Source: Obrimoposthia wandeli
Taxonomy: Eukaryota
Direction of reading: 5' to 3'
Assembly: GCA_977020255.1 (NCBI GenBank)
Contig: CDROCS010000506.1
Location: 2,976,001 to 3,040,000, forward strand
Length of the DNA: 64,000 nucleotides
Shown here: piece after piece, positions 1-64,000 of the stretch
Position numbering within the stretch: the stretch's first letter is position 1
Layout: each line of letters begins with the position of its first letter
Notes under the pieces: model-generated
The model's input: the letters and a program-made list of their open reading frames with translations, nothing else
Databases searched by the model: none
Told to the model about the DNA's origin: nothing
Translations under genes and position numbers: made by a program

Positions 1-64
1 AACAGCGACGATACGTATGTTGTTTGAATTTTTTGAAAGAAATAATGTCAGACTGTTTCTCTGA

Positions 65-1216
<1,152 letters not shown>

Positions 1217-1334
1217 TAATTAAGCAAACACTAACCTGATAGTCGATCTAAGTTTGGTAAACCTTTCTCATTAGTAGTAATGTAATGTGATTGGTTTATC
1301 ATATCGATATTAAAATTTATAAAGGGAAATAAAA

Positions 1335-1673
1335 ATGAGTTTTTTCATTGCAGATGCAGTTGCCGCTGAAGGTATTCCAACTCCGGCTGGTGGTGGTTAC
1401 GAAATGTTGATCATGTTAGGTATTTTTGGTGTGATCTTTTACTTCATGATCTATCGCCCACAAGCGAAACGTCAAAAAGAACAGAAGAACCTAATGTCAT
1501 CATTGTCAAAAGGTGAAGAAGTGCTTACTGTTGGTGGTGTTGTAGGTAAAATTGCAAAGATCTCTGAAGGTAACGATTACATTGTAATCACAATTGCTGA
1601 TGCAACAAACATCACAATTAAACGTGATTACATTGCTGCTGTATTACCAAAAGGTAGCATGCAGTCGCTTTAA
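1335..1673 (+). CDS. yajC: Preprotein translocase subunit YajC
   Basis: FYFMIYRPQAKRQKE and GEEVLTVGGVVGKI; tgt-yajC-secD-secF order. Confidence 0.95.
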   Translation: MSFFIADAVAAEGIPTPAGGGYEMLIMLGIFGVIFYFMIYRPQAKRQKEQKNLMSSLSKGEEVLTVGGVVGKIAKISEGNDYIVITIADATNITIKRDYIAAVLPKGSMQSL

Positions 1674-1702
1674 TCTTTTCCGTCTCCCAGTAAGGTAATA
1701 TT

Positions 1703-3547
1703 GTGCTAAACAAATATCCTCTGTGGAAGTATCTAATGGTGATCGCTACGATCGCCATTTGTTTACTCTATGCCACACCGAATCTATACGGGGAAGACCC
1801 CGCTGTTCAAGTTTCTGCTGCACGTGGTGCTGCTATTGAAGTAGCCACTCTCGATAAAGTGAAAGCAGAACTCGATAAAAAAGCCATTTCTTATAAAAGT
1901 GTTTCATTAGAACAAAACCAAGTATTAATTCGTTTAACTGACAGCGAACAACAATTACTTGCTAGTGAAGTATTAAAAGAACAACTAGGTCAAACCTTCA
2001 TTGTTGCTTTAAACCTTGCCCCTGCGACGCCAGATTGGCTACAAAGCTTAGGTGCTGGACCATTAAAATTAGGTCTTGATTTACGTGGTGGTGTTCACTT
2101 CTTACTTGAAGTTGATATGCAAGAAGCGTTAGTGAAAGCACAAGATCAAATGTTACAAGACTTCCGTACTGATTTACGTGAAGAAAAACTGCGTTATACA
2201 GCAGTGCGTAAAGACAATAACGGTGTAACAGTGCGTTTCCGCGATGCTGAAACTCGCGATAAAGCTGAAAAATTCCTTAAAACTAAATATCCAGACCTAC
2301 TGTTAAATGACAGTGAAAATAATGGTCAATTTAGTGTATCGGCAAAAATGACGGATGCAAAACTTGCTGAAATCAAAGAATATGCCCTGCAACAAAACAT
2401 CACTATTATCCGTAACCGTGTAAACCAATTAGGTGTTGCTGAGCCGCTAGTACAGCGTCAAGGTGCAGACCGCATTGTGGTTGAATTACCGGGTGTTCAG
2501 GATACTGCTGGTGCCAAAGAAATCTTAGGTGCAACTGCAACGCTAGAATTCCGTTTAGTTGATAATAAAGCGGACCCATATAGCAGTCGTGTACCTGCTG
2601 GTAGTAAAAAATACACTACCCGTGACGGTCGCCCAGTGGTACTGAAGAAACAAGTTATCTTAACGGGTAACCACATCACTGGTGCAACATCGAGCTTAGA
2701 TGAGTTTAGTCGTTCACAGGTAAACATCGATCTTGATTCGCAAGGCGGCAGTAAAATGTCTCGTGCGACGAAGAAAGCAATCGGTACATCAATGGCAACT
2801 GTATTCATTGAATACAAGCCGACTGGTGAGAAAACCGCTGATGGCAAATCTAAACTGCAAAAAATGGAAGAAGTAATTAACGTTGCTACTATTCAAGCGC
2901 AGTTAGGTCGTAGCTTCCGTATTACTGGTTTAGATAGTGCAAGCGAAGCTAAAAATCTGGCGTTATTATTACGTGCAGGTGCGTTAGTTGCGCCAGTACA
3001 AATCGTTGAAGAACGTACTATTGGTCCTAGCCTAGGTAAGCAAAATATCGAAAACGGTTTGGCTGCGATGATTTATGGCATGATTGCTATCGTTATTTTC
3101 ATGGCTATCTACTACCGTAAATTTGGTCTTGTTGCCAATGTTGCCTTGTCTGCAAACATCATCATGATCATTGGTATCATGTCGATGATCCCGGGCGCGA
3201 CAATGACGCTACCTGGTATCGCTGGTATCGTATTGACGATTGGTATGGCTGTCGATGCCAACGTATTGGTATTCGAACGTATCCGTGAAGAGCTTAAAGA
3301 AGGCTGTAGTGTTCAACAAGCTATTCACCGTGGTTACGATAATGCGTTATCTACTATTGCCGATGCGAATATCACGACACTATTAACCGCAATCATCTTG
3401 TTTGCTGTTGGTACGGGCGCGATTAAAGGTTTCGCTATCACGCTAGCAATTGGTATTGCCGCTTCTATGTTTACTTCAATCATTGGTACACGTGCAATCG
3501 TGAACTTCCTTTGGGGTAATAAAAAGATCGATAAGCTTTCAATCTAA
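1703..3547 (+). CDS. secD: Protein translocase subunit SecD (GTG start)
   Basis: [54 protein letters not shown]. Confidence 0.97.
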
Positions 3548-3558
3548 GGGGATTAATT

Positions 3559-4503
3559 ATGTTTGAAATTATTAAAACAGAACGCACGATCCACTTTATG
3601 AAAATGGCTAAACCAGCGTTTATTTTATCAATGCTGTTAGTGCTTTTATCGATATCTTCAATTGCCATTAAAGGTATTAATTGGGGTCTTGATTTCACCG
3701 GTGGTACGGTGATCGAAGTGGGTTATGACAAACCAGCGGATCTTGAAGTGATTCGTCCGTTGTTAGCAGCTGAAGGCTTTAGTGATGCGGTTATTCAACA
3801 TTTCGGCTCAAGCCGTGATGTATTGATCCGTATCGCACCACGTGAAGGTGTGGACAGTGCTCATCTTGGTAGTCAAATGCTGACTGCATTACAAGGTTAC
3901 GATAAAAGCGTAGAAATGCGTCGTATCGAATTTGTTGGTCCAAACGTTGGTGATGAATTAACTGAGCAGGGCGGTCTAGCGCTGATTGCTGCGTTAATTT
4001 GTATCCTGCTGTATGTTGGCGTACGTTTCGAATGGCGTCTAGCGTCGGGTGCTGTATTGGCTCTAGCGCATGACGTTATTATCACATTAGGTATCTTCTC
4101 GGCATTAGAGATTGAATTCGATTTAACTATTTTAGCGGCGCTGTTGACCGTTATTGGTTATTCATTGAATGATACGATTGTGGTATTTGACCGTATTCGT
4201 GAGAACTTCCGTCGCATGCGTATTGAGGATTCTGTGGAAATCATGGATGTATCATTAACGCAGACATTATCACGTACGTTAATCACGTCAGGTACAACAT
4301 TAATGGTATTAGTATCATTGTTCCTGAAAGGTGGCGCTCTGATCCATGGTTTCGCGTTAGCGTTGCTAATCGGTATCGTGGTTGGTACATATTCATCGAT
4401 TTACGTAGCAAGTGCATTAGCACTGAAGCTTGGCGTAACGCGTGAAACTATGTTACCACCAGTGATTGAAAAAGAAGGCGCAGACCAAGACCCAATGATG
4501 TAA
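3559..4503 (+). CDS. secF: Protein translocase subunit SecF
   Basis: GLDFTGGTVIE, VGPNVGDEL, IGYSLNDTIVVFDRIREN. Confidence 0.97.
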   Translation: MFEIIKTERTIHFMKMAKPAFILSMLLVLLSISSIAIKGINWGLDFTGGTVIEVGYDKPADLEVIRPLLAAEGFSDAVIQHFGSSRDVLIRIAPREGVDSAHLGSQMLTALQGYDKSVEMRRIEFVGPNVGDELTEQGGLALIAALICILLYVGVRFEWRLASGAVLALAHDVIITLGIFSALEIEFDLTILAALLTVIGYSLNDTIVVFDRIRENFRRMRIEDSVEIMDVSLTQTLSRTLITSGTTLMVLVSLFLKGGALIHGFALALLIGIVVGTYSSIYVASALALKLGVTRETMLPPVIEKEGADQDPMM

Positions 4504-4547
4504 GTATTAGGGCAACCTAGTTAACGCATTGGTCTTCGGACTGTCAT

Positions 4548-4576
4548 AAAACCCGCCTCGTGCGGGTTTTTGTTTT
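4548..4576 (+). terminator. Rho-independent terminator of secDF
   Basis: AAAACCCGC-CTCGT-GCGGGTTTT followed by T-rich tail. Confidence 0.85.
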
Positions 4577-4677
4577 TTATATTTTTAGTGATTGAATTAT
4601 CAAACATAAAGTGAAATTATGGTTGAGTAAAGTAGTCGCTTAGTAACACTCGCTATTAAACTGAAAAGGATAACAAC

Positions 4678-5046
4678 ATGGCTCATAGTCAACGATTTCT
4701 AGATTTATGTAACGAAGCCCGTAAAGTAGTTAAAGAATGTAGCTGTGATGATGTAAAGCAGTGGCAAGACGAAGGTAAGCAGTTTGCGCTTGTTGATGTA
4801 CGCGAAGAAAGCGAGTGGGCTGCAAGTCGTATTAGCGGCGCTGAATACATGGGGCGTGGCGTTATTGAACGTGACTTAGAAGCGAAATATCCTGAGCTAG
4901 ATACGTGTATCGTACTGTATTGCGGTGGCGGTTATCGCTCGGCATTATCAGCAGAGTTCATCCAACGTATGGGTTACACAGATGTTATCTCAATGGATGG
5001 CGGGATCCGTGAGTGGAAAATGAAGAGTTATCCAATCAGTAAATAA
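4678..5046 (+). CDS. Single-domain rhodanese-like sulfurtransferase
   Basis: LVDVREESEW and active-site loop LYCGGGYRSALSA. Confidence 0.88.
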   Translation: MAHSQRFLDLCNEARKVVKECSCDDVKQWQDEGKQFALVDVREESEWAASRISGAEYMGRGVIERDLEAKYPELDTCIVLYCGGGYRSALSAEFIQRMGYTDVISMDGGIREWKMKSYPISK

Positions 5047-5109
5047 ATTTACTCCTGATTCTTAGATGAATGTTGTTATGTACATAGCAACACTCATCTT
5101 GTTATCACG

Positions 5110-6330
5110 TTATTGCCAGATAACTTGGTTACGGCCCTTTGTTTTTGCTTCATATAAACGGGCATCGGATTCGGAGATCATTTCATCAATTGACTTGTCA
5201 CCAAAACTCGCCCCAATACTAATCGTGATCTTGATATTGATACCATTATGCGCCATGGTTAATTGTTCTATTTTAAGACGTACTAATTCCAGTTGGGCTA
5301 CAAACATAGTGCGGCATATATTACTTTGAATACAGAACTCTTCGCCTCCGAAGCGTGCTACTGTTGCATCTGAAAAATGATGTTGCAATTGCTTCGCTAT
5401 CGTCACTAATACTGCATCGCCACCATCATGTCCGTGGGTATCATTTACTTTTTTGAAAAAATCTATGTCCAGCATAGCAATATTTTTATGTTCTGCGGTT
5501 GTGCTGCTACCATGTTGATTAAAGAAATAACGGCGGTTCCATAAACCGGTTAGCGCATCCTGATTAGCCATCTTGTAAAGCTTGTCTGCAGTATCTTTCA
5601 TATTGAGGATATGATGAATACGGCAATAAAACTCTTCTTGATTAAAAGGTTTATAGAGAAAGTCATTGGCACCGGCTTTTAGAAAACGAGCTGTCATCGA
5701 TCGATCACTACTACCAGATAGGCCTAGAATAGCTAGTTGATTTCGATCGAATTTACGACGGATCTCGCGGGTCATGGTAATACCGTCTTTTTCGGGCATA
5801 TCATGATCTGTGATGATCAAACTGATATCTGTGTGTTGTTGTAATAACTCGATTGCCTGAGCACCATTTTCAGCAGCAATGACTCGCAGGTTTTGTCGTT
5901 CTAATAAATTAATCAGATGGGTTCGCACGGTTTTCGAGTCTTCAACGACTAGCGCTTTATGGCGACTGTTTTCTTGCAGGCGCCGTAATAATGGAATGAG
6001 GTAAGATACCGATGATGCACTGTCTTTTAACAAATAGTCGATGACACCTTTGGATAGCACTTTTTCGCGGATATGTTCACTGAAATTAGCCGTTAAAATG
6101 ATAGCCTGTAAGCCATAGCTTAATACATGCTCAATGATTTCACCGTCATGACCATCAGGTAAGCAGTAATCGAGCACGGAGCAAAGAAAACCACTTTCTC
6201 GCGCTAAGATCTCATGGGCTTGTGCTATTGATTCAGCAAATACGGCTTGAAAACCAGCTTGGCTTAGCTGAATATCAAGGTATTTACGAAAAGCTCGGCT
6301 GTCTTCAACAACAAGTATTTTGCAGAGCAA
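5110..6330 (-). CDS. REC-REC-GGDEF response-regulator diguanylate cyclase (TTG start)
   Basis: Two receiver domains (ILVVEDS..VLDYCLPD; LVVEDS..ITDHDMP..KP); DALTGLWNRR and RFGGEEF. Confidence 0.9.
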   Translation of the reverse strand: MLCKILVVEDSRAFRKYLDIQLSQAGFQAVFAESIAQAHEILARESGFLCSVLDYCLPDGHDGEIIEHVLSYGLQAIILTANFSEHIREKVLSKGVIDYLLKDSASSVSYLIPLLRRLQENSRHKALVVEDSKTVRTHLINLLERQNLRVIAAENGAQAIELLQQHTDISLIITDHDMPEKDGITMTREIRRKFDRNQLAILGLSGSSDRSMTARFLKAGANDFLYKPFNQEEFYCRIHHILNMKDTADKLYKMANQDALTGLWNRRYFFNQHGSSTTAEHKNIAMLDIDFFKKVNDTHGHDGGDAVLVTIAKQLQHHFSDATVARFGGEEFCIQSNICRTMFVAQLELVRLKIEQLTMAHNGINIKITISIGASFGDKSIDEMISESDARLYEAKTKGRNQVIWQ

Positions 6331-6627
6331 TTGGATATCCTTATTCTTATTAACTTCGTAACCATCATGGAATATTTTTAATCTATTGAAATTAATAGCT
6401 TATTAATATGAAGTGTTAATTGTTATGACTGATTAAGTCAGTTAAATATCATAGCACCATAATATTCTTTATGTTTTACCACTAAATGTATAAAAATGAG
6501 ATTAATTTAGCTCACAGTCATTTTCGATTCACATGTCGGAACTAAATAACCTTGGTCATATTTATTTGCTGTTCGCACACTGTTATAGCGAAATACGCTG
6601 ATCCTATTATATTATCGTGCGCTTGCA

Positions 6628-6744
6628 ACGACCATTATTGGCGTTATGGCGGTGTTTTTATTGGGTGAAACCTTCACCATTTACCATTTTTTAGGTATGT
6701 CGATGGTAATTGTTGCTATTGTCTGGTTAAGTGTTAGAAAATAG
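6628..6744 (+). pseudogene. C-terminal remnant of an EamA/DMT transporter
   Basis: Manual translation TTIIGVMAVFLLGETFTIYHFLGMSMVIVAIVWLSVRK*; in-frame TAG upstream at 6586-6588; no N-terminal part found. Confidence 0.6.
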
Positions 6745-6814
6745 CGCCTTAATCTCTATGAGAGTTGGGCACTTACGCCGTTATTGTCTATATAGAGTAT
6801 CTGCTGAGGATCGT

Positions 6815-7486
6815 ATGGTTAAGGTTAAAGTTTGGGACGGATTTATTCGTGGCTATCACTGGTTACAGGTGAGCTTGTTATTTGGACTGTGGTATTGCGC
6901 TGATAACGATGAAATGGAGTGGCACTTTGTGTTTGGCTATGCCTTACTTGCGCTGTGGATCACCCGTTTTATTTGGGGCTTGATTGGCAGTGATACCGCT
7001 AAATTTAGTTACTTTATAAAAAGTCCCAAAGCGCTAATCGATTACCTTAAAGACAAAAACAAATTTGACCGTGTTAAATTTGGTCATAACCCTGCAGGTG
7101 CCTGCATGGTGGTGTTGTTTCTAGCTTTACTAGCGACGCAATTATTCAGTGGCCTCAGTGCTAGCGATGATATCTTGTCAGAAGGGCCGCTGGCTCAATA
7201 TTTTTCTGCGGATACAGTGAGCTTTATGACATGGCTACACAGCGTTAACTTTGATGTATTACTCGGGGCTGTTGCTTTACATATTATTGCGATTGTAGCT
7301 TATAAACTGAAAAAACAGCCGTTAGTAAAAGCGATGTTTACTGGTGCGGCAGAATACCCACGAGTGAATTCTATTGTAGAACCAAAAATACTTAATGGTT
7401 GGTTAGCTTGGGTTATCTATGTTGCTATTGCTGGTGTTATTTGGTGGCAGTTTGGGCATGAAAACTTAGGCTATTTACTGTATTGA
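6815..7486 (+). CDS. Cytochrome b/b6-domain membrane protein
   Basis: VKVWD..IRGYHW, EWHFVFGY, GHNPAG, LHIIAI heme His motifs; GAGGA RBS at 6806-6810 supports ATG 6815 over the track start 6731. Confidence 0.85.
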   Translation: MVKVKVWDGFIRGYHWLQVSLLFGLWYCADNDEMEWHFVFGYALLALWITRFIWGLIGSDTAKFSYFIKSPKALIDYLKDKNKFDRVKFGHNPAGACMVVLFLALLATQLFSGLSASDDILSEGPLAQYFSADTVSFMTWLHSVNFDVLLGAVALHIIAIVAYKLKKQPLVKAMFTGAAEYPRVNSIVEPKILNGWLAWVIYVAIAGVIWWQFGHENLGYLLY

Positions 7487-7730
7487 TTTCTTTATTGCCT
7501 CGCGCACAATGCTGGCTGTAAACATAAAGCATAAATTGTATCTTTGCAGACATTAAGGCTAAAAAGCTAGCTTTAATGTCTGAAATTTTTAACCGTGTAA
7601 CACTATTAGATTTCCGAAACGTTATATTTCCCATCTCATCTATACTCTTTTAATATGTACTTACAAGATGTAAGTTGTTGATACTTACTTGGTCTAAGTC
7701 TAAGTAGTATTTTTTCATGGAGTGAGAAGA

Positions 7731-8783
7731 ATGATGGATGAAATTAAATTTTATGAACCGAATGATGCATTTGGTTTCTTGTCAAATTTAGCCTCAGCAC
7801 CGATTATGATTGAAGGGCTTGAATGGCCAAGCAGTGAACATTATTATCAAGCGCAAAAATTTGATGACCCGCAATTACAACGTTTGATTCGTCAAGCACC
7901 AACCCCCGACGAAGCTTTCCGATTAAGTCGTGAATACGCGCAATCGGTCAAACCTGATTGGTTGCAACTGCGTGAGGCAGTGATGCGTTATGCAGTGGCT
8001 GAAAAATTTAGCCAAAATCCTTATTACGCCTATCAGCTTGTCGGTACTGGAGAGCAGGTGTTAACAGAGCATTCGCATAAAGACAGCTTTTGGGGTGATG
8101 GGGGGGATGGCAGTGGTCGTAATGAACTTGGCAAAATATTGATGGCAGTACGCAGTGATTTAAGCGAGCAGGAACCTTATAACCTGATCACTTATGTTGA
8201 TAGCGCTAAACTACCAACCAAATTTGGACTGTTCCAGATGAACGGATTTATAGAACGAGCGACAGGTAAAGAACACCTTGCTTTAGTGTATGGAAAGTTA
8301 GATCCGAGTGAACCTGTTCTAATCCGTTTACATTCTGAATGCTTAACCGGCGATGCGTTATTTAGCGCGCGTTGTGATTGTGGTTTTCAGTTAGCCAAAG
8401 CAATGCAAAATATTGTCGAAAAAGGCAGTGGTGTGATCCTTTATTTACGTCAAGAGGGGCGTGGTATCGGCTTATTAAATAAGATAAGAGCTTATCACCT
8501 ACAAGATGATGGCGCTGATACGGTTGAAGCTAATGAGCGCTTAGGGTTTGCGGCAGACATGCGAGATTATACTTTCTGTAAAGGCATGCTTGGGCACTTG
8601 AATATTGATAGCGTAAATTTAATGACCAATAACCCTCGTAAGGTAAATGCGTTAATTACAGCTGGGATTAATATTGCAGAGCGAGTGCCATTACAAGAAG
8701 GTAATAACCCTCATAATGCAGGTTACCTCAAAACTAAAGCGAATAAGCTAGGGCATATGTTTGCGGCTGACTTTATTAATTAG
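7731..8783 (+). CDS. ribA: NADAR (YbiA/COG3236 N-glycosidase) fused to GTP cyclohydrolase II
   Basis: N-half [35 protein letters not shown]; C-half [31 protein letters not shown]; GGAG RBS at 7719-7722. Confidence 0.92.
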
Positions 8784-8835
8784 TTAATGAGTTAAAATAG
8801 AGCAGAGCAATTATAAAGACCATTCATATAGTGGG

Positions 8836-8873
8836 AAAACACCAGCCAGTTAATTTAACTGGCTGGTGTTTTT
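8836..8873. terminator. Bidirectional terminator between ribA and the binding-protein gene
   Basis: 18-bp perfect inverted repeat AAAACACCAGCCAGTTAA-T-TTAACTGGCTGGTGTTTT. Confidence 0.85.
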
Positions 8874-8890
8874 GTATCGGGGTTATGGGA

Positions 8891-9646
8891 TCAGATATAT
8901 TTATTAATAATATCTTTTAACGTACCAGCAGCCGCTAAATCTGAAAGCTGTTGATTAATAAACAGCTGTAGTTCGCTATCCATTTTAGGATCAAGAGCCA
9001 GATAAATTGGATAAGTTGGGATCAAGGCTGAAAAATCCTCTAAGTGATATTTATTGAGATCTTTAGATTGAATTTTAAGGTTGTATTTAATCCGTGATGT
9101 CATTTCGATGAAAATAGCATCTTGAGGCATTTTATCTAAAATTCTGAAGGCTGCTGCGTAATCTTTTACTCTTAGCTCTTTAATCTCGCCATTATCAATA
9201 TAAGGCTGTAGCGTTGGATAATCAAAACCATAAAGTAAAACAAATACTTTGTCTTTTATGTCACTAATATCGGTATATGAAAAATCTGATTTGGCATTGC
9301 TTAAGATACTGTGACTAACGGTGTAAATCGGTTTATCAGATAAATTTTCAGCTTGTACACTGCCCCAATTTGGACTGCCATAAGTGATCCAATTTTTTTC
9401 CCCTCCAGCCTCCAATTCTGAAATCATCCGATTAAATGGATAGACATGATAATTAATGGTGTATTTATCAACAAATATATTGGCAATAATGTCTGACACA
9501 ATACCCGTGTGTTGATTATCTTCTGTCGTTATTTGAAATGGCATGGCTTGTTTAGCGATGACATAATAGTTGATTGACTCTGAACTTGCTGTAAAGCTAG
9601 TCGCGAAAAGTTGTATAGTTAACATAATTGCAATAAAGTTTTTCAT
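8891..9646 (-). CDS. Periplasmic substrate-binding protein (family 3-like)
   Basis: Signal peptide, PFQI..HTGIVSDII, PFNRMI..L and GFDYP pattern; 251 aa. Confidence 0.7.
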   Translation of the reverse strand: MKNFIAIMLTIQLFATSFTASSESINYYVIAKQAMPFQITTEDNQHTGIVSDIIANIFVDKYTINYHVYPFNRMISELEAGGEKNWITYGSPNWGSVQAENLSDKPIYTVSHSILSNAKSDFSYTDISDIKDKVFVLLYGFDYPTLQPYIDNGEIKELRVKDYAAAFRILDKMPQDAIFIEMTSRIKYNLKIQSKDLNKYHLEDFSALIPTYPIYLALDPKMDSELQLFINQQLSDLAAAGTLKDIINKYI

Positions 9647-9725
9647 TTTACTTCCTTATAACCTTAATTCCATTTGTAATGTCTATTATTAGATTAGTCG
9701 ATTAGCAACAGGATGTGAGCTTCGG

Positions 9726-12035
9726 ATGAATAAAGCTACTTTGCACAAGAAAAAAATAGGTATTGCGAGGCAATTGCTTGTATCGATCATATTAATAAGC
9801 TCTTTTTTTACATTACTGATCACAGGGCTAAATGTCCACCTTGATTATAAAGAAGATATATCAGGTGTCGAAACTCAACTCGAACAAGTAAAGCAAAGTT
9901 ATTTATCTAGCTTAACCGCGAGTTTATGGGTTGAAGATCGTGAACAGCTTAAGTTGCAGGCTGAAGGCATTATGCAACTTCCCAATGTACATTACCTCGA
10001 AATTAAAGATGATAACGGTATTGTTCTACAGCTAGGCACGCCACTTTACGAATATGAGTATCAAGTTTCTTGGCCTATGCAGCAAAATTTTGCTGATAAA
10101 AAGTTCGATCTTGCGACCTTTAAAATTCAAGCGGACTTATACCCTATCTATAAAGGCCTGTGGGATAAATTTGTTGTACTGTTATTATCCCAAGTCGTCA
10201 AAACCTTCATTGTCGCGTTATTTATCATTTTTGTCGTATACAAGATTGTCGTTCGACCATTAACAGAAATGTCTGATGCCGTAGGCCATGTTGATAGCGA
10301 TAAACTGCCGTTACCGATTGAGTTGATGCCGCGTAAGTTTGATGATGAAATTACGCATTTAGCCGAGAATTATAATGCGTCTATTACCGAAATTCGTCAC
10401 AATTATCTTGAACTTGAAATTTCAAAACACCAGGCTGAAGACGCTAATTTAAAGAAAAGTGAGTTTCTGGCTAATATGAGTCATGAAATTCGCACACCTA
10501 TGAATGGGGTAATCGGTACAGCCTCTTTACTGCAAGAAATGCCAATGGGACGAGAGCAGAAAGAGTTTGTTGATATGCTGTACTCTTCATCAATGACCTT
10601 ACTTGATTTGATTAATGATATTCTTGATTTCTCGAAAATTGAATCGGGACAATTAATTCTGGCTAAAAATCCACTTAACTTATTTGAGTTATGTAAAGAA
10701 ATTGAAGGTAATTTTTCTATTATGGCGGGGCAGAAGCAGATCGCGCTCGTCTGTCATATTGATGAAAATATACCGGATATGGTACTCGGCGATATCACCC
10801 AATTACGCCAAGTGTTGAATAACCTGATTTCGAATGCAATCAAATTCACCTCAATTGGCCATGTTCATCTCAACATTAAACTGATCAAAAAGGGTAATAA
10901 CAACGCTGAGGTTATATTCCAAGTTATCGATAGCGGCATTGGTATTGCTGCCGAGAACCAACAAAAAATATTTGAAAAATTTCAGCAAGCAGATGGCAGT
11001 ACAACACGTAATTATGGTGGTACTGGCTTAGGTTTAGCTATTTGCCGTAGTATTGTAAAATTAATGGATAGTGAAATTCTGATTTACAGCAAGCCCGGTA
11101 AAGGTAGCCGTTTTGAATTTGCTGTTGAATTCGAATCTATTGACGAACTGATGCTGGGTTCCGCTTCAGAGCAAAGTCTGGCTGGATTATCTATATTGTT
11201 AGTCGATGACAGCATGTTAAATATGCGTATTACCGCTGCGCAATTGAAGAATTTCGGCGCTCGAGCTGTATGTTGTGATGATCCTTGTTTAAGCAAAAAA
11301 ATGGTCCTGAATGCATTAGACAGAGAGACGCCTTTTGATTTAGTTATTCTAGATAAAATCATGCCCAATATGGATGGTTTTACGGTAGCAAAACAGCTAC
11401 AGGACGAGTTTGCTGAACTCACGCCTCGATTAATGTTGATGTCTGCAGATGCACAGACTGGTGATGATGTACTAGCAAAAGAGCTTGGTATTAAAACGTT
11501 TTTGAGTCGGCCTTACAAAGCTGAAACGTTAAAAGCGGTAGTACTTAGCACTATGCTGGAGCATACACCTGAAAGTGTTGATGGCACGCCTGGTGTGGAA
11601 GATGAAGCCGCCGATGTAATGAAAGTTTTACTCGTTGAGGATACTTTTATTAATCAGAAGGTGACGACTATGATGCTGCAAAAAATGGGGATTGAGGTCA
11701 CGTTAGCTGAGAATGGTCAAATTGGCGTTGATTTATGTAAGGATCAGACATTTAATTTAATTTTAATGGATTGCCAAATGCCTGTGCTTGATGGCTTTGA
11801 GGCCACAAGGATAATTCGCGAAAATGAAACCGCAGGTCAACATACTCCAATCATCGCGCTAACGGCTAATGTACTGCAAACCGAAAAAGATAAGTGTTTT
11901 GTGGCAGGTATGGATGACTTTATGGGCAAGCCCGTGAGTAAACAGCTATTAACGCTGATGTTACAGAAACATTTGTCACCTTGGTTAGCTGATAGCCCCT
12001 ATACGCATACTGTTGAATCTATTAATTCGGCATAA
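9726..12035 (+). CDS. Hybrid sensor histidine kinase (periplasmic sensor-HAMP-HisKA-HATPase-REC-REC)
   Basis: Two TM segments; [16 protein letters not shown]-box; NAIKFT, DSGIG and GGTGLGL boxes; two receiver domains; no HPt. Confidence 0.92.
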
Positions 12036-12085
12036 GAGAGCAAGGTTTACTGCAAAGACGTATTCGTTAGACTGATGAATGAAAA

Positions 12086-12121
12086 CAAAAAAGGCGAACA
12101 ATGTATATTGTTCGCCTTTTA
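12086..12121. terminator. Bidirectional terminator
   Basis: AAAAGGCGAACAAT-GTAT-ATTGTTCGCCTTTT between convergent genes. Confidence 0.8.
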
Positions 12122-12150
12122 TTTATGTGCGTTTTTATAAACTATATTTA

Positions 12151-12198
12151 TGTACTACATCGGTGTACTACGTAGGTCTACTACATAGGTGTACTATG
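12151..12198. repeat. 13-bp tandem repeat, about 3.7 copies
   Basis: TGTACTACATCGG / TGTACTACGTAGG / TCTACTACATAGG / TGTACTATG. Confidence 0.8.
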
Positions 12199-12199
12199 T

Positions 12200-12661
12200 T
12201 TATTTTGATTTGTAATCGCTGTGGCAAGATTTACAGTTTTTAGCTGTTTGTCCAAATGCTTTTTTAATGGCGCTACGGTTACCTTGTTTTGCAACTGTTG
12301 CTAAGTTTTGTGCATCTTTACTGAATTGACTGAATTTAGCTTCAAAGCCATCTGCATCAGTCCAGATAGCTGCTTTAGCTTTAGTATCACCAGTTTGGCT
12401 ATCGCTTGAGCTAAAACCGTGCTGCGCCATCGGAATTAATTGTGCAAGTTGTTCTGAGCGCAATTGAAATGCGGTGTCATTCCATTCTTTTTTACCTTTG
12501 ACCATATCAGCCATGTCGGAAAAGTTAATTGCGATCATTGTTAAGGCTGATTGACGGTATGTAATATCGGTTTCAGGTTTATCAAACGTTGCAGCTTGTG
12601 CTGTTGTGAACATCATTAATGATGTTAGACCTGCTAATTTTAGTGTTTTGCTCCAGAACAT
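12200..12661 (-). CDS. Cytochrome c-prime (class II cytochrome c)
   Basis: Signal peptide, ITYRQSALTM, AKAAIW, and C-terminal heme motif CKSCH. Confidence 0.9.
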   Translation of the reverse strand: MFWSKTLKLAGLTSLMMFTTAQAATFDKPETDITYRQSALTMIAINFSDMADMVKGKKEWNDTAFQLRSEQLAQLIPMAQHGFSSSDSQTGDTKAKAAIWTDADGFEAKFSQFSKDAQNLATVAKQGNRSAIKKAFGQTAKNCKSCHSDYKSK

Positions 12662-12832
12662 CTTGCTTCCTTATTATGTTGGTATAGTTATTCGTTGATA
12701 ACTTATTATTATATGCTTGATAATAAACTATTTTTAGCGATGGTGAAATGTGATGCATTGCATTATTTGGTAAAACATTGTGTGTTAAATTAATCGTTAC
12801 CTAAACAGTATTCATTAGCTAAGGACAGCATA

Positions 12833-13786
12833 ATGCGAGCAGGTTATAACACGGAACGTTCACGCCTATTTCATTTACCACCACAATTTCATTTGCAACA
12901 GCTATCATGCCGGCATATTGGCACATCAGGCTCAATATTTTTAATTGGTTTACTTTATTTACTTTCATTTTCAGCGACTCAAGCAAGTCAACTGAGAGTC
13001 GCAGTATCGGCATTGGATTTAGGCTCTGTCGCTGAACATGTGCAATTAGGTTTGCAATCTGAGTTGTCTCGACAAGGTTACGTAACAGGTACTAACCTCA
13101 CTTGGGTAAATAATAAAGCGAAAGCCAAATCATCTGATGTGCATGTTACGATCTCTACCGCCGAGCAGGATCCTTTCATTACCTTAGTTAACCAGCAAGG
13201 ACTCGTCACTGAAATTAATCGAGACACCTCTGAGTTTCGTGAGCTATTAACAGAGGAGTATGAAATTAACTTCATCAAAAAACTACTACCGGGTATTAAT
13301 ACCATCGGCGTTATCATTGATAAAAATGCCATTGATATGGATAACTCTGAGCAGTTTTTGGCGCGGCAAGAGCAAAAGGGCATGCATATCGTTTATTACT
13401 ATATTGAAAAAAGTGATGAGTTAAGAGGCGCCACTCGTATGTTAGCGTCTGTTGTTGATGCCATTTATTTACCTGGCCACATTACGGATATGCCTGAGTT
13501 GGAACAGATTGTCACTGTAGCAGAGCGTAATAGTGTCGCACTCATTGGCGAAGATCATCGTAGTATTAAGAAAGGTGTCTTTGCCGTGTACAGCATTGAT
13601 TATTTTCAAGTCGGGCGTGATACCGCTGATTTATTAGTGCGTTTAGCCGAAGGCCGGGATACGTTTAGTGGTGACAATGATTACCTTGTGAGACCTGTTC
13701 TTTCACTTAATCTTGATGCTGCAGCCCGAATGGGCGTTGAGTTATCGAATGATATAATTAATAAAGCGAAGTTTATTATAGAATAA
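12833..13786 (+). CDS. ABC-type substrate-binding protein (Trp/Tyr-binding-like family), orphan
   Basis: LSRQGYVTGTNL, LLPGINTIGVI, VDAIYLP, SIDYFQVGRDTA and LSLNLDAAARMGV; start position uncertain. Confidence 0.7.
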   Translation: MRAGYNTERSRLFHLPPQFHLQQLSCRHIGTSGSIFLIGLLYLLSFSATQASQLRVAVSALDLGSVAEHVQLGLQSELSRQGYVTGTNLTWVNNKAKAKSSDVHVTISTAEQDPFITLVNQQGLVTEINRDTSEFRELLTEEYEINFIKKLLPGINTIGVIIDKNAIDMDNSEQFLARQEQKGMHIVYYYIEKSDELRGATRMLASVVDAIYLPGHITDMPELEQIVTVAERNSVALIGEDHRSIKKGVFAVYSIDYFQVGRDTADLLVRLAEGRDTFSGDNDYLVRPVLSLNLDAAARMGVELSNDIINKAKFIIE

Positions 13787-13893
13787 CAGGCCGTCACATG
13801 ACTTGAATACGGTGTTTTTACAGCTGTAATTTGGCTGTTTGGGTTAATTTATACAGATATATTCAATTTTTTTTTAATAAATTCACCTTTCTG

Positions 13894-13921
13894 CTTGAAG
13901 CGTTAAATTTCGCCCCCATAT
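13894..13921 (+). promoter_or_regulatory. Sigma-32 heat-shock promoter P1 of dnaK
   Basis: CTTGAA-N14-CCCCATAT, matching the RpoH consensus. Confidence 0.85.
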
Positions 13922-13989
13922 TTATTTTCAATCGCAGAGATAACCTTACAATGCGTAGGTTGTCAGTGATAGGAAAGTATTTTAATAGA

Positions 13990-14017
13990 CTTGAAATTAC
14001 TTTATCTGTCACCATTT
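13990..14017 (+). promoter_or_regulatory. Second sigma-32 promoter of dnaK
   Basis: CTTGAA-N14-CACCATTT. Confidence 0.6.
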
Positions 14018-14068
14018 ATTCTGTATCAAATTTGTAAACAAAGTATTATTAACTGGAGAATTACGATT

Positions 14069-15997
14069 ATGGGTAGAATCATTGGTATTGATTTAGGTAC
14101 GACTAACTCTTGTGTATCAATCTTAGATGGCGACACTGCTCGCGTAATCGAGAATGCTGAAGGTGATCGTACTACTCCGTCAATCATCGCATACACTGCA
14201 GATGGTGAAACTTTAGTTGGTCAGCCTGCAAAACGTCAAGCTGTAACAAACCCTGAAAACACGCTATTTGCAATCAAGCGTATGATCGGCCGTCGTTTTG
14301 AAGATGAAGAAATTCAACGTGACATCAAAATCATGCCTTACAAAATTGTTAAAGCTGACAATGGCGATGCATGGGTAGAAGCGAAAGGCCAAAAAATGGC
14401 TCCGCCACAAATCTCTGCTGAAGTTTTGAAAAAAATGAAAAAAACTGCAGAAGATTATTTAGGTGAAGCAGTAACTGAAGCGGTTATTACTGTACCTGCA
14501 TACTTCAACGATTCACAACGCCAAGCAACGAAAGATGCTGGTCGTATCGCTGGTCTTGAAGTTAAACGTATTATCAACGAACCAACTGCTGCTGCATTCG
14601 CATATGGCGTAAACACAGCTAAAGGCGACAGCGTTGTTGCTGTATACGACCTTGGTGGTGGTACATTCGATATCTCTATCATCGAAATCGATGAAATGGA
14701 TGGCGAAAAGACATTTGAAGTACTAGCAACTAACGGTGATACTCACCTAGGTGGCGAAGATTTCGATACACGTCTAATCAACTACCTAGTAGCTGAATTC
14801 AAAAAAGAACAAAACTTTGACCTAACAAACGATCCGCTAGCTATGCAACGTCTTAAAGAAGCTGCAGAAAAAGCGAAAATCGAATTATCTTCAGCACAAC
14901 AAACAGATGTAAACTTACCTTACATCACTGCTGATGCAACTGGTCCTAAGCATTTAAACATTAAAGTAACACGTGCTAAATTAGAATCTCTTGTAGAAGA
15001 CCTAGTTAAAGCAACGATGGAACCATTACGTATTGCATTACAAGATGCAGACCTAGCTGTTGGCGATATCAACGATATCATCCTAGTTGGTGGCCAAACT
15101 CGTATGCCTATGGTTCAAGCGGCTGTTACTGAATTCTTCGGTAAAGAAGCACGTAAAGACGTTAACCCTGATGAAGCAGTTGCAATGGGCGCGGCGATTC
15201 AAGGTGCAGTACTTTCTGGCGACAAAACAGACGTACTTCTTCTAGATGTTACACCTCTATCTCTAGGTATTGAGACTATGGGTGGTGTTATGACTAAGCT
15301 TATCGAGAAAAACACAACTATCCCGACTAAAGCGTCACAAACATTCTCAACAGCTGAAGATAACCAAGCTGCTGTAACTGTTCACGCAATCCAAGGCGAG
15401 CGTAAACGTGCTGCAGACAACAAATCACTAGGTCAATTCAACCTAGAAGGTATCCGTCCTGCACAACGTGGTATTCCACAAATCGAAGTTGCTTTCGATA
15501 TTGATGCTGATGGTATCTTACACGTATCTGCAACTGACAAAGATACTGGTAAAGAACAAAAAATCACAATCCAAGCGTCTTCTGGTCTTTCTGATGAAGA
15601 AGTAGAAGCAATGGTACGTGATGCTGAAGCAAACTCTGCTGAAGATGCTAAATTTGAAGAGCTAGTACAAGCACGTAACCAAGCTGATGCAATGGTTCAC
15701 GGTACGCGTAAGCAAATCGAAGAAGCTGGCGAAGCACTACCTGCTGATGAAAAAGAAAAAATTGAAGCTGCTATTGTTGAACTAGAAGCTGCAATTAAAG
15801 GCGAAGACAAAGAAGCGATTGAAGCAAAAACTCAAACGTTGATGGAAGCCGCTCAAAAATTGATGGAAATTGCTCAACAGCAAGCTGAAGCTCAACAAGC
15901 TGGCGCTGAAGCCGGTGCAGAACAGCCACAAGAAAAAGATGTGGCTGGTGATGTTGTTGACGCTGAGTTTGAAGAAGTAAAAGACGACAAAAAATAA
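14069..15997 (+). CDS. dnaK: Chaperone DnaK (Hsp70)
   Basis: [22 protein letters not shown] and acidic C-terminal tail; GGAG RBS supports ATG 14069. Confidence 0.98.
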
Positions 15998-16027
15998 TAA
16001 CGCCTGAGTTATTACTTTTTAAATAGC

Positions 16028-16056
16028 AAAGGCGTTGGTGCTTCACCAACGCCTTT
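16028..16056 (+). terminator. dnaK-dnaJ intercistronic hairpin (attenuating terminator)
   Basis: AAAGGCGTTGGTG-CTT-CACCAACGCCTTT with a short T tail. Confidence 0.7.
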
Positions 16057-16092
16057 CGTGTATCTAAATTATTTAATTTTAAGCTGATTATT

Positions 16093-17214
16093 ATGTCAAA
16101 ACGCGATTATTACGAAGTGCTAGGCGTCTCTCGTGACGCAAGCGAAAAAGAAGTTAAAAAGGCTTACAAACGCCTTGCAATGAAATATCACCCAGACAGA
16201 ACCAAGGGTGATAAAGGCATGGAAGAGCAATTCAAAGAAGTTAAAGAAGCCTATGAAGTGCTTAATGACTCACAGAAAAAAGGCGCTTATGATCAATACG
16301 GTCATGCCGGCTTAAATCAGCAAGGTGGTGGACACGGTGGTCACGGTGACTTCGGCGATATCTTTGGTGACGTTTTCGGTGATATGTTTGGTGGCGGTGG
16401 TCGCGGTCGTCAACAACGCGCTCAACGTGGTAGTGATTTACGTTACAACATGGAACTCACGCTTGAAGAAGCTGTTCGTGGCGTAAGCAAAACGATTCGT
16501 ATCCCAAGCCAATGTCACTGTGAAGTGTGTAATGGTTCAGGTGCTAAATCAGGTACTAAAGCGGCAACTTGTAGTACTTGTCATGGCCAAGGCCAAGTGC
16601 AAATGCGTCAAGGTTTCTTTGCGGTAAACCAAGCATGCCCAACCTGTCATGGTAAAGGCAAAATTATTAAAGATCCTTGCCGTAAGTGTCATGGTGAAGG
16701 TCGTTACGAACGCAGTAAAGATTTGAAAGTAACAATCCCAGCTGGTGTTGATACTGGCGACCGCATCCGTTTAACGGGTGAAGGCGAAGCTGGCGATGCA
16801 GGCCCAGGTGATTTGTATGTTCAAGTAAGTGTACGCGAGCATGCTATCTTTGAACGTGATGGCAGCAACTTGTATTGTGAAGTGCCAATTAGCTTCACTT
16901 ATGCAGCCGTTGGCGGTGAAATCGAAGTACCAACTTTAGATGGTCGCGTTAAACTAAAAGTACCAGCTGAAACACAAACTGGCCGTATGTTCCGTTTACG
17001 CGGTAAAGGCGTTAAGTCTGTACGTGGTGGTGCTGTTGGTGATTTACTGTGTAAAGTTACGCTGGAAACGCCTGTGAAGCTAAATGCTGAACAAAAAGAT
17101 TTATTACAACAGTTTGAATCATCGCTAAATAATGCATCAGCAAAGAAACATAAGCCTAAATCAGAAGGCTTCTTTGACGGTGTTAAAAGCTTCTTTGATG
17201 ACCTAACTAAATAG
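16093..17214 (+). CDS. dnaJ: Chaperone DnaJ
   Basis: J-domain HPD, G/F-rich region, four CxxCxGxG repeats. Confidence 0.98.
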
Positions 17215-17253
17215 TTAAATCGAGTTATTGATTTCGCTACTTGAAGTGGTACT

Positions 17254-17281
17254 AAGCCGTGATATTTATCGCGGCTTTTTT
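17254..17281 (+). terminator. dnaJ terminator
   Basis: AAGCCGTGAT..ATCGCGGCTT plus T tract. Confidence 0.75.
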
Positions 17282-17352
17282 ATATCCCCAGTTTATACCT
17301 ACCAATGCTTTGATTAAAATAAGTACCTCTAAATGGTAAAGGATTGTTGATT

Positions 17353-17368
17353 TGTGATTGATTACACA
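17353..17368 (+). promoter_or_regulatory. Candidate CRP site upstream of nagK
   Basis: TGTGA-N6-ACACA (9/10 match to TGTGA-N6-TCACA). Confidence 0.5.
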
Positions 17369-17474
17369 GATATAACTCAGCTCAATATCATTCTATTTTA
17401 TAAACTACTACTATTTATATTTTATAAAATTATCATCAATTAATTTACTGTTATTTAACGGTCATGGAGGTTAA

Positions 17475-18407
17475 ATGTATTACGGTTTTGATATTGGCGG
17501 TACCAAGATTGAGTTTTCGGTATATAACACAGCGCTTGAATGTGTTTTCAATGAGCGGATCCCCGCACCTACCGAAGATTATGAAGAATTATTAGATGCA
17601 CTCGATACCTTTATTTTTAAAGCTGATGAGCAGTTTGGTTGCAAAGGCATGGTCGGTATTGGCTATCCTGGAGTGATGGACCCAGAAACGAATACATTAG
17701 TGTGCTCTAATTTACCTAGCTTGCATGGTCAGAATTTACAAACTGATTTACAAAAACGCATAAGTCGTGATGTGAAAGTACAAAATGATGCGAATTGCTT
17801 TGCGTTGTCAGAATGTTTTAAAGGTGCAGCTGAAGATGCCGAGATCGCGATTGCGGTAACCTTAGGCACTGGCTTGGGTGGTGCTGTCTGCATCAATAAA
17901 ACAATTTTGTCAGGGCATAACTTTGGCGCAGGCGAATTTGGTCATATGGCTATTCCCGGTACGATGTTGCAGCGTTATCCTGAACTGCCATTAACCCATT
18001 GTGGCTGTGGTGGTCATTCTTGTTTAGAAACGTATTGCTCTGGTACTGGTTTGGCAGCGTTATATAAACATTACAAAGTTCACATGGATGGTTCATGTAC
18101 TGAAGAGCAGGCGTTAAAAGGTCCTGGTATTATTGCAGCCTATGAAGCGAAAGAGCCCGTAGCCGTAAAAACCGTGACGGTCTTTTTGGACATTTTAGCG
18201 GCAGCTCTCGGTAGTCTTATCATGATCCTTGATCCGCATGTGGTGGTGTTTGGTGGCGGCTTAGCGCGTTTTGAAGCCTTGTATTCTCAGCTGCCTAAAA
18301 AGATCAAAGCATATGTTTTTGATAACATGATATTACCGCAGTTGAGACAAGCAGAATTTGGTGGCGAAGGCGGTGTGCGTGGTGCGGCACTGTTAAATTA
18401 TAGATAG
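17475..18407 (+). CDS. nagK: ROK-family N-acetylglucosamine kinase
   Basis: MYYGFDIGGTKIE, NDANCFALSE, GEFGH and CGCGGHSCLETYCSG zinc motif. Confidence 0.82.
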   Translation: MYYGFDIGGTKIEFSVYNTALECVFNERIPAPTEDYEELLDALDTFIFKADEQFGCKGMVGIGYPGVMDPETNTLVCSNLPSLHGQNLQTDLQKRISRDVKVQNDANCFALSECFKGAAEDAEIAIAVTLGTGLGGAVCINKTILSGHNFGAGEFGHMAIPGTMLQRYPELPLTHCGCGGHSCLETYCSGTGLAALYKHYKVHMDGSCTEEQALKGPGIIAAYEAKEPVAVKTVTVFLDILAAALGSLIMILDPHVVVFGGGLARFEALYSQLPKKIKAYVFDNMILPQLRQAEFGGEGGVRGAALLNYR

Positions 18408-18435
18408 CCAGTATGTTTTGTAACTAATTTAAAAA

Positions 18436-18473
18436 ATCCCGTCCTAAACGTTATTTATACTTTAGGACGGGAT
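18436..18473. terminator. Inverted repeat between convergent nagK and oalA
   Basis: ATCCCGTCCTAAA-N12-TTTAGGACGGGAT. Confidence 0.65.
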
Positions 18474-18487
18474 CGAGATTAAGCTAG

Positions 18488-20569
18488 TTATAGCTCGATA
18501 GTAACAATGTCTCCATCAATAGTCAGCTCTAACGTACTGCCAACTAATTTATGGCTAACGGCAGTTTTTGGACCGTTTGCTTTGCTTGGCACTAATAACG
18601 TTAAGATATTGTGCTCTTTCTTAGCTTTGAATTTCGCTTCAACGTGACGGTGAATTTCAAGGTCTTTGTATTCAGCAGGGTCAACTTCTCCGAAACCTTC
18701 AACTTGATCAATTGATAGTAGATCTTGCTTACAATCATTGATGAATTGAACGTCTAATATAGCGTTGTCACCAACAATCTTGAATGAATCTGTAGCAGCT
18801 TCAGTTTTGAATGTTGTGTGTAATAACCAAGTTAGATCTTGTTCAGTTTTTAAAGTCGCAGTATCGCGCATAACGAATACTTTACCTTTAGCAAACCAGA
18901 TTTTACGTTTGTAAGATTCTAATTCTGGATTGTGGAATTGGTATGACGTTGATGCATCGCCTTCAACAAATAGCACTTCTGAGTCAGTATCGTAATCGCT
19001 GATTTTACCGCCAGCTTCGATACAGTAACGATCTTGATGCTCGCCTTTAAACTTGGTTGTTGTGTTCTCTGCGTACTGACCTTTACCATCAAATAATGGT
19101 AAGTTTTTAGAGAACGTACGGCGACGCCATTTGATATGCATGTCTACACCGAAACCACCGTAGTAACCAGTTATCGATGCTAACGTATCGCCAAATGCAT
19201 GTAATGTGTATGCATTTTGGTCACCGTGTGAATGACTGATTGAACCAAACGGGCTACATTTGTAAACCATGTGGATATGCTCTTCACGGTTAGTCATGTT
19301 GCTGTGGAATGCAGCCCAACCAGTGATTGGGAATACTTTAAGTTGTGGCTTATCAGCAGGCGCAACTTCAGGCATATCGTTCCATAGGTAATCAAAACGT
19401 AGATCGTCGTAACCAAAGTCCCACCAACCGAAGTTGTAGAACTTGGTATTCGCTTCTGTATCACGTGCTTTAAGTTGGTTGTAATACCAGATGTATTCAG
19501 GCTTATTATTTACACCAGCAAAATGCTTGATGTTGTAAGCCAATTTTAGACCAGGGAAGTCACCAATACTTGATTGGTCACAGAAACTCGCGCGCTTAGA
19601 ATATACTGGCATACAGTACATGATGAAGTCACCCGTATTTTTGTAGAATTCTTTATTAAACATGTCAATCGAGGTATAGCTTTTTAGTAGGTCAAAAGCT
19701 TCACCTAAGAACGCCATTTGTGTGTTCCAGTAATCTGGACCTTCAGCCCATGCGCCGTCTTTACCGCCCCATGGTGGGTAATGTGTTGCGTAGTACTCGA
19801 TACCGTATTCGATGTATTCACGTGCTTTAGGGTGTTCACCGTAAAGTGCGATACATGTAGGAATAACTGCAGAACTGATACTACGTACACCATGGCTGTT
19901 TAGTGGGTTAGCTAATAAATCAACAGTCACCTTAAGGTGATGCATGATTTCGTCTAAACGAACGATGAGTGCGTTTTTAACAATTTCACGTTCTTCATCA
20001 GAGAAGTAAGCATTTAGCCAATCGTAACCCCAAGCCATTGCAGCAATTACACGGAAAGCTGCTTCATCGTTGTAACCACGAGAAGTAACACCTTCTGGAT
20101 CGTAAGAAGCAAGTTCTAATGTCCAAGCTTTTGCTTTAGCGATAATTGCTTCATCTTCTAAAACAACACCAGCTATAGAAAGATTACGTGTCGCGTTGAA
20201 AGCTTCTTGACAGCTAACGTACATTTGACGCCAGTAAGGACGCCAAAGAGATGCTTTACCAACTGTTTCTTCTGGGTATGCTTTTGGCTCTGCGTATGGT
20301 GTTGTATCCATGAACTTGTTTGTTGAATTGTTCATGAAAGCGTCAAATTTACAGTAACCAGCATCGCTTATCAGATTAGCTCGAAATGCGGGAAGATCTT
20401 TGCTTTGAACTAATAGGCGAGGATGTTCAACGCTTAAGTTATCAAGGAAAGATAGGTCTGTTTCAGTTTGCTGAACTTTAATTGGCATGCAATCTACAAG
20501 ATTACCTGCAGATTTGTCGTTTTCTAATTTGATCGCTTTAATAGCATCAAAAGACTTGTTACTAGACAT
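18488..20569 (-). CDS. oalA: Exolytic oligo-alginate lyase, PL15
   Basis: 693 aa with no signal peptide; NSHGVRS, WAEGPDYW, GSISHSHGDQN; closely resembles Vibrio splendidus OalA as recalled. Confidence 0.88.
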   Translation of the reverse strand: MSSNKSFDAIKAIKLENDKSAGNLVDCMPIKVQQTETDLSFLDNLSVEHPRLLVQSKDLPAFRANLISDAGYCKFDAFMNNSTNKFMDTTPYAEPKAYPEETVGKASLWRPYWRQMYVSCQEAFNATRNLSIAGVVLEDEAIIAKAKAWTLELASYDPEGVTSRGYNDEAAFRVIAAMAWGYDWLNAYFSDEEREIVKNALIVRLDEIMHHLKVTVDLLANPLNSHGVRSISSAVIPTCIALYGEHPKAREYIEYGIEYYATHYPPWGGKDGAWAEGPDYWNTQMAFLGEAFDLLKSYTSIDMFNKEFYKNTGDFIMYCMPVYSKRASFCDQSSIGDFPGLKLAYNIKHFAGVNNKPEYIWYYNQLKARDTEANTKFYNFGWWDFGYDDLRFDYLWNDMPEVAPADKPQLKVFPITGWAAFHSNMTNREEHIHMVYKCSPFGSISHSHGDQNAYTLHAFGDTLASITGYYGGFGVDMHIKWRRRTFSKNLPLFDGKGQYAENTTTKFKGEHQDRYCIEAGGKISDYDTDSEVLFVEGDASTSYQFHNPELESYKRKIWFAKGKVFVMRDTATLKTEQDLTWLLHTTFKTEAATDSFKIVGDNAILDVQFINDCKQDLLSIDQVEGFGEVDPAEYKDLEIHRHVEAKFKAKKEHNILTLLVPSKANGPKTAVSHKLVGSTLELTIDGDIVTIEL

Positions 20570-20737
20570 TTAATACCTCTAATTTATGCAGTTAATAAAT
20601 AGAAACAGTCCGAAAGGGAGGTTTACAGCTGCGTTAATGTTAGATGAAGACGGTTTATAAAACTTGTGCCACATATCCTTAAGGATAATTACATTCGTGG
20701 CACATGTTTTTAAAAGTAATTTGAAACTGCGGACAGA

Positions 20738-21358
20738 TTAAAGTGCAGCAACGGCATCTTTAACTAAAACCGCAATTTTATCCCACTCTTGGTTATCAAC
20801 AAGATCAGCAGGTACCATCCAAGTACCACCACAAGCCACTACCGATTTAATATCTAAGTATTCATTGATATTAGCGGCTGAAACTCCACCTGTTGGCATG
20901 AAGTTAGTTGGGTAAACAGCGGTTAGTGACTTCAACATTGCTACGCCACCAGAAGGACCCGCAGGGAAGAACTTTAATGTTGTTAACCCCATTTCCATTG
21001 CTTGCTCAACTAAAGAAGGGTTATTTACGCCTGGAATGATTGGCATATTACGTTGTTGACAGTATTTAACTGTTGTTGGATTAAAGCCAGGGCTAACAAT
21101 GAAATCGACGCCTGCATCAATCGCTTCATCAACTGTAGTAGTGTTTAATACTGTACCTGCCCCGATTAACATTTCAGGGAATGCCGCGCGCATATTTTTG
21201 ATTGCTTGTGCTGCCGCTGGCGTACGGAAAGTAATTTCTGCACATGGCATGCCATTTTCAACCAATACTTTGCCTAGTGGCACTGCATTGTCAGCGTCTT
21301 TAATCGCAATAACTGGAATAACTTTTAGTGCTTGTAATCTTTCGTTTAATGTTGGCAT
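20738..21358 (-). CDS. eda: KDPG aldolase
   Basis: AEITFRT, GAGTV, LKFFPA, PTGGV. Confidence 0.93.
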   Translation of the reverse strand: MPTLNERLQALKVIPVIAIKDADNAVPLGKVLVENGMPCAEITFRTPAAAQAIKNMRAAFPEMLIGAGTVLNTTTVDEAIDAGVDFIVSPGFNPTTVKYCQQRNMPIIPGVNNPSLVEQAMEMGLTTLKFFPAGPSGGVAMLKSLTAVYPTNFMPTGGVSAANINEYLDIKSVVACGGTWMVPADLVDNQEWDKIAVLVKDAVAAL

Positions 21359-21394
21359 TTTTAATCCTAATAATATGTATGAATTTGTTTAAAA

Positions 21395-22330
21395 TTAATC
21401 TACAAGAGGTGCTATGTATTTTACATCTATGATCGCGCCTTTATGCTGAATAACAGTGCCAGCTACTTGGTGTGCTTTTTTAGCTGCCTCAATACTGCTT
21501 GAACCTAATAAGCGTTTCGACATAAAGCCTGCTGCGAATGAATCACCTGCAGCGTTAGTATCAATTATTTTATCTTTAGCTACCGGACTGGCTTCAACAC
21601 GAATCGTTTCGTTATCGCTCACGAGCAAGCATTCTTTGCCACCACGTTTGATAATGATCTCTTGAACGCCTAACGCAGAACTACGTGCAATGCACTGTTC
21701 TAAATTCGTATCGCCAAATACGGCTTGTTCATCATCAAACGTTAATAGTCCTGTATGTGTCACGGCTAATAAACGTTTGTAATTTTCAGCTGCATGTTCA
21801 GCTGAATCCCATAATTGTGGACGGTAGTTATTATCAAAAATAATTTTACCGCCAGCCGCTTTGCAACGTGCTAATAAATCATAAAGTTTTTCACGGCTTT
21901 CTGGTGATAAAATAGCTAAACTGATACCTGATAAGTAGATTGCATCTTGTGCCACTAACTGGTCAATTAATTCATCAGTTGCTGTTTCAAGCCAATATTT
22001 TGCGGCAGCATCATTGCGCCAGTAAATGAAACTACGTTCACCTTCCGCATCGGTTTCAACCATGTATAAACCAGGTTGTTTTGTTGGCGATCGTTGCACA
22101 AACTGTGTATCGATACCTTCATTATTCCAATTATCAACCATTTCTTGGCTGATTTTATCTTGTCCTAATGCCGTCACGTAGCTAATGTTTACTTCTTTAC
22201 CCGCTGTTAAGCGAGATAAGTAAACGGCTGTGTTTAAAGTATCGCCGCCAAAACCTTTACGTAAATTTGGTCCAACTTGTTGTAGTTCTATCATGCATTC
22301 GCCGATGAGAGCGATATTTAATTCAGCCAT
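21395..22330 (-). CDS. kdgK: 2-keto-3-deoxygluconate kinase (PfkB family)
   Basis: IGECMIEL, FGGDTLNTAVYL, FDNNYRPQLW, DTNAAGDSF. Confidence 0.93.
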   Translation of the reverse strand: MAELNIALIGECMIELQQVGPNLRKGFGGDTLNTAVYLSRLTAGKEVNISYVTALGQDKISQEMVDNWNNEGIDTQFVQRSPTKQPGLYMVETDAEGERSFIYWRNDAAAKYWLETATDELIDQLVAQDAIYLSGISLAILSPESREKLYDLLARCKAAGGKIIFDNNYRPQLWDSAEHAAENYKRLLAVTHTGLLTFDDEQAVFGDTNLEQCIARSSALGVQEIIIKRGGKECLLVSDNETIRVEASPVAKDKIIDTNAAGDSFAAGFMSKRLLGSSSIEAAKKAHQVAGTVIQHKGAIIDVKYIAPLVD

Positions 22331-22344
22331 TTTTAACCTCTGTT

Positions 22345-22677
22345 TTATAAAAAATCAGCACGTTTGGGAGAAAATACGTCAACCAATAAGCTACCTTCTT
22401 CAAGCGCTACTGCACCGTGCATAGTTAGTTTAGGCGCTATGTAAGCATCACCTTTAACCAGTATTTTCTTTACACCATCTATTTCAGCTTCAAAACTACC
22501 TTCAGCAACATAACCAATTTGGTCATGAATATCATGCATATGAGGTGTGCCTATTGCCCCTTTTTTAAAATGTACAACAACAAGCATTAATTCTTCAGTG
22601 TAACCCACTATTTTTCTTTTAACGCCGCCGCCAATATCTTCCCACGGTGTATTGTCATCTATAAAAAATGGATTCAT
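22345..22677 (-). CDS. kdgF: Cupin KdgF (ring opening of unsaturated uronates)
   Basis: PWEDIGGGVKRKI, HMHDIHDQ, HGAVALEEG..DVFSPKRADF. Confidence 0.85.
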   Translation of the reverse strand: MNPFFIDDNTPWEDIGGGVKRKIVGYTEELMLVVVHFKKGAIGTPHMHDIHDQIGYVAEGSFEAEIDGVKKILVKGDAYIAPKLTMHGAVALEEGSLLVDVFSPKRADFL

Positions 22678-22804
22678 TTTGTTTTCCTTTCAAATTATTA
22701 AATAAGGTAATCAGAGCTAATTACATGTTTGTCATGATTTTAAATTTTTGCATATCAGCCCTTTGAAGGGGGATTATAAAATCTATTTTAATCTGTATTT
22801 ATTG

Positions 22805-22848
22805 TTTATTTACACGATGAGCTATTAACCGCTCATCGTGTAAATAAA
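22805..22848. other. Intercistronic 18-bp stem-loop between toaA and kdgF
   Basis: TTTATTTACACGATGAGC-N8-GCTCATCGTGTAAATAAA; no U-tract follows it on the minus (sense) strand. Confidence 0.7.
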
Positions 22849-22851
22849 GTA

Positions 22852-24600
22852 TTAAGCAGTTACAGGTTTACGAGCTGCTTGGATAAGTAATATCCCGGCA
22901 GCAAGTACCATGCTGCCACATAGGATAAATAAAGCTCTACCCGATGGCTCATTTGGAATCAGTGCCATCGTAATGATACCGAAGCCAGCAATGGTGATTA
23001 AGTTACCTAAGATAGAACGTTGTTTTGTATCTAAGTTTTGTTGCTCAACACCTTCAGATAAAACTGGCGTATCCCAGTCGCGGAATAACTCTTCAACTTC
23101 AGCTTCACGCTCAGCGCTACGAGGTTTGAAGAAGAAATAAGACATTAAGAAGAAACCACCAGTAAAGACCACGTGAGCAGCTAAACTTAAGCCAACTTTT
23201 AAGTCATTCCATTCACGCCCTGTCAGTGCAATGTCTAGATTAAACAGGTTCTCAATGTGTTCAGCTGTGAGTGCAAAACCGAAGATGTAAGAAACAAAAC
23301 CACCCACGATTAATGTTGCCCAACCAGACCAATCTGGGGTGTTACGTATCCACATTCCAAGTAGTACAGGGATTAACATAGGGAAACCAATCAATGCACC
23401 GATGTTTAATACGATGTCAAATAAGCTTAAATGCTTCAGTGAGTTAATGAATAGACCAATTGCGATGATTATAATACCCATTGCCACCGTCGCTAGGCGG
23501 CTTGCTAACATAAGCTCTTTTTCTGTCGCTTGATCTTTACGGATAATTGGCGAGTAGAAGTTACGGATAAAGATACCCGCATTACGATTTAAACCAGAAT
23601 CCATTGAGGACATTGTTGCTGCAAACATCGCTGCCATTAATAGCCCAACCATACCTGAAGGCATAACTTGTTGTACGAAAGCTAAGTAAGCTGCATCACC
23701 GGCTTTATTTCCCATGAACTCAAAACCAGCAGCAAAATCAGGCATGAATGCGTTTACATACCAAGGCGGTAAGAACCAAATCACAGGACCAATGATCATT
23801 AAGATACAAGCAAGCCCTGCCGCTTTACGCGCATTTTCACTATCTTTTGCACAAAGGTAACGATAAGCATTAATACTGTTATTCATCACACCGAACTGTT
23901 TCACGAAGATGAATACAACCCAAAGTATAAATATGCTGACGTAATTGAGGTCACTACCTAACATAAAATCGCCGTTGAAGTTATCAACGATATTTAACAA
24001 GCCACCACCGTGGAAATAAGCTGCGATAGCACAAGTAATAGTTACAGCCATAATTACGAGCATTTGCACGAAGTCAGAAGCTACAACGGCCCAAGAACCA
24101 CCCGTTACTGACATCACCAATAACACTAAGCCAGTGGCTATAATCGTGGTTTCCATTGGGATGTTGAATACAGCAGCTACAAATATAGCTAAACCATTTA
24201 GCCAAACACCTGCGGAAATAATGCTGTCAGGCATACTACCCCATGTGAAGAATTGCTCTGAAGTACGACCAAATCGTTTTTTAATCGCTTCAACAGCGGT
24301 CACAACACGGAGTTGTCTAAACTTAGGTGCAAAATAGGCCCAGTTTAGGAAATAACCAAATGCATTGGCTAAAAATAAGATAACAATGGCAAAACCATCG
24401 GTGAACGCTTTACCTGCAGCTCCGGTAAATGTCCAAGCAGAAAATTGTGTCATGAAAGCGGTTGCGCCTACCATCCACCACAGCATCTTACCGCCGCCTC
24501 GGAAGTAGTCACTGGTTGAAGTACTAAATGAGCGGAAAAGCCAACCAATCGCGATAAGAAATACGAAATAAGCGAGTACAACTACAATATCTATATTCAT
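22852..24600 (-). CDS. toaA: Na+/solute symporter for oligo-alginate (ToaA-like)
   Basis: DYFRGGGKMLWWMVGATAFMTQFSAWTFTGAAG, AATMSSMDS, many TM helices; alginate gene context. Confidence 0.8.
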   Translation of the reverse strand: MNIDIVVVLAYFVFLIAIGWLFRSFSTSTSDYFRGGGKMLWWMVGATAFMTQFSAWTFTGAAGKAFTDGFAIVILFLANAFGYFLNWAYFAPKFRQLRVVTAVEAIKKRFGRTSEQFFTWGSMPDSIISAGVWLNGLAIFVAAVFNIPMETTIIATGLVLLVMSVTGGSWAVVASDFVQMLVIMAVTITCAIAAYFHGGGLLNIVDNFNGDFMLGSDLNYVSIFILWVVFIFVKQFGVMNNSINAYRYLCAKDSENARKAAGLACILMIIGPVIWFLPPWYVNAFMPDFAAGFEFMGNKAGDAAYLAFVQQVMPSGMVGLLMAAMFAATMSSMDSGLNRNAGIFIRNFYSPIIRKDQATEKELMLASRLATVAMGIIIIAIGLFINSLKHLSLFDIVLNIGALIGFPMLIPVLLGMWIRNTPDWSGWATLIVGGFVSYIFGFALTAEHIENLFNLDIALTGREWNDLKVGLSLAAHVVFTGGFFLMSYFFFKPRSAEREAEVEELFRDWDTPVLSEGVEQQNLDTKQRSILGNLITIAGFGIITMALIPNEPSGRALFILCGSMVLAAGILLIQAARKPVTA

Positions 24601-24629
24601 ATGAGACCTATACAGGTTAAATAATTATG

Positions 24630-24675
24630 TTTTAATACAAAAATTGTATCTCAGTTTTCTGTATTTGTAATACAA
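24630..24675. promoter_or_regulatory. Tandem GntR/FadR-subfamily operators upstream of toaA
   Basis: TTGTAATACAA at 24665-24675 and TTTTAATACAA at 24630-24640. Confidence 0.65.
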
Positions 24676-24687
24676 AAAGACATGATG

Positions 24688-24703
24688 TGTGACTTGGATC
24701 GTA
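24688..24703. promoter_or_regulatory. Candidate CRP site in the toaA/oalB divergent region
   Basis: TGTGA-CTTGGA-TCGTA (8/10 match). Confidence 0.4.
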
Positions 24704-25030
24704 ACTTTATATTTAAATATAAAAAAACATTTTAATATTGATGGGGATGCAATCGTAATAATAAATTCATTCCCACATAAGTTGATGTGTTTTAATCGCT
24801 TTTAAATCAATGGTAAAAGCTGTTTTTACATGTGCTTTATCGAAGATGATCTTATGAAAAACCTGAAGTTAGGGTATGAATTACCAATGAAGGCGGCTGC
24901 TGGAACGAGTCGTGATTTTTCACTATTTAACAATCAGGTTAAAAATAATTAATGAGTGAATAGTAAAAAATAAAGTGATCTTACGGTCTATTTGTATTAT
25001 TTTATACTTACATTCAAAAAGGAGGTCATT

Positions 25031-27166
25031 ATGCTTTCTAACTTAAATGCAGTTTTATTGGAGCAAGATGAAGTCACCTGTATCCAGCAAGAACGAGGCA
25101 AGAAAAGTTTAATGGGTTTAAGCATCGATGTACTGATTAAAGATACAGACAACTACCTTAAACTGCCAATCGATGTGCCGGGTCATAGCGCTGCAGGCGG
25201 TTACGCACACAACAAGCACCAATTAAACTGCAAATTTATTGACCAAGCTGGTCGTTTGTTCCTTATTACTGGTGATGAAAAGTATGCGCAATTTACCAGT
25301 GATGTATTAACACAATACGCTAAACGCTATTCAGAACTTGAGTTCCATGAACAACGTAATACCAATCCCCCTGGTCGTTTATTTCATCAAATGTTAAACG
25401 AACATGTGTGGTTACTTTATGCGAGTTTAGGTTATAGCTGTATTAGTCACTGGTTATCAAGTGAAAAACGTCAACATATCATCACGTGTTTATTCGAGCC
25501 AATGTTAGAAGTCGCCACTGTAAAATATCATTTCGACTTTGATCGTATTCATAATCACGGCGTTTGGGCTGTTGCTGCTACGGCTATTTGTGGCGCTGCT
25601 ATTGGCCAAGAAAAATACATTGATATAGCATTACATGGCTTAGCTGGTGATGATAAACAGGGCGGTTTTTTAGCACAGCTGACTCATTTGTTTGCACCAT
25701 CGGGCTATTACATCGAAGGTCCTTATTACCATCGTTATGCAATCCGCCCTTTATGTTTACTTGCAGATCTCACTCAGCGTTTCCGTCCAGAACTTGATAT
25801 TTTTAACTTTAAAGGTCAGATTGTTGGTAAGACGATCCAATCACTTTTATCGACGGCTTACCCTAATGGTGTATTCCCATCATTAAACGATGCATCAAAA
25901 AGCATGGATATTAAAGATGAAGGGGTAGTGATTGCAGTTAGTTTATTTGCAAAGTATTACGCTGAAGATAAAAATCTATTTGGTATTGCTAAAATTCAAC
26001 ATCAAGTTTGGGTTAGCGGATGTGGTTTAGCATTATCGCGGTCGTATGAAACACAAGAATCGGTTGATATGCCTTGCTTACCAAGTATTGAATTAAATGA
26101 AGGTCCCAATGGCGATAAAGGCGCACAAGGGGTTATCCGAATGCAAAACGAAGAAGGTAAGGTCAGTCAACTCGTGATGAACTATGGCCAGCATGGTATG
26201 GGGCATGGCCATTTTGATACACTCGGTATTACTTACTTTAATCATAATCAAGAAGTCTTACGTGATTATGGTTTTGGTCGTTGGGTTAATGTTGAGCCCA
26301 AATTTGGTGGCCGTTATCTTGATGAAAATAAATCATATGCACGTCAAACCATTGCCCACAATGTTGTGGCTGTCGATGGTGGATGTCAACATAACTTTGA
26401 TGTCGAAATCGCGGATAATAAACACGGTGTGCCACACTTCTTTATCGGATCAGGAAAGATACAAAGCATGAGCGCTTATGCACATGACTTTTATCCCGGA
26501 GTTGACCAGCAGCGTACCGTCGTTTTAATTGACCATGAGCTATTTGAGCAACCGCTATTAATGGATTTATTTCGCTTAAGCAGTGAAGACACACACCAGT
26601 ACGATTACGCATTACAGTATCAAGGGCAAATTGTGCGAACTAACGTAGTGTTAGATCAACATCAGCAACTCAATACTCTGGGTAATAGCTGTGGTTATCA
26701 GCACTTATGGAACGTTGCTCAGGGGCCAGCGCAAGACACAGCATTGGTTAGCTGGCTACAAGGCGAAAGTTATTACACTTGGCTGAGTGCATCATCAGCA
26801 AATGATACGTTGTTCTGTACTAGAACAGGGGCAAATGACCCCTCATTTAATTTACGTAGTGAAACGAGCTTAGTACTACGTAGAGAAGCTAAAAATAGCT
26901 TATTTGCGAATGTATTAGAAACGCACGGATATTTTAACGAAGCGATTGAGGCAAGCCTTGACGCCCGCGGTCAAATCCAAAAAATTAATGTGGTTGGCTT
27001 TAACGATACGGCATCTGTGATAGAGATTACAGGTGACAATTTTGCTCTGACGGCGATGATTAGCAATGACCCGAGTGTAACAGAGCAAAGTCAAACCACC
27101 GTAGAATTCAATAACAAATTATACAGCTGGCAAGGATTTCTAGCCGTTGAAACAACGAGATCTTAA
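25031..27166 (+). CDS. oalB: Oligo-alginate lyase, PL17 (OalB-like)
   Basis: YYIEGPYYHRY, HGMGHGHFD, WVNVEPKFGGRY; GGAGG RBS at 25021-25025; no signal peptide. Confidence 0.85.
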   Translation: MLSNLNAVLLEQDEVTCIQQERGKKSLMGLSIDVLIKDTDNYLKLPIDVPGHSAAGGYAHNKHQLNCKFIDQAGRLFLITGDEKYAQFTSDVLTQYAKRYSELEFHEQRNTNPPGRLFHQMLNEHVWLLYASLGYSCISHWLSSEKRQHIITCLFEPMLEVATVKYHFDFDRIHNHGVWAVAATAICGAAIGQEKYIDIALHGLAGDDKQGGFLAQLTHLFAPSGYYIEGPYYHRYAIRPLCLLADLTQRFRPELDIFNFKGQIVGKTIQSLLSTAYPNGVFPSLNDASKSMDIKDEGVVIAVSLFAKYYAEDKNLFGIAKIQHQVWVSGCGLALSRSYETQESVDMPCLPSIELNEGPNGDKGAQGVIRMQNEEGKVSQLVMNYGQHGMGHGHFDTLGITYFNHNQEVLRDYGFGRWVNVEPKFGGRYLDENKSYARQTIAHNVVAVDGGCQHNFDVEIADNKHGVPHFFIGSGKIQSMSAYAHDFYPGVDQQRTVVLIDHELFEQPLLMDLFRLSSEDTHQYDYALQYQGQIVRTNVVLDQHQQLNTLGNSCGYQHLWNVAQGPAQDTALVSWLQGESYYTWLSASSANDTLFCTRTGANDPSFNLRSETSLVLRREAKNSLFANVLETHGYFNEAIEASLDARGQIQKINVVGFNDTASVIEITGDNFALTAMISNDPSVTEQSQTTVEFNNKLYSWQGFLAVETTRS

Positions 27167-27168
27167 TC

Positions 27169-29319
27169 ATGAGTTACCAACCACTATTAATCAGCTTTGA
27201 ACAAGCAGCTGAATTACGTCAGCATTTAAATACCGACTCGTTAATGGGTCGCTCTATTGCTGAGGAAATTTCAGCACTTGAAGCCTACATGCCCGTGGGC
27301 ATTGAAATTCCTGGCCACGGTGAAGCAGGTGGCTATGAGCATAACCGTCATAAACAAAACTACATTCATTTAGATTTAGCGGGTCGTTTATACCTTATTA
27401 CTGAAGATCAGCGTTACCTTGATTACGCAACAACGATGTTAGTTGAATATGCAAAGGTTTACAAAACACGCGAGTTAAACATCAGCCGTGACTCAAATAA
27501 ACCCGGTCGTCTGTTTCACCAAACGCTAAACGAAAACATGTGGATGCTATATTCATCGTGCGCTTATTCTTGTATTCGCCATGAATTAACAGAAGATCAG
27601 CAGCAGCTAATTGAAAATGATCTTTTCAAAGTGATGCTAGAGATGTTCGTTGAAACCTATGCAGAGAACTTTGATATCATCCATAACCACGGCCTATGGT
27701 CAGTGGCAAGTGCTGGTATTTGTGCTTATGCAATCAATGACCAAGCAACGGTAGACAAAGCAATCTACGGCTTAAAAGGAGACAGTGTTTCAGGTGGCTT
27801 TATTGCCCAACTAACACAGTTATTCTCGCCAGACGGCTACTACATGGAAGGCCCGTACTACCACCGCTTCTCACTACGTCCAATCTTCCTATTTGCTGAA
27901 ACGATTGAACGTCGTCAACCAGAAGTTGGTATCTACCAATTAAAAGATGAAGTGATCAAAACAACAGCCTACGCGGTAATGTCTACGGCATTCCCTGACG
28001 GTACATTGCCCGCATTGAATGATTCATCTCGTACAATGGATATTAAAGATCTTGGTATTTTATTAGCAACTAATATCTGTTTTGAGCGTTACGAGCAAGA
28101 TGAAACATTATTAGCAATGGCTAAACACCAAGGTAAGGTTTGGGTACAGAACTCAGGTGTAACTATCTCAAATGCATTACTAAAAAATGCGGATGTCGCA
28201 AACTTTAACTGGGGTAGCCTAAGTTTAACTGATGGCGCTGAAGGCGAATGTGGCGGCGTTACAATTTTACGTCATCGTGATACAAAATCTGATGATAGCA
28301 TGGCCCTGCTTTGGTACGGACAACACGGTAGTGATGCTAAACTTCACTCTGCATTAGATCACGGTCATTTTGATGGTTTACACCTAAGCCTATTCAACAA
28401 TAACCAAGAATTCACACACGATTACGGTTACGGCCGTTGGGTAAACGTTGAACCTAAATTTGGTGGTCGATACATTCCAGAAAACAAAAGTTACTGTAAA
28501 CAAACCATTGCCCATAACACTGTGGTCGTTGATCAAGTCAGCCAAAACCAAGGCGTGACAGCGATTGCTCAGCAGCATTTTGGTGAAAAACATTTCATCC
28601 TTTTAGGTGACAGTAAACTACAAGGTATGAGTGCATTTGCACGTGATTATTACCCAGGTGTAGATCAACAACGCACCGTATTAATGGTTGAGCTTGAAGG
28701 GTTTGAAAAACCATTAATCGTAGACCTATTCCGTATGATCAGTGAAGAGCAGCACAGCTACGATTACCCTGTGCATTACACCGGTCAAATCGTCCGTACT
28801 AACTTCGAATACCAAGGTCATAGCAGCTTATCAACAGTGGGTGATGCACATGGTTACCAACACCTATGGAACGTTGGCCAAGGTAAAGTTGAACAATCAT
28901 CTTTAACAACTTGGTTAATGGGCGAAAGTTATTACACATTAATCAGCAGCGCGAACGAAAAAAGTGAATTTATCTTTGCACGTACTGGCGCAAATGACCC
29001 TGACTTTAATCTACGCAGTGAACCAATGTTTATTCTACGTCAGCAAGGTGCAAACCACTTATTTGCTAACGTTTATGAAACACACGGTTACTTTAACGAA
29101 GCGATCGAAGCAAGCTTAGACGCGCGTGGTCAAGTTGATTTTGTCACGATTTTACATTCAGATAATAGTGCTTCTATTGTATCTATTAATCTAATTTCAG
29201 GTAAGAACATTCAGATTTGTGTTTCAAACATCGTTGATGTGAATGATGAGACCGAAAACAACGTAATCGTTAATGGCGAAACAATTAACTGGCAAGGTGC
29301 TGTCGCGGTGTTTGAATGA
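27169..29319 (+). CDS. oalC: Oligo-alginate lyase, PL17 (OalC-like)
   Basis: HNHGLW, YYMEGPYYHRF, LDHGHFD, EPKFGGRY; resembles V. splendidus OalC as recalled. Confidence 0.87.
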   Translation: MSYQPLLISFEQAAELRQHLNTDSLMGRSIAEEISALEAYMPVGIEIPGHGEAGGYEHNRHKQNYIHLDLAGRLYLITEDQRYLDYATTMLVEYAKVYKTRELNISRDSNKPGRLFHQTLNENMWMLYSSCAYSCIRHELTEDQQQLIENDLFKVMLEMFVETYAENFDIIHNHGLWSVASAGICAYAINDQATVDKAIYGLKGDSVSGGFIAQLTQLFSPDGYYMEGPYYHRFSLRPIFLFAETIERRQPEVGIYQLKDEVIKTTAYAVMSTAFPDGTLPALNDSSRTMDIKDLGILLATNICFERYEQDETLLAMAKHQGKVWVQNSGVTISNALLKNADVANFNWGSLSLTDGAEGECGGVTILRHRDTKSDDSMALLWYGQHGSDAKLHSALDHGHFDGLHLSLFNNNQEFTHDYGYGRWVNVEPKFGGRYIPENKSYCKQTIAHNTVVVDQVSQNQGVTAIAQQHFGEKHFILLGDSKLQGMSAFARDYYPGVDQQRTVLMVELEGFEKPLIVDLFRMISEEQHSYDYPVHYTGQIVRTNFEYQGHSSLSTVGDAHGYQHLWNVGQGKVEQSSLTTWLMGESYYTLISSANEKSEFIFARTGANDPDFNLRSEPMFILRQQGANHLFANVYETHGYFNEAIEASLDARGQVDFVTILHSDNSASIVSINLISGKNIQICVSNIVDVNDETENNVIVNGETINWQGAVAVFE

Positions 29320-29346
29320 GTTAAGATTATTCATGGTCTTTAAATC

Positions 29347-29379
29347 AAAGGGAAAGGTTTAATAACCTACCCTTTTTTT
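29347..29379 (+). terminator. Imperfect terminator after oalC
   Basis: AAAGGG-AAAGGTT-TAAT-AACCT-A-CCCTTT plus T7. Confidence 0.55.
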
Positions 29380-29418
29380 ATTCACATTATAGTATTTTTA
29401 ACCTCACCTAGGAATGTT

Positions 29419-31155
29419 ATGAATATCATTGATATCAGCGTTGTTGTCGCCTACTTTATCTTTATTATTGTCGCTGCGATTCTTTTTAAGCGTTTTTCCA
29501 CCAACTCAAGTCAGTTCATTAATGGTGGTGGCGCAATGATGTGGTGGATGGCCGGTGCTACTGCGTTTATGACTCAATTTAGCGCGTGGACATTTACTGG
29601 CGCGGCAGCTAAAGCCTATGAAGACGGTTTCCCTGTATTGATGGTATTTTGGGGTAACGCACTTGGTTTTTTTGTCGCTGCTTACTTTTTTGCTGCCCGC
29701 TTTAGAAAACTGCGCGTCGATACGCCCATGGATGTGATCAAGCAGCGTTTCGGTTTTGTTTCAGAGCAAATTTATACCTGGCTACAATTTCCATTAACAA
29801 CACTTTCCGCTGCTATTTGGTTAAATGGTTTGGCTATTTTTGTTGCCGCGGTTTTTCAAATCGAACTTAGTACCACGATTATAGGTGTTGGCCTTGTCGT
29901 TACTTTTATTTCGGTAAGTGGTGGGTCATGGGCTGTATCAGCAACAAATGTGATCCAATTAATTTTATTGATGGCGATCACTATGGTCGTAGGTGTCGCA
30001 GCCTTAATCCACGCGGGTGGGCCGATGCAATTAATTCAGGATTTCCCAGCAGAGAGCTTAATGGGGAATAATGTTAGCTATTGGCAAATATTTGTAATTT
30101 GGGGCGCAGTCATGCTAACCAAACAAGTGATCAGCACCAATAATGCCATGACCTGCTATCGCTTTTTGGTGACTAGCAATGAAAAAGAAGCAAAGAAAGC
30201 GGCACTTTTCACGGCGATATTATTTATTATTGGGCCGGTGTTATGGTTCGTTCCACCTTGGGTGACAGCCACGTTAGGTGTTGATTTAGCCGCTGTGTAT
30301 CCTAATCTCGGAAATGAAGCGAATAATGCCTCTTACTTGTATTTTATTGAACATTTCATGCCAGCGGGGGTATTAGGTTTAATATTAGCGGCAATGATAG
30401 CGGCCACTGTATCACCGATGACAACCGCTCTTAATCGTAATGCTGGTATATTTGTACGCAATATTTATCAAGTGTTTGCAAAGAATGATGTGAGTGATAA
30501 AACGCAATTAAAAGTAGGTAAAATAGCAACAGTGGTCAATGGTGTACTCGCTATTTTTGCAGCCTTGTTTTTTGCTTCATTAGATAATATCGGATTTTTT
30601 GATCTGCTAATGTTAGTCGGCGCTTTACTGCAAATTCCACTGGCGATACCGGCATTGTTAGCCGTTGTAATCACACGTACACCGGATTGGTCTGGCTGGG
30701 CTACTTTGTTAGTCGGATTGACATTATCCGCTTGTATCCATTTTGGCTTTAATGCTAATTGGTATAGTTTATGGTTTGATACCTCCTTACTGAGTAACCG
30801 TGAAATTATAGACTTAAAAGTGATCTCTGCAGTGGTTGGTCAAGTTATAATTACGGGTGGATTTTTTTGCTTAACAGCGCTGTTTTATAAGCCGAATAAA
30901 GACTCTCAACGCCAGCTCATTTTAAGTACGTTCAGAATGAATTTAAGACGTTCAATCACTACGCGTGAAGAAGCTGAAATAGATAACAGACAAAATATTT
31001 ACCTATCACGCTTGGTTCATGCATTGGCAGTATGCTGTCTGCCATTAGCGTTTTTTGTTGATGATTTATCGCAGGTGATTATTTTCTTAGCTATTTCATT
31101 ATTGATGTTTTTAGCTGGTAAAGCACTGAACAAGCCATCTTTAATGAGTCAGTAG
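29419..31155 (+). CDS. Second Na+/solute symporter (paralogue of toaA)
   Basis: MMWWMAGATAFMTQFSAWTFTGAAA and TRTPDWSGW shared with toaA. Confidence 0.85.
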   Translation: MNIIDISVVVAYFIFIIVAAILFKRFSTNSSQFINGGGAMMWWMAGATAFMTQFSAWTFTGAAAKAYEDGFPVLMVFWGNALGFFVAAYFFAARFRKLRVDTPMDVIKQRFGFVSEQIYTWLQFPLTTLSAAIWLNGLAIFVAAVFQIELSTTIIGVGLVVTFISVSGGSWAVSATNVIQLILLMAITMVVGVAALIHAGGPMQLIQDFPAESLMGNNVSYWQIFVIWGAVMLTKQVISTNNAMTCYRFLVTSNEKEAKKAALFTAILFIIGPVLWFVPPWVTATLGVDLAAVYPNLGNEANNASYLYFIEHFMPAGVLGLILAAMIAATVSPMTTALNRNAGIFVRNIYQVFAKNDVSDKTQLKVGKIATVVNGVLAIFAALFFASLDNIGFFDLLMLVGALLQIPLAIPALLAVVITRTPDWSGWATLLVGLTLSACIHFGFNANWYSLWFDTSLLSNREIIDLKVISAVVGQVIITGGFFCLTALFYKPNKDSQRQLILSTFRMNLRRSITTREEAEIDNRQNIYLSRLVHALAVCCLPLAFFVDDLSQVIIFLAISLLMFLAGKALNKPSLMSQ

Positions 31156-31159
31156 ATAA

Positions 31160-31870
31160 CTAGTCAATCTTTAAGTGACGAAAAGTAGCTTCTGTGCCTG
31201 CAAAACGTTTTTTCAATAAAGCCAGATACAGTTCGCCAGTGGCTAAGGCGTCAATTAATGCACCATGGGCTGGGTATTCAGGTAGTCCATGGCGAATTCT
31301 TATAGAGGCCAAGCGAAAATCAGCCGTTTTTTGATTTCCCTGATGCATACTAAAGGATTTTTCAATACTTAAAGTATCAACCCATAATAATGGGAGCGGG
31401 GGAAGTTGGAAGTGCTCTGCAAGGTAATGGTCTAGAAAACGTTTTTCAATCATACTGCCGTGAGCAATGATGACTTTACCCACTAATGCAGCAAAAAGTT
31501 CATTCATGACATCATGTAACGGACTTCCATTTTCGAGCATTTTGGGCACAATGTGATTGATCACCGCCGTTTCAGCTTTAATTTCTTCTGAAGACTTAAT
31601 TAACGTTTCAACAGCTTGATCAAGTAGTAATAGTTGTTGAGTAATCGGTAGATAACCCACGCTTAATATGTAATCAATTTCAGGGTTAAACCCAGTAGTT
31701 TCAATATCTAACGACATATATTGAAGTTGGTATAAGTCATCATCAATATCTGGTAAAGGGGTTGTTAAGAGTGATCTTATGTTATCTGGAACTTGGTGCT
31801 TATTGAGATAACGCTCGCGCGATCGCTTTAATTTATTGAGCGGGTGGTAATAATTAAATAATTTAAGCAT
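31160..31870 (-). CDS. DEDDh 3-prime-5-prime exonuclease-family protein
   Basis: SLDIETTG, WVDTL, AHGALIDALATGELY. Confidence 0.85.
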   Translation of the reverse strand: MLKLFNYYHPLNKLKRSRERYLNKHQVPDNIRSLLTTPLPDIDDDLYQLQYMSLDIETTGFNPEIDYILSVGYLPITQQLLLLDQAVETLIKSSEEIKAETAVINHIVPKMLENGSPLHDVMNELFAALVGKVIIAHGSMIEKRFLDHYLAEHFQLPPLPLLWVDTLSIEKSFSMHQGNQKTADFRLASIRIRHGLPEYPAHGALIDALATGELYLALLKKRFAGTEATFRHLKID

Positions 31871-31897
31871 GAGTTTTATACCTAATAAGCAATTAAT

Positions 31898-33751
31898 TTA
31901 GTCCCGAGTAAAGCGCAATTTGGCAATGTCTTGTAATTTCGAAATGATTCTAAAAGCATCTTTTAAATGCTTTCTTTCAAAACTGCCAAACACGTTAGGA
32001 TCGATGTGATTATCAGCCTCACGTCCCTCTTTTAGCTCTAATAATTGATGTGAGAGTCGTACTTGGGTTATAAACCTGAATGCACCTAAGACATTTTTAA
32101 GCATCTCTTCACTTAATAGGTTTTGCTCATAAGCATGGGTAAAGCGAGCGGTTGTTTCAGTTTGTTCTGACCTTGATGATAGACCATAGATCCGAGCTAA
32201 ATCCACTAACAGGGTTAACGCGAATTTTTTAATGTTTAGCGTATTTGAGTGTTCACCTGATTTTTCTAAAACCAACGAATTAAAAATACCAAGTGGCGGA
32301 TTCACTGACACTGAATCGCGAACTAAAGCGGGTAAGAAACTGCTGGATTTTTTAATTACTGCAAATAGATGCGTTTGTAGTTCATTGTTAAATAATTCGT
32401 TACCGTATAACCAGCGGGTCTCTAAAAAGACACTGACATTTAGTAAATTATCATTCTGTATCCACTCGCCATAAGAATCCTTCCAAATTTGTAATGGTTG
32501 ACACCACTTAGGGTTTGCAGCCATAAATTTACCCGAGCAAAGCGGGTAGCCACAGGCATCTAATGCATTGCAAACCCACATCGCGAAATGCTGAAAATAG
32601 AGTTGATCACTTTTCGTCGCTTTATTCGATAAAATAATTGCGCTGTCTTGGTCCGATAACATATGTACTTCGTTACGCGCATGTGAGCCTGCAACAATCC
32701 ATGCATAATCACAAGGAATCTTACCAAAGAGACTTTCTGCCATCTGAATTAAACGGCGATTATAAGCATCCATAATCATGGTCATTACATGTCCAATGAC
32801 ATCACCATTCACTTGGCCTTCAACAAGCGCTTCAAAAATTGCTTGGCGTTCTGGCGTGAGTACGAATAGGTCTTGTGTCGTTTCAGCATATTTTATTTTT
32901 TCGATTAAAAATACAGCCTGCATCCTATTATTCCGTACTAAATGGGTTGTTGTTAGTACACCGAGTACCTTATTATTTTCTACGACAGGTAGGCTACGAA
33001 TATGATGTTGCATCATCAATGAAGATGCTTTTAAGACCAGATCATTAGGACTAATGGTCTGGGGGTGTTCAGTCATTACCGCAGATACAGGAGTCTTTAT
33101 ATCGACACCTGTCGCAATCACGCGTTTTGTCATATCGCGGTCGGTGATCACACCTACAATCATGTCATCTTTCATCACAACAGCAGTCGGAGAGCTTGCA
33201 GCCATAATTTCTTTTGCCACGTCTTGAATCGACATATCAGCTTGTACAACGGCTATTTTGTTACTTGCAACTTCAGATACTTTTTTGACAAATATACCCT
33301 TTTCACTGTCTGACCAAACAACATCTAAAGCTGAGTGTAAACGAGTCTGTGCATTGGTTGCAAAATGTTCTGCAAAGGAAGGGTATTTTTCAAGTAGTTT
33401 GAGTAAGTCGTTGTGGGGAATTAAATACAATAATGTACTTTCAAGCGCGGTTGCAGTGTAATCTTCTTCATCTTCTTTTTTGGTATCTAAAAAAGTAAAA
33501 CCAAAGAGATCTTCTTCGCTTAATTTCGCTCGCAGCATACCGTTATGCTTACGTTGTTCCATGGACCCCATGCGAATGGCATATAAATAACCTAACTCAT
33601 GCTCTCCACCAAAATGAACTTGTTCACCTTTAGCTAAATAGGTTATTTTTATCGAAGTAGCAATCTGACGTTGTAGCACCGTTGGTAGCTTATCAAAGGG
33701 GTCTATTTTAGAAATAAAATCGTGGATATTGGGAATAAGAGTCTGCGGCAT
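31898..33751 (-). CDS. cNMP-CBS-CBS-DUF294 nucleotidyltransferase (COG2905-like)
   Basis: N-terminal cNMP-like domain, CBS pair (VGVITDRDM, HIRSLPVV), NTase motif AGSHARNEVHMLSDQDS, DUF294_C (LNIKK..ARIYGL); alternative start 33766. Confidence 0.85.
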   Translation of the reverse strand: MPQTLIPNIHDFISKIDPFDKLPTVLQRQIATSIKITYLAKGEQVHFGGEHELGYLYAIRMGSMEQRKHNGMLRAKLSEEDLFGFTFLDTKKEDEEDYTATALESTLLYLIPHNDLLKLLEKYPSFAEHFATNAQTRLHSALDVVWSDSEKGIFVKKVSEVASNKIAVVQADMSIQDVAKEIMAASSPTAVVMKDDMIVGVITDRDMTKRVIATGVDIKTPVSAVMTEHPQTISPNDLVLKASSLMMQHHIRSLPVVENNKVLGVLTTTHLVRNNRMQAVFLIEKIKYAETTQDLFVLTPERQAIFEALVEGQVNGDVIGHVMTMIMDAYNRRLIQMAESLFGKIPCDYAWIVAGSHARNEVHMLSDQDSAIILSNKATKSDQLYFQHFAMWVCNALDACGYPLCSGKFMAANPKWCQPLQIWKDSYGEWIQNDNLLNVSVFLETRWLYGNELFNNELQTHLFAVIKKSSSFLPALVRDSVSVNPPLGIFNSLVLEKSGEHSNTLNIKKFALTLLVDLARIYGLSSRSEQTETTARFTHAYEQNLLSEEMLKNVLGAFRFITQVRLSHQLLELKEGREADNHIDPNVFGSFERKHLKDAFRIISKLQDIAKLRFTRD

Positions 33752-33787
33752 AAATGATCCATTCAATAGTTTTAATGGTGATAATGC

Positions 33788-33820
33788 AAAAAAGCCATTC
33801 TTGAATTAAGAATGGCTTTT
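33788..33820 (-). terminator. Terminator downstream of dehR
   Basis: AAAAGCCATTCTT-N5-AAGAATGGCTTTT with a T6 tail on the minus strand. Confidence 0.75.
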
Positions 33821-33947
33821 AAATAGCATTATGTCGAGGCTAGATTAAAGAGCAAGTTTGAATACATCAAATTGAGAATGTCGTTATGATATTTGAAGGC
33901 GAAATACATCCTAAGCTGCTCTCTTATCTAGCTATTATAATATGAAA

Positions 33948-34829
33948 CTATTTCTCTAATTTAGTAAAGTAATCGAAAATAACGGGTACGTCGTGACGAC
34001 CAAGACCAGCATCAACACCAGCTTGTAGTGCTTTAGAAGTACCTTCAGCGATTGGAGATTCAGTACCTAAATCAGAAACCATTTGTAAGAAGTAACCAAG
34101 ATCTTTGTTTGCATTAGCAACAGAGAAACCTAATTTTTCTTCATTATCTACAGCATAGAACTTAGTGAACTGCATGAATGGTGAGTTAGATGGACCAGCA
34201 GACATGATGTCGAATAATTGTTGACCGTCAACACCTGCAGCTTTTGCAACAGCAAACGCTTGTGACATAGCTGTCACTGTCGTCATACCAATGAAGTTAT
34301 TGATTAACTTCGTTGTGTGGCCAGCGCCTAATTTACCTAGGTGGAATACGTTTTCGCCTTGCTCTTCTAGAACAGGTTTAACTTTGTTGAAAGTCTCCAT
34401 GTCGCCAGCAGCCATGATGTTTAATAAACCATCTTTAGCGTGTGCAGGAGTACGACCTAAAGGAGCATCGATCATGCCACAGCCTTTCTCAGCTAGTGCA
34501 GCACCGATTTTAATCGTAGAAGCAGGAATAGAAGTACCGAAATCTACTAATGTAGAACCTTCTTTAATACCAGCTAAAATGCCGTCTTCACCGTAAACGA
34601 TCATTTCAACAACGTTAGAAGTTGTTAGACAGAATTCAACGATATCAGAAGCAGCTGCTAATTCTTTCGCTGAGGTGAATTGAGTCGCATTTCCACGAGC
34701 AAGAACAGCGTCAACTGCATCTTGGCTTAGATCCATTACATTTACTTGAAAACCACGTTTTTGTAGGTTTTCAACCATGTTGCCGCCCATAAGGCCAAGG
34801 CCGATGAAACCGATGACTGGTTTTGTCAT
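33948..34829 (-). CDS. dehR: DEH reductase (beta-hydroxyacid dehydrogenase fold)
   Basis: GFIGLGLMG, DAPLGRTP, TKLINN; resembles V. splendidus DehR as recalled; alginate context. Confidence 0.8.
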   Translation of the reverse strand: MTKPVIGFIGLGLMGGNMVENLQKRGFQVNVMDLSQDAVDAVLARGNATQFTSAKELAAASDIVEFCLTTSNVVEMIVYGEDGILAGIKEGSTLVDFGTSIPASTIKIGAALAEKGCGMIDAPLGRTPAHAKDGLLNIMAAGDMETFNKVKPVLEEQGENVFHLGKLGAGHTTKLINNFIGMTTVTAMSQAFAVAKAAGVDGQQLFDIMSAGPSNSPFMQFTKFYAVDNEEKLGFSVANANKDLGYFLQMVSDLGTESPIAEGTSKALQAGVDAGLGRHDVPVIFDYFTKLEK

Positions 34830-34926
34830 GTCTAACTCCTGAATATATTAATGTATGTTTATCAGAGTGCGAATAATATACGCAAGTCTCTTGATTAAGT
34901 ATGGGATTATAATAGATCTGTTTTAT

Positions 34927-34937
34927 TTGTATTACAA
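34927..34937. promoter_or_regulatory. GntR/FadR-subfamily operator overlapping the predicted -35 of dehR
   Basis: Minus strand reads TTGTAA(-35)-17 nt-TATTAT(-10); the operator TTGTAATACAA starts at the -35. Confidence 0.65.
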
Positions 34938-35060
34938 TAGTAATAATGAATTAAGATCAAATAAATTGAAGTTAAAAGTAAAAGTTTATTTCGATAATAT
35001 GATGGATAAATAAATTGTTTATTTGGCGGGAGAGTAAAAGGTATATAAGCAGGTATTGTT

Positions 35061-35088
35061 AATTGCAGGCCCTAGCAGGTCTGCAATT
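35061..35088. terminator. Hairpin downstream of the GntR regulator
   Basis: AATTGCAGGCC..GGTCTGCAATT. Confidence 0.5.
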
Positions 35089-35097
35089 GAGCATCAA

Positions 35098-35808
35098 TTA
35101 ACGCGTTGGTAGGCGATGGTTACTGTTATTTAATAAATCGCTATTGGCTTTTCTTGCTTTATCAGCATCACCAGCCATGATAGCCGAATAAATAGCACGA
35201 TGTTCATTGATACAAGTACCACCCTCTTCAGATGAATGGCCGATAAAGCTTTTAAACATTGTCTCGAGTACATTAGCAAACGGCAGATAAAATGAATTAC
35301 CTGTCGATAGAAATACCAAGCGGTGAAACTCCATGTCAGCATCTTTCCACTGTTCTAGGTCAAAATTAGCTGATATCTCATCCATTCGTTGAAAAGTTGC
35401 AGATAATAAGATGCGTTGTTCAGCTGTTGCATTTTTTGCCGCTAAAGCGGCCGCTTCTGGTTCAATTGCTTTACGTAATTCTAGAAATTCTTGATAAATA
35501 CTTTCGTTATCAAAGAGATCTGCTCCCCAATCTAATAGTTGAGAATCTAAAAAATTCCAATTTTCACGAGATTTAACACGCGTCCCAACTTTAGGTCGTG
35601 ACTCTAATAAACCTTTTGATGTTAATAGTTTGATCGCTTCACGTAAGGCTGTTCTGCTGATGTTAAACTGTTCACATAGCATCATTTCACTTGGAATTAT
35701 TTCATTCTGTTCCAATTTACCTGACAATATTTTTCTTGCTATTTCACGTGCTACTTGCACATGTAAACTGCGCTTTGAGCCTGGTATCTTTAAAAAAGAA
35801 TGATTCAT
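35098..35808 (-). CDS. GntR/FadR-subfamily (FCD) transcriptional regulator of the alginate locus
   Basis: wHTH SRTALREAIKLLTSKGLLESRPKVGT; FCD domain DMEFHRLV..INEHRAI. Confidence 0.88.
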   Translation of the reverse strand: MNHSFLKIPGSKRSLHVQVAREIARKILSGKLEQNEIIPSEMMLCEQFNISRTALREAIKLLTSKGLLESRPKVGTRVKSRENWNFLDSQLLDWGADLFDNESIYQEFLELRKAIEPEAAALAAKNATAEQRILLSATFQRMDEISANFDLEQWKDADMEFHRLVFLSTGNSFYLPFANVLETMFKSFIGHSSEEGGTCINEHRAIYSAIMAGDADKARKANSDLLNNSNHRLPTR

Positions 35809-35986
35809 AAATATCTTATGTTTAAATTTAACGTTAAAGGTAATTGTATGATGAATGCTAAGAAATAGATATAGGGTGTCACACAGAAAAAGGGTTCTAA
35901 GCGTAAATAGATGCTGTAATGGTCAAAGGTGTAATTGGCTATAAATAGATTAAACTACTTATAGCCAATATCTCGCTAATAATAAA

Positions 35987-36676
35987 TTAGAAGGAGTAGC
36001 GAAGGCCTACGCGACTTCTCAATTCACGTTTATCGGAAGTACTGCTAACATTGACATCACCAAACTCCAGCCAAGGCGTCCAATCACCCATCTTATAACT
36101 TGCTGTTAGGTTATTTTCATAGTTAGTGCTTTTATTATCATACAATATGTAGGTGCTAGAGTGCGCATCATAATAGTTCATTTCTAATCCTAGGCTCAAA
36201 TTATCAATGCTGTAGCCTAAGTTAAGTGTGTAACGATTTCGGTATTTTTTATCTTGTCCTTCTTCATCTCTTTGGTCTGGCTTAACATCTAAACGATAGC
36301 GACCACTAACTGAAAAGTTTTCAATAGATTCTGGTTTGTACGTTAAACGTAATTGTGGCTTGTAAGTAACGCTTGATGCGCCGAATTCAATTGGCATACC
36401 TGGCTGTAAAGCCCATTGATTGTTAATATCCCATTTGTAATTCAGACCAATTTCAGAACCATTATTCTGTAATTCCTCCATGAACTTACCTTCAGCTCCT
36501 TTAAATTTAACTTCTAAATCAACCATAAAGTTATTTTCAAAAGTCGTTGCCATCTTAACGCGACTAGCATGCTGTTTCGAATCACTTTTATACTCATGGC
36601 GAAAGTCGATAGAACTTGCGTGAACAGTTAGAACGCTACTAGAGATAACTAAAACAGCTAGTTTGGTTAGTTTCAT
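35987..36676 (-). CDS. kdgM: KdgM-family oligosaccharide porin
   Basis: Signal peptide MKLTKLAVL..VHA, SIDFRHEY, PGMPIEF, C-terminal RVGLRYSF. Confidence 0.85.
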   Translation of the reverse strand: MKLTKLAVLVISSSVLTVHASSIDFRHEYKSDSKQHASRVKMATTFENNFMVDLEVKFKGAEGKFMEELQNNGSEIGLNYKWDINNQWALQPGMPIEFGASSVTYKPQLRLTYKPESIENFSVSGRYRLDVKPDQRDEEGQDKKYRNRYTLNLGYSIDNLSLGLEMNYYDAHSSTYILYDNKSTNYENNLTASYKMGDWTPWLEFGDVNVSSTSDKRELRSRVGLRYSF

Positions 36677-36698
36677 AATGCACCCTTTAAATGTAATT

Positions 36699-36709
36699 TT
36701 GTAATACAA
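36699..36709. promoter_or_regulatory. GntR/FadR-subfamily operator upstream of kdgM
   Basis: Exact TTGTAATACAA, 22 nt from the kdgM start codon. Confidence 0.65.
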
Positions 36710-37059
36710 TAGGATTTTAGATTAGCAGTGATAAGAATATGATGTCCACTATGCCATTGGGGGTATTTCTGAATGTGTGAGCTGTGCAGTGGTTATTAAA
36801 TGAAGGTATTATTGAATATGTGAACAATACCTCTATTTTATAAAATAGAAGTATTGTTGTAGTGATACTTTCTTTTTCAGCTAATGATAGTGGCCTAACT
36901 CTAGCTATCTTAAGTTGCGATATTGATCTTTATAAGGTTTAATTGTTGTAGATACAAAAAAAGTTTTACTCTCCCTTGTTTTTGTATAAATCGCCCATAC
37001 CTAGTTATTTAAGCAACACAGTAACTGTGTTTATCATTAAGAATTATGGAATTTTAATT

Positions 37060-37677
37060 ATGTCTGAATTTGCAACAAGTGAACAAAAAGGTAGTTACGG
37101 TATTGGTCTTCAAATGGGTCAACAGCTTGCTGCTAACCCATTCGAAGGTTTAGACATTTCAGCTGTTCAAGCTGGTCTTGCAGATGCATTCGCTGGTGAA
37201 GAAAGCAAAGTTAGCAACGAAGATCTAAACGCTGCTTTTCAACTAATTCATGAAAAACTAGAAGCAGAAAAAGCTGAGAAATCAAAACTTTTTGCTGCTG
37301 AAGGCGAAGTATTCCTAACTGCAAACGCAGAACGTGAAGAAGTTACTGTAACTGAATCTGGTCTACAGTACGAAGTTATCGCACGTGGCGACATCGAGCA
37401 AAAACCAACTGCAGAATCTACAGTACGTGTTCATTACCATGGCATGCTAACTGACGGCACTGTATTTGATAGCTCTGTTGAACGTGGTCAACCTGCTGAA
37501 TTCCCAGTTGGCGGCGTTATCGCTGGTTGGACTGAAGCACTACAACTAATGAACGTTGGTGATAAATTTAAACTATCTATCCCACACACACTTGCTTATG
37601 GCGAACAGGGCGCAGGCGCTGCAATCGGTCCATTCCAAGCACTAGTATTTGAAGTAGAACTATTAGACATCATCTAA
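37060..37677 (+). CDS. fklB: FKBP-type peptidyl-prolyl isomerase
   Basis: SYGIGLQMG, ESGLQYEVI, VHYHGMLTDGTVFDSS, VIAGWTEALQLM. Confidence 0.9.
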   Translation: MSEFATSEQKGSYGIGLQMGQQLAANPFEGLDISAVQAGLADAFAGEESKVSNEDLNAAFQLIHEKLEAEKAEKSKLFAAEGEVFLTANAEREEVTVTESGLQYEVIARGDIEQKPTAESTVRVHYHGMLTDGTVFDSSVERGQPAEFPVGGVIAGWTEALQLMNVGDKFKLSIPHTLAYGEQGAGAAIGPFQALVFEVELLDII

Positions 37678-37699
37678 TCAGTCCTATTACAGACTAGCG

Positions 37700-37739
37700 A
37701 AACGCCTTGTTTATAGTGATATGAACAAGGCGTTTTTTT
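37700..37739 (+). terminator. fklB terminator
   Basis: AAACGCCTTGTT..AACAAGGCGTTT plus T tract. Confidence 0.8.
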
Positions 37740-37968
37740 ATGTCAAAAATACAGACGTAGTTCGATCTTTATAGCATGTTAATATGACGATCATATTGAG
37801 ATAGTAGTGCGTTTACATTGAGATAGTCATGTTGTTATTAGACACTAATTACATATCTGACATTACCTATAAAGTAATAAATTCATATTTTAGCCAATAT
37901 AATTACTGCTGTGCACTGATTATTTAGGTAATATTTATTGATATACATCAATTTATGGATAATGAGTA

Positions 37969-38079
37969 ATGGCAACGTATAACGATTTTAACTGGAAATA
38001 TGCACTGGTATTTTTAATTGTATTTTTAACAATACCAACAATGCACCTATGGGCTGGCCTATTTGGCATTTTCGGTTAA
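37969..38079 (+). CDS. Predicted 36-aa single-TM microprotein (absent from the ORF track)
   Basis: Manual translation MATYNDFNWKYALVFLIVFLTIPTMHLWAGLFGIFG*; has its own terminator 21 nt downstream. Confidence 0.6.
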   Translation: MATYNDFNWKYALVFLIVFLTIPTMHLWAGLFGIFG

Positions 38080-38100
38080 TAGCTGATACTCAGTATCATG

Positions 38101-38137
38101 AACCCGCATTCTAATACCTAGAATAGCGGGTTTTTTT
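38101..38137 (+). terminator. Terminator after the microprotein
   Basis: AACCCGC-ATTCTA..TAGAAT-A-GCGGGTT plus T tract. Confidence 0.75.
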
Positions 38138-38253
38138 ATACCCCATTTTTATCTTTAAGAAACGCAACTAGGCATTGTTGATGTGTTTCGAGGAGTGTTA
38201 TCATCAAAGTACGCTAACTATTTGATTAATGAAAAACACAGGGAGAAGTCTAG

Positions 38254-39066
<813 letters not shown>

Positions 39067-39093
39067 TTAAAAATTCAAACGAAAATAAAACAG

Positions 39094-39133
39094 TTGCGTA
39101 ACATTTATTTTTTCTGTATTATGCGCGGAATTT
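39094..39133 (+). promoter_or_regulatory. Sigma-70 promoter of carAB with GC-rich discriminator
   Basis: TTGCGT-17-TATTAT, then GCGCGG, then AATTTG. Confidence 0.6.
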
Positions 39134-39254
39134 GCCAAAATTTAGTAATTCAGAGGTTGGTTTTTTAATCTCGAATTACTATGCTGTGTGACAGCCTGGG
39201 GTAAATAGTTGATTTATTTTATTATTTTTCTATCTATTTTTTTTGGAGGTTGTC

Positions 39255-40400
39255 TTGAGTAATATCGCCTTGTTGGTGTTGGAAGACGGAACAGTATTCC
39301 GTGGTGTGTCTATCGGTGCAGAAGGTCATTCGGTAGGTGAAGTGGTTTTTAATACTTCAATGACTGGTTATCAAGAAATATTAACCGATCCTTCCTATTC
39401 TCGCCAAATCGTTACTCTTACTTACCCACACATCGGAAACACCGGTACAAATGATGAAGATGCTGAATCTCCAGATGTTCATGCTTGTGGTCTAATCATT
39501 CGAGATCTTCCTTTAGTTACTTCTAACTTCCGTAATCAACAAACACTTACTGATTATTTAAAAGAACGTAATGTTGTTGGTATCGCTGATATCGATACGC
39601 GTAAACTGACACGTATCTTACGTGAAAAAGGTGCGCAAGCGGGTTGTATCATCGCTGGTGACAACTTAGATGAAACACACGCATTAGAACTTGCTAAAGC
39701 ATTCCCAGGTCTTAAAGGCATGGATTTAGCAAAAGAAGTTACAGTGAAAGAAGCATACGAATGGAACCAAGGTAGCTGGACGTTAACAGGTGGTTTACCT
39801 GCAGACGCAACAGACTCACGTTTCCACGTTGTTGCTTATGACTATGGTGTTAAACGTAATATCTTACGTATGTTAGTTGACCGTGGTTGCCGTATAACGG
39901 TTGTACCTGCGCAAACAACTGCAAAAGAAGTATTAGCGTTAAACCCAGATGGTATCTTCCTATCAAATGGTCCTGGCGATCCACAGCCATGTGATTATGC
40001 AATCGCAGCGATCAAAGAAATTCTAGAAACAGATATTCCTGTATTTGGTATTTGTTTAGGTCACCAGTTACTTGCATTAGCAAGTGGTGCTAAAACATTA
40101 AAAATGAAGTTCGGTCATCATGGTGCTAACCACCCTGTAAAAGACATGGAACGTGGCGTAGTAATGATTACGGCGCAGAACCATGGTTTCGCAGTTGATC
40201 AAACAACATTACCGGAAAATCTAGTAATGACGCATAAATCATTATTTGATGACTCTTTACAAGGTCTTCATCGTACAGATAAACCAGCATTTAGTTTCCA
40301 GGGTCACCCTGAAGCAAGTCCTGGTCCGCACGATGCCGCTCCACTTTTCAATCACTTTATTGAGTTGATGGAAAAGAGTATGGAAGCAAGCAAAGCCTAA
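39255..40400 (+). CDS. carA: Carbamoyl-phosphate synthase small subunit (TTG start)
   Basis: [38 protein letters not shown]; GGAGG RBS at 39245-39249. Confidence 0.97.
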
Positions 40401-40439
40401 GCCAAATGTCGAGTTGATAGACTAGTAGAGAATTGAACT

Positions 40440-43400
40440 ATGCCAAAACGTAATGATATAAAAAGTATTCTAATCTTGGGCGCAGGTCCAATCGTAATTG
40501 GTCAAGCGTGTGAGTTTGACTATTCCGGTGCCCAAGCTTGTAAAGCACTTCGTGAAGAAGGCTACCGAGTTATTCTGGTTAACTCAAACCCAGCTACGAT
40601 TATGACTGACCCTGAAATGGCGGACGCGACTTACATCGAGCCAATCCATTGGGAAGTTGTACGTAACATCATCGAAAAAGAGCGTCCAGACGCGATTTTA
40701 CCAACGATGGGTGGTCAAACAGCATTAAACTGCGCACTTGAGCTAGACAGCAAAGGTGTTTTAGCTGAGTTTAACGTTGAACTGATTGGCGCTACTGCTG
40801 ATGCAATCGACAAAGCGGAAGACCGTAGTCGTTTTGATAAAGCAATGAAAGCAATTGGCCTTGAAACGCCACGTGCCGGTATCGCACATACAATTGAAGA
40901 AGCAAAAGGCGTACTCGCTGAAGTTGGTTTCCCATGTATCATTCGTCCATCGTTCACTATGGGTGGCACGGGTGGCGGTATCGCTTACAACATGGAAGAG
41001 TTCATCGACATTTGTACGTTAGGTCTAGACCTTTCGCCAACAACAGAATTATTGATCGATGAATCACTAATCGGTTGGAAAGAGTACGAGACTGAAGTTG
41101 TACGTGATAAAAACGACAACTGCATCATCGTATGTACAATTGAAAACTTTGACCCAATGGGCATCCACACGGGTGACTCAATTACGGTTGCACCAGCACA
41201 AACATTAACGGATAAAGAATACCAAATCATGCGTAATGCATCGATGGCTGTTCTACGTGAAATTGGTGTTGAAACAGGTGGTTCAAACGTACAGTTTGGT
41301 ATTAACCCTGAAGATGGCCGTATGGTTATCATCGAGATGAACCCACGTGTATCACGTTCATCAGCACTTGCATCTAAAGCAACGGGTTTCCCAATTGCTA
41401 AAATTGCTGCAAAACTAGCTGTAGGTTACACACTAGACGAATTATCAAATGATATTACTGGCGGCGCAACACCAGCATCATTTGAACCAACACTAGATTA
41501 CGTTGTTACTAAGCTGCCACGCTTTAACTTCGAAAAATTTGCTGGTGCTAACGACCGTCTAACGACACAGATGAAATCTGTTGGTGAAGTAATGGCAATT
41601 GGCCGTAACTTCCAAGAGTCTTTACAAAAAGCACTACGCGGTTTAGAAATTGGTAAAAATGGTTTAGACCCAGAAGTTAATCTAAACGATGATACTGCAG
41701 CTGCAACAATTCGTCATGAATTAATGGAAGCTGGCGCTGAGCGTATCTTCTATATTGCTGACGCATTCCGTAGCGGCATGACGTGCGATGAGATTTATGC
41801 AATTACCTGTGTTGACCATTGGTTCCTTGTACAAATTGAAGACCTAGTTAAAGCAGAAGAAAACGTAAGTAAAATCGGCCTGTCTGGCTTAGATGAAACA
41901 ACATTACGTCAACTTAAGCGTAAAGGTTTCTCTGATATACGTTTGTCTAAACTTGCTGGTGTAAGCGAAAACGAAGTACGTAAATTACGTCATCGTTTAG
42001 ACATCTTACCGGTTTACAAGCGTGTTGATACTTGTGCTGCTGAGTTCTCAAGCGACACGGCTTACATGTACTCTACATACGATGAAGAGTGTGAAGCGAA
42101 CCCAACTGATAATGATAAAATCATGATCATTGGTGGCGGTCCTAACCGTATTGGTCAAGGTATCGAATTCGATTACTGTTGTGTACACGCTGCATTAGCA
42201 ATGCGTGAAGACGGCTACGAAACTATCATGGTTAACTGTAACCCTGAAACGGTTTCAACAGATTACGATACTTCAGATCGTCTATACTTCGAACCTATTA
42301 CATTAGAAGATGTACTAGAAATCGTACGTGTAGAAAAGCCTAAAGGCGTGATCGTGCAGTACGGTGGTCAAACTCCACTTAAACTAGCACGTGAATTAGA
42401 AGCGGCTGGCGTACCAATTATCGGTACTTCACCGGATGCGATTGACCGTTCAGAAGATCGCGAACGTTTCCAACAAGCTGTTGACCGTTTAGGTCTACTA
42501 CAGCCTGACAACGCAACGGTAACAACGACTGAGCAAGCGGTTATTTCTGCTGAAGGTATCGGTTATCCGTTAGTTGTTCGTCCATCATATGTACTTGGTG
42601 GCCGTGCAATGGAAATTGTATATGACGAAATCGATTTACGTCGTTACTTTAAAGAAGCGGTAAGTGTTTCTAACGAATCACCAGTACTACTTGACCGTTT
42701 CCTAGATAACGCTATCGAACTTGACGTTGACGCAATCTGTGACGGCAAAGATGTTGTTATTGGCGGCATCATGGAGCACATCGAACAAGCAGGTGTTCAC
42801 TCAGGTGACTCAGGTTGTTCATTACCTCCTTATTCATTAAGCCCTGAAATTCTAGACGTTATGCGCGGCCAAGTACGTGCACTAGCATTAGAATTAGGTG
42901 TTATTGGTCTAATGAATACGCAGTTCGCTGTGAAAGATAACGAAGTTTACTTAATTGAAGTTAACCCGCGTGCTGCACGTACTGTTCCTTTTGTTTCAAA
43001 AGCAACGGGTGTGCAACTTGCGAAAGTTGCTGCACGTGTAATGGCTGGCCAAACGTTAGTTGAACTTGGTTTCACTGAAGAAGTTATTCCACCATACTTC
43101 TCTGTTAAAGAAGTTGTATTACCATTCGGTAAGTTCCCTGGTTCAGACCCGTTATTAGGTCCTGAAATGCGTTCTACTGGTGAAGTAATGGGTGTGGGTG
43201 ATACCTTCGCTGAAGCTTACGCTAAAGCACAGCTTGGTGCTTCTGCTGAAGTTGCTAAGAGTGGTCGTGCGCTTATCTCAGTGCGTAACGGCGATAAAGC
43301 CCGCGCAGCTGAATTAGCAAAACAACTTATTGCACTTGGTTTTGAAATCGATGCGACTCACGGTACTGCTGTTGCACTAGGTGAAGAGGGTGTTAACCTT

Positions 43401-43658
43401 CGTCTAGTAAACAAGGTACATGAAGGTCGTCCTCATATTCTTGACCGTATCAAAAATGGCGAATACAGCTACATCATTAATACGACTGAAGGTCGTGTTG
43501 CGATTGAAGACTCTCGTCAACTACGTGCAGCAGCTTTACGTTATAAAGTTAACTACACAACAACAATGAATGCTGCATTTGCAACGTGCCAAGCGCACTC
43601 TGCTGATGACCGTGGTACTGTTCGTTCAATTCAAGAACTACATACACGTATTAAGTAA
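40440..43658 (+). CDS. carB: Carbamoyl-phosphate synthase large subunit
   Basis: [30 protein letters not shown]; duplicated ATP-grasp domains; 1072 aa. Confidence 0.99.
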
Positions 43659-43718
43659 GTCTTTAAGCGGTAACTCTTCATTGAGTTATCGCTTACTTAC
43701 TCAGTATTTATAGTTAAT

Positions 43719-43769
43719 AAAAAACCTCGTTGTTCTTGTTATATATAACAGAAGCAACGAGGTTTTTTT
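43719..43769. terminator. Bidirectional terminator after carB
   Basis: AAAAAACCTCGTTG..CAACGAGGTTTTTT. Confidence 0.8.
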
Positions 43770-43793
43770 ATATCTGCAATTTGTGGTGATTAA

Positions 43794-44015
43794 CTACAGT
43801 TCAAATTCCAATTCAATAAAAGTACAACCCTTCACGCAGCTCACGCCGGATTTTGACGCATCATTTTTATTTTTTGGTGGTAACAATTTTAATGGTTGTT
43901 GGCATACAGGACATAACACTGTTTTTCCAAGGCATACTTTTTTGATGGTATTACGCTGTTCGTGAAATGATTTTGAACTGTTTTTATTGATATCTGAAAA
44001 ATCTAGTTTTGACAT
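43794..44015 (-). CDS. 73-aa hypothetical protein with a possible 4-Cys zinc site
   Basis: CPVC..CVKGC; intact ORF followed by a terminator. Confidence 0.65.
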   Translation of the reverse strand: MSKLDFSDINKNSSKSFHEQRNTIKKVCLGKTVLCPVCQQPLKLLPPKNKNDASKSGVSCVKGCTFIELEFEL

Positions 44016-44226
44016 AATAACTCTTTAATTGTGCGTGTTTTTTTCTTTAATTACACCTGTGGTTTACTTATTTATGTTACTGAATTTGATCAAAGTACAT
44101 AAGTGTTAACTGTGGGCATATTCAATAATTATTGAACATTTTACCTGTTTATTGAGAGAAGAGTAGCAGTGATTACATTTTATTCTAAGGTTATCGCTAC
44201 TGCTTGATGTTCGGATTAGCACTGTC

Positions 44227-44781
44227 ATGGGGATGCAAGAAAGAACGAGAATACAGGGCGTAACGCTCATTGACTTACTAATGGGGCTAGCCATTGTGTC
44301 GATATTGGCCGCGATTAGCTTACCTTCATGCCGTTATTATATAAATAAACATAAAATATTGGATCTGACTCGGCAACTTGTCGAATCGCTTTATGTGACC
44401 AAGCAGTTGGCTATAGTGAGGAACCAGGTACATTATTTAAATATGAGTTCGAGTACTAATGTCGGTAATCGTACCGGTAATAGTCATGCTCTCATTGTAA
44501 GCCAATCTTGCTGGGTTATTAGTGCTTCTCAGCACTGTCATTGTTCAATTACAACAAGCGCATGCCAGTCTCATTATGGCCGTACACTCAAGAATGTAAA
44601 TGCGATTTCGATGACGGCCAATCGCCCCAGTTTATCTTTTTCGCCTTTATTCGGAATGACGAACGGGGCGACCTATCAGCTTAGTTTAGAGGGATTTGTG
44701 ATTGCAGTGATCGTCAGTTCTCAGGGACGTATTCGAGCTTGTATGCTGAATGGTGAGAGTGCTAGTTATGCAGCCTGTTAA
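44227..44781 (+). CDS. FimT/GspH-like (PpdA-like) minor pilin
   Basis: Prepilin site QG|VTLIDLLMGLAIV; C-terminal VIVSSQGRIRAC. Confidence 0.75.
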   Translation: MGMQERTRIQGVTLIDLLMGLAIVSILAAISLPSCRYYINKHKILDLTRQLVESLYVTKQLAIVRNQVHYLNMSSSTNVGNRTGNSHALIVSQSCWVISASQHCHCSITTSACQSHYGRTLKNVNAISMTANRPSLSFSPLFGMTNGATYQLSLEGFVIAVIVSSQGRIRACMLNGESASYAAC

Positions 44782-45457
44782 GTCTACTTTACCTCCTCAA
44801 TATTATGTTCGAGGGTTTGGACTTGTTGAGGTGATGATATCAATGTCGCTAGCGGCAATTATCTTTACGGGGGCGTGGAAAATATTAGCGAACCAGCAGC
44901 TTTATAACACGCGTACTGAACAGCATTATTTAATTCAGCATGAAGCTAAACATTTACTGACCGTTATGCAGCGCGAGTTAAATCGGGCTGGATTCAATGC
45001 CAATGCGGGCGTTGTAAATCCATTTATCTATGTAGACCCAATTGACAGCAGCACCGATATATTTATCTTAAACAACAATCAAGATTGTATTACTTACCGT
45101 TATGATCGTAATGAAGATGGTATTTTTAGCAATGAGGACTTTGGCTTCCGGTTACATAATGAAGGTCTACAGTTACGCAAAGGCAGTAATGTCAGTTGTG
45201 ATGGCGGCTTAGGTTGGGAAATGATTTCTCAGGCGGAAAATATAGCAATAACGCAGTTACGATTTAGTGTGGTATCGAAAACGATGTCGCCAGTAATGTC
45301 GCCACTAGTTCCGGTAATAGTGCCAGTAATAGTGCCGGTAGCCATGCCGATAGTCATGAAGGGCATCATCACTATTACCATGAGTATTCGTCATCGTCAA
45401 TTGGCCGATGTTGAATTAGACTTTTCGCGTAACAGCAGCATGCGGGTTTTATTGTAA
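44768..45457 (+). CDS. PilW-like (PpdB-like) minor pilin
   Basis: RG|FGLVEVMI, MQRELNRAGF, DCITYRYDRNEDG. Confidence 0.78.
   Translation: MQPVKSTLPPQYYVRGFGLVEVMISMSLAAIIFTGAWKILANQQLYNTRTEQHYLIQHEAKHLLTVMQRELNRAGFNANAGVVNPFIYVDPIDSSTDIFILNNNQDCITYRYDRNEDGIFSNEDFGFRLHNEGLQLRKGSNVSCDGGLGWEMISQAENIAITQLRFSVVSKTMSPVMSPLVPVIVPVIVPVAMPIVMKGIITITMSIRHRQLADVELDFSRNSSMRVLL
45284..45355 (+). repeat. Degenerate 12-bp tandem repeat in the PilW-like gene
   Basis: ATGTCGCCAGTA ATGTCGCCACTA GTTCCGGTAATA GTGCCAGTAATA GTGCCGGTAGCC ATGCCGATAGTC, encoding MSPVMSPLVPVIVPVIVPVAMPIV. Confidence 0.7.
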
Positions 45458-45924
45458 TGGCTTACAAGCAATCATCCATGTTGGCGGCTCGTGGTTTTTA
45501 CTTAGTATCTACGACGCTCATTTTAATTTTTATTATACTCAATCTTAGCCTCTCCTTCGCGCATATCCAAGCGCAGCGGATCCAACGAAACGACCTTGAC
45601 CTCAATTATTTGAAAGCGAAAGTGACAGCAGAAAATGAATTAGATCTGTTTTATATTGTGCTTTATGAATCACCAGTGTTGCTGGACTTTGTGCCATCCT
45701 GTACTCACGTGACATTAGACTCGAATCAATTAGTCACTGCCAGTGACAAGATGCGCGAAGTCCAGTTGTCAGGATATTTTTATTTATGCTCGGAGCAAGG
45801 CGGTTATTTCAAGGTGTCGATAAGCTTAGCTTATAATGGTGTCGAGCAACTGATCCTCCAGCGTCGACTAATGACCATCTCTAAGCCTTGGGTTTGGTAT
45901 CCAATAACATTGTTGGGATTATAA
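45457..45924 (+). CDS. PilX-like minor pilin
   Basis: RG|FYLVSTT hydrophobic N-terminus lacking E5, as is typical of PilX/GspK; operon position. Confidence 0.55.
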   Translation: MAYKQSSMLAARGFYLVSTTLILIFIILNLSLSFAHIQAQRIQRNDLDLNYLKAKVTAENELDLFYIVLYESPVLLDFVPSCTHVTLDSNQLVTASDKMREVQLSGYFYLCSEQGGYFKVSISLAYNGVEQLILQRRLMTISKPWVWYPITLLGL

Positions 45925-46374
45925 ATGGGCTTTCGTCAATGCATCCCACAAGCCGGTGGAAGCTTAATAGAAGTCATTATCTGCGCATTCATGTTAAGCC
46001 TGTCGTTATTTAATATCACCGCACTCAAACTTATACAGGCTCATATTGAGTTACAGCAATCGCAATATACAGCGGCGTGGTCGTTGATGGCTGACAAGTT
46101 AACTGAATTACGCTATTTAACCGATTCGGCTGATGAGTTTACCCAGCTATCAACAAATAAAGGGGGCTTGATGGCGGCTGGCGATACGCATTATGATCAA
46201 TATCACTTTGATGTTAGCTGGCAAGTGAATGTGACAAGCACGTCGATAACGAATAGCACGTTGCCGATTTTATCGAAGCAGGTAGTTGTTAAGATTCGCT
46301 GGAATGATAGAGGCAGTACCGCCCATGAAATTATCAGCAGAACTACTTTTAATGAAGGTATTATCACTAAGTAA
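45925..46374 (+). CDS. PilV-like (PpdC-like) minor pilin
   Basis: QAG|GSLIEVII; C-terminal KQVVVKIRW. Confidence 0.7.
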   Translation: MGFRQCIPQAGGSLIEVIICAFMLSLSLFNITALKLIQAHIELQQSQYTAAWSLMADKLTELRYLTDSADEFTQLSTNKGGLMAAGDTHYDQYHFDVSWQVNVTSTSITNSTLPILSKQVVVKIRWNDRGSTAHEIISRTTFNEGIITK

Positions 46375-46524
46375 CTCCGATGGGGTAGATATGTAAACTG
46401 CATTTTGTAGTTAATTTAATATTTATTGTGGTTTTGTGATGAATCGCTAATATTTAATGTTATATCGTTCAGTTAATTTGGTATTATCCCGCCTTTATTG
46501 GTGTTTATGGATATAGGAAGTGAT

Positions 46525-47739
46525 ATGGGTAGTAAAGTAGCAAAGCTTTTTCAACTGAGTTTGGTTAAGCAGATCATGATTAGTATTATTGCGGGTATCG
46601 CGTTAGCGTATGCAGCCCCTAGTATTGCGATCGAAGCGAGTTTATTTGGTGGATTATTTGTTAGTGCGTTGAAAGCGATCGCACCTTTATTAGTATTTGT
46701 ATTAGTGATCTCTGCAATTGCAAATCAAGCGTCTAATACGAATGCTAATATACGTCCGATTGTGACCTTGTATTTATTAGGTACCTTTGCCGCTGCGGTT
46801 GTCGCAGTTAGCTTAAGTTTCTTATTTCCTGTACAGCTTACCTTAGTTACAGAAGCGGCAACTAATTCAGCGCCGAGTAATATTACTGAAGTATTGCGTA
46901 ACTTGATCTACCAGGTTGTTGATAACCCAATTAATGCCATTGTAACCAGTAACTTTATTGGTGTACTAACATGGGGTATTGGTTTTGGTGCAGCACTAAA
47001 GCATTCATCTCCTACAACAAAACAAGTGATCAAAGACATTGCTGATGGCGTATCGAAAATCGTACACGTTGTTATTCGTTTTGCACCGCTTGGTATCTTT
47101 GGTTTAGTTGCATCAACATTTGCAACGGTTGGTTTCTCGGCAATGGTAAGTTATACCCATCTGTTAGCAGTATTGTTAACGTCGATGGCTGTTGTTGCAT
47201 TAGTGATTAACCCAATTATTTTGTTCGTGATGTCACGTCAAAATCCATATCCACTTATTTTCCAGTGCTTACGTGAAAGTGGTATCACTGCCTTCTTTAC
47301 GCGTTCATCTGCAGCAAATATCCCAGTAAACATGGAACTGTGTAAAAAACTAAATCTACACAAAGATACTTACTCGGTATCAATTCCATTAGGCGCAACG
47401 GTTAATATGGGTGGTGCAGCAATTACTATCACAGTATTAACACTTGCAGCTGTGAATACCTTGGGTATTGCAGTCGATTTACCTACAGCATTATTACTGA
47501 GCTTAATTGCGGCAATTTCTGCATGTGGCGCATCTGGTGTTGCTGGCGGTTCATTATTGTTAATCCCATTAGCATGTAGCTTATTTGGTATTGATAATGA
47601 TATTGCAATGCAAGTTGTAGCGACTGGTTTCATTATTGGTGTATTACAAGATTCAGCTGAAACGGCGTTAAATAGCTCTACAGACGTGGTGTTTACTGCT
47701 GCTGTAAGTCATGCCTACGAAAGAAAAGCTGACGTATAA
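46525..47739 (+). CDS. sstT: Serine/threonine:Na+ symporter
   Basis: [45 protein letters not shown]; AGGAAG RBS before ATG 46525. Confidence 0.93.
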
Positions 47740-47833
47740 AGGTAATCAACTCCTCTGACTTGTTGTAAGCGGAGAGTGATATAAATTAACCTTTATAAGT
47801 TAAGTAAAGACGTTAAGTTAAAAAAGTTAATTG

Positions 47834-47868
47834 AAAGCAGCCTGTTAGCAATAGCAGGCTGCTTTTTT
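47834..47868 (+). terminator. sstT terminator
   Basis: AAAGCAGCCTGTTA..TAGCAGGCTGCTTT plus T tract. Confidence 0.8.
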
Positions 47869-48076
47869 ATTGGTTGATTTTAACGCAGTATTTTCGGGTA
47901 TTTTTAAATACGTAACAATGAGTAACAAAATACGAAATTAACCTGACACTTGTTACCCGGATGTTATACTCATTTACAATTCGGATTACCGAAATTTTAA
48001 TAGACTGAAACATTACCCATAGGTTTAATATAAAAAGATAGATTTTTGTATAAAACGCGGAAAAAGGAAGAGACAA

Positions 48077-49087
48077 ATGTTCGACTTTAGAAGTGATACG
48101 GTCACACAACCAACGGCAGCAATGCGTAATGCGATGGCAACGGCAGTTGTGGGTGATGATGTTTATGGTGATGATCCGACAGTGAATAAACTGGAAGAAA
48201 TGGCTGCTGAACGTTATGGATTTGATGCTGCTATCTTCTGTTCGTCAGGCACTCAAGCGAATTTGTTAGCTATCATGGCGCATTGCCAACGCGGTGATGA
48301 ATATATTTGTGGTCAAAATGCCCATAATTATCGTTGGGAAGGCGGCGGTGCAGCAGTGCTTGGTAGTGTGCAACCACAACCGATTGCTAATGAGGCCGAT
48401 GGTAGTATTTGTCTACAAGCTATCCGAGACAATATTAAACCTGATGATGATCATCACGCCAGAACGACATTATTGTCATTAGAAAATACCATTGGCGGTA
48501 AAGTATTACCGCTTGAATATTTAGCGCAAGCTCAGGCTCTAGCATTCGAACATGGATTACGTATTCATCTTGATGGCGCTCGGGTGTTTAATGCCGCAGT
48601 TAAATTGAATGTAGATGCTAGTGAAATTACTCAGTATTTCGATTCGGCATCGATTTGTTTATCGAAAGGTCTTGCTGCGCCAGTAGGTTCATTATTATTG
48701 GGTAGTGAAGCATTGATTCGCAGTGCCAGACGTTGGCGTAAAATGCTTGGCGGCGGTATGCGTCAAGCGGGTATTTTAGCTGCAGCAGGTATTTTAGCGC
48801 TTGACGAGCAAGTTGAAAAATTGGCTGTTGATCATGACAATGCCCAATACTTAGCGCAGCAATTATTGACGCTACCAGAATTTAGTTTCGATTTAGACAG
48901 TGTACAAACGAATATGATTTTTACCCAATACACAGGTAAAGATGGCAAAGCACTTGCGGCATACTTACGAACTAAAGGCATTATTATTAGTGCCAGTAAT
49001 GCAATCCGCTTTGTGGTACACCAAGATATTACAGTTGACGCAATCGACTTATTAATTGCAGAGATTAAGCATTTTCATACGATGTAA
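48077..49087 (+). CDS. ltaE: Low-specificity L-threonine aldolase
   Basis: MFDFRSDTVT, SGTQAN, HLDGAR, CLSKGLAAPVGS. Confidence 0.93.
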   Translation: MFDFRSDTVTQPTAAMRNAMATAVVGDDVYGDDPTVNKLEEMAAERYGFDAAIFCSSGTQANLLAIMAHCQRGDEYICGQNAHNYRWEGGGAAVLGSVQPQPIANEADGSICLQAIRDNIKPDDDHHARTTLLSLENTIGGKVLPLEYLAQAQALAFEHGLRIHLDGARVFNAAVKLNVDASEITQYFDSASICLSKGLAAPVGSLLLGSEALIRSARRWRKMLGGGMRQAGILAAAGILALDEQVEKLAVDHDNAQYLAQQLLTLPEFSFDLDSVQTNMIFTQYTGKDGKALAAYLRTKGIIISASNAIRFVVHQDITVDAIDLLIAEIKHFHTM

Positions 49088-49161
49088 AATAAAGCCTTAT
49101 TTTGTGTAAAATAAGGCGGATAAATTATAATTATAATAAATAAGGTAATGTCGGAGTTAGC

Positions 49162-49614
49162 ATGACAGATAAAACAACAGCAGTAGAAAATAACCAGAAA
49201 GCGTCATCAGACAAATCTCGCATCCCTACGGGTAGTTTGATTTTACGTACGTTAGCAATGCCTGCTGATACCAATGCCAATGGTGATATCTTTGGTGGTT
49301 GGATCATGTCACAAATGGATATTGCAGGTGGTATTTTAGCGAAAGAGATCGCCCAAGGTAGGGTAGCTACTATTTCGGTCGATGGTATGACGTTCCACCA
49401 ACCTGTCAGCGTGGGTGATGTGGTTTGCTGTTATGGCTCATGTTCACGCATTGGTAATTCATCAATGACGATCAAGCTAGAAATCTGGGTTAAACCTGTG
49501 ATTAATGCACCGAAATTTAACTTCCGTTATATCGTTACTGAAGCAACATTCACGTATGTTGCAATTGATGATACTGGTAAGTCACGTCGTATTGAGCGTA
49601 CGTGTGAAGTCTAA
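49162..49614 (+). CDS. yciA: Acyl-CoA thioesterase, hotdog fold
   Basis: LRTLAMPADTNANGDIFGGWIMSQMD. Confidence 0.9.
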   Translation: MTDKTTAVENNQKASSDKSRIPTGSLILRTLAMPADTNANGDIFGGWIMSQMDIAGGILAKEIAQGRVATISVDGMTFHQPVSVGDVVCCYGSCSRIGNSSMTIKLEIWVKPVINAPKFNFRYIVTEATFTYVAIDDTGKSRRIERTCEV

Positions 49615-49863
49615 GTAGTTTTGTTGGTGGCTTGTATCGACATTGTTGATGCTAAGTCGCCATTTTTTATAGCCCCTATTTTTCACTCTTCATTTTATAC
49701 TTTCTATTTCATAACCCTCTATTGTTATATTGTAGCTATATTTTTACTCCTCCATTTTTATGTCAGCCTTCTCCTGTAAGTACCTAATTTTAATTAGTTA
49801 ATACTTTTTTTTAGTTTTTTTAATTTTAAACAAATGATTTAAAAATAGCGGTTAAATAATATT

Positions 49864-49880
49864 AACTGGTCCGACCTTGC
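49864..49880. promoter_or_regulatory. Candidate fatty-acid FadR operator upstream of the RpoS-like sigma gene
   Basis: AACTGGTCCGACCTTGC; first 13 positions match the consensus AACTGGTCNGACCAGTT. Confidence 0.5.
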
Positions 49881-50099
49881 TTGGTTTTATCTGTTTTTAT
49901 TACTAACCTAAGAATGTTGCTGTTTTTTTTAATAATTTGTGATGAAGACCTGTCCAAAATTGAATTCCCGACTAACCTTATCTCTACTGAATTATATTTT
50001 GATAAAAATTTGTTTCTAGTTAGTTTTATAGTTGTTGCTAGGTATGTTTAATTTGTAAGCGTGGTTTCGAATGGAGAGACTCGCTTAGGAGATAGAAAA

Positions 50100-50954
50100 A
50101 TGGAATTATCTAACGAGTCGAATGCACTAGACGTATACATGTATCAAGTAAACCGAAGCAGTAAATTATTAACTAAGGAAGAAGAATACGAAACTGCAAT
50201 GGCGTCCAATGAAGGCGATGAAAAAGCCAGAAAACGTATGATCCAATCTAACTTGCGTTTAGTGATTAATATCGCCAAGCGCTATCAGCATACCTCTTTG
50301 CCACTCGTAGATATCATCCAAGAAGGAAATACCGGATTAATTCATGCTGTTGAAAAATTTGATGCGACCAAAGGTTTTCGTTTTTCAACCTATGCAGTGT
50401 GGTGGATAAAAAATAATATCGAACGCTTTATTATGAATCAGTCTCGTACTATTCGTGTGCCGATTCATATTGGTAAAGTATATAAACGCATTTTAAAAAC
50501 AGCACGTGAACAAGAATTAGACTTACAATGTACTCATGATGTGATGGCATTGGCAGAATTTTTGGAAATGCAGTACGAACAAGTTACTGAAGTGTTATCC
50601 TATTATTTCAATGAAGCGAGTTTAGATAAAACCATTGTTACTGATCGAGACTCGAGTACTGCGTTAGTTGACATGCTAGAAGATTATTCTATCTGTAAAC
50701 CTAACGATGAGCTCGAAGATGCCGATACTTTATGTTATTTAAGTGAAGTATTAGGGCACTTATCAGAACGTGATAGAAAAATCATTGAATTGAGGTTCGG
50801 ACTCGGTGAAGAAGACCCACTGACACTGCATGTGATTGGTGAACGTTTATCTATGTCGAGAGAACGGATCCGCCAAATTATTAATTTAAGTTTACAGAAA
50901 ATTCAGCCTGAGTTATTGCAAAATACAGTACAAAAACAAGATTACCTGAATTAA
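50100..50954 (+). CDS. RpoS-like (group 2) sigma-70 factor, not in nlpD-rpoS context
   Basis: MIQSNLRLVINIAKRY, QEGNTGLIHAVEKFD..GFRFSTYAVWWI, RTIRVPIH, region-4 HTH SRERIRQI; AGGAGA RBS at 50087-50092. Confidence 0.9.
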   Translation: MELSNESNALDVYMYQVNRSSKLLTKEEEYETAMASNEGDEKARKRMIQSNLRLVINIAKRYQHTSLPLVDIIQEGNTGLIHAVEKFDATKGFRFSTYAVWWIKNNIERFIMNQSRTIRVPIHIGKVYKRILKTAREQELDLQCTHDVMALAEFLEMQYEQVTEVLSYYFNEASLDKTIVTDRDSSTALVDMLEDYSICKPNDELEDADTLCYLSEVLGHLSERDRKIIELRFGLGEEDPLTLHVIGERLSMSRERIRQIINLSLQKIQPELLQNTVQKQDYLN

Positions 50955-51142
50955 ATAAGCGTCCTCAGAACACCTGATTTTCTGTATATGTAAAAAGGAA
51001 TATATTTTCAGCTATTATCGTTATCTTTAGTTTTTTTCTTTAGATTATGATAGCTTAGCCGAGTATATTCCTTCGTCATTTTAGCCCGTCCAGTAGTTAC
51101 GTCTGGTAACATACTGCACTCTTTCATATATATGAGATATCA

Positions 51143-52831
51143 ATGAGCACAACAAATCGTCCTCTGTATTTACCCTACGCTGGCTCTGCATTATTAGAAA
51201 CACCTTTATTAAATAAAGGCAGTGGTTTTAGTGCTATTGAGCGCCAAAGTTTTAACCTTACGGGATTAATCCCGCCGATGGTTGAATCTATCCAAGAACA
51301 ATCTGAACGTGCATATAAGCAATTCTGTGGTTTTGAAAGTGCGATGGATAAACACGTTTATTTACGTAACATCCAAGATACTAATGAAACATTGTTTTAC
51401 CGTTTAGTTGATAATCATCTTGAAGAGATGATGCCAATCATTTATACCCCTACGGTTGGTGCTGCTTGTCAGCAATTCTCAGATATCTACCGTCGTGCTC
51501 GCGGTTTATTTATCTCTTACCCTGAACGTGAAAACATCGACGACATTCTACATAACGTAAACAAGCAGAATGTAAAAGTGATCGTAGTAACGGATGGCGA
51601 GCGTATTCTTGGTCTTGGTGACCAAGGTATCGGTGGCATGGGTATCCCAATTGGTAAGCTATCTCTTTATACTTCGTGTGGTGGTATTAGCCCGGCGAAC
51701 TGTTTACCTATCGTATTAGATGTAGGTACCAATAACGAGAAACTACTGCAAGATCCTATGTATATGGGTTGGCGTAAGCCGCGTATTGACCAAGATAAAT
51801 ATAATGAATTTTTAGATTTGTTTATTGACGCTGTAAAACGTCGCTGGCCAAATGTATTGTTGCAGTTTGAAGATTTCGCTCAACAAAATGCAATGCCATT
51901 ATTACAACGCTATAAAGATCAAATTTGTTGTTTTAATGATGATATTCAAGGTACAGCCGCTGTTACATTAGGTAGCTTAATGGCTGCTTGTCGCGCTGCA
52001 AAAACCAAATTAAGTGAACAAAAAGTTACTTTCTTAGGTGCTGGTTCGGCTGGTTGTGGTATCGCCGAGCAAATTGTTGCACAGATGAAATCTGAAGGTT
52101 TATCTGATAGCCAAGCTCGTGCGCGTGTATTCATGGTTGACCGTTTTGGTGTGTTAACAGACAAGATGCCAAACTTATTAGATTTCCAACAGAAACTAGT
52201 ACAGCATCAAGGCTTACGTGACGAATGGAACATCGACAGCGATGTTATTTCATTATTGGATGTGATGGTACATGCAAAACCGTCAATCCTAATTGGTGTA
52301 TCAGGACAGCCTGGTTTATTCACAGAACAAGTGATTAAAGCGATGGCAGCGAATACTGAACGCCCAATCGTCTTCCCGCTAAGTAACCCTACTTCACGTG
52401 TTGAAGCAACACCACAAGATATTATTCGCTGGACTGAAGGCCGTGCACTTGTTGCCACTGGTAGCCCGTTCCCACCAGTGAGCTATGGTGATGATTTGAT
52501 CACGATTGCACAGTGTAATAATAGCTACATCTTCCCTGGTATTGGCTTAGGTGTACTTGCTGCTGAAGCAACGCGTATTACTAATGCTATGTTGATGGCT
52601 GCAAGTCGTGCATTAGCAGATTGCTCGCCGTTAGGTCGTGATGGACATGGTCCATTATTACCGCCACTAACAGATATTCACTCTGTGAGTAAAGAAATTG
52701 CTTTTTGGGTAGCAAAAACAGCACAACTGCAAGGCGTAGCACTACAAACATCTGATGATGTTATCCGCCAAAATATTGAAAAGAATTTCTGGACACCAGA
52801 ATATCGTGAATATAAGCGTGTAGCTAACTAG
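51143..52831 (+). CDS. maeA: NAD-dependent malic enzyme
   Basis: [40 protein letters not shown]. Confidence 0.95.
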
Positions 52832-52883
52832 TTAATACCCCTAAGTAAATAATGCGTTAAGGTGTTTTATCCTGACACTCAAC

Positions 52884-52912
52884 AAAACCAGCTATTTTAG
52901 CTGGTTTTTTTT
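52884..52912 (+). terminator. maeA terminator
   Basis: AAAACCAGCTA-TTT-TAGCTGGTTTT plus T tract. Confidence 0.8.
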
Positions 52913-53071
52913 ATCGCTTTTACTGGCTATATGTTGCAATAAGTAGTGCTGAGTAACAATTCTGCAAAAATAGTTGTGTATTTAGCATATATATCTGGCT
53001 TGAATAGCTATGTTTAGTAGAATGCGTGGCGTTTCCATATCAAATCGATATTAACCTTAGGAGTTGGCCGG

Positions 53072-54262
53072 ATGACCACATCATTTTATTCGCAAATTCA
53101 ATCTCAGCTAGTACAAACTAAAGCTGATGGCCTTTACAAAAACGAGCGAGTAATCACTTCTGCCCAAAATGCCAACATTCAAGTGGCTGGCAATGAAGTT
53201 GTTAACTTCTGTGCGAATAACTACTTAGGTTTAGCTAACCACGCTGATCTTATTGCAGCGGCACAGTCTGGTTTAGATAGCCACGGTTTTGGTATGGCGT
53301 CAGTACGCTTTATCTGTGGTACTCAAGACAAACATAAAGAATTAGAAAGCAAGATCAGTACTTTCCTAGGTATGGAAGATACTATTTTGTATACATCATG
53401 TTTTGATGCAAACACAGGTTTGTTCGAAACAATACTTGGCGCTGAAGATGCAATCATCTCAGACGAACTTAACCATGCATCTATTATTGATGGTGTACGT
53501 TTATGTAAAGCCAAACGTTTTCGTTATAAAAATAACGACATGGCTTCATTAGAAGAACAACTGATTGCTGCAGACGCTGCTGGCGTGCGCCACAAGTTAA
53601 TTGCAACTGACGGTGTATTCTCAATGGATGGCGTAATCGCTAACCTTGAAGGTGTTTGTGATCTTGCAGACAAGTACAACGCATTAGTGATGGTTGATGA
53701 TTCTCACGCTGTGGGTTTTGTTGGTGAAGGCGGTCGTGGTACCCCTGAACATTGTGGCGTTATGGACCGTGTTGACATCATCACAGGTACATTAGGTAAA
53801 GCACTTGGTGGCGCATCAGGCGGTTACACATCGGCTAAAAAAGAAGTTGTTGATTGGTTACGTCAGCGTTCACGCCCGTACTTATTCTCTAATTCTGTTG
53901 CACCTGCAATCGTTGCAGCATCTATTCGTGTAATCGACATGATGGAAGAAGGTCATGAACTACGTATTAAAGTAAAAGCAAACGCAGAACATTTCCGTAA
54001 AGAAATGAGCGCAGCTGGTTTTACACTTGCTGGTGCAGACCACGCAATCGTACCTGTTATGATTGGCGATGCAGCACTTGCAGCTGAAATGTCTGAGCGT
54101 TTACTTGCTGAAGGCATCTACGTAATTGGTTTCTCTTTCCCTGTGGTACCACATGGTAAAGCCCGTATTCGTACGCAAATGTCAGCAGCGCACAGCGTAG
54201 AACAAATTGATATTGCGATTGCCGCATTTACCCGTATCGGTAAAGACTTAGGCATTATCTAA
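53072..54262 (+). CDS. kbl: 2-amino-3-ketobutyrate CoA ligase
   Basis: [38 protein letters not shown]. Confidence 0.96.
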
Positions 54263-54333
54263 AGAAACAATTAATTAAGCGTCAAGAGTGTGACTCTGAC
54301 GCTTAATATTATCGATAAAAGTGGATTAAAAAA

Positions 54334-55359
54334 ATGAAAGCATTAGCAAAGTTAAAGCCGGAACCAGGTATTTGGATGACAGATGTTGAAGAGCCAACGC
54401 TTGGACACAATGACCTGTTAATCAAAATTCGTAAAACTGCAATTTGCGGTACAGACATCCATATCTACAACTGGGATGAATGGTCACAAAAAACGATTCC
54501 AGTACCTATGGTTGTTGGTCATGAATATGTGGGCGAAGTTGTTGGTATTGGCCAAGAAGTACGTGGTTTCAGCATCGGCGACCGTGTTTCTGGTGAAGGT
54601 CACATCACATGTGGTCACTGTCGTAACTGTCGTGCAGGCCGCACACACTTATGCCGTAACACCACTGGTGTTGGTGTTAACCGTGAAGGTGCATTTGCTG
54701 AGTTATTAGTGATCCCTGCATTTAACGCATTCAAACTACCAGATGATGTTTCTGATGACATGGCTGCTATCTTTGACCCGTTTGGTAACGCTGTACACAC
54801 AGCATTATCATTTGACGTTGTTGGTGAAGATGTACTAATCACTGGCGCTGGTCCAATTGGCATCATGGCTGCTGCAGTATGTAAGCACGTTGGCGCACGT
54901 AATGTTGTGATCACAGACGTAAACGAATACCGCTTAGACCTAGCACGCCAAATGGGTGTTACTCGCGCTGTAAACGTTATGACTGAATCACTTCAAGATG
55001 TAATGGACGATCTTAAAATGACTGAAGGCTTCGATGTTGGTCTTGAAATGTCAGGCGTACCATCTGCATTTAGCGATATGCTAGACAAGATGAACCATGG
55101 CGGTAAAGTTGCTATGCTAGGTATTCCACCAAGCACAATGAACATCGATTGGGGCAATGTTATCTTTAAAGGTCTAGTAATTAAAGGTATCTACGGTCGT
55201 GAAATGTTTGAAACTTGGTATAAAATGGCTGCATTAATCCAGTCAGGTTTAGACCTAACACCAATCATTACGCATCACTACCCAATTGATCAATTCCAAG
55301 AAGGTTTTGATATTATGCGTTCAGGTATGTCAGGTAAAGTTATCCTCGACTGGGCATAA
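54334..55359 (+). CDS. tdh: L-threonine 3-dehydrogenase
   Basis: ICGTDIH, GHEYVG, CGHCRNC, GAGPIG. Confidence 0.97.
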
Positions 55360-55389
55360 TATAACGCTAATCACCTAGATTAACGCTGG

Positions 55390-55426
55390 AAGGGTAAGTC
55401 TGAGATAATCAGGCTTACCCTTTTTT
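55390..55426 (+). terminator. kbl-tdh terminator
   Basis: AAGGGTAAGTCTGA..TCAGGCTTACCCTT plus T tract. Confidence 0.8.
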
Positions 55427-55539
55427 ATTGTCTTTAATATGCTTATCTTTATAAAACAGGATTATATTTTGGGTAAATACCCTGATGACGATGTTATAAT
55501 ATAACACTGTGCTTTATTTAGAGTGAATAGTAATTACCA

Positions 55540-56217
55540 ATGATGATCATTAATGAAAATTACGTCGTCGATTTCGATGATGCAATAATCTTGAGTTTAA
55601 ATACTGGATTACGCACAAGTTTAGGCAGTAATGAAGTGTCATTATTACGCTATATGATCCAACATCAAGGTCAATTGCTACTGCGTCAAGATTTGATGGA
55701 AGAAGTGTGGTTAAGCAAAGGCATTATTGTTGAAGACAGTAGCTTGTTACATGCGATCTCTAACTGCCGAAAAGCACTCGAAGACAAAGACACGAAAATT
55801 ATTCAAACCCAACGTGGTAAAGGCTATATTTTTCTAGGTAAGGTTAGTCCTTATTCTCTGCAGCAGGCCGAAGAAATCGATAGCAGCGAAAAGGTTAAGG
55901 CGGAAGATAAACCGTCACATGAAAACCCTTCGACTAAGAGTGATTTTTTTAATGTATTCGGACGTTATATCGTAGTGTACCTGATGATATCAGGGGCGTC
56001 TTTTATGTTGTGGCACACCTTCTCATCACCTTGGACATCTGCAGAGCATTATTATATTGAGCAGTTCGCCAAGTGCGCCTTTATTGATCCTGAGACCGAA
56101 ACGGAAATGATATTTCAGGATGTTACTATTTATCATGCCAATGGATTATCGTTATTAATTGATACTGCTGATGCGTCGATCAGTTATCAGGATGAATTAG
56201 AGGTGGACTGTGAATAA
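55540..56217 (+). CDS. ToxR/CadC-type membrane-anchored winged-helix regulator
   Basis: OmpR-type DNA-binding domain (EVWLSKG..SSLLHAISNCRKAL..IQTQRGKGY), one TM (about aa 143-161), short periplasmic tail with C179 and C224. Confidence 0.8.
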   Translation: MMIINENYVVDFDDAIILSLNTGLRTSLGSNEVSLLRYMIQHQGQLLLRQDLMEEVWLSKGIIVEDSSLLHAISNCRKALEDKDTKIIQTQRGKGYIFLGKVSPYSLQQAEEIDSSEKVKAEDKPSHENPSTKSDFFNVFGRYIVVYLMISGASFMLWHTFSSPWTSAEHYYIEQFAKCAFIDPETETEMIFQDVTIYHANGLSLLIDTADASISYQDELEVDCE

Positions 56218-56674
56218 AATCGCATTGTTAACCGTGGTATTAAGCGGTTTAGTAACGGGTTATATTGCTAATCAGTGGTCAACCCCCGAGATGAATGAAC
56301 GGTTTAATTCAAATACCCGTATGTACATTAATACGAGCTTTGATAAATCCCATACCATTGATATCAATGCGGGCTTAGAGCTAAAAGAAAATGGTCTGTT
56401 TGAATATTATCTTGTCATACCAAAGAATATTGGCTTTTCATCAGTAGGTAATTACACGCTGGAGAAGGGTTTATTATCATTAAATATTACTCAAAGCGAA
56501 CCGTTACTCGATGAGCAAGAGAGTAAAAATCCATTAGAACTATATGAAAAACTAGTCAGTCGTGCAGAAATGCACACAACCGAGAATATGTTAGCGTTTA
56601 GGCCCTTACATAATGACCGAGCATTGGTGGTATTTGCAGAACGTGGCGCATTTTATTTTAAACCGCGGGACTAG
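56210..56674 (+). CDS. ToxS-like membrane-anchored periplasmic partner
   Basis: N-terminal TM anchor and beta-rich body; GTG start overlaps the upstream stop by 8 nt. Confidence 0.55.
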   Translation: MNKIALLTVVLSGLVTGYIANQWSTPEMNERFNSNTRMYINTSFDKSHTIDINAGLELKENGLFEYYLVIPKNIGFSSVGNYTLEKGLLSLNITQSEPLLDEQESKNPLELYEKLVSRAEMHTTENMLAFRPLHNDRALVVFAERGAFYFKPRD

Positions 56675-56687
56675 GCGTCAATGAATA

Positions 56688-56727
56688 CATACTAACTAGC
56701 TTATTGAATATCAAACTAGTTAGTATG
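56688..56727. terminator. Inverted repeat between the convergent ToxS-like gene and fadL
   Basis: CATACTAACTAG-N16-CTAGTTAGTATG. Confidence 0.5.
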
Positions 56728-56765
56728 CTCTTAAGGCAGGGGGGAATAGCTAAATAGCTGAACCG

Positions 56766-57968
56766 TTAGAACGAGTGGTTATACTGTAAACCAAATAACC
56801 AAGCGCTGGATTCAACAACGCCATTAATACTCGATTCTGTTCCCGGTATTGTCGTGAGACTTTCTTCTACAGCTGTATCTTCACCAAGAATATAACTAAC
56901 GCCTAAATCAATGCTTTGTGATTGCGATAGTTTGTATGTAGTACCGACAGATAACCAGTGACGATTTGAATCAGGAATCGATACTGATTCCAAGGTGTCA
57001 GTTGGCGCATGGTCATACATATAACCCGCGCGTAATTCCCAACTTTCTGATGGGTAATAGGTAGTACCAACAGAAATATGTCCCGCGTCAGCCCATTCAT
57101 AATCTTTAATGTTACTGTCGAAATCACTTGATGTTAACGAATCAAATTCAGACCATTGCACGTATTGGACACTGTAGTGAAACGCTAATTTAGGTATAAC
57201 TCTGTGATAACCAGATAATTCAATCATATCGGGTAAGGGAATATTGATACTATTAGCGCTGCCTTCACCTGTCATATCGACATCGCCACTTGCCTCTAAA
57301 TCAGGACTGTAGCGATAACTTAAACCAATACGGTTATTATCGTTAAACTCATAAGCCAAACCAAGATTAAACCCATAAGCGACGCCGTCGGCTTCGACTT
57401 CAAGCAGATTATCACGAGAAATTTGTCCTTCACCGTAAATAACGTCTAGCCCGGCACCCAAACTTAATTTTTCGGTGAGTTGATAAGCCGCTGAAAGGCC
57501 AATGTTGATACTGGTAAGCGATGTTTCGCCACCAAATTCACTGGCTATGTAATCATCCGGAAATTCAACGCTGGTGCCAAAATTAGAATATATAGCCATA
57601 CCCAGTGTTAAATCGGAATCAGCGATAGGGTGTACATAGTAGAAATTGGGGATGAATGCTGCATTAGCAATATCGTCAACATTAGCATCAACTGTATCAC
57701 CGGACATAGGTGTATAAGATGCATCAGTGAGACTTACATCGGTGACGACACCAATGGCACCGACAGATAGTGAGGGTTGATCAAACAATGCCATAGCGGC
57801 GCTGTTTTTAGCCATGACAGAAGCATTGTCAGCAATAATACCGTCACCTGCGTATGCACGGCCTAGGCCTGTTGCAGATTGTGCGTTAAGTTGGAAACCT
57901 GCAGCATGGACTTGGCTACCTACGCAGGCAAGCATGATTATTGGGTAAGCTCGGCGTAAGTGTCTCAT
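56766..57968 (-). CDS. fadL: Long-chain fatty acid outer-membrane transporter, FadL family
   Basis: Signal peptide then AGFQLNAQSATGLGRAYAG, SNFG, SIPDSNRHW, terminal F; ATGA overlap with the lipase stop. Confidence 0.9.
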   Translation of the reverse strand: MRHLRRAYPIIMLACVGSQVHAAGFQLNAQSATGLGRAYAGDGIIADNASVMAKNSAAMALFDQPSLSVGAIGVVTDVSLTDASYTPMSGDTVDANVDDIANAAFIPNFYYVHPIADSDLTLGMAIYSNFGTSVEFPDDYIASEFGGETSLTSINIGLSAAYQLTEKLSLGAGLDVIYGEGQISRDNLLEVEADGVAYGFNLGLAYEFNDNNRIGLSYRYSPDLEASGDVDMTGEGSANSINIPLPDMIELSGYHRVIPKLAFHYSVQYVQWSEFDSLTSSDFDSNIKDYEWADAGHISVGTTYYPSESWELRAGYMYDHAPTDTLESVSIPDSNRHWLSVGTTYKLSQSQSIDLGVSYILGEDTAVEESLTTIPGTESSINGVVESSAWLFGLQYNHSF

Positions 57969-60140
57969 TGGACTTCCTCGATTTCAATATTGGTATTATC
58001 ATCAATTATTACTGCGCGACCATCACTAAAAATCATGCTGCGAACGGCTATTTGCTGTGTTTCTGTTGCCGTACGTACTTTTGCGAGTTCGGATGTACCG
58101 GGAGCGCCGCTTTCATCCATTGGACCTTCATAGGCGAAAAGGTAAGTACCATGGCCACCTGTTGTCGCGCGGATCACACCTCTAATCGTGCCGTTCGCGC
58201 CATTACCACCGATGGTATCATCTCTGATGTCGTCTAATGCGAGTGCGGTAATTAATGGGTCGGTACCGGTTAATACATTGATAGGGCTATTATTTGGCAC
58301 GACAAAATCAGGCATGTATTCACCAACTTCACAGGTATCACCACAAGTACCGACCGCTTCAATTAGCAGGGTTGGTTGTAGATTGGCAACTTGACGACGG
58401 GTAAACGCCGCAGGATCTGCACTGTCAACGCTGGTTTGAACACCTTGTTTGAAGCTTGGCATAATCAGTGTGTAGATATCATCTTCAAGCTGGGATACAA
58501 CGCCGGCGTTGTGGGTAGACTCTGCGCTAAACGTACGTAATGCTACAATGCACTCTTCGTTTGTGCTGTTGCTATGGCACAGATCGGGGATCACGGTTTC
58601 AGCGATTCCACGTTGAATATCCGGTGATTTCTTCACTGATTCTTCCGTTTCAGGTCCAAGTAAATCAGAGGTCAATACTAAGTTAACCAGGCCTTGGCCT
58701 GGTACGGCGAAGTTAACGGTTTTGTATGATAAATTATTAGTTCTTAGGGCCGCTGAAGGCTGTGACATTTCACTGACCATCACTGACACAATACCGCCCA
58801 GTGAGTGGCCAATAAGGTGAATGTCGTCTTCATTTGCCCAAGGTGCGGCAATTAAAGCGTTACGCAAGCTCAGGTTGTCAGATACAGCTTGATTTAAGTT
58901 ACCTCGGAGTGTTAATGGCGAGCTGATATTAATGAAATCGCCTTTATTAATTTCTGCGCCGATCTCATTACCTTCATCATCGAGTAAAATACGCTCTCCG
59001 TGGTAAGGCATATCGATTGCAACAACAAGGTAATCTTGATCTGTATAATCTTTTGCCATTAATGATGCAGTGCCTCTATTGGCTGTTACACCGTGAATAA
59101 ATTGCACCACAGGTAATTGAAGTCTACCTTCATCTGCCCATTTTTTTGGTGTATAAACATCGACAGTAATCGCTAATGGTGTTGATGCTGGCAGGGGGTT
59201 GCCACGGGTTAAATGACCGTCTGGATCATTATCTGGTTTCATCCAATCGTAAAGTGCAGGGCATGAATCAATAGGATCAAACTCATCGACTAGGCAGTCC
59301 TTTTCATCCTCTTCGGTGAAAGGTAAATAGAAGGGTAAGGTTAATTGAGCTGTATAAGTATCATATTTTGCTCGATCCGATCCAACCTTTTCAGGTATTA
59401 ACAGCCCAAGAGATGCTGATTGATTATTTTCAATGATTGCATCTGAAATTGCATAACTGCTTTGCGTGGTAAATTGCGCCGCATAGGCAATGTTCTCAGC
59501 TTGTATTCCTGTCACGGCCATTTTGCTGCCAGTATTTGTGCTTTTAACGTCAACTTGTTCTTGATCTGTTAATGTCATCTGGGCCACTATATCTGGTTCT
59601 GTAATGCGCGGGATCGGCTTGTAGCTGTGTCCCATCTGATGTTTCAACTTGGTCACTGACAAGTAAGAAATAAGTACTATCTTCAGTTAAGGTCGCGGTA
59701 CATTCGATCTGAATATTTTCACTGGTTGAAGATATATTGGTTTCAACAGGTGTTCCATCCGCTTTAATCAACACCACATTGTTAGCTAATGTATTTGGAT
59801 CAAGCGGGTATCTTTCATTGCTATTGAGACTAGCAATTGGAATTTGCATTGGCTCAGTACATAAACCCCAACCATCTAAAGCGGCGTAAACTGTATCAGA
59901 GCTACGATAGAAGTTTTCTCTGTCTACACCAGCTACATCATCTTCACCGGGTAATGAGATAGTGAGGTCATCATCATAGCCATAACCGTCGTTAGGCATA
60001 GGCAGGGCACTAACTGAAAATGGCACATAGGTATTAATGGGGTCTTGGCTAGTTTCATCATCTGATTGGCAGGCACTTATTGCCATGCAACCGATAATAA
60101 TACCGGTGTAACGCCTTAAACTTATTAACTTCATTGTCAT
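57965..60140 (-). pseudogene. VolA/Pla-1/Cef-type lipoprotein lipase split by one frameshift (ORFs 60140-59550 and 59662-57965)
   Basis: Lipobox ISAC at C24, ALPMPND..ALDGWG in the 5-prime part; FIHGVT, IDMPYHGER, GHSLG nucleophile and GGHGTY in the 3-prime part; the frames overlap by 113 nt. Confidence 0.75.
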
Positions 60141-60402
60141 GATTCCATTTTGTGTTTAGTGGTGTTTCGTGTCAGGTCGTCACTTTTGCCTAAAACGGAC
60201 AAAGACGCTAATAATTAAGTATTATTATGTATAATTAAGGTTATTAATGTTGCGTGCTGGTATGGTGTTTGTTTTCTAAGTGTTTGTTATTGGTTGTTTA
60301 TTTATCTTCATATAACGTGTACATCTGTTATTGTTATTGCATATGGAAAATATGCGCAGGGTCAGGCATAGCGCTTTTATAATGGACTGGAAGGGATTCA
60401 GA

Positions 60403-63255
60403 TTGAATTATACAAATATAATATTGGGACTTAGTCTAGCGCTAGTGGTGGGTTGTAACTCTGAATCATCTGCGACGGATGAACCAATCCGAGAAGCTAT
60501 ACCTGTGGCACCAGAACCTGTGGTACCAGAACCTGTGACACCAATACCTGTAATACCTACCGTGATTGCCCAAGCACTTGCGACTGGAGATGTCAGTTAT
60601 GTTGATGATGCATCACTGTTGGTTGCAGAGCTTAAGCACACCGTCACGGCGAATCAAATAACGGCAAAAGCTATCAAGCAAAGCTTGTTTAATATCGGTG
60701 CTAAAGATGCACCAGCATTAATGGATTTAACTTGGTGGCCGACTCATGATGCTGCTGCATTTAAAAATACTTATGGTATAAATTATTCAGTTATTGAATC
60801 AAATGCGATTATTCCTGAATATGATGATGGCAAGAAAAAGCCAGAAGCATTACCTGTTGCAATTGCTGGTCAATATAAAGCACAAGGTCGTTATTTAGCA
60901 TTAAACTCAAATCCTTTTCGTAATAAAGGTAAAGCGGAAAATGCATTAAATGCAGACATGGAATTATGGCTCGAAAATACAGTAAGCTGGCTATCTCAGC
61001 GTCATGATTTCTCGGCAGATAAACCGTTAAATATTGTGATGTCGCAATTAGATGATTCATATTATTTTAAAGACAGAACACTAACGCGCACATGGTTTGA
61101 TGAACATTACACCGGTAACGTTAGCTATAATTTACCACAGGCATGCGATGGCTCTGCATTAGTAAGCTGTGTTAGCGAAGATACTGATTTAGTTATTTTA
61201 TCGCAGTATACAGATGGACTTACCGACGATGAGGTGGGGGATTATGTAGCGAGCGTGGAAGCATTATTAACACAAGGTACATCGATATTATATGTGCATC
61301 ATGACGGTAATCTTAAACCATTAGGTAAAGCGTTATTTGAATTGCTACATATTACCTATATCGGTGATAACTACTGGCGTAAATTTGGCACCAGCGCTTT
61401 TAATGTGATGGATAATTATGATGTGCGACCTGCTGATATTGAGCTGCAGCTGGCGTTGTTAAATCGTCTAGATACCAATAGCTTTACTGTTGACCTGTCA
61501 CAATGTAACGATAAAACCTGCGAACCAGCATCTTTAATGGATGAACAGTTTTATCAAGCAGCAAGCATGATAAAAGCGCAGATAGATAGCGTTGATAAAA
61601 ATAAGCTAGCCTTATTCGAAGACGATGTCTTTAACTATCAAAAACTATTGATCTTACTTGGTGACAAATATCGTCAAGACGTATTATTTCCCATGAATAA
61701 GGTCGATACCAATGCCAACGTATTTTTACGTTCCTTATATGCAGATCATGTATTATTCAACAATCGACCGATTAATGCAGCGCAAGCGAGTTTAGGTGAT
61801 TTTAGTCGCAGTGACTTTTCGCATATAACACCCGTTACTCAACAAGTGAGTCTTAGCACACGCGGCGCGTTCCAAGCCGCTGGTGTATATGTGCTGCCGG
61901 GGAAAACCGTGACGATCACGCGTAATGATAACGAAGATGTGAATACCAGTGTATTTATGAATACGTTACGCAGTGGATCCACGCACGAATACTTAGCAAA
62001 AGATGGCTACAGTCGACCAAAATTTGTCAAATCGCAAAGCTATAATATCAAGCCTGGAGAAACTATCTCGTTAACATCAGCTTATGGTGGCTTGCTGCAA
62101 GTCGGTTTTGATACCAAAACAAATGTTGTTGCTGCAGACCCATTAGCACAAGTTGATTTTACTTTTGTAAATGTGGGCTTGCATCCTGTGTGGCGAAGTA
62201 ATGGCGATAGCGCCGCATTTACCGCACAAGTGAACGCGAACCAATATGATTGGGCTGAGTTTATTACTGATAATTTTCAAGTACATTCAACCACAGATAA
62301 AATGTTGAAAACGATATCGGATCCAACATGGTCAGATCTTTCGTTACTGGCGAGCACAACACAGAAGTATACCCATGGTTATGAGAAAGCCCTTGGTGGT
62401 TTTGAAGGACCAAATATTGAAGTGTTGGCTGAAGTCGTTAGCTTTGCCAATACCAGAGGGTTAGCGTTAGCCTATAAAGATCAGATCCATCATTTCAATG
62501 CTGACCGCGCGAGTTGTGGGGCAGGCTGCTCGGGTAATCCATATGATGCTAATTGGAATTTCAATCCTCTGGGTCACGGTGACTTACATGAAATCGGCCA
62601 TACTCAAGAAAGTGGTCGTTTCCGATTTAGTGGTTGGGATTCACATTCAAGTACGAACTATTATTCCTATTTTACCAAACACATGAATTACCAAAAAACT
62701 GGCAATGCGCCAGTGTGCCAAAAGTTGAATTTTGAAAGCATGTTTACGCATTTGAAAGCCAGTCGTCAGCAGGGCGTTGATTCGTATCAATACATGCAAG
62801 GCCTTGGGTTAAACAGCTGGTCAAATGGTGCCATGATTATGATTCAAGCTATGATGGCTGCACAAAATGCAGGTACGCTCGATGTTGGTTGGCATTTGAT
62901 TGCCAGATTACATGTCTTAGACCGTCATTTCAGCACTGCAGTGAAACAAGAATCTACGTGGCTCACGACGCGAGATGCCCTGGGGTTTAGCCAATATTCA
63001 CAAGCTGAAGCGAAATCTATCGGTAAAAATGAGTGGTTAGCCATTGCGATGTCAACGGCAATAGAACGTGACGTTACCGACTTTACCACTATGTGGGGAC
63101 TCGCTGTGGATGATAAAGCCAAGGCGCAAATTGGAGCAACGCAAAGTACCGTGTTACCGATGAACTTTTATGCCTCCAATAATTTGGGTGCTTATTGTGA
63201 AAGCTTGGTGCAGCCCAAAATAACCGTGAATGCAACTATGGCTTGGCCGCATTAG
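60403..63255 (+). CDS. ImpA/M60-like zinc metalloprotease lipoprotein
   Basis: TTG start with GGAAGGGA RBS gives the lipobox VVGC; Pro-rich linker; NADRASCGAGCSGNP..GHGDLHEIGH (HExxH). Confidence 0.8.
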   Translation: MNYTNIILGLSLALVVGCNSESSATDEPIREAIPVAPEPVVPEPVTPIPVIPTVIAQALATGDVSYVDDASLLVAELKHTVTANQITAKAIKQSLFNIGAKDAPALMDLTWWPTHDAAAFKNTYGINYSVIESNAIIPEYDDGKKKPEALPVAIAGQYKAQGRYLALNSNPFRNKGKAENALNADMELWLENTVSWLSQRHDFSADKPLNIVMSQLDDSYYFKDRTLTRTWFDEHYTGNVSYNLPQACDGSALVSCVSEDTDLVILSQYTDGLTDDEVGDYVASVEALLTQGTSILYVHHDGNLKPLGKALFELLHITYIGDNYWRKFGTSAFNVMDNYDVRPADIELQLALLNRLDTNSFTVDLSQCNDKTCEPASLMDEQFYQAASMIKAQIDSVDKNKLALFEDDVFNYQKLLILLGDKYRQDVLFPMNKVDTNANVFLRSLYADHVLFNNRPINAAQASLGDFSRSDFSHITPVTQQVSLSTRGAFQAAGVYVLPGKTVTITRNDNEDVNTSVFMNTLRSGSTHEYLAKDGYSRPKFVKSQSYNIKPGETISLTSAYGGLLQVGFDTKTNVVAADPLAQVDFTFVNVGLHPVWRSNGDSAAFTAQVNANQYDWAEFITDNFQVHSTTDKMLKTISDPTWSDLSLLASTTQKYTHGYEKALGGFEGPNIEVLAEVVSFANTRGLALAYKDQIHHFNADRASCGAGCSGNPYDANWNFNPLGHGDLHEIGHTQESGRFRFSGWDSHSSTNYYSYFTKHMNYQKTGNAPVCQKLNFESMFTHLKASRQQGVDSYQYMQGLGLNSWSNGAMIMIQAMMAAQNAGTLDVGWHLIARLHVLDRHFSTAVKQESTWLTTRDALGFSQYSQAEAKSIGKNEWLAIAMSTAIERDVTDFTTMWGLAVDDKAKAQIGATQSTVLPMNFYASNNLGAYCESLVQPKITVNATMAWPH
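60502..60558 (+). repeat. 15-bp tandem repeat encoding a Pro-rich linker
   Basis: CCTGTGGCACCAGAA CCTGTGGTACCAGAA CCTGTGACACCAATA CCTGTAATACCT = PVAPE PVVPE PVTPI PVIP. Confidence 0.75.
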
Positions 63256-63323
63256 CTGTGCGCCTTTGATGTCGGGTGATTTATGTTATTATCTACTTAA
63301 ATCACCCAGTAACAAAGACCATC

Positions 63324-63941
63324 ATGACTGAACGTACAACCCAAATCACTGCCGAAGAGCATACTTTAAGTAATAGTATTACCGATAACGATAACGATAC
63401 CGCTAATGATAATGCTACCGATAATGATAGCAACTTAGCACTTACGCCGGAGCAACAACAAGCTGACGAACGCTGGATGCAACATGCGATCATGCTCGCG
63501 GGCAAAGCTGAAGCTATTGATGAGGTGCCAGTTGGTGCGGTTGTCGTACTGGATGGTGAAATTATTGGTGAAGGTTGGAATCAAGCGATTAACTTACACG
63601 ATGCGACAGCACACGCTGAAATTATCGCATTGCGTGCTGCGGGTAAAACGGTTTCGAACTATCGACTTATTGATGCGACACTGTATGTGACGTTAGAACC
63701 ATGCTCTATGTGTGCAGGTGCGATGGTGCATAGCAGAGTGAAGCGTTTAGTTTATGGCGCGGTAGATTTAAAAACGGGGGCGGCAGGCTCGGTATTTAAC
63801 TTGGTAGAGCATGCACAGTTGAATCATCAAATTGAAGTACGTTCAGGGGTTTTTGCTAGTGAGACTGGCGCATTATTAAGTAATTTCTTTAAACGTCGCC
63901 GTAAAGAGAAAAAAGCCCTGAAGCGCTTGCAGAAAGGTTAG
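63324..63941 (+). CDS. tadA: tRNA adenosine(34) deaminase with an N-terminal extension
   Basis: EVPVGAV, HAEIIALR, TLEPCSMC, FFKRRRKEKK. Confidence 0.93.
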   Translation: MTERTTQITAEEHTLSNSITDNDNDTANDNATDNDSNLALTPEQQQADERWMQHAIMLAGKAEAIDEVPVGAVVVLDGEIIGEGWNQAINLHDATAHAEIIALRAAGKTVSNYRLIDATLYVTLEPCSMCAGAMVHSRVKRLVYGAVDLKTGAAGSVFNLVEHAQLNHQIEVRSGVFASETGALLSNFFKRRRKEKKALKRLQKG

Positions 63942-64000
63942 TCTAGTATCGCGGGTTGGCCTGCAAATTCATTTTGTAAAAAGAAAGATCGCTGACGATT

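Follow-up and report, generated by a model that had tools for sequence, protein, structure and literature searches.

What is the function of a small membrane-bound transcription regulator that overlaps the gene of a membrane-anchored partner and shares its locus with a lipase, a fatty-acid channel and a protease? The window, the whole stretch of 64,000 nucleotides analysed here, is marine Moritella DNA, and the locus lies in it between tdh and tadA, as the first-pass annotation had indicated and as we could confirm.

Features of the pair locus in the window (window coordinates)
Feature	Position	Strand	Description
Intrinsic-terminator-like hairpin	55388..55424	+	3' of tdh; 16-pair stem and T tail; divides the cassette from kbl-tdh
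Extended -10-like element	55492..55500	+	upstream of the regulator; promoter inferred from sequence
Regulator	55540..56217	+	225 aa; wHTH, linker, one membrane helix, periplasmic tail of ~60 aa with C179 and C224
Partner	56210..56674	+	154 aa; GTG start; N-terminal membrane anchor; predicted eight-stranded lipocalin-like barrel
FadL-family outer-membrane fatty-acid channel	56766..57968	-	400 aa; PF03349, E=3e-111
Lipase, C-terminal piece	57965..59662	-	VolA/Pla-1-like; GHSLG serine motif; TIGR03502, E=6e-49
Low-confidence patch	59485..59700	.	holds the lipase frame break; probably a faulty consensus of two alleles
Lipase, N-terminal piece	59550..60140	-	lipoprotein signal peptide, lipobox cysteine; TIGR03502, E=2e-5
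Triple direct repeat, period 10 bp	60212..60239	-	upstream of the lipase; candidate regulator operator; resembles the ToxR box
ImpA-family (M60-like) lipoprotein metalloprotease	60403..63255	+	HEIGH motif; longest ORF starts at 60331, 60403 the likelier start; optional passenger

The description of the regulator as a wHTH protein with one membrane helix, a short two-cysteine tail and a VDCE end was borne out. Its DNA-binding domain belongs to Trans_reg_C (PF00486, E=4e-15), the closest solved counterpart in a PDB profile search being that of ToxR (E=5e-20), and its hydrophobic stretch covers approximately residues 139-162, with a hydropathy peak of 1.63 at residue 139 (1.17 in the orthologue of G003). 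Both cysteines are invariant among 52 of 52 aligned relatives and presumably form a disulfide. The VDCE end had also been likened to that of V. cholerae ToxR, described there as ending in VCE; this likeness is superficial, as none of six ToxR proteins examined ends in VCE and the two periplasmic tails do not align (hhalign probability 0.1%), and a special periplasmic closeness to ToxR is not supported. In the fold search for the tail, the Atlas model of the homologue P0021 had a single match, to a Trans_reg_C cluster without a name (TM 0.61 over 59 residues), below the bar for naming. A -10-like element comparable to that of the window lies 5' of the regulator in Vibrionaceae loci; the window's own element is absent from the promoter-scan list, and a sigma-70 scan was uninformative, with 25 sites against 24.9 expected.

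The partner, correctly described earlier as membrane-anchored and overlapping the regulator, shares 8 nt with it: its start lies one base downstream of the first base of the regulator's Cys codon, and such an overlap with the regulator's last Cys codon is seen in 86 of 89 pairs. Sequence comparison reveals little about it. The partner has no Pfam or NCBIfam match and scans of its family yielded just scattered weak Pfam matches; its profile found nothing in the PDB at E<=10, VtrC included, and hhalign against ToxS reached at most 3.5% (0.9% in another run). An AlphaFold model with eight strands and a pLDDT of 85 was obtained, an earlier run on 16 close sequences having been unusable (pLDDT 48). 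All three Foldseek matches of this model at E<=0.001 are ToxS, and in a VIA-align comparison with 48,161 chains ToxS came out on top (Z 11.9, rmsd 3.1, 122 aligned residues), followed by VtrC (Z 11.1, rmsd 2.5, 111 aligned), with the next chain at 9.4. The partner is predicted to adopt a ToxS/VtrC-type lipocalin-like barrel, which supports the original proposals of a ToxS-like fold and of a co-component pair. Its language-model neighbours include YqeJ_C and FidL_like clusters (0.89-0.91); among 25 of the 29 Pfam families listed for 52 partner members, the YqeJ_C/FidL families are absent. Prediction of a complex between the two periplasmic domains scored 0.00 in both runs, which made no use of the alignments and left the partner fold uncertain, and is evidence neither way. 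One match at E=8e-18, P0031, was dropped from the family as an unrelated, repetitive protein of 1,880 aa.

The pair was found in 5 of the 13 Moritella genomes searched, not in the other 8, and among Vibrionaceae in 62 of 401. Six other Moritella genomes have nothing inserted at the tdh-tadA site. In a quick tree its family forms a clade apart from ToxR (support 100). True toxRS coexists with the pair, at another location, in five of five Vibrionaceae carriers tested, and neither ToxS nor ToxR was detected in the Moritella genomes tested. A toxRS locus is present on another contig of G000, C122; since the HtpG of this contig is 83% identical to that of G551 and 67-68% to those of Moritella, and C506 has an htpG of its own, we rejected it as part of the window's organism. 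As a separate observation, four RNA runs contain 12-28% of the words. The pair thus differs from both ToxRS and VtrAC and represents an undescribed family of its own within the known class of co-component systems; its likely role is the control of lipid scavenging, with an inferred ligand and target.

Conserved linkage of the pair to lipase and fadL, as anticipated in the first pass, holds for all five Moritella carriers and for 34 of the 62 Vibrionaceae carriers; 15 more lie at an RND pump without lipase, and 13 at neither. These 28 carriers count against lipase-fadL as the general target, as do further family members whose neighbours are a pilus cluster, a large Ig-repeat protein or a TPM-PDZ protein. 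The RND efflux pump, which adjoins the pair in 44 of the 62 Vibrionaceae carriers, had been missed. Linkage is kept in two gene orders, convergent and divergent, and spans three deep clades of the regulator tree, the regulators concerned being just ~30-35% identical. A close lipase occurs in exactly those 5 of 13 Moritella genomes that carry the partner, and 46 of 47 Vibrionaceae genomes with a close lipase have the partner as well; on the other side, the pair is missing from G411, whose lipase is the closest in Vibrionaceae. In three genomes (L073, L094, L110), regulator function, lipase and fadL have been lost together.

Of the presumed operon itself, the FadL identity was confirmed (against NF007988 the protein scores 307 bits, under the cut-off of 585), but the lipase is not one open reading frame in the window, being split over two frames. 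It is a single gene of 725-728 aa in four of four Moritella relatives with a contiguous locus, bin 59500-59699 shows 5-9 gap openings against each of four relatives, and none of the near-identical contigs listed in 6 runs crosses the low-confidence patch; the split is probably an assembly error. As lipobox and GxSxG motif are present while intact relatives reach 204 and 222 bits, below the TIGR03502 cut-off of 383.9, the enzyme is a divergent relative of VolA/Pla-1. The ImpA-like protease was likewise correctly recognized (NF038322, 880 bits against a cut-off of 250; an HExGH-type zinc motif; a match to 5kdw at E=2e-47), with a putative glycoprotease activity; however, it is not a core part of the cassette. 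It occurs in 3 of 13 Moritella genomes, always inside this cassette, and thus in 3 of the 5 pair carriers, being absent from G001 and G002, and no fetched Vibrionaceae locus has it. ImpA is an optional passenger.

A binding site for the regulator had been anticipated within 60141-60402, and as a sequence candidate it was recovered there: none of 100 shuffles reaches the triple repeat. Upstream of the lipase, period 10, which was picked after the sequences had been seen, is prominent in three of three Moritella and in five of five loci of one Vibrio clade, and in none of seven lipases from genomes without the pair. With a matrix built from non-Moritella sites, 60141-60402 ranked first of 243 tiles, at period 10 only, although in 15 of 200 trials column-shuffled matrices, too, gave this gap the first rank; when the window is scored with a matrix derived from other lineages, the repeat is the top site by a small lead (12.8 vs 12.6). 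Five of 13 linked loci tested were weak or marginal (L080, p=0.02; L102, 0.04; L111, 0.07; L091, 0.08; L112, 0.50), and for L131 the period and matrix tests used a wrongly anchored upstream region. Where lipase-fadL lies elsewhere in the genome (n=11), just one upstream region scores at least 12. A FadR-like palindrome has at least four mismatches upstream of all 22 linked lipases and at least three for 20 unlinked or distant ones. The repeat resembles the ToxR box, TNAAA-N5-TNAAA (PMC8517210); it points towards the lipase in Moritella, whereas its orientation is reversed in the main Vibrio clade, and there the protein that binds it could be canonical ToxR. We regard it, with moderate confidence, as the candidate operator of the regulator.

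Taken together, it seems likely to us that the inner-membrane regulator and its partner, with the predicted ToxS/VtrC-type barrel, would pair in the periplasm and recognize a molecule of host origin, either a lipid or detergent-like, and that the regulator would then turn on the adjacent lipase-fadL operon through the upstream triple repeat. By analogy with ToxRS and VtrAC (PMC10624426; PMC9214523), the short beta-rich tail of the regulator would complete the partner barrel and form the pocket; by analogy with VolA (PMC3656444), the surface lipase would free fatty acids from lysophospholipid-type substrates for import by FadL. In many vibrios one transcript probably runs on into the RND pump, which would remove toxic amphiphiles.

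The frequency of this pump beside the pair lends itself to another reading, which we consider rather unlikely: that the pair serves chiefly to sense envelope stress or to prompt detoxification, answering bile-like or membrane-damaging amphiphiles through the pump, with lipase-fadL as co-transcribed cargo. Indeed, of 15 gaps that lead straight into the pump with no lipase between, none of them in the training set, 11 have a repeat score of at least 12, against 11 of 345 other gaps; yet all 15 belong to a single clade and may have a common origin with the lipase promoter, and Moritella and four Vibrionaceae loci have lipase-fadL without a nearby pump. Since the repeat sits between lipase and impA, and is oriented towards impA as it is towards the target genes in Vibrio loci, it might instead serve the impA promoter, the pair sensing mucus or host-surface signals and chiefly controlling ImpA or other colonisation genes in trans. 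This would fit with the confinement of Moritella ImpA to the cassette, with known co-component pairs governing adhesins and secretion systems (PMC9214523), and with single members of our family that adjoin pilus or adhesin-like genes; but the repeat is kept in G001 and G002, both without impA, and the Vibrionaceae loci fetched are devoid of it, making this improbable.

Finally, the genes could be linked simply because they move together on an island that is mobile or frequently lost, with the pair regulating something else or responding to a physical cue, for instance temperature or pressure. Patchy presence at one Moritella junction and mosaic lipase and fadL alleles, which show exchange, speak for such travel, and a published table gives a pressure response for ToxR of Photobacterium (PMC10269533, Table 1). 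We judge this highly improbable, however, as adjacency has persisted through a change in gene order and among regulators so divergent. The pressure sensing suggested in the first pass gained no support: no result here points to it, and in most Moritella genomes searched the pair was not found.

If lipid-sensing control of lipase-fadL is indeed its role, the pair may help to account for the way in which lipid scavenging on fish and invertebrates is adjusted by marine bacteria. By 2023, only ToxRS and VtrAC had solved structures, both of them bile sensors of gut pathogens (PMC10624426). Co-component sensors have been proposed as lipid receptors, and this family offers a compact test of lipid sensing outside virulence: one cassette unites a candidate ligand class, target promoter and operator, with natural presence/absence and co-loss variants in Moritella and Vibrionaceae. 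More tentatively, one may envisage that ToxS-type lipid receptors form a family widespread in the sea and devoted to feeding rather than virulence. Its members would close the barrel with a minimal tail of ~60 residues held by a disulfide, would detect fatty acids or lysophospholipids released from animal tissue, and would switch on surface lipase, import channel and efflux pump via the family's own ToxR-like box: a metabolic, ancestor-type setting from which the bile-sensing virulence switches would have been recruited.

How does the cassette compare with known systems? The fadL-volA operon of V. cholerae (VCA0862-VCA0863) likewise combines a GxSxG lipoprotein lipase with a FadL channel, but in reversed gene order, the lipase being first here and divergent (204-222 bits vs 384), and the excerpted account of that operon describes no dedicated membrane regulator (PMC3656444). 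Unlike YqeI/YqeJ, GrvA/FidL, MarT/FidL, PsaE/PsaF and TcpP/TcpH (PMC9214523), our pair has presumed targets that are metabolic and a partner start that is GTG and shifted by one base from the beginning of the Cys codon, and its partner has no cysteine, so that the first-to-last-strand barrel disulfide of FidL/YqeJ is absent. VtrA/VtrC (PDB 5kev) is also an overlapping two-gene cassette with a barrel like the one predicted here, and a precedent for a pair adjoining a lipid-degrading enzyme: Moritella homologues next to a sphingomyelinase were described by Li et al. (PMC4933562). G003 accordingly has a second, separate wHTH-TM pair adjoining a TIGR03395 sphingomyelinase, ~1.9 Mb from its lipase-fadL pair; the partner of this second pair matched nothing in PDB, Pfam or G000, and a VtrA-like ORF in G001 has no periplasmic PDB match. 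Our partner profile, by contrast, does not match VtrC, the neighbours are neither vtrB/T3SS2 nor sphingomyelinase, and VtrA lacks the cysteines (PMC10624426). With ToxR/ToxS (PDB 8alo, 8u2f) the pair shares the wHTH-membrane-periplasm layout, the nearest wHTH and partner fold, a C-terminal cysteine and a ToxR-box-like repeat near the presumed target; it differs in its short, unalignable tail, its separate clade, a partner outside PF17323, a locus not beside htpG, and coexistence with toxRS. The protease falls within NF038322, the lipase outside TIGR03502, and the pair outside ToxR/ToxS proper, VtrA/VtrC proper and the FidL/YqeJ subgroup. Its place is in the broader VtrA/VtrC-like co-component superfamily (Kinch 2022), with a wHTH and one membrane helix, a cysteine pair of which one member is near the C terminus, a predicted partner barrel, and, as in TcpP/TcpH and PsaE/PsaF, a partner start codon overlapping the last Cys codon, a hallmark of such pairs (PMC9214523).

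What kind of regulatory pair does this cassette encode? The regulator, a wHTH protein of 225 residues, joins a Trans_reg_C domain to a hydrophobic stretch starting at about residue 139 and a tail of some 60 residues. With a 52-sequence profile its best solved relative is the ToxR DNA-binding domain (E=5e-20), ahead of PhoB (2e-13) and CadC (7e-9), and a quick tree separates the 52 regulators from six ToxR proteins with a support of 100. C179 and C224 are invariant in all 52 sequences, which outside Moritella are mostly 30-37% identical. The first-pass annotation had read the VDCE-type C-terminus as a likeness to ToxR, which is superficial: none of the six ToxR proteins examined ends in VCE, and the tail could not be aligned to the ToxR periplasmic domain (probability 0.1%). 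The conserved CE end, present in 84 of 89 pairs, coincides with the gene overlap, as the partner's GTG start sits on the regulator's last Cys codon in 86 of them, a tendency of the co-component superfamily according to the main text of Kinch et al. (PMC9214523). Codon changes relative to Moritella genome G008 are mainly synonymous (13:2 in the regulator tail, 25:9 in the partner).

Features of the window, ordered by position
Feature	Coordinates	Strand	Remarks
GTP cyclohydrolase II	7722-8783		fused NADAR domain
Alginate-use cluster	18488-36709		oligo-alginate-lyase-like genes (PF05426, PF07940), sodium:solute symporter, KdgM porin; candidate aldolase-, kinase- and GntR-like ORFs
RpoS-like sigma factor	50061-50954		scores under RpoS cut-offs; 95-99% identity among five Moritella carriers
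kbl-tdh	53072-55359		two tdh matches in 7/13 Moritella genomes; second kbl-tdh copy behind LysR-like gene (L027, L031, L035, L037, L038, L040)
tdh	54334-55359		left flank of cassette
Regulator	55540-56217	+	
Partner	56210-56674	+	154 aa
fadL	56766-57968	-	
Lipase, piece	57965-59662	-	
Lipase, piece	59550-60140	-	
Lipase-impA gap	60141-60402		
Candidate operator	60212-60239		triple direct repeat, period 10
impA	60403-63255	+	
tadA	63276-63941		right flank of cassette

The partner matched no family in domain and family scans. Its AlphaFold model (52 sequences, pLDDT 85) predicts an anchor helix and eight strands, the fifth and sixth of which are separated by a short helix. Foldseek returned three matches at E<=0.001, all ToxS chains, and VIA-align placed ToxS first (Z 11.9, rmsd 3.1, 122 aligned) and VtrC second (Z 11.1, rmsd 2.5, 111 aligned), the next chain scoring Z 9.4. 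The predicted model thus passes the refutation test set beforehand, by which a partner without a lipocalin-like barrel would have counted against the proposal.

The window's contig belongs to a 1.35-Gb assembly containing several organisms; all named close relatives of regulator and partner are Moritella. Five of the 13 Moritella genomes searched contain the partner, as do 62 of 401 genomes from a family identified as Vibrionaceae by its protein names; an order-wide sample of 401 genomes gave 14 strong and 3 marginal matches. A separate ToxS, as the first-pass annotation had asked after, is found in all five Vibrionaceae carriers checked and in none of the five Moritella carriers; by length and context, none of 25 wHTH matches in the Moritella genome G003 is a ToxR. 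A canonical toxRS beside htpG on contig C122 of the same assembly (L002) comes from a different organism, not the window's host. No paper on the family turned up by title or abstract start in literature searches that covered few subscription journals, and the main text of PMC9214523 does not mention Moritella, Photobacterium, splendidus, efflux or lipase. The pair represents a real and conserved family, apparently undescribed so far, inside the known co-component class.

The proposed linkage to lipase and fadL is kept. All five Moritella carriers have the pair next to tdh, with fadL and lipase convergent beyond it, and tdh directly adjoins tadA in six other Moritella genomes, the junction not being seen for G007 and G012. 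The close, VolA/Pla-1-like lipase was found in exactly the same 5 of 13 Moritella genomes as the partner. In the Vibrionaceae search, which scored two candidates per genome, 46 of the 47 genomes having this lipase carry the partner (exception, G411), and all 13 genomes whose matches are more remote or incomplete lack it. Lipase and regulator are divergent in 34 of the 62 Vibrionaceae carriers, of which 33 also have fadL and 29 an RND pump following; a further 15 carry the pump but no lipase, and 13 carry neither. Three of these 13 are deletion remnants in which regulator function, lipase and fadL have disappeared together. Many carriers represent one Vibrio clade, so these counts overstate independence; the regulator tree contains three deep lipase-linked clades. 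Distant family members between pnp and truB adjoin a TPM-PDZ protein, without lipase (L148, L149). In one Vibrio clade two paralogous pairs flank the pump (L050, L051, L058, L074, L082, L084, L090, L100); in L095-L099, L106, L107 and L109 they are adjacent and the pump is missing. About 3 kb away from its main pair, L102 encodes another wHTH regulator, followed by an ORF of 161 aa, together with a second FadL-like gene (L102:10035-11307).

The window's lipase is split into two overlapping ORFs in different frames, whereas four relatives have a single gene of 725-728 aa. Against each of the four, the 59500-59699 bin shows 5-9 gap openings, the highest of all bins. The region combines a G008/G003-like allele upstream with a G001-like allele downstream, and in one sequencing run, possibly the one behind this assembly, a pair of contigs (depth 19.6 and 12.6; upstream flank 31.3) diverges at about 59485-59700; among the matches listed in six runs, no close contig spans that interval. 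The break is probably a consensus error between two alleles, real inactivation being the less likely reading; htpG on the same contig likewise has in-frame stops. Across 56766-60140, fadL and lipase are mosaics whose nearest relative switches along the genes, which points to exchange of alleles or to a consensus of mixed strains. Intact relatives of the lipase are lipoproteins with a GxSxG motif, yet score under the VolA/Pla-1 cut-off.

Alignment of lipase upstream regions revealed the triple repeat. In shuffle tests (100 shuffles, six periods tried, p values uncorrected) it reaches p<=0.02 in 3/3 Moritella regions, 5/5 of one Vibrio clade and L086, is weaker in L102, L111, L091 and L112 (p 0.04-0.50), and is missing upstream of all seven lipases from genomes without the pair. 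The window gap ranks first of 243 tiles, at period 10 only. With leave-one-lineage-out matrices it is the top site in L023, L026, three of four Vibrio loci, L086, L111 and L112; in L091 it comes second, and in L102 it falls outside the top four. Of the binding site expected in this gap, a candidate stands: with these matrices the site is first in the 64-kb window, but only by 12.8 to 12.6, and column-shuffled matrices likewise put the gap first in 15/200 trials. Full-matrix scores of at least 12 occur in 34/37 lipase-upstream gaps, a partly circular result, and in 11/15 partner-pump, 2/8 partner-second-regulator, 0/29 fadL-pump, 1/31 regulator-only and 11/345 other gaps. Of 11 unlinked lipase operons, a single one reached 12. 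There is moderate support for the repeat as an operator of the regulator, the obvious candidate binder in Moritella; in vibrios, ToxR itself could bind. A small gene that lies past the second pair is preceded by copies of the repeat scoring 17.7-20.5 (L084:5481-5631, L085, L087, L092) and is a possible further target.

By analogy with ToxRS and VtrAC, regulator and partner would pair and form a pocket together, bind a lipid-type ligand and activate the lipase-fadL operon; the lipase would release fatty acids for uptake by FadL, as PMC3656444 describes for VolA. We consider this proposal, as a whole, somewhat better than an even bet. That the pair chiefly controls the RND pump would suit the 11/15 partner-pump gaps scoring at least 12, and is unlikely. 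Control of ImpA or colonisation genes is more doubtful still: in Moritella, ImpA was found in 3/13 genomes, each time inside the cassette; it is absent from G001, G002 and every fetched Vibrionaceae locus, and is an optional passenger. Least probable is passive linkage or a response to physical cues. For activation of lipase-fadL, the family offers a plausible metabolic target and a candidate operator open to testing.

How does the pair relate to known systems? The repeat unit resembles the ToxR box, TNAAA-N5-TNAAA (PMC8517210). Clusters of YqeJ_C and FidL_like proteins are among the partner's language-model neighbours, but the partner itself lacks cysteines. A sphingomyelinase in G003 is directly preceded by a second wHTH-TM pair, whose partner has 164 aa (L168, G003:C1:1203541-1206013), the arrangement that Li et al. 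report for VtrA/VtrC homologues without vtrB (PMC4933562); this pair is distinct from the locus studied here.
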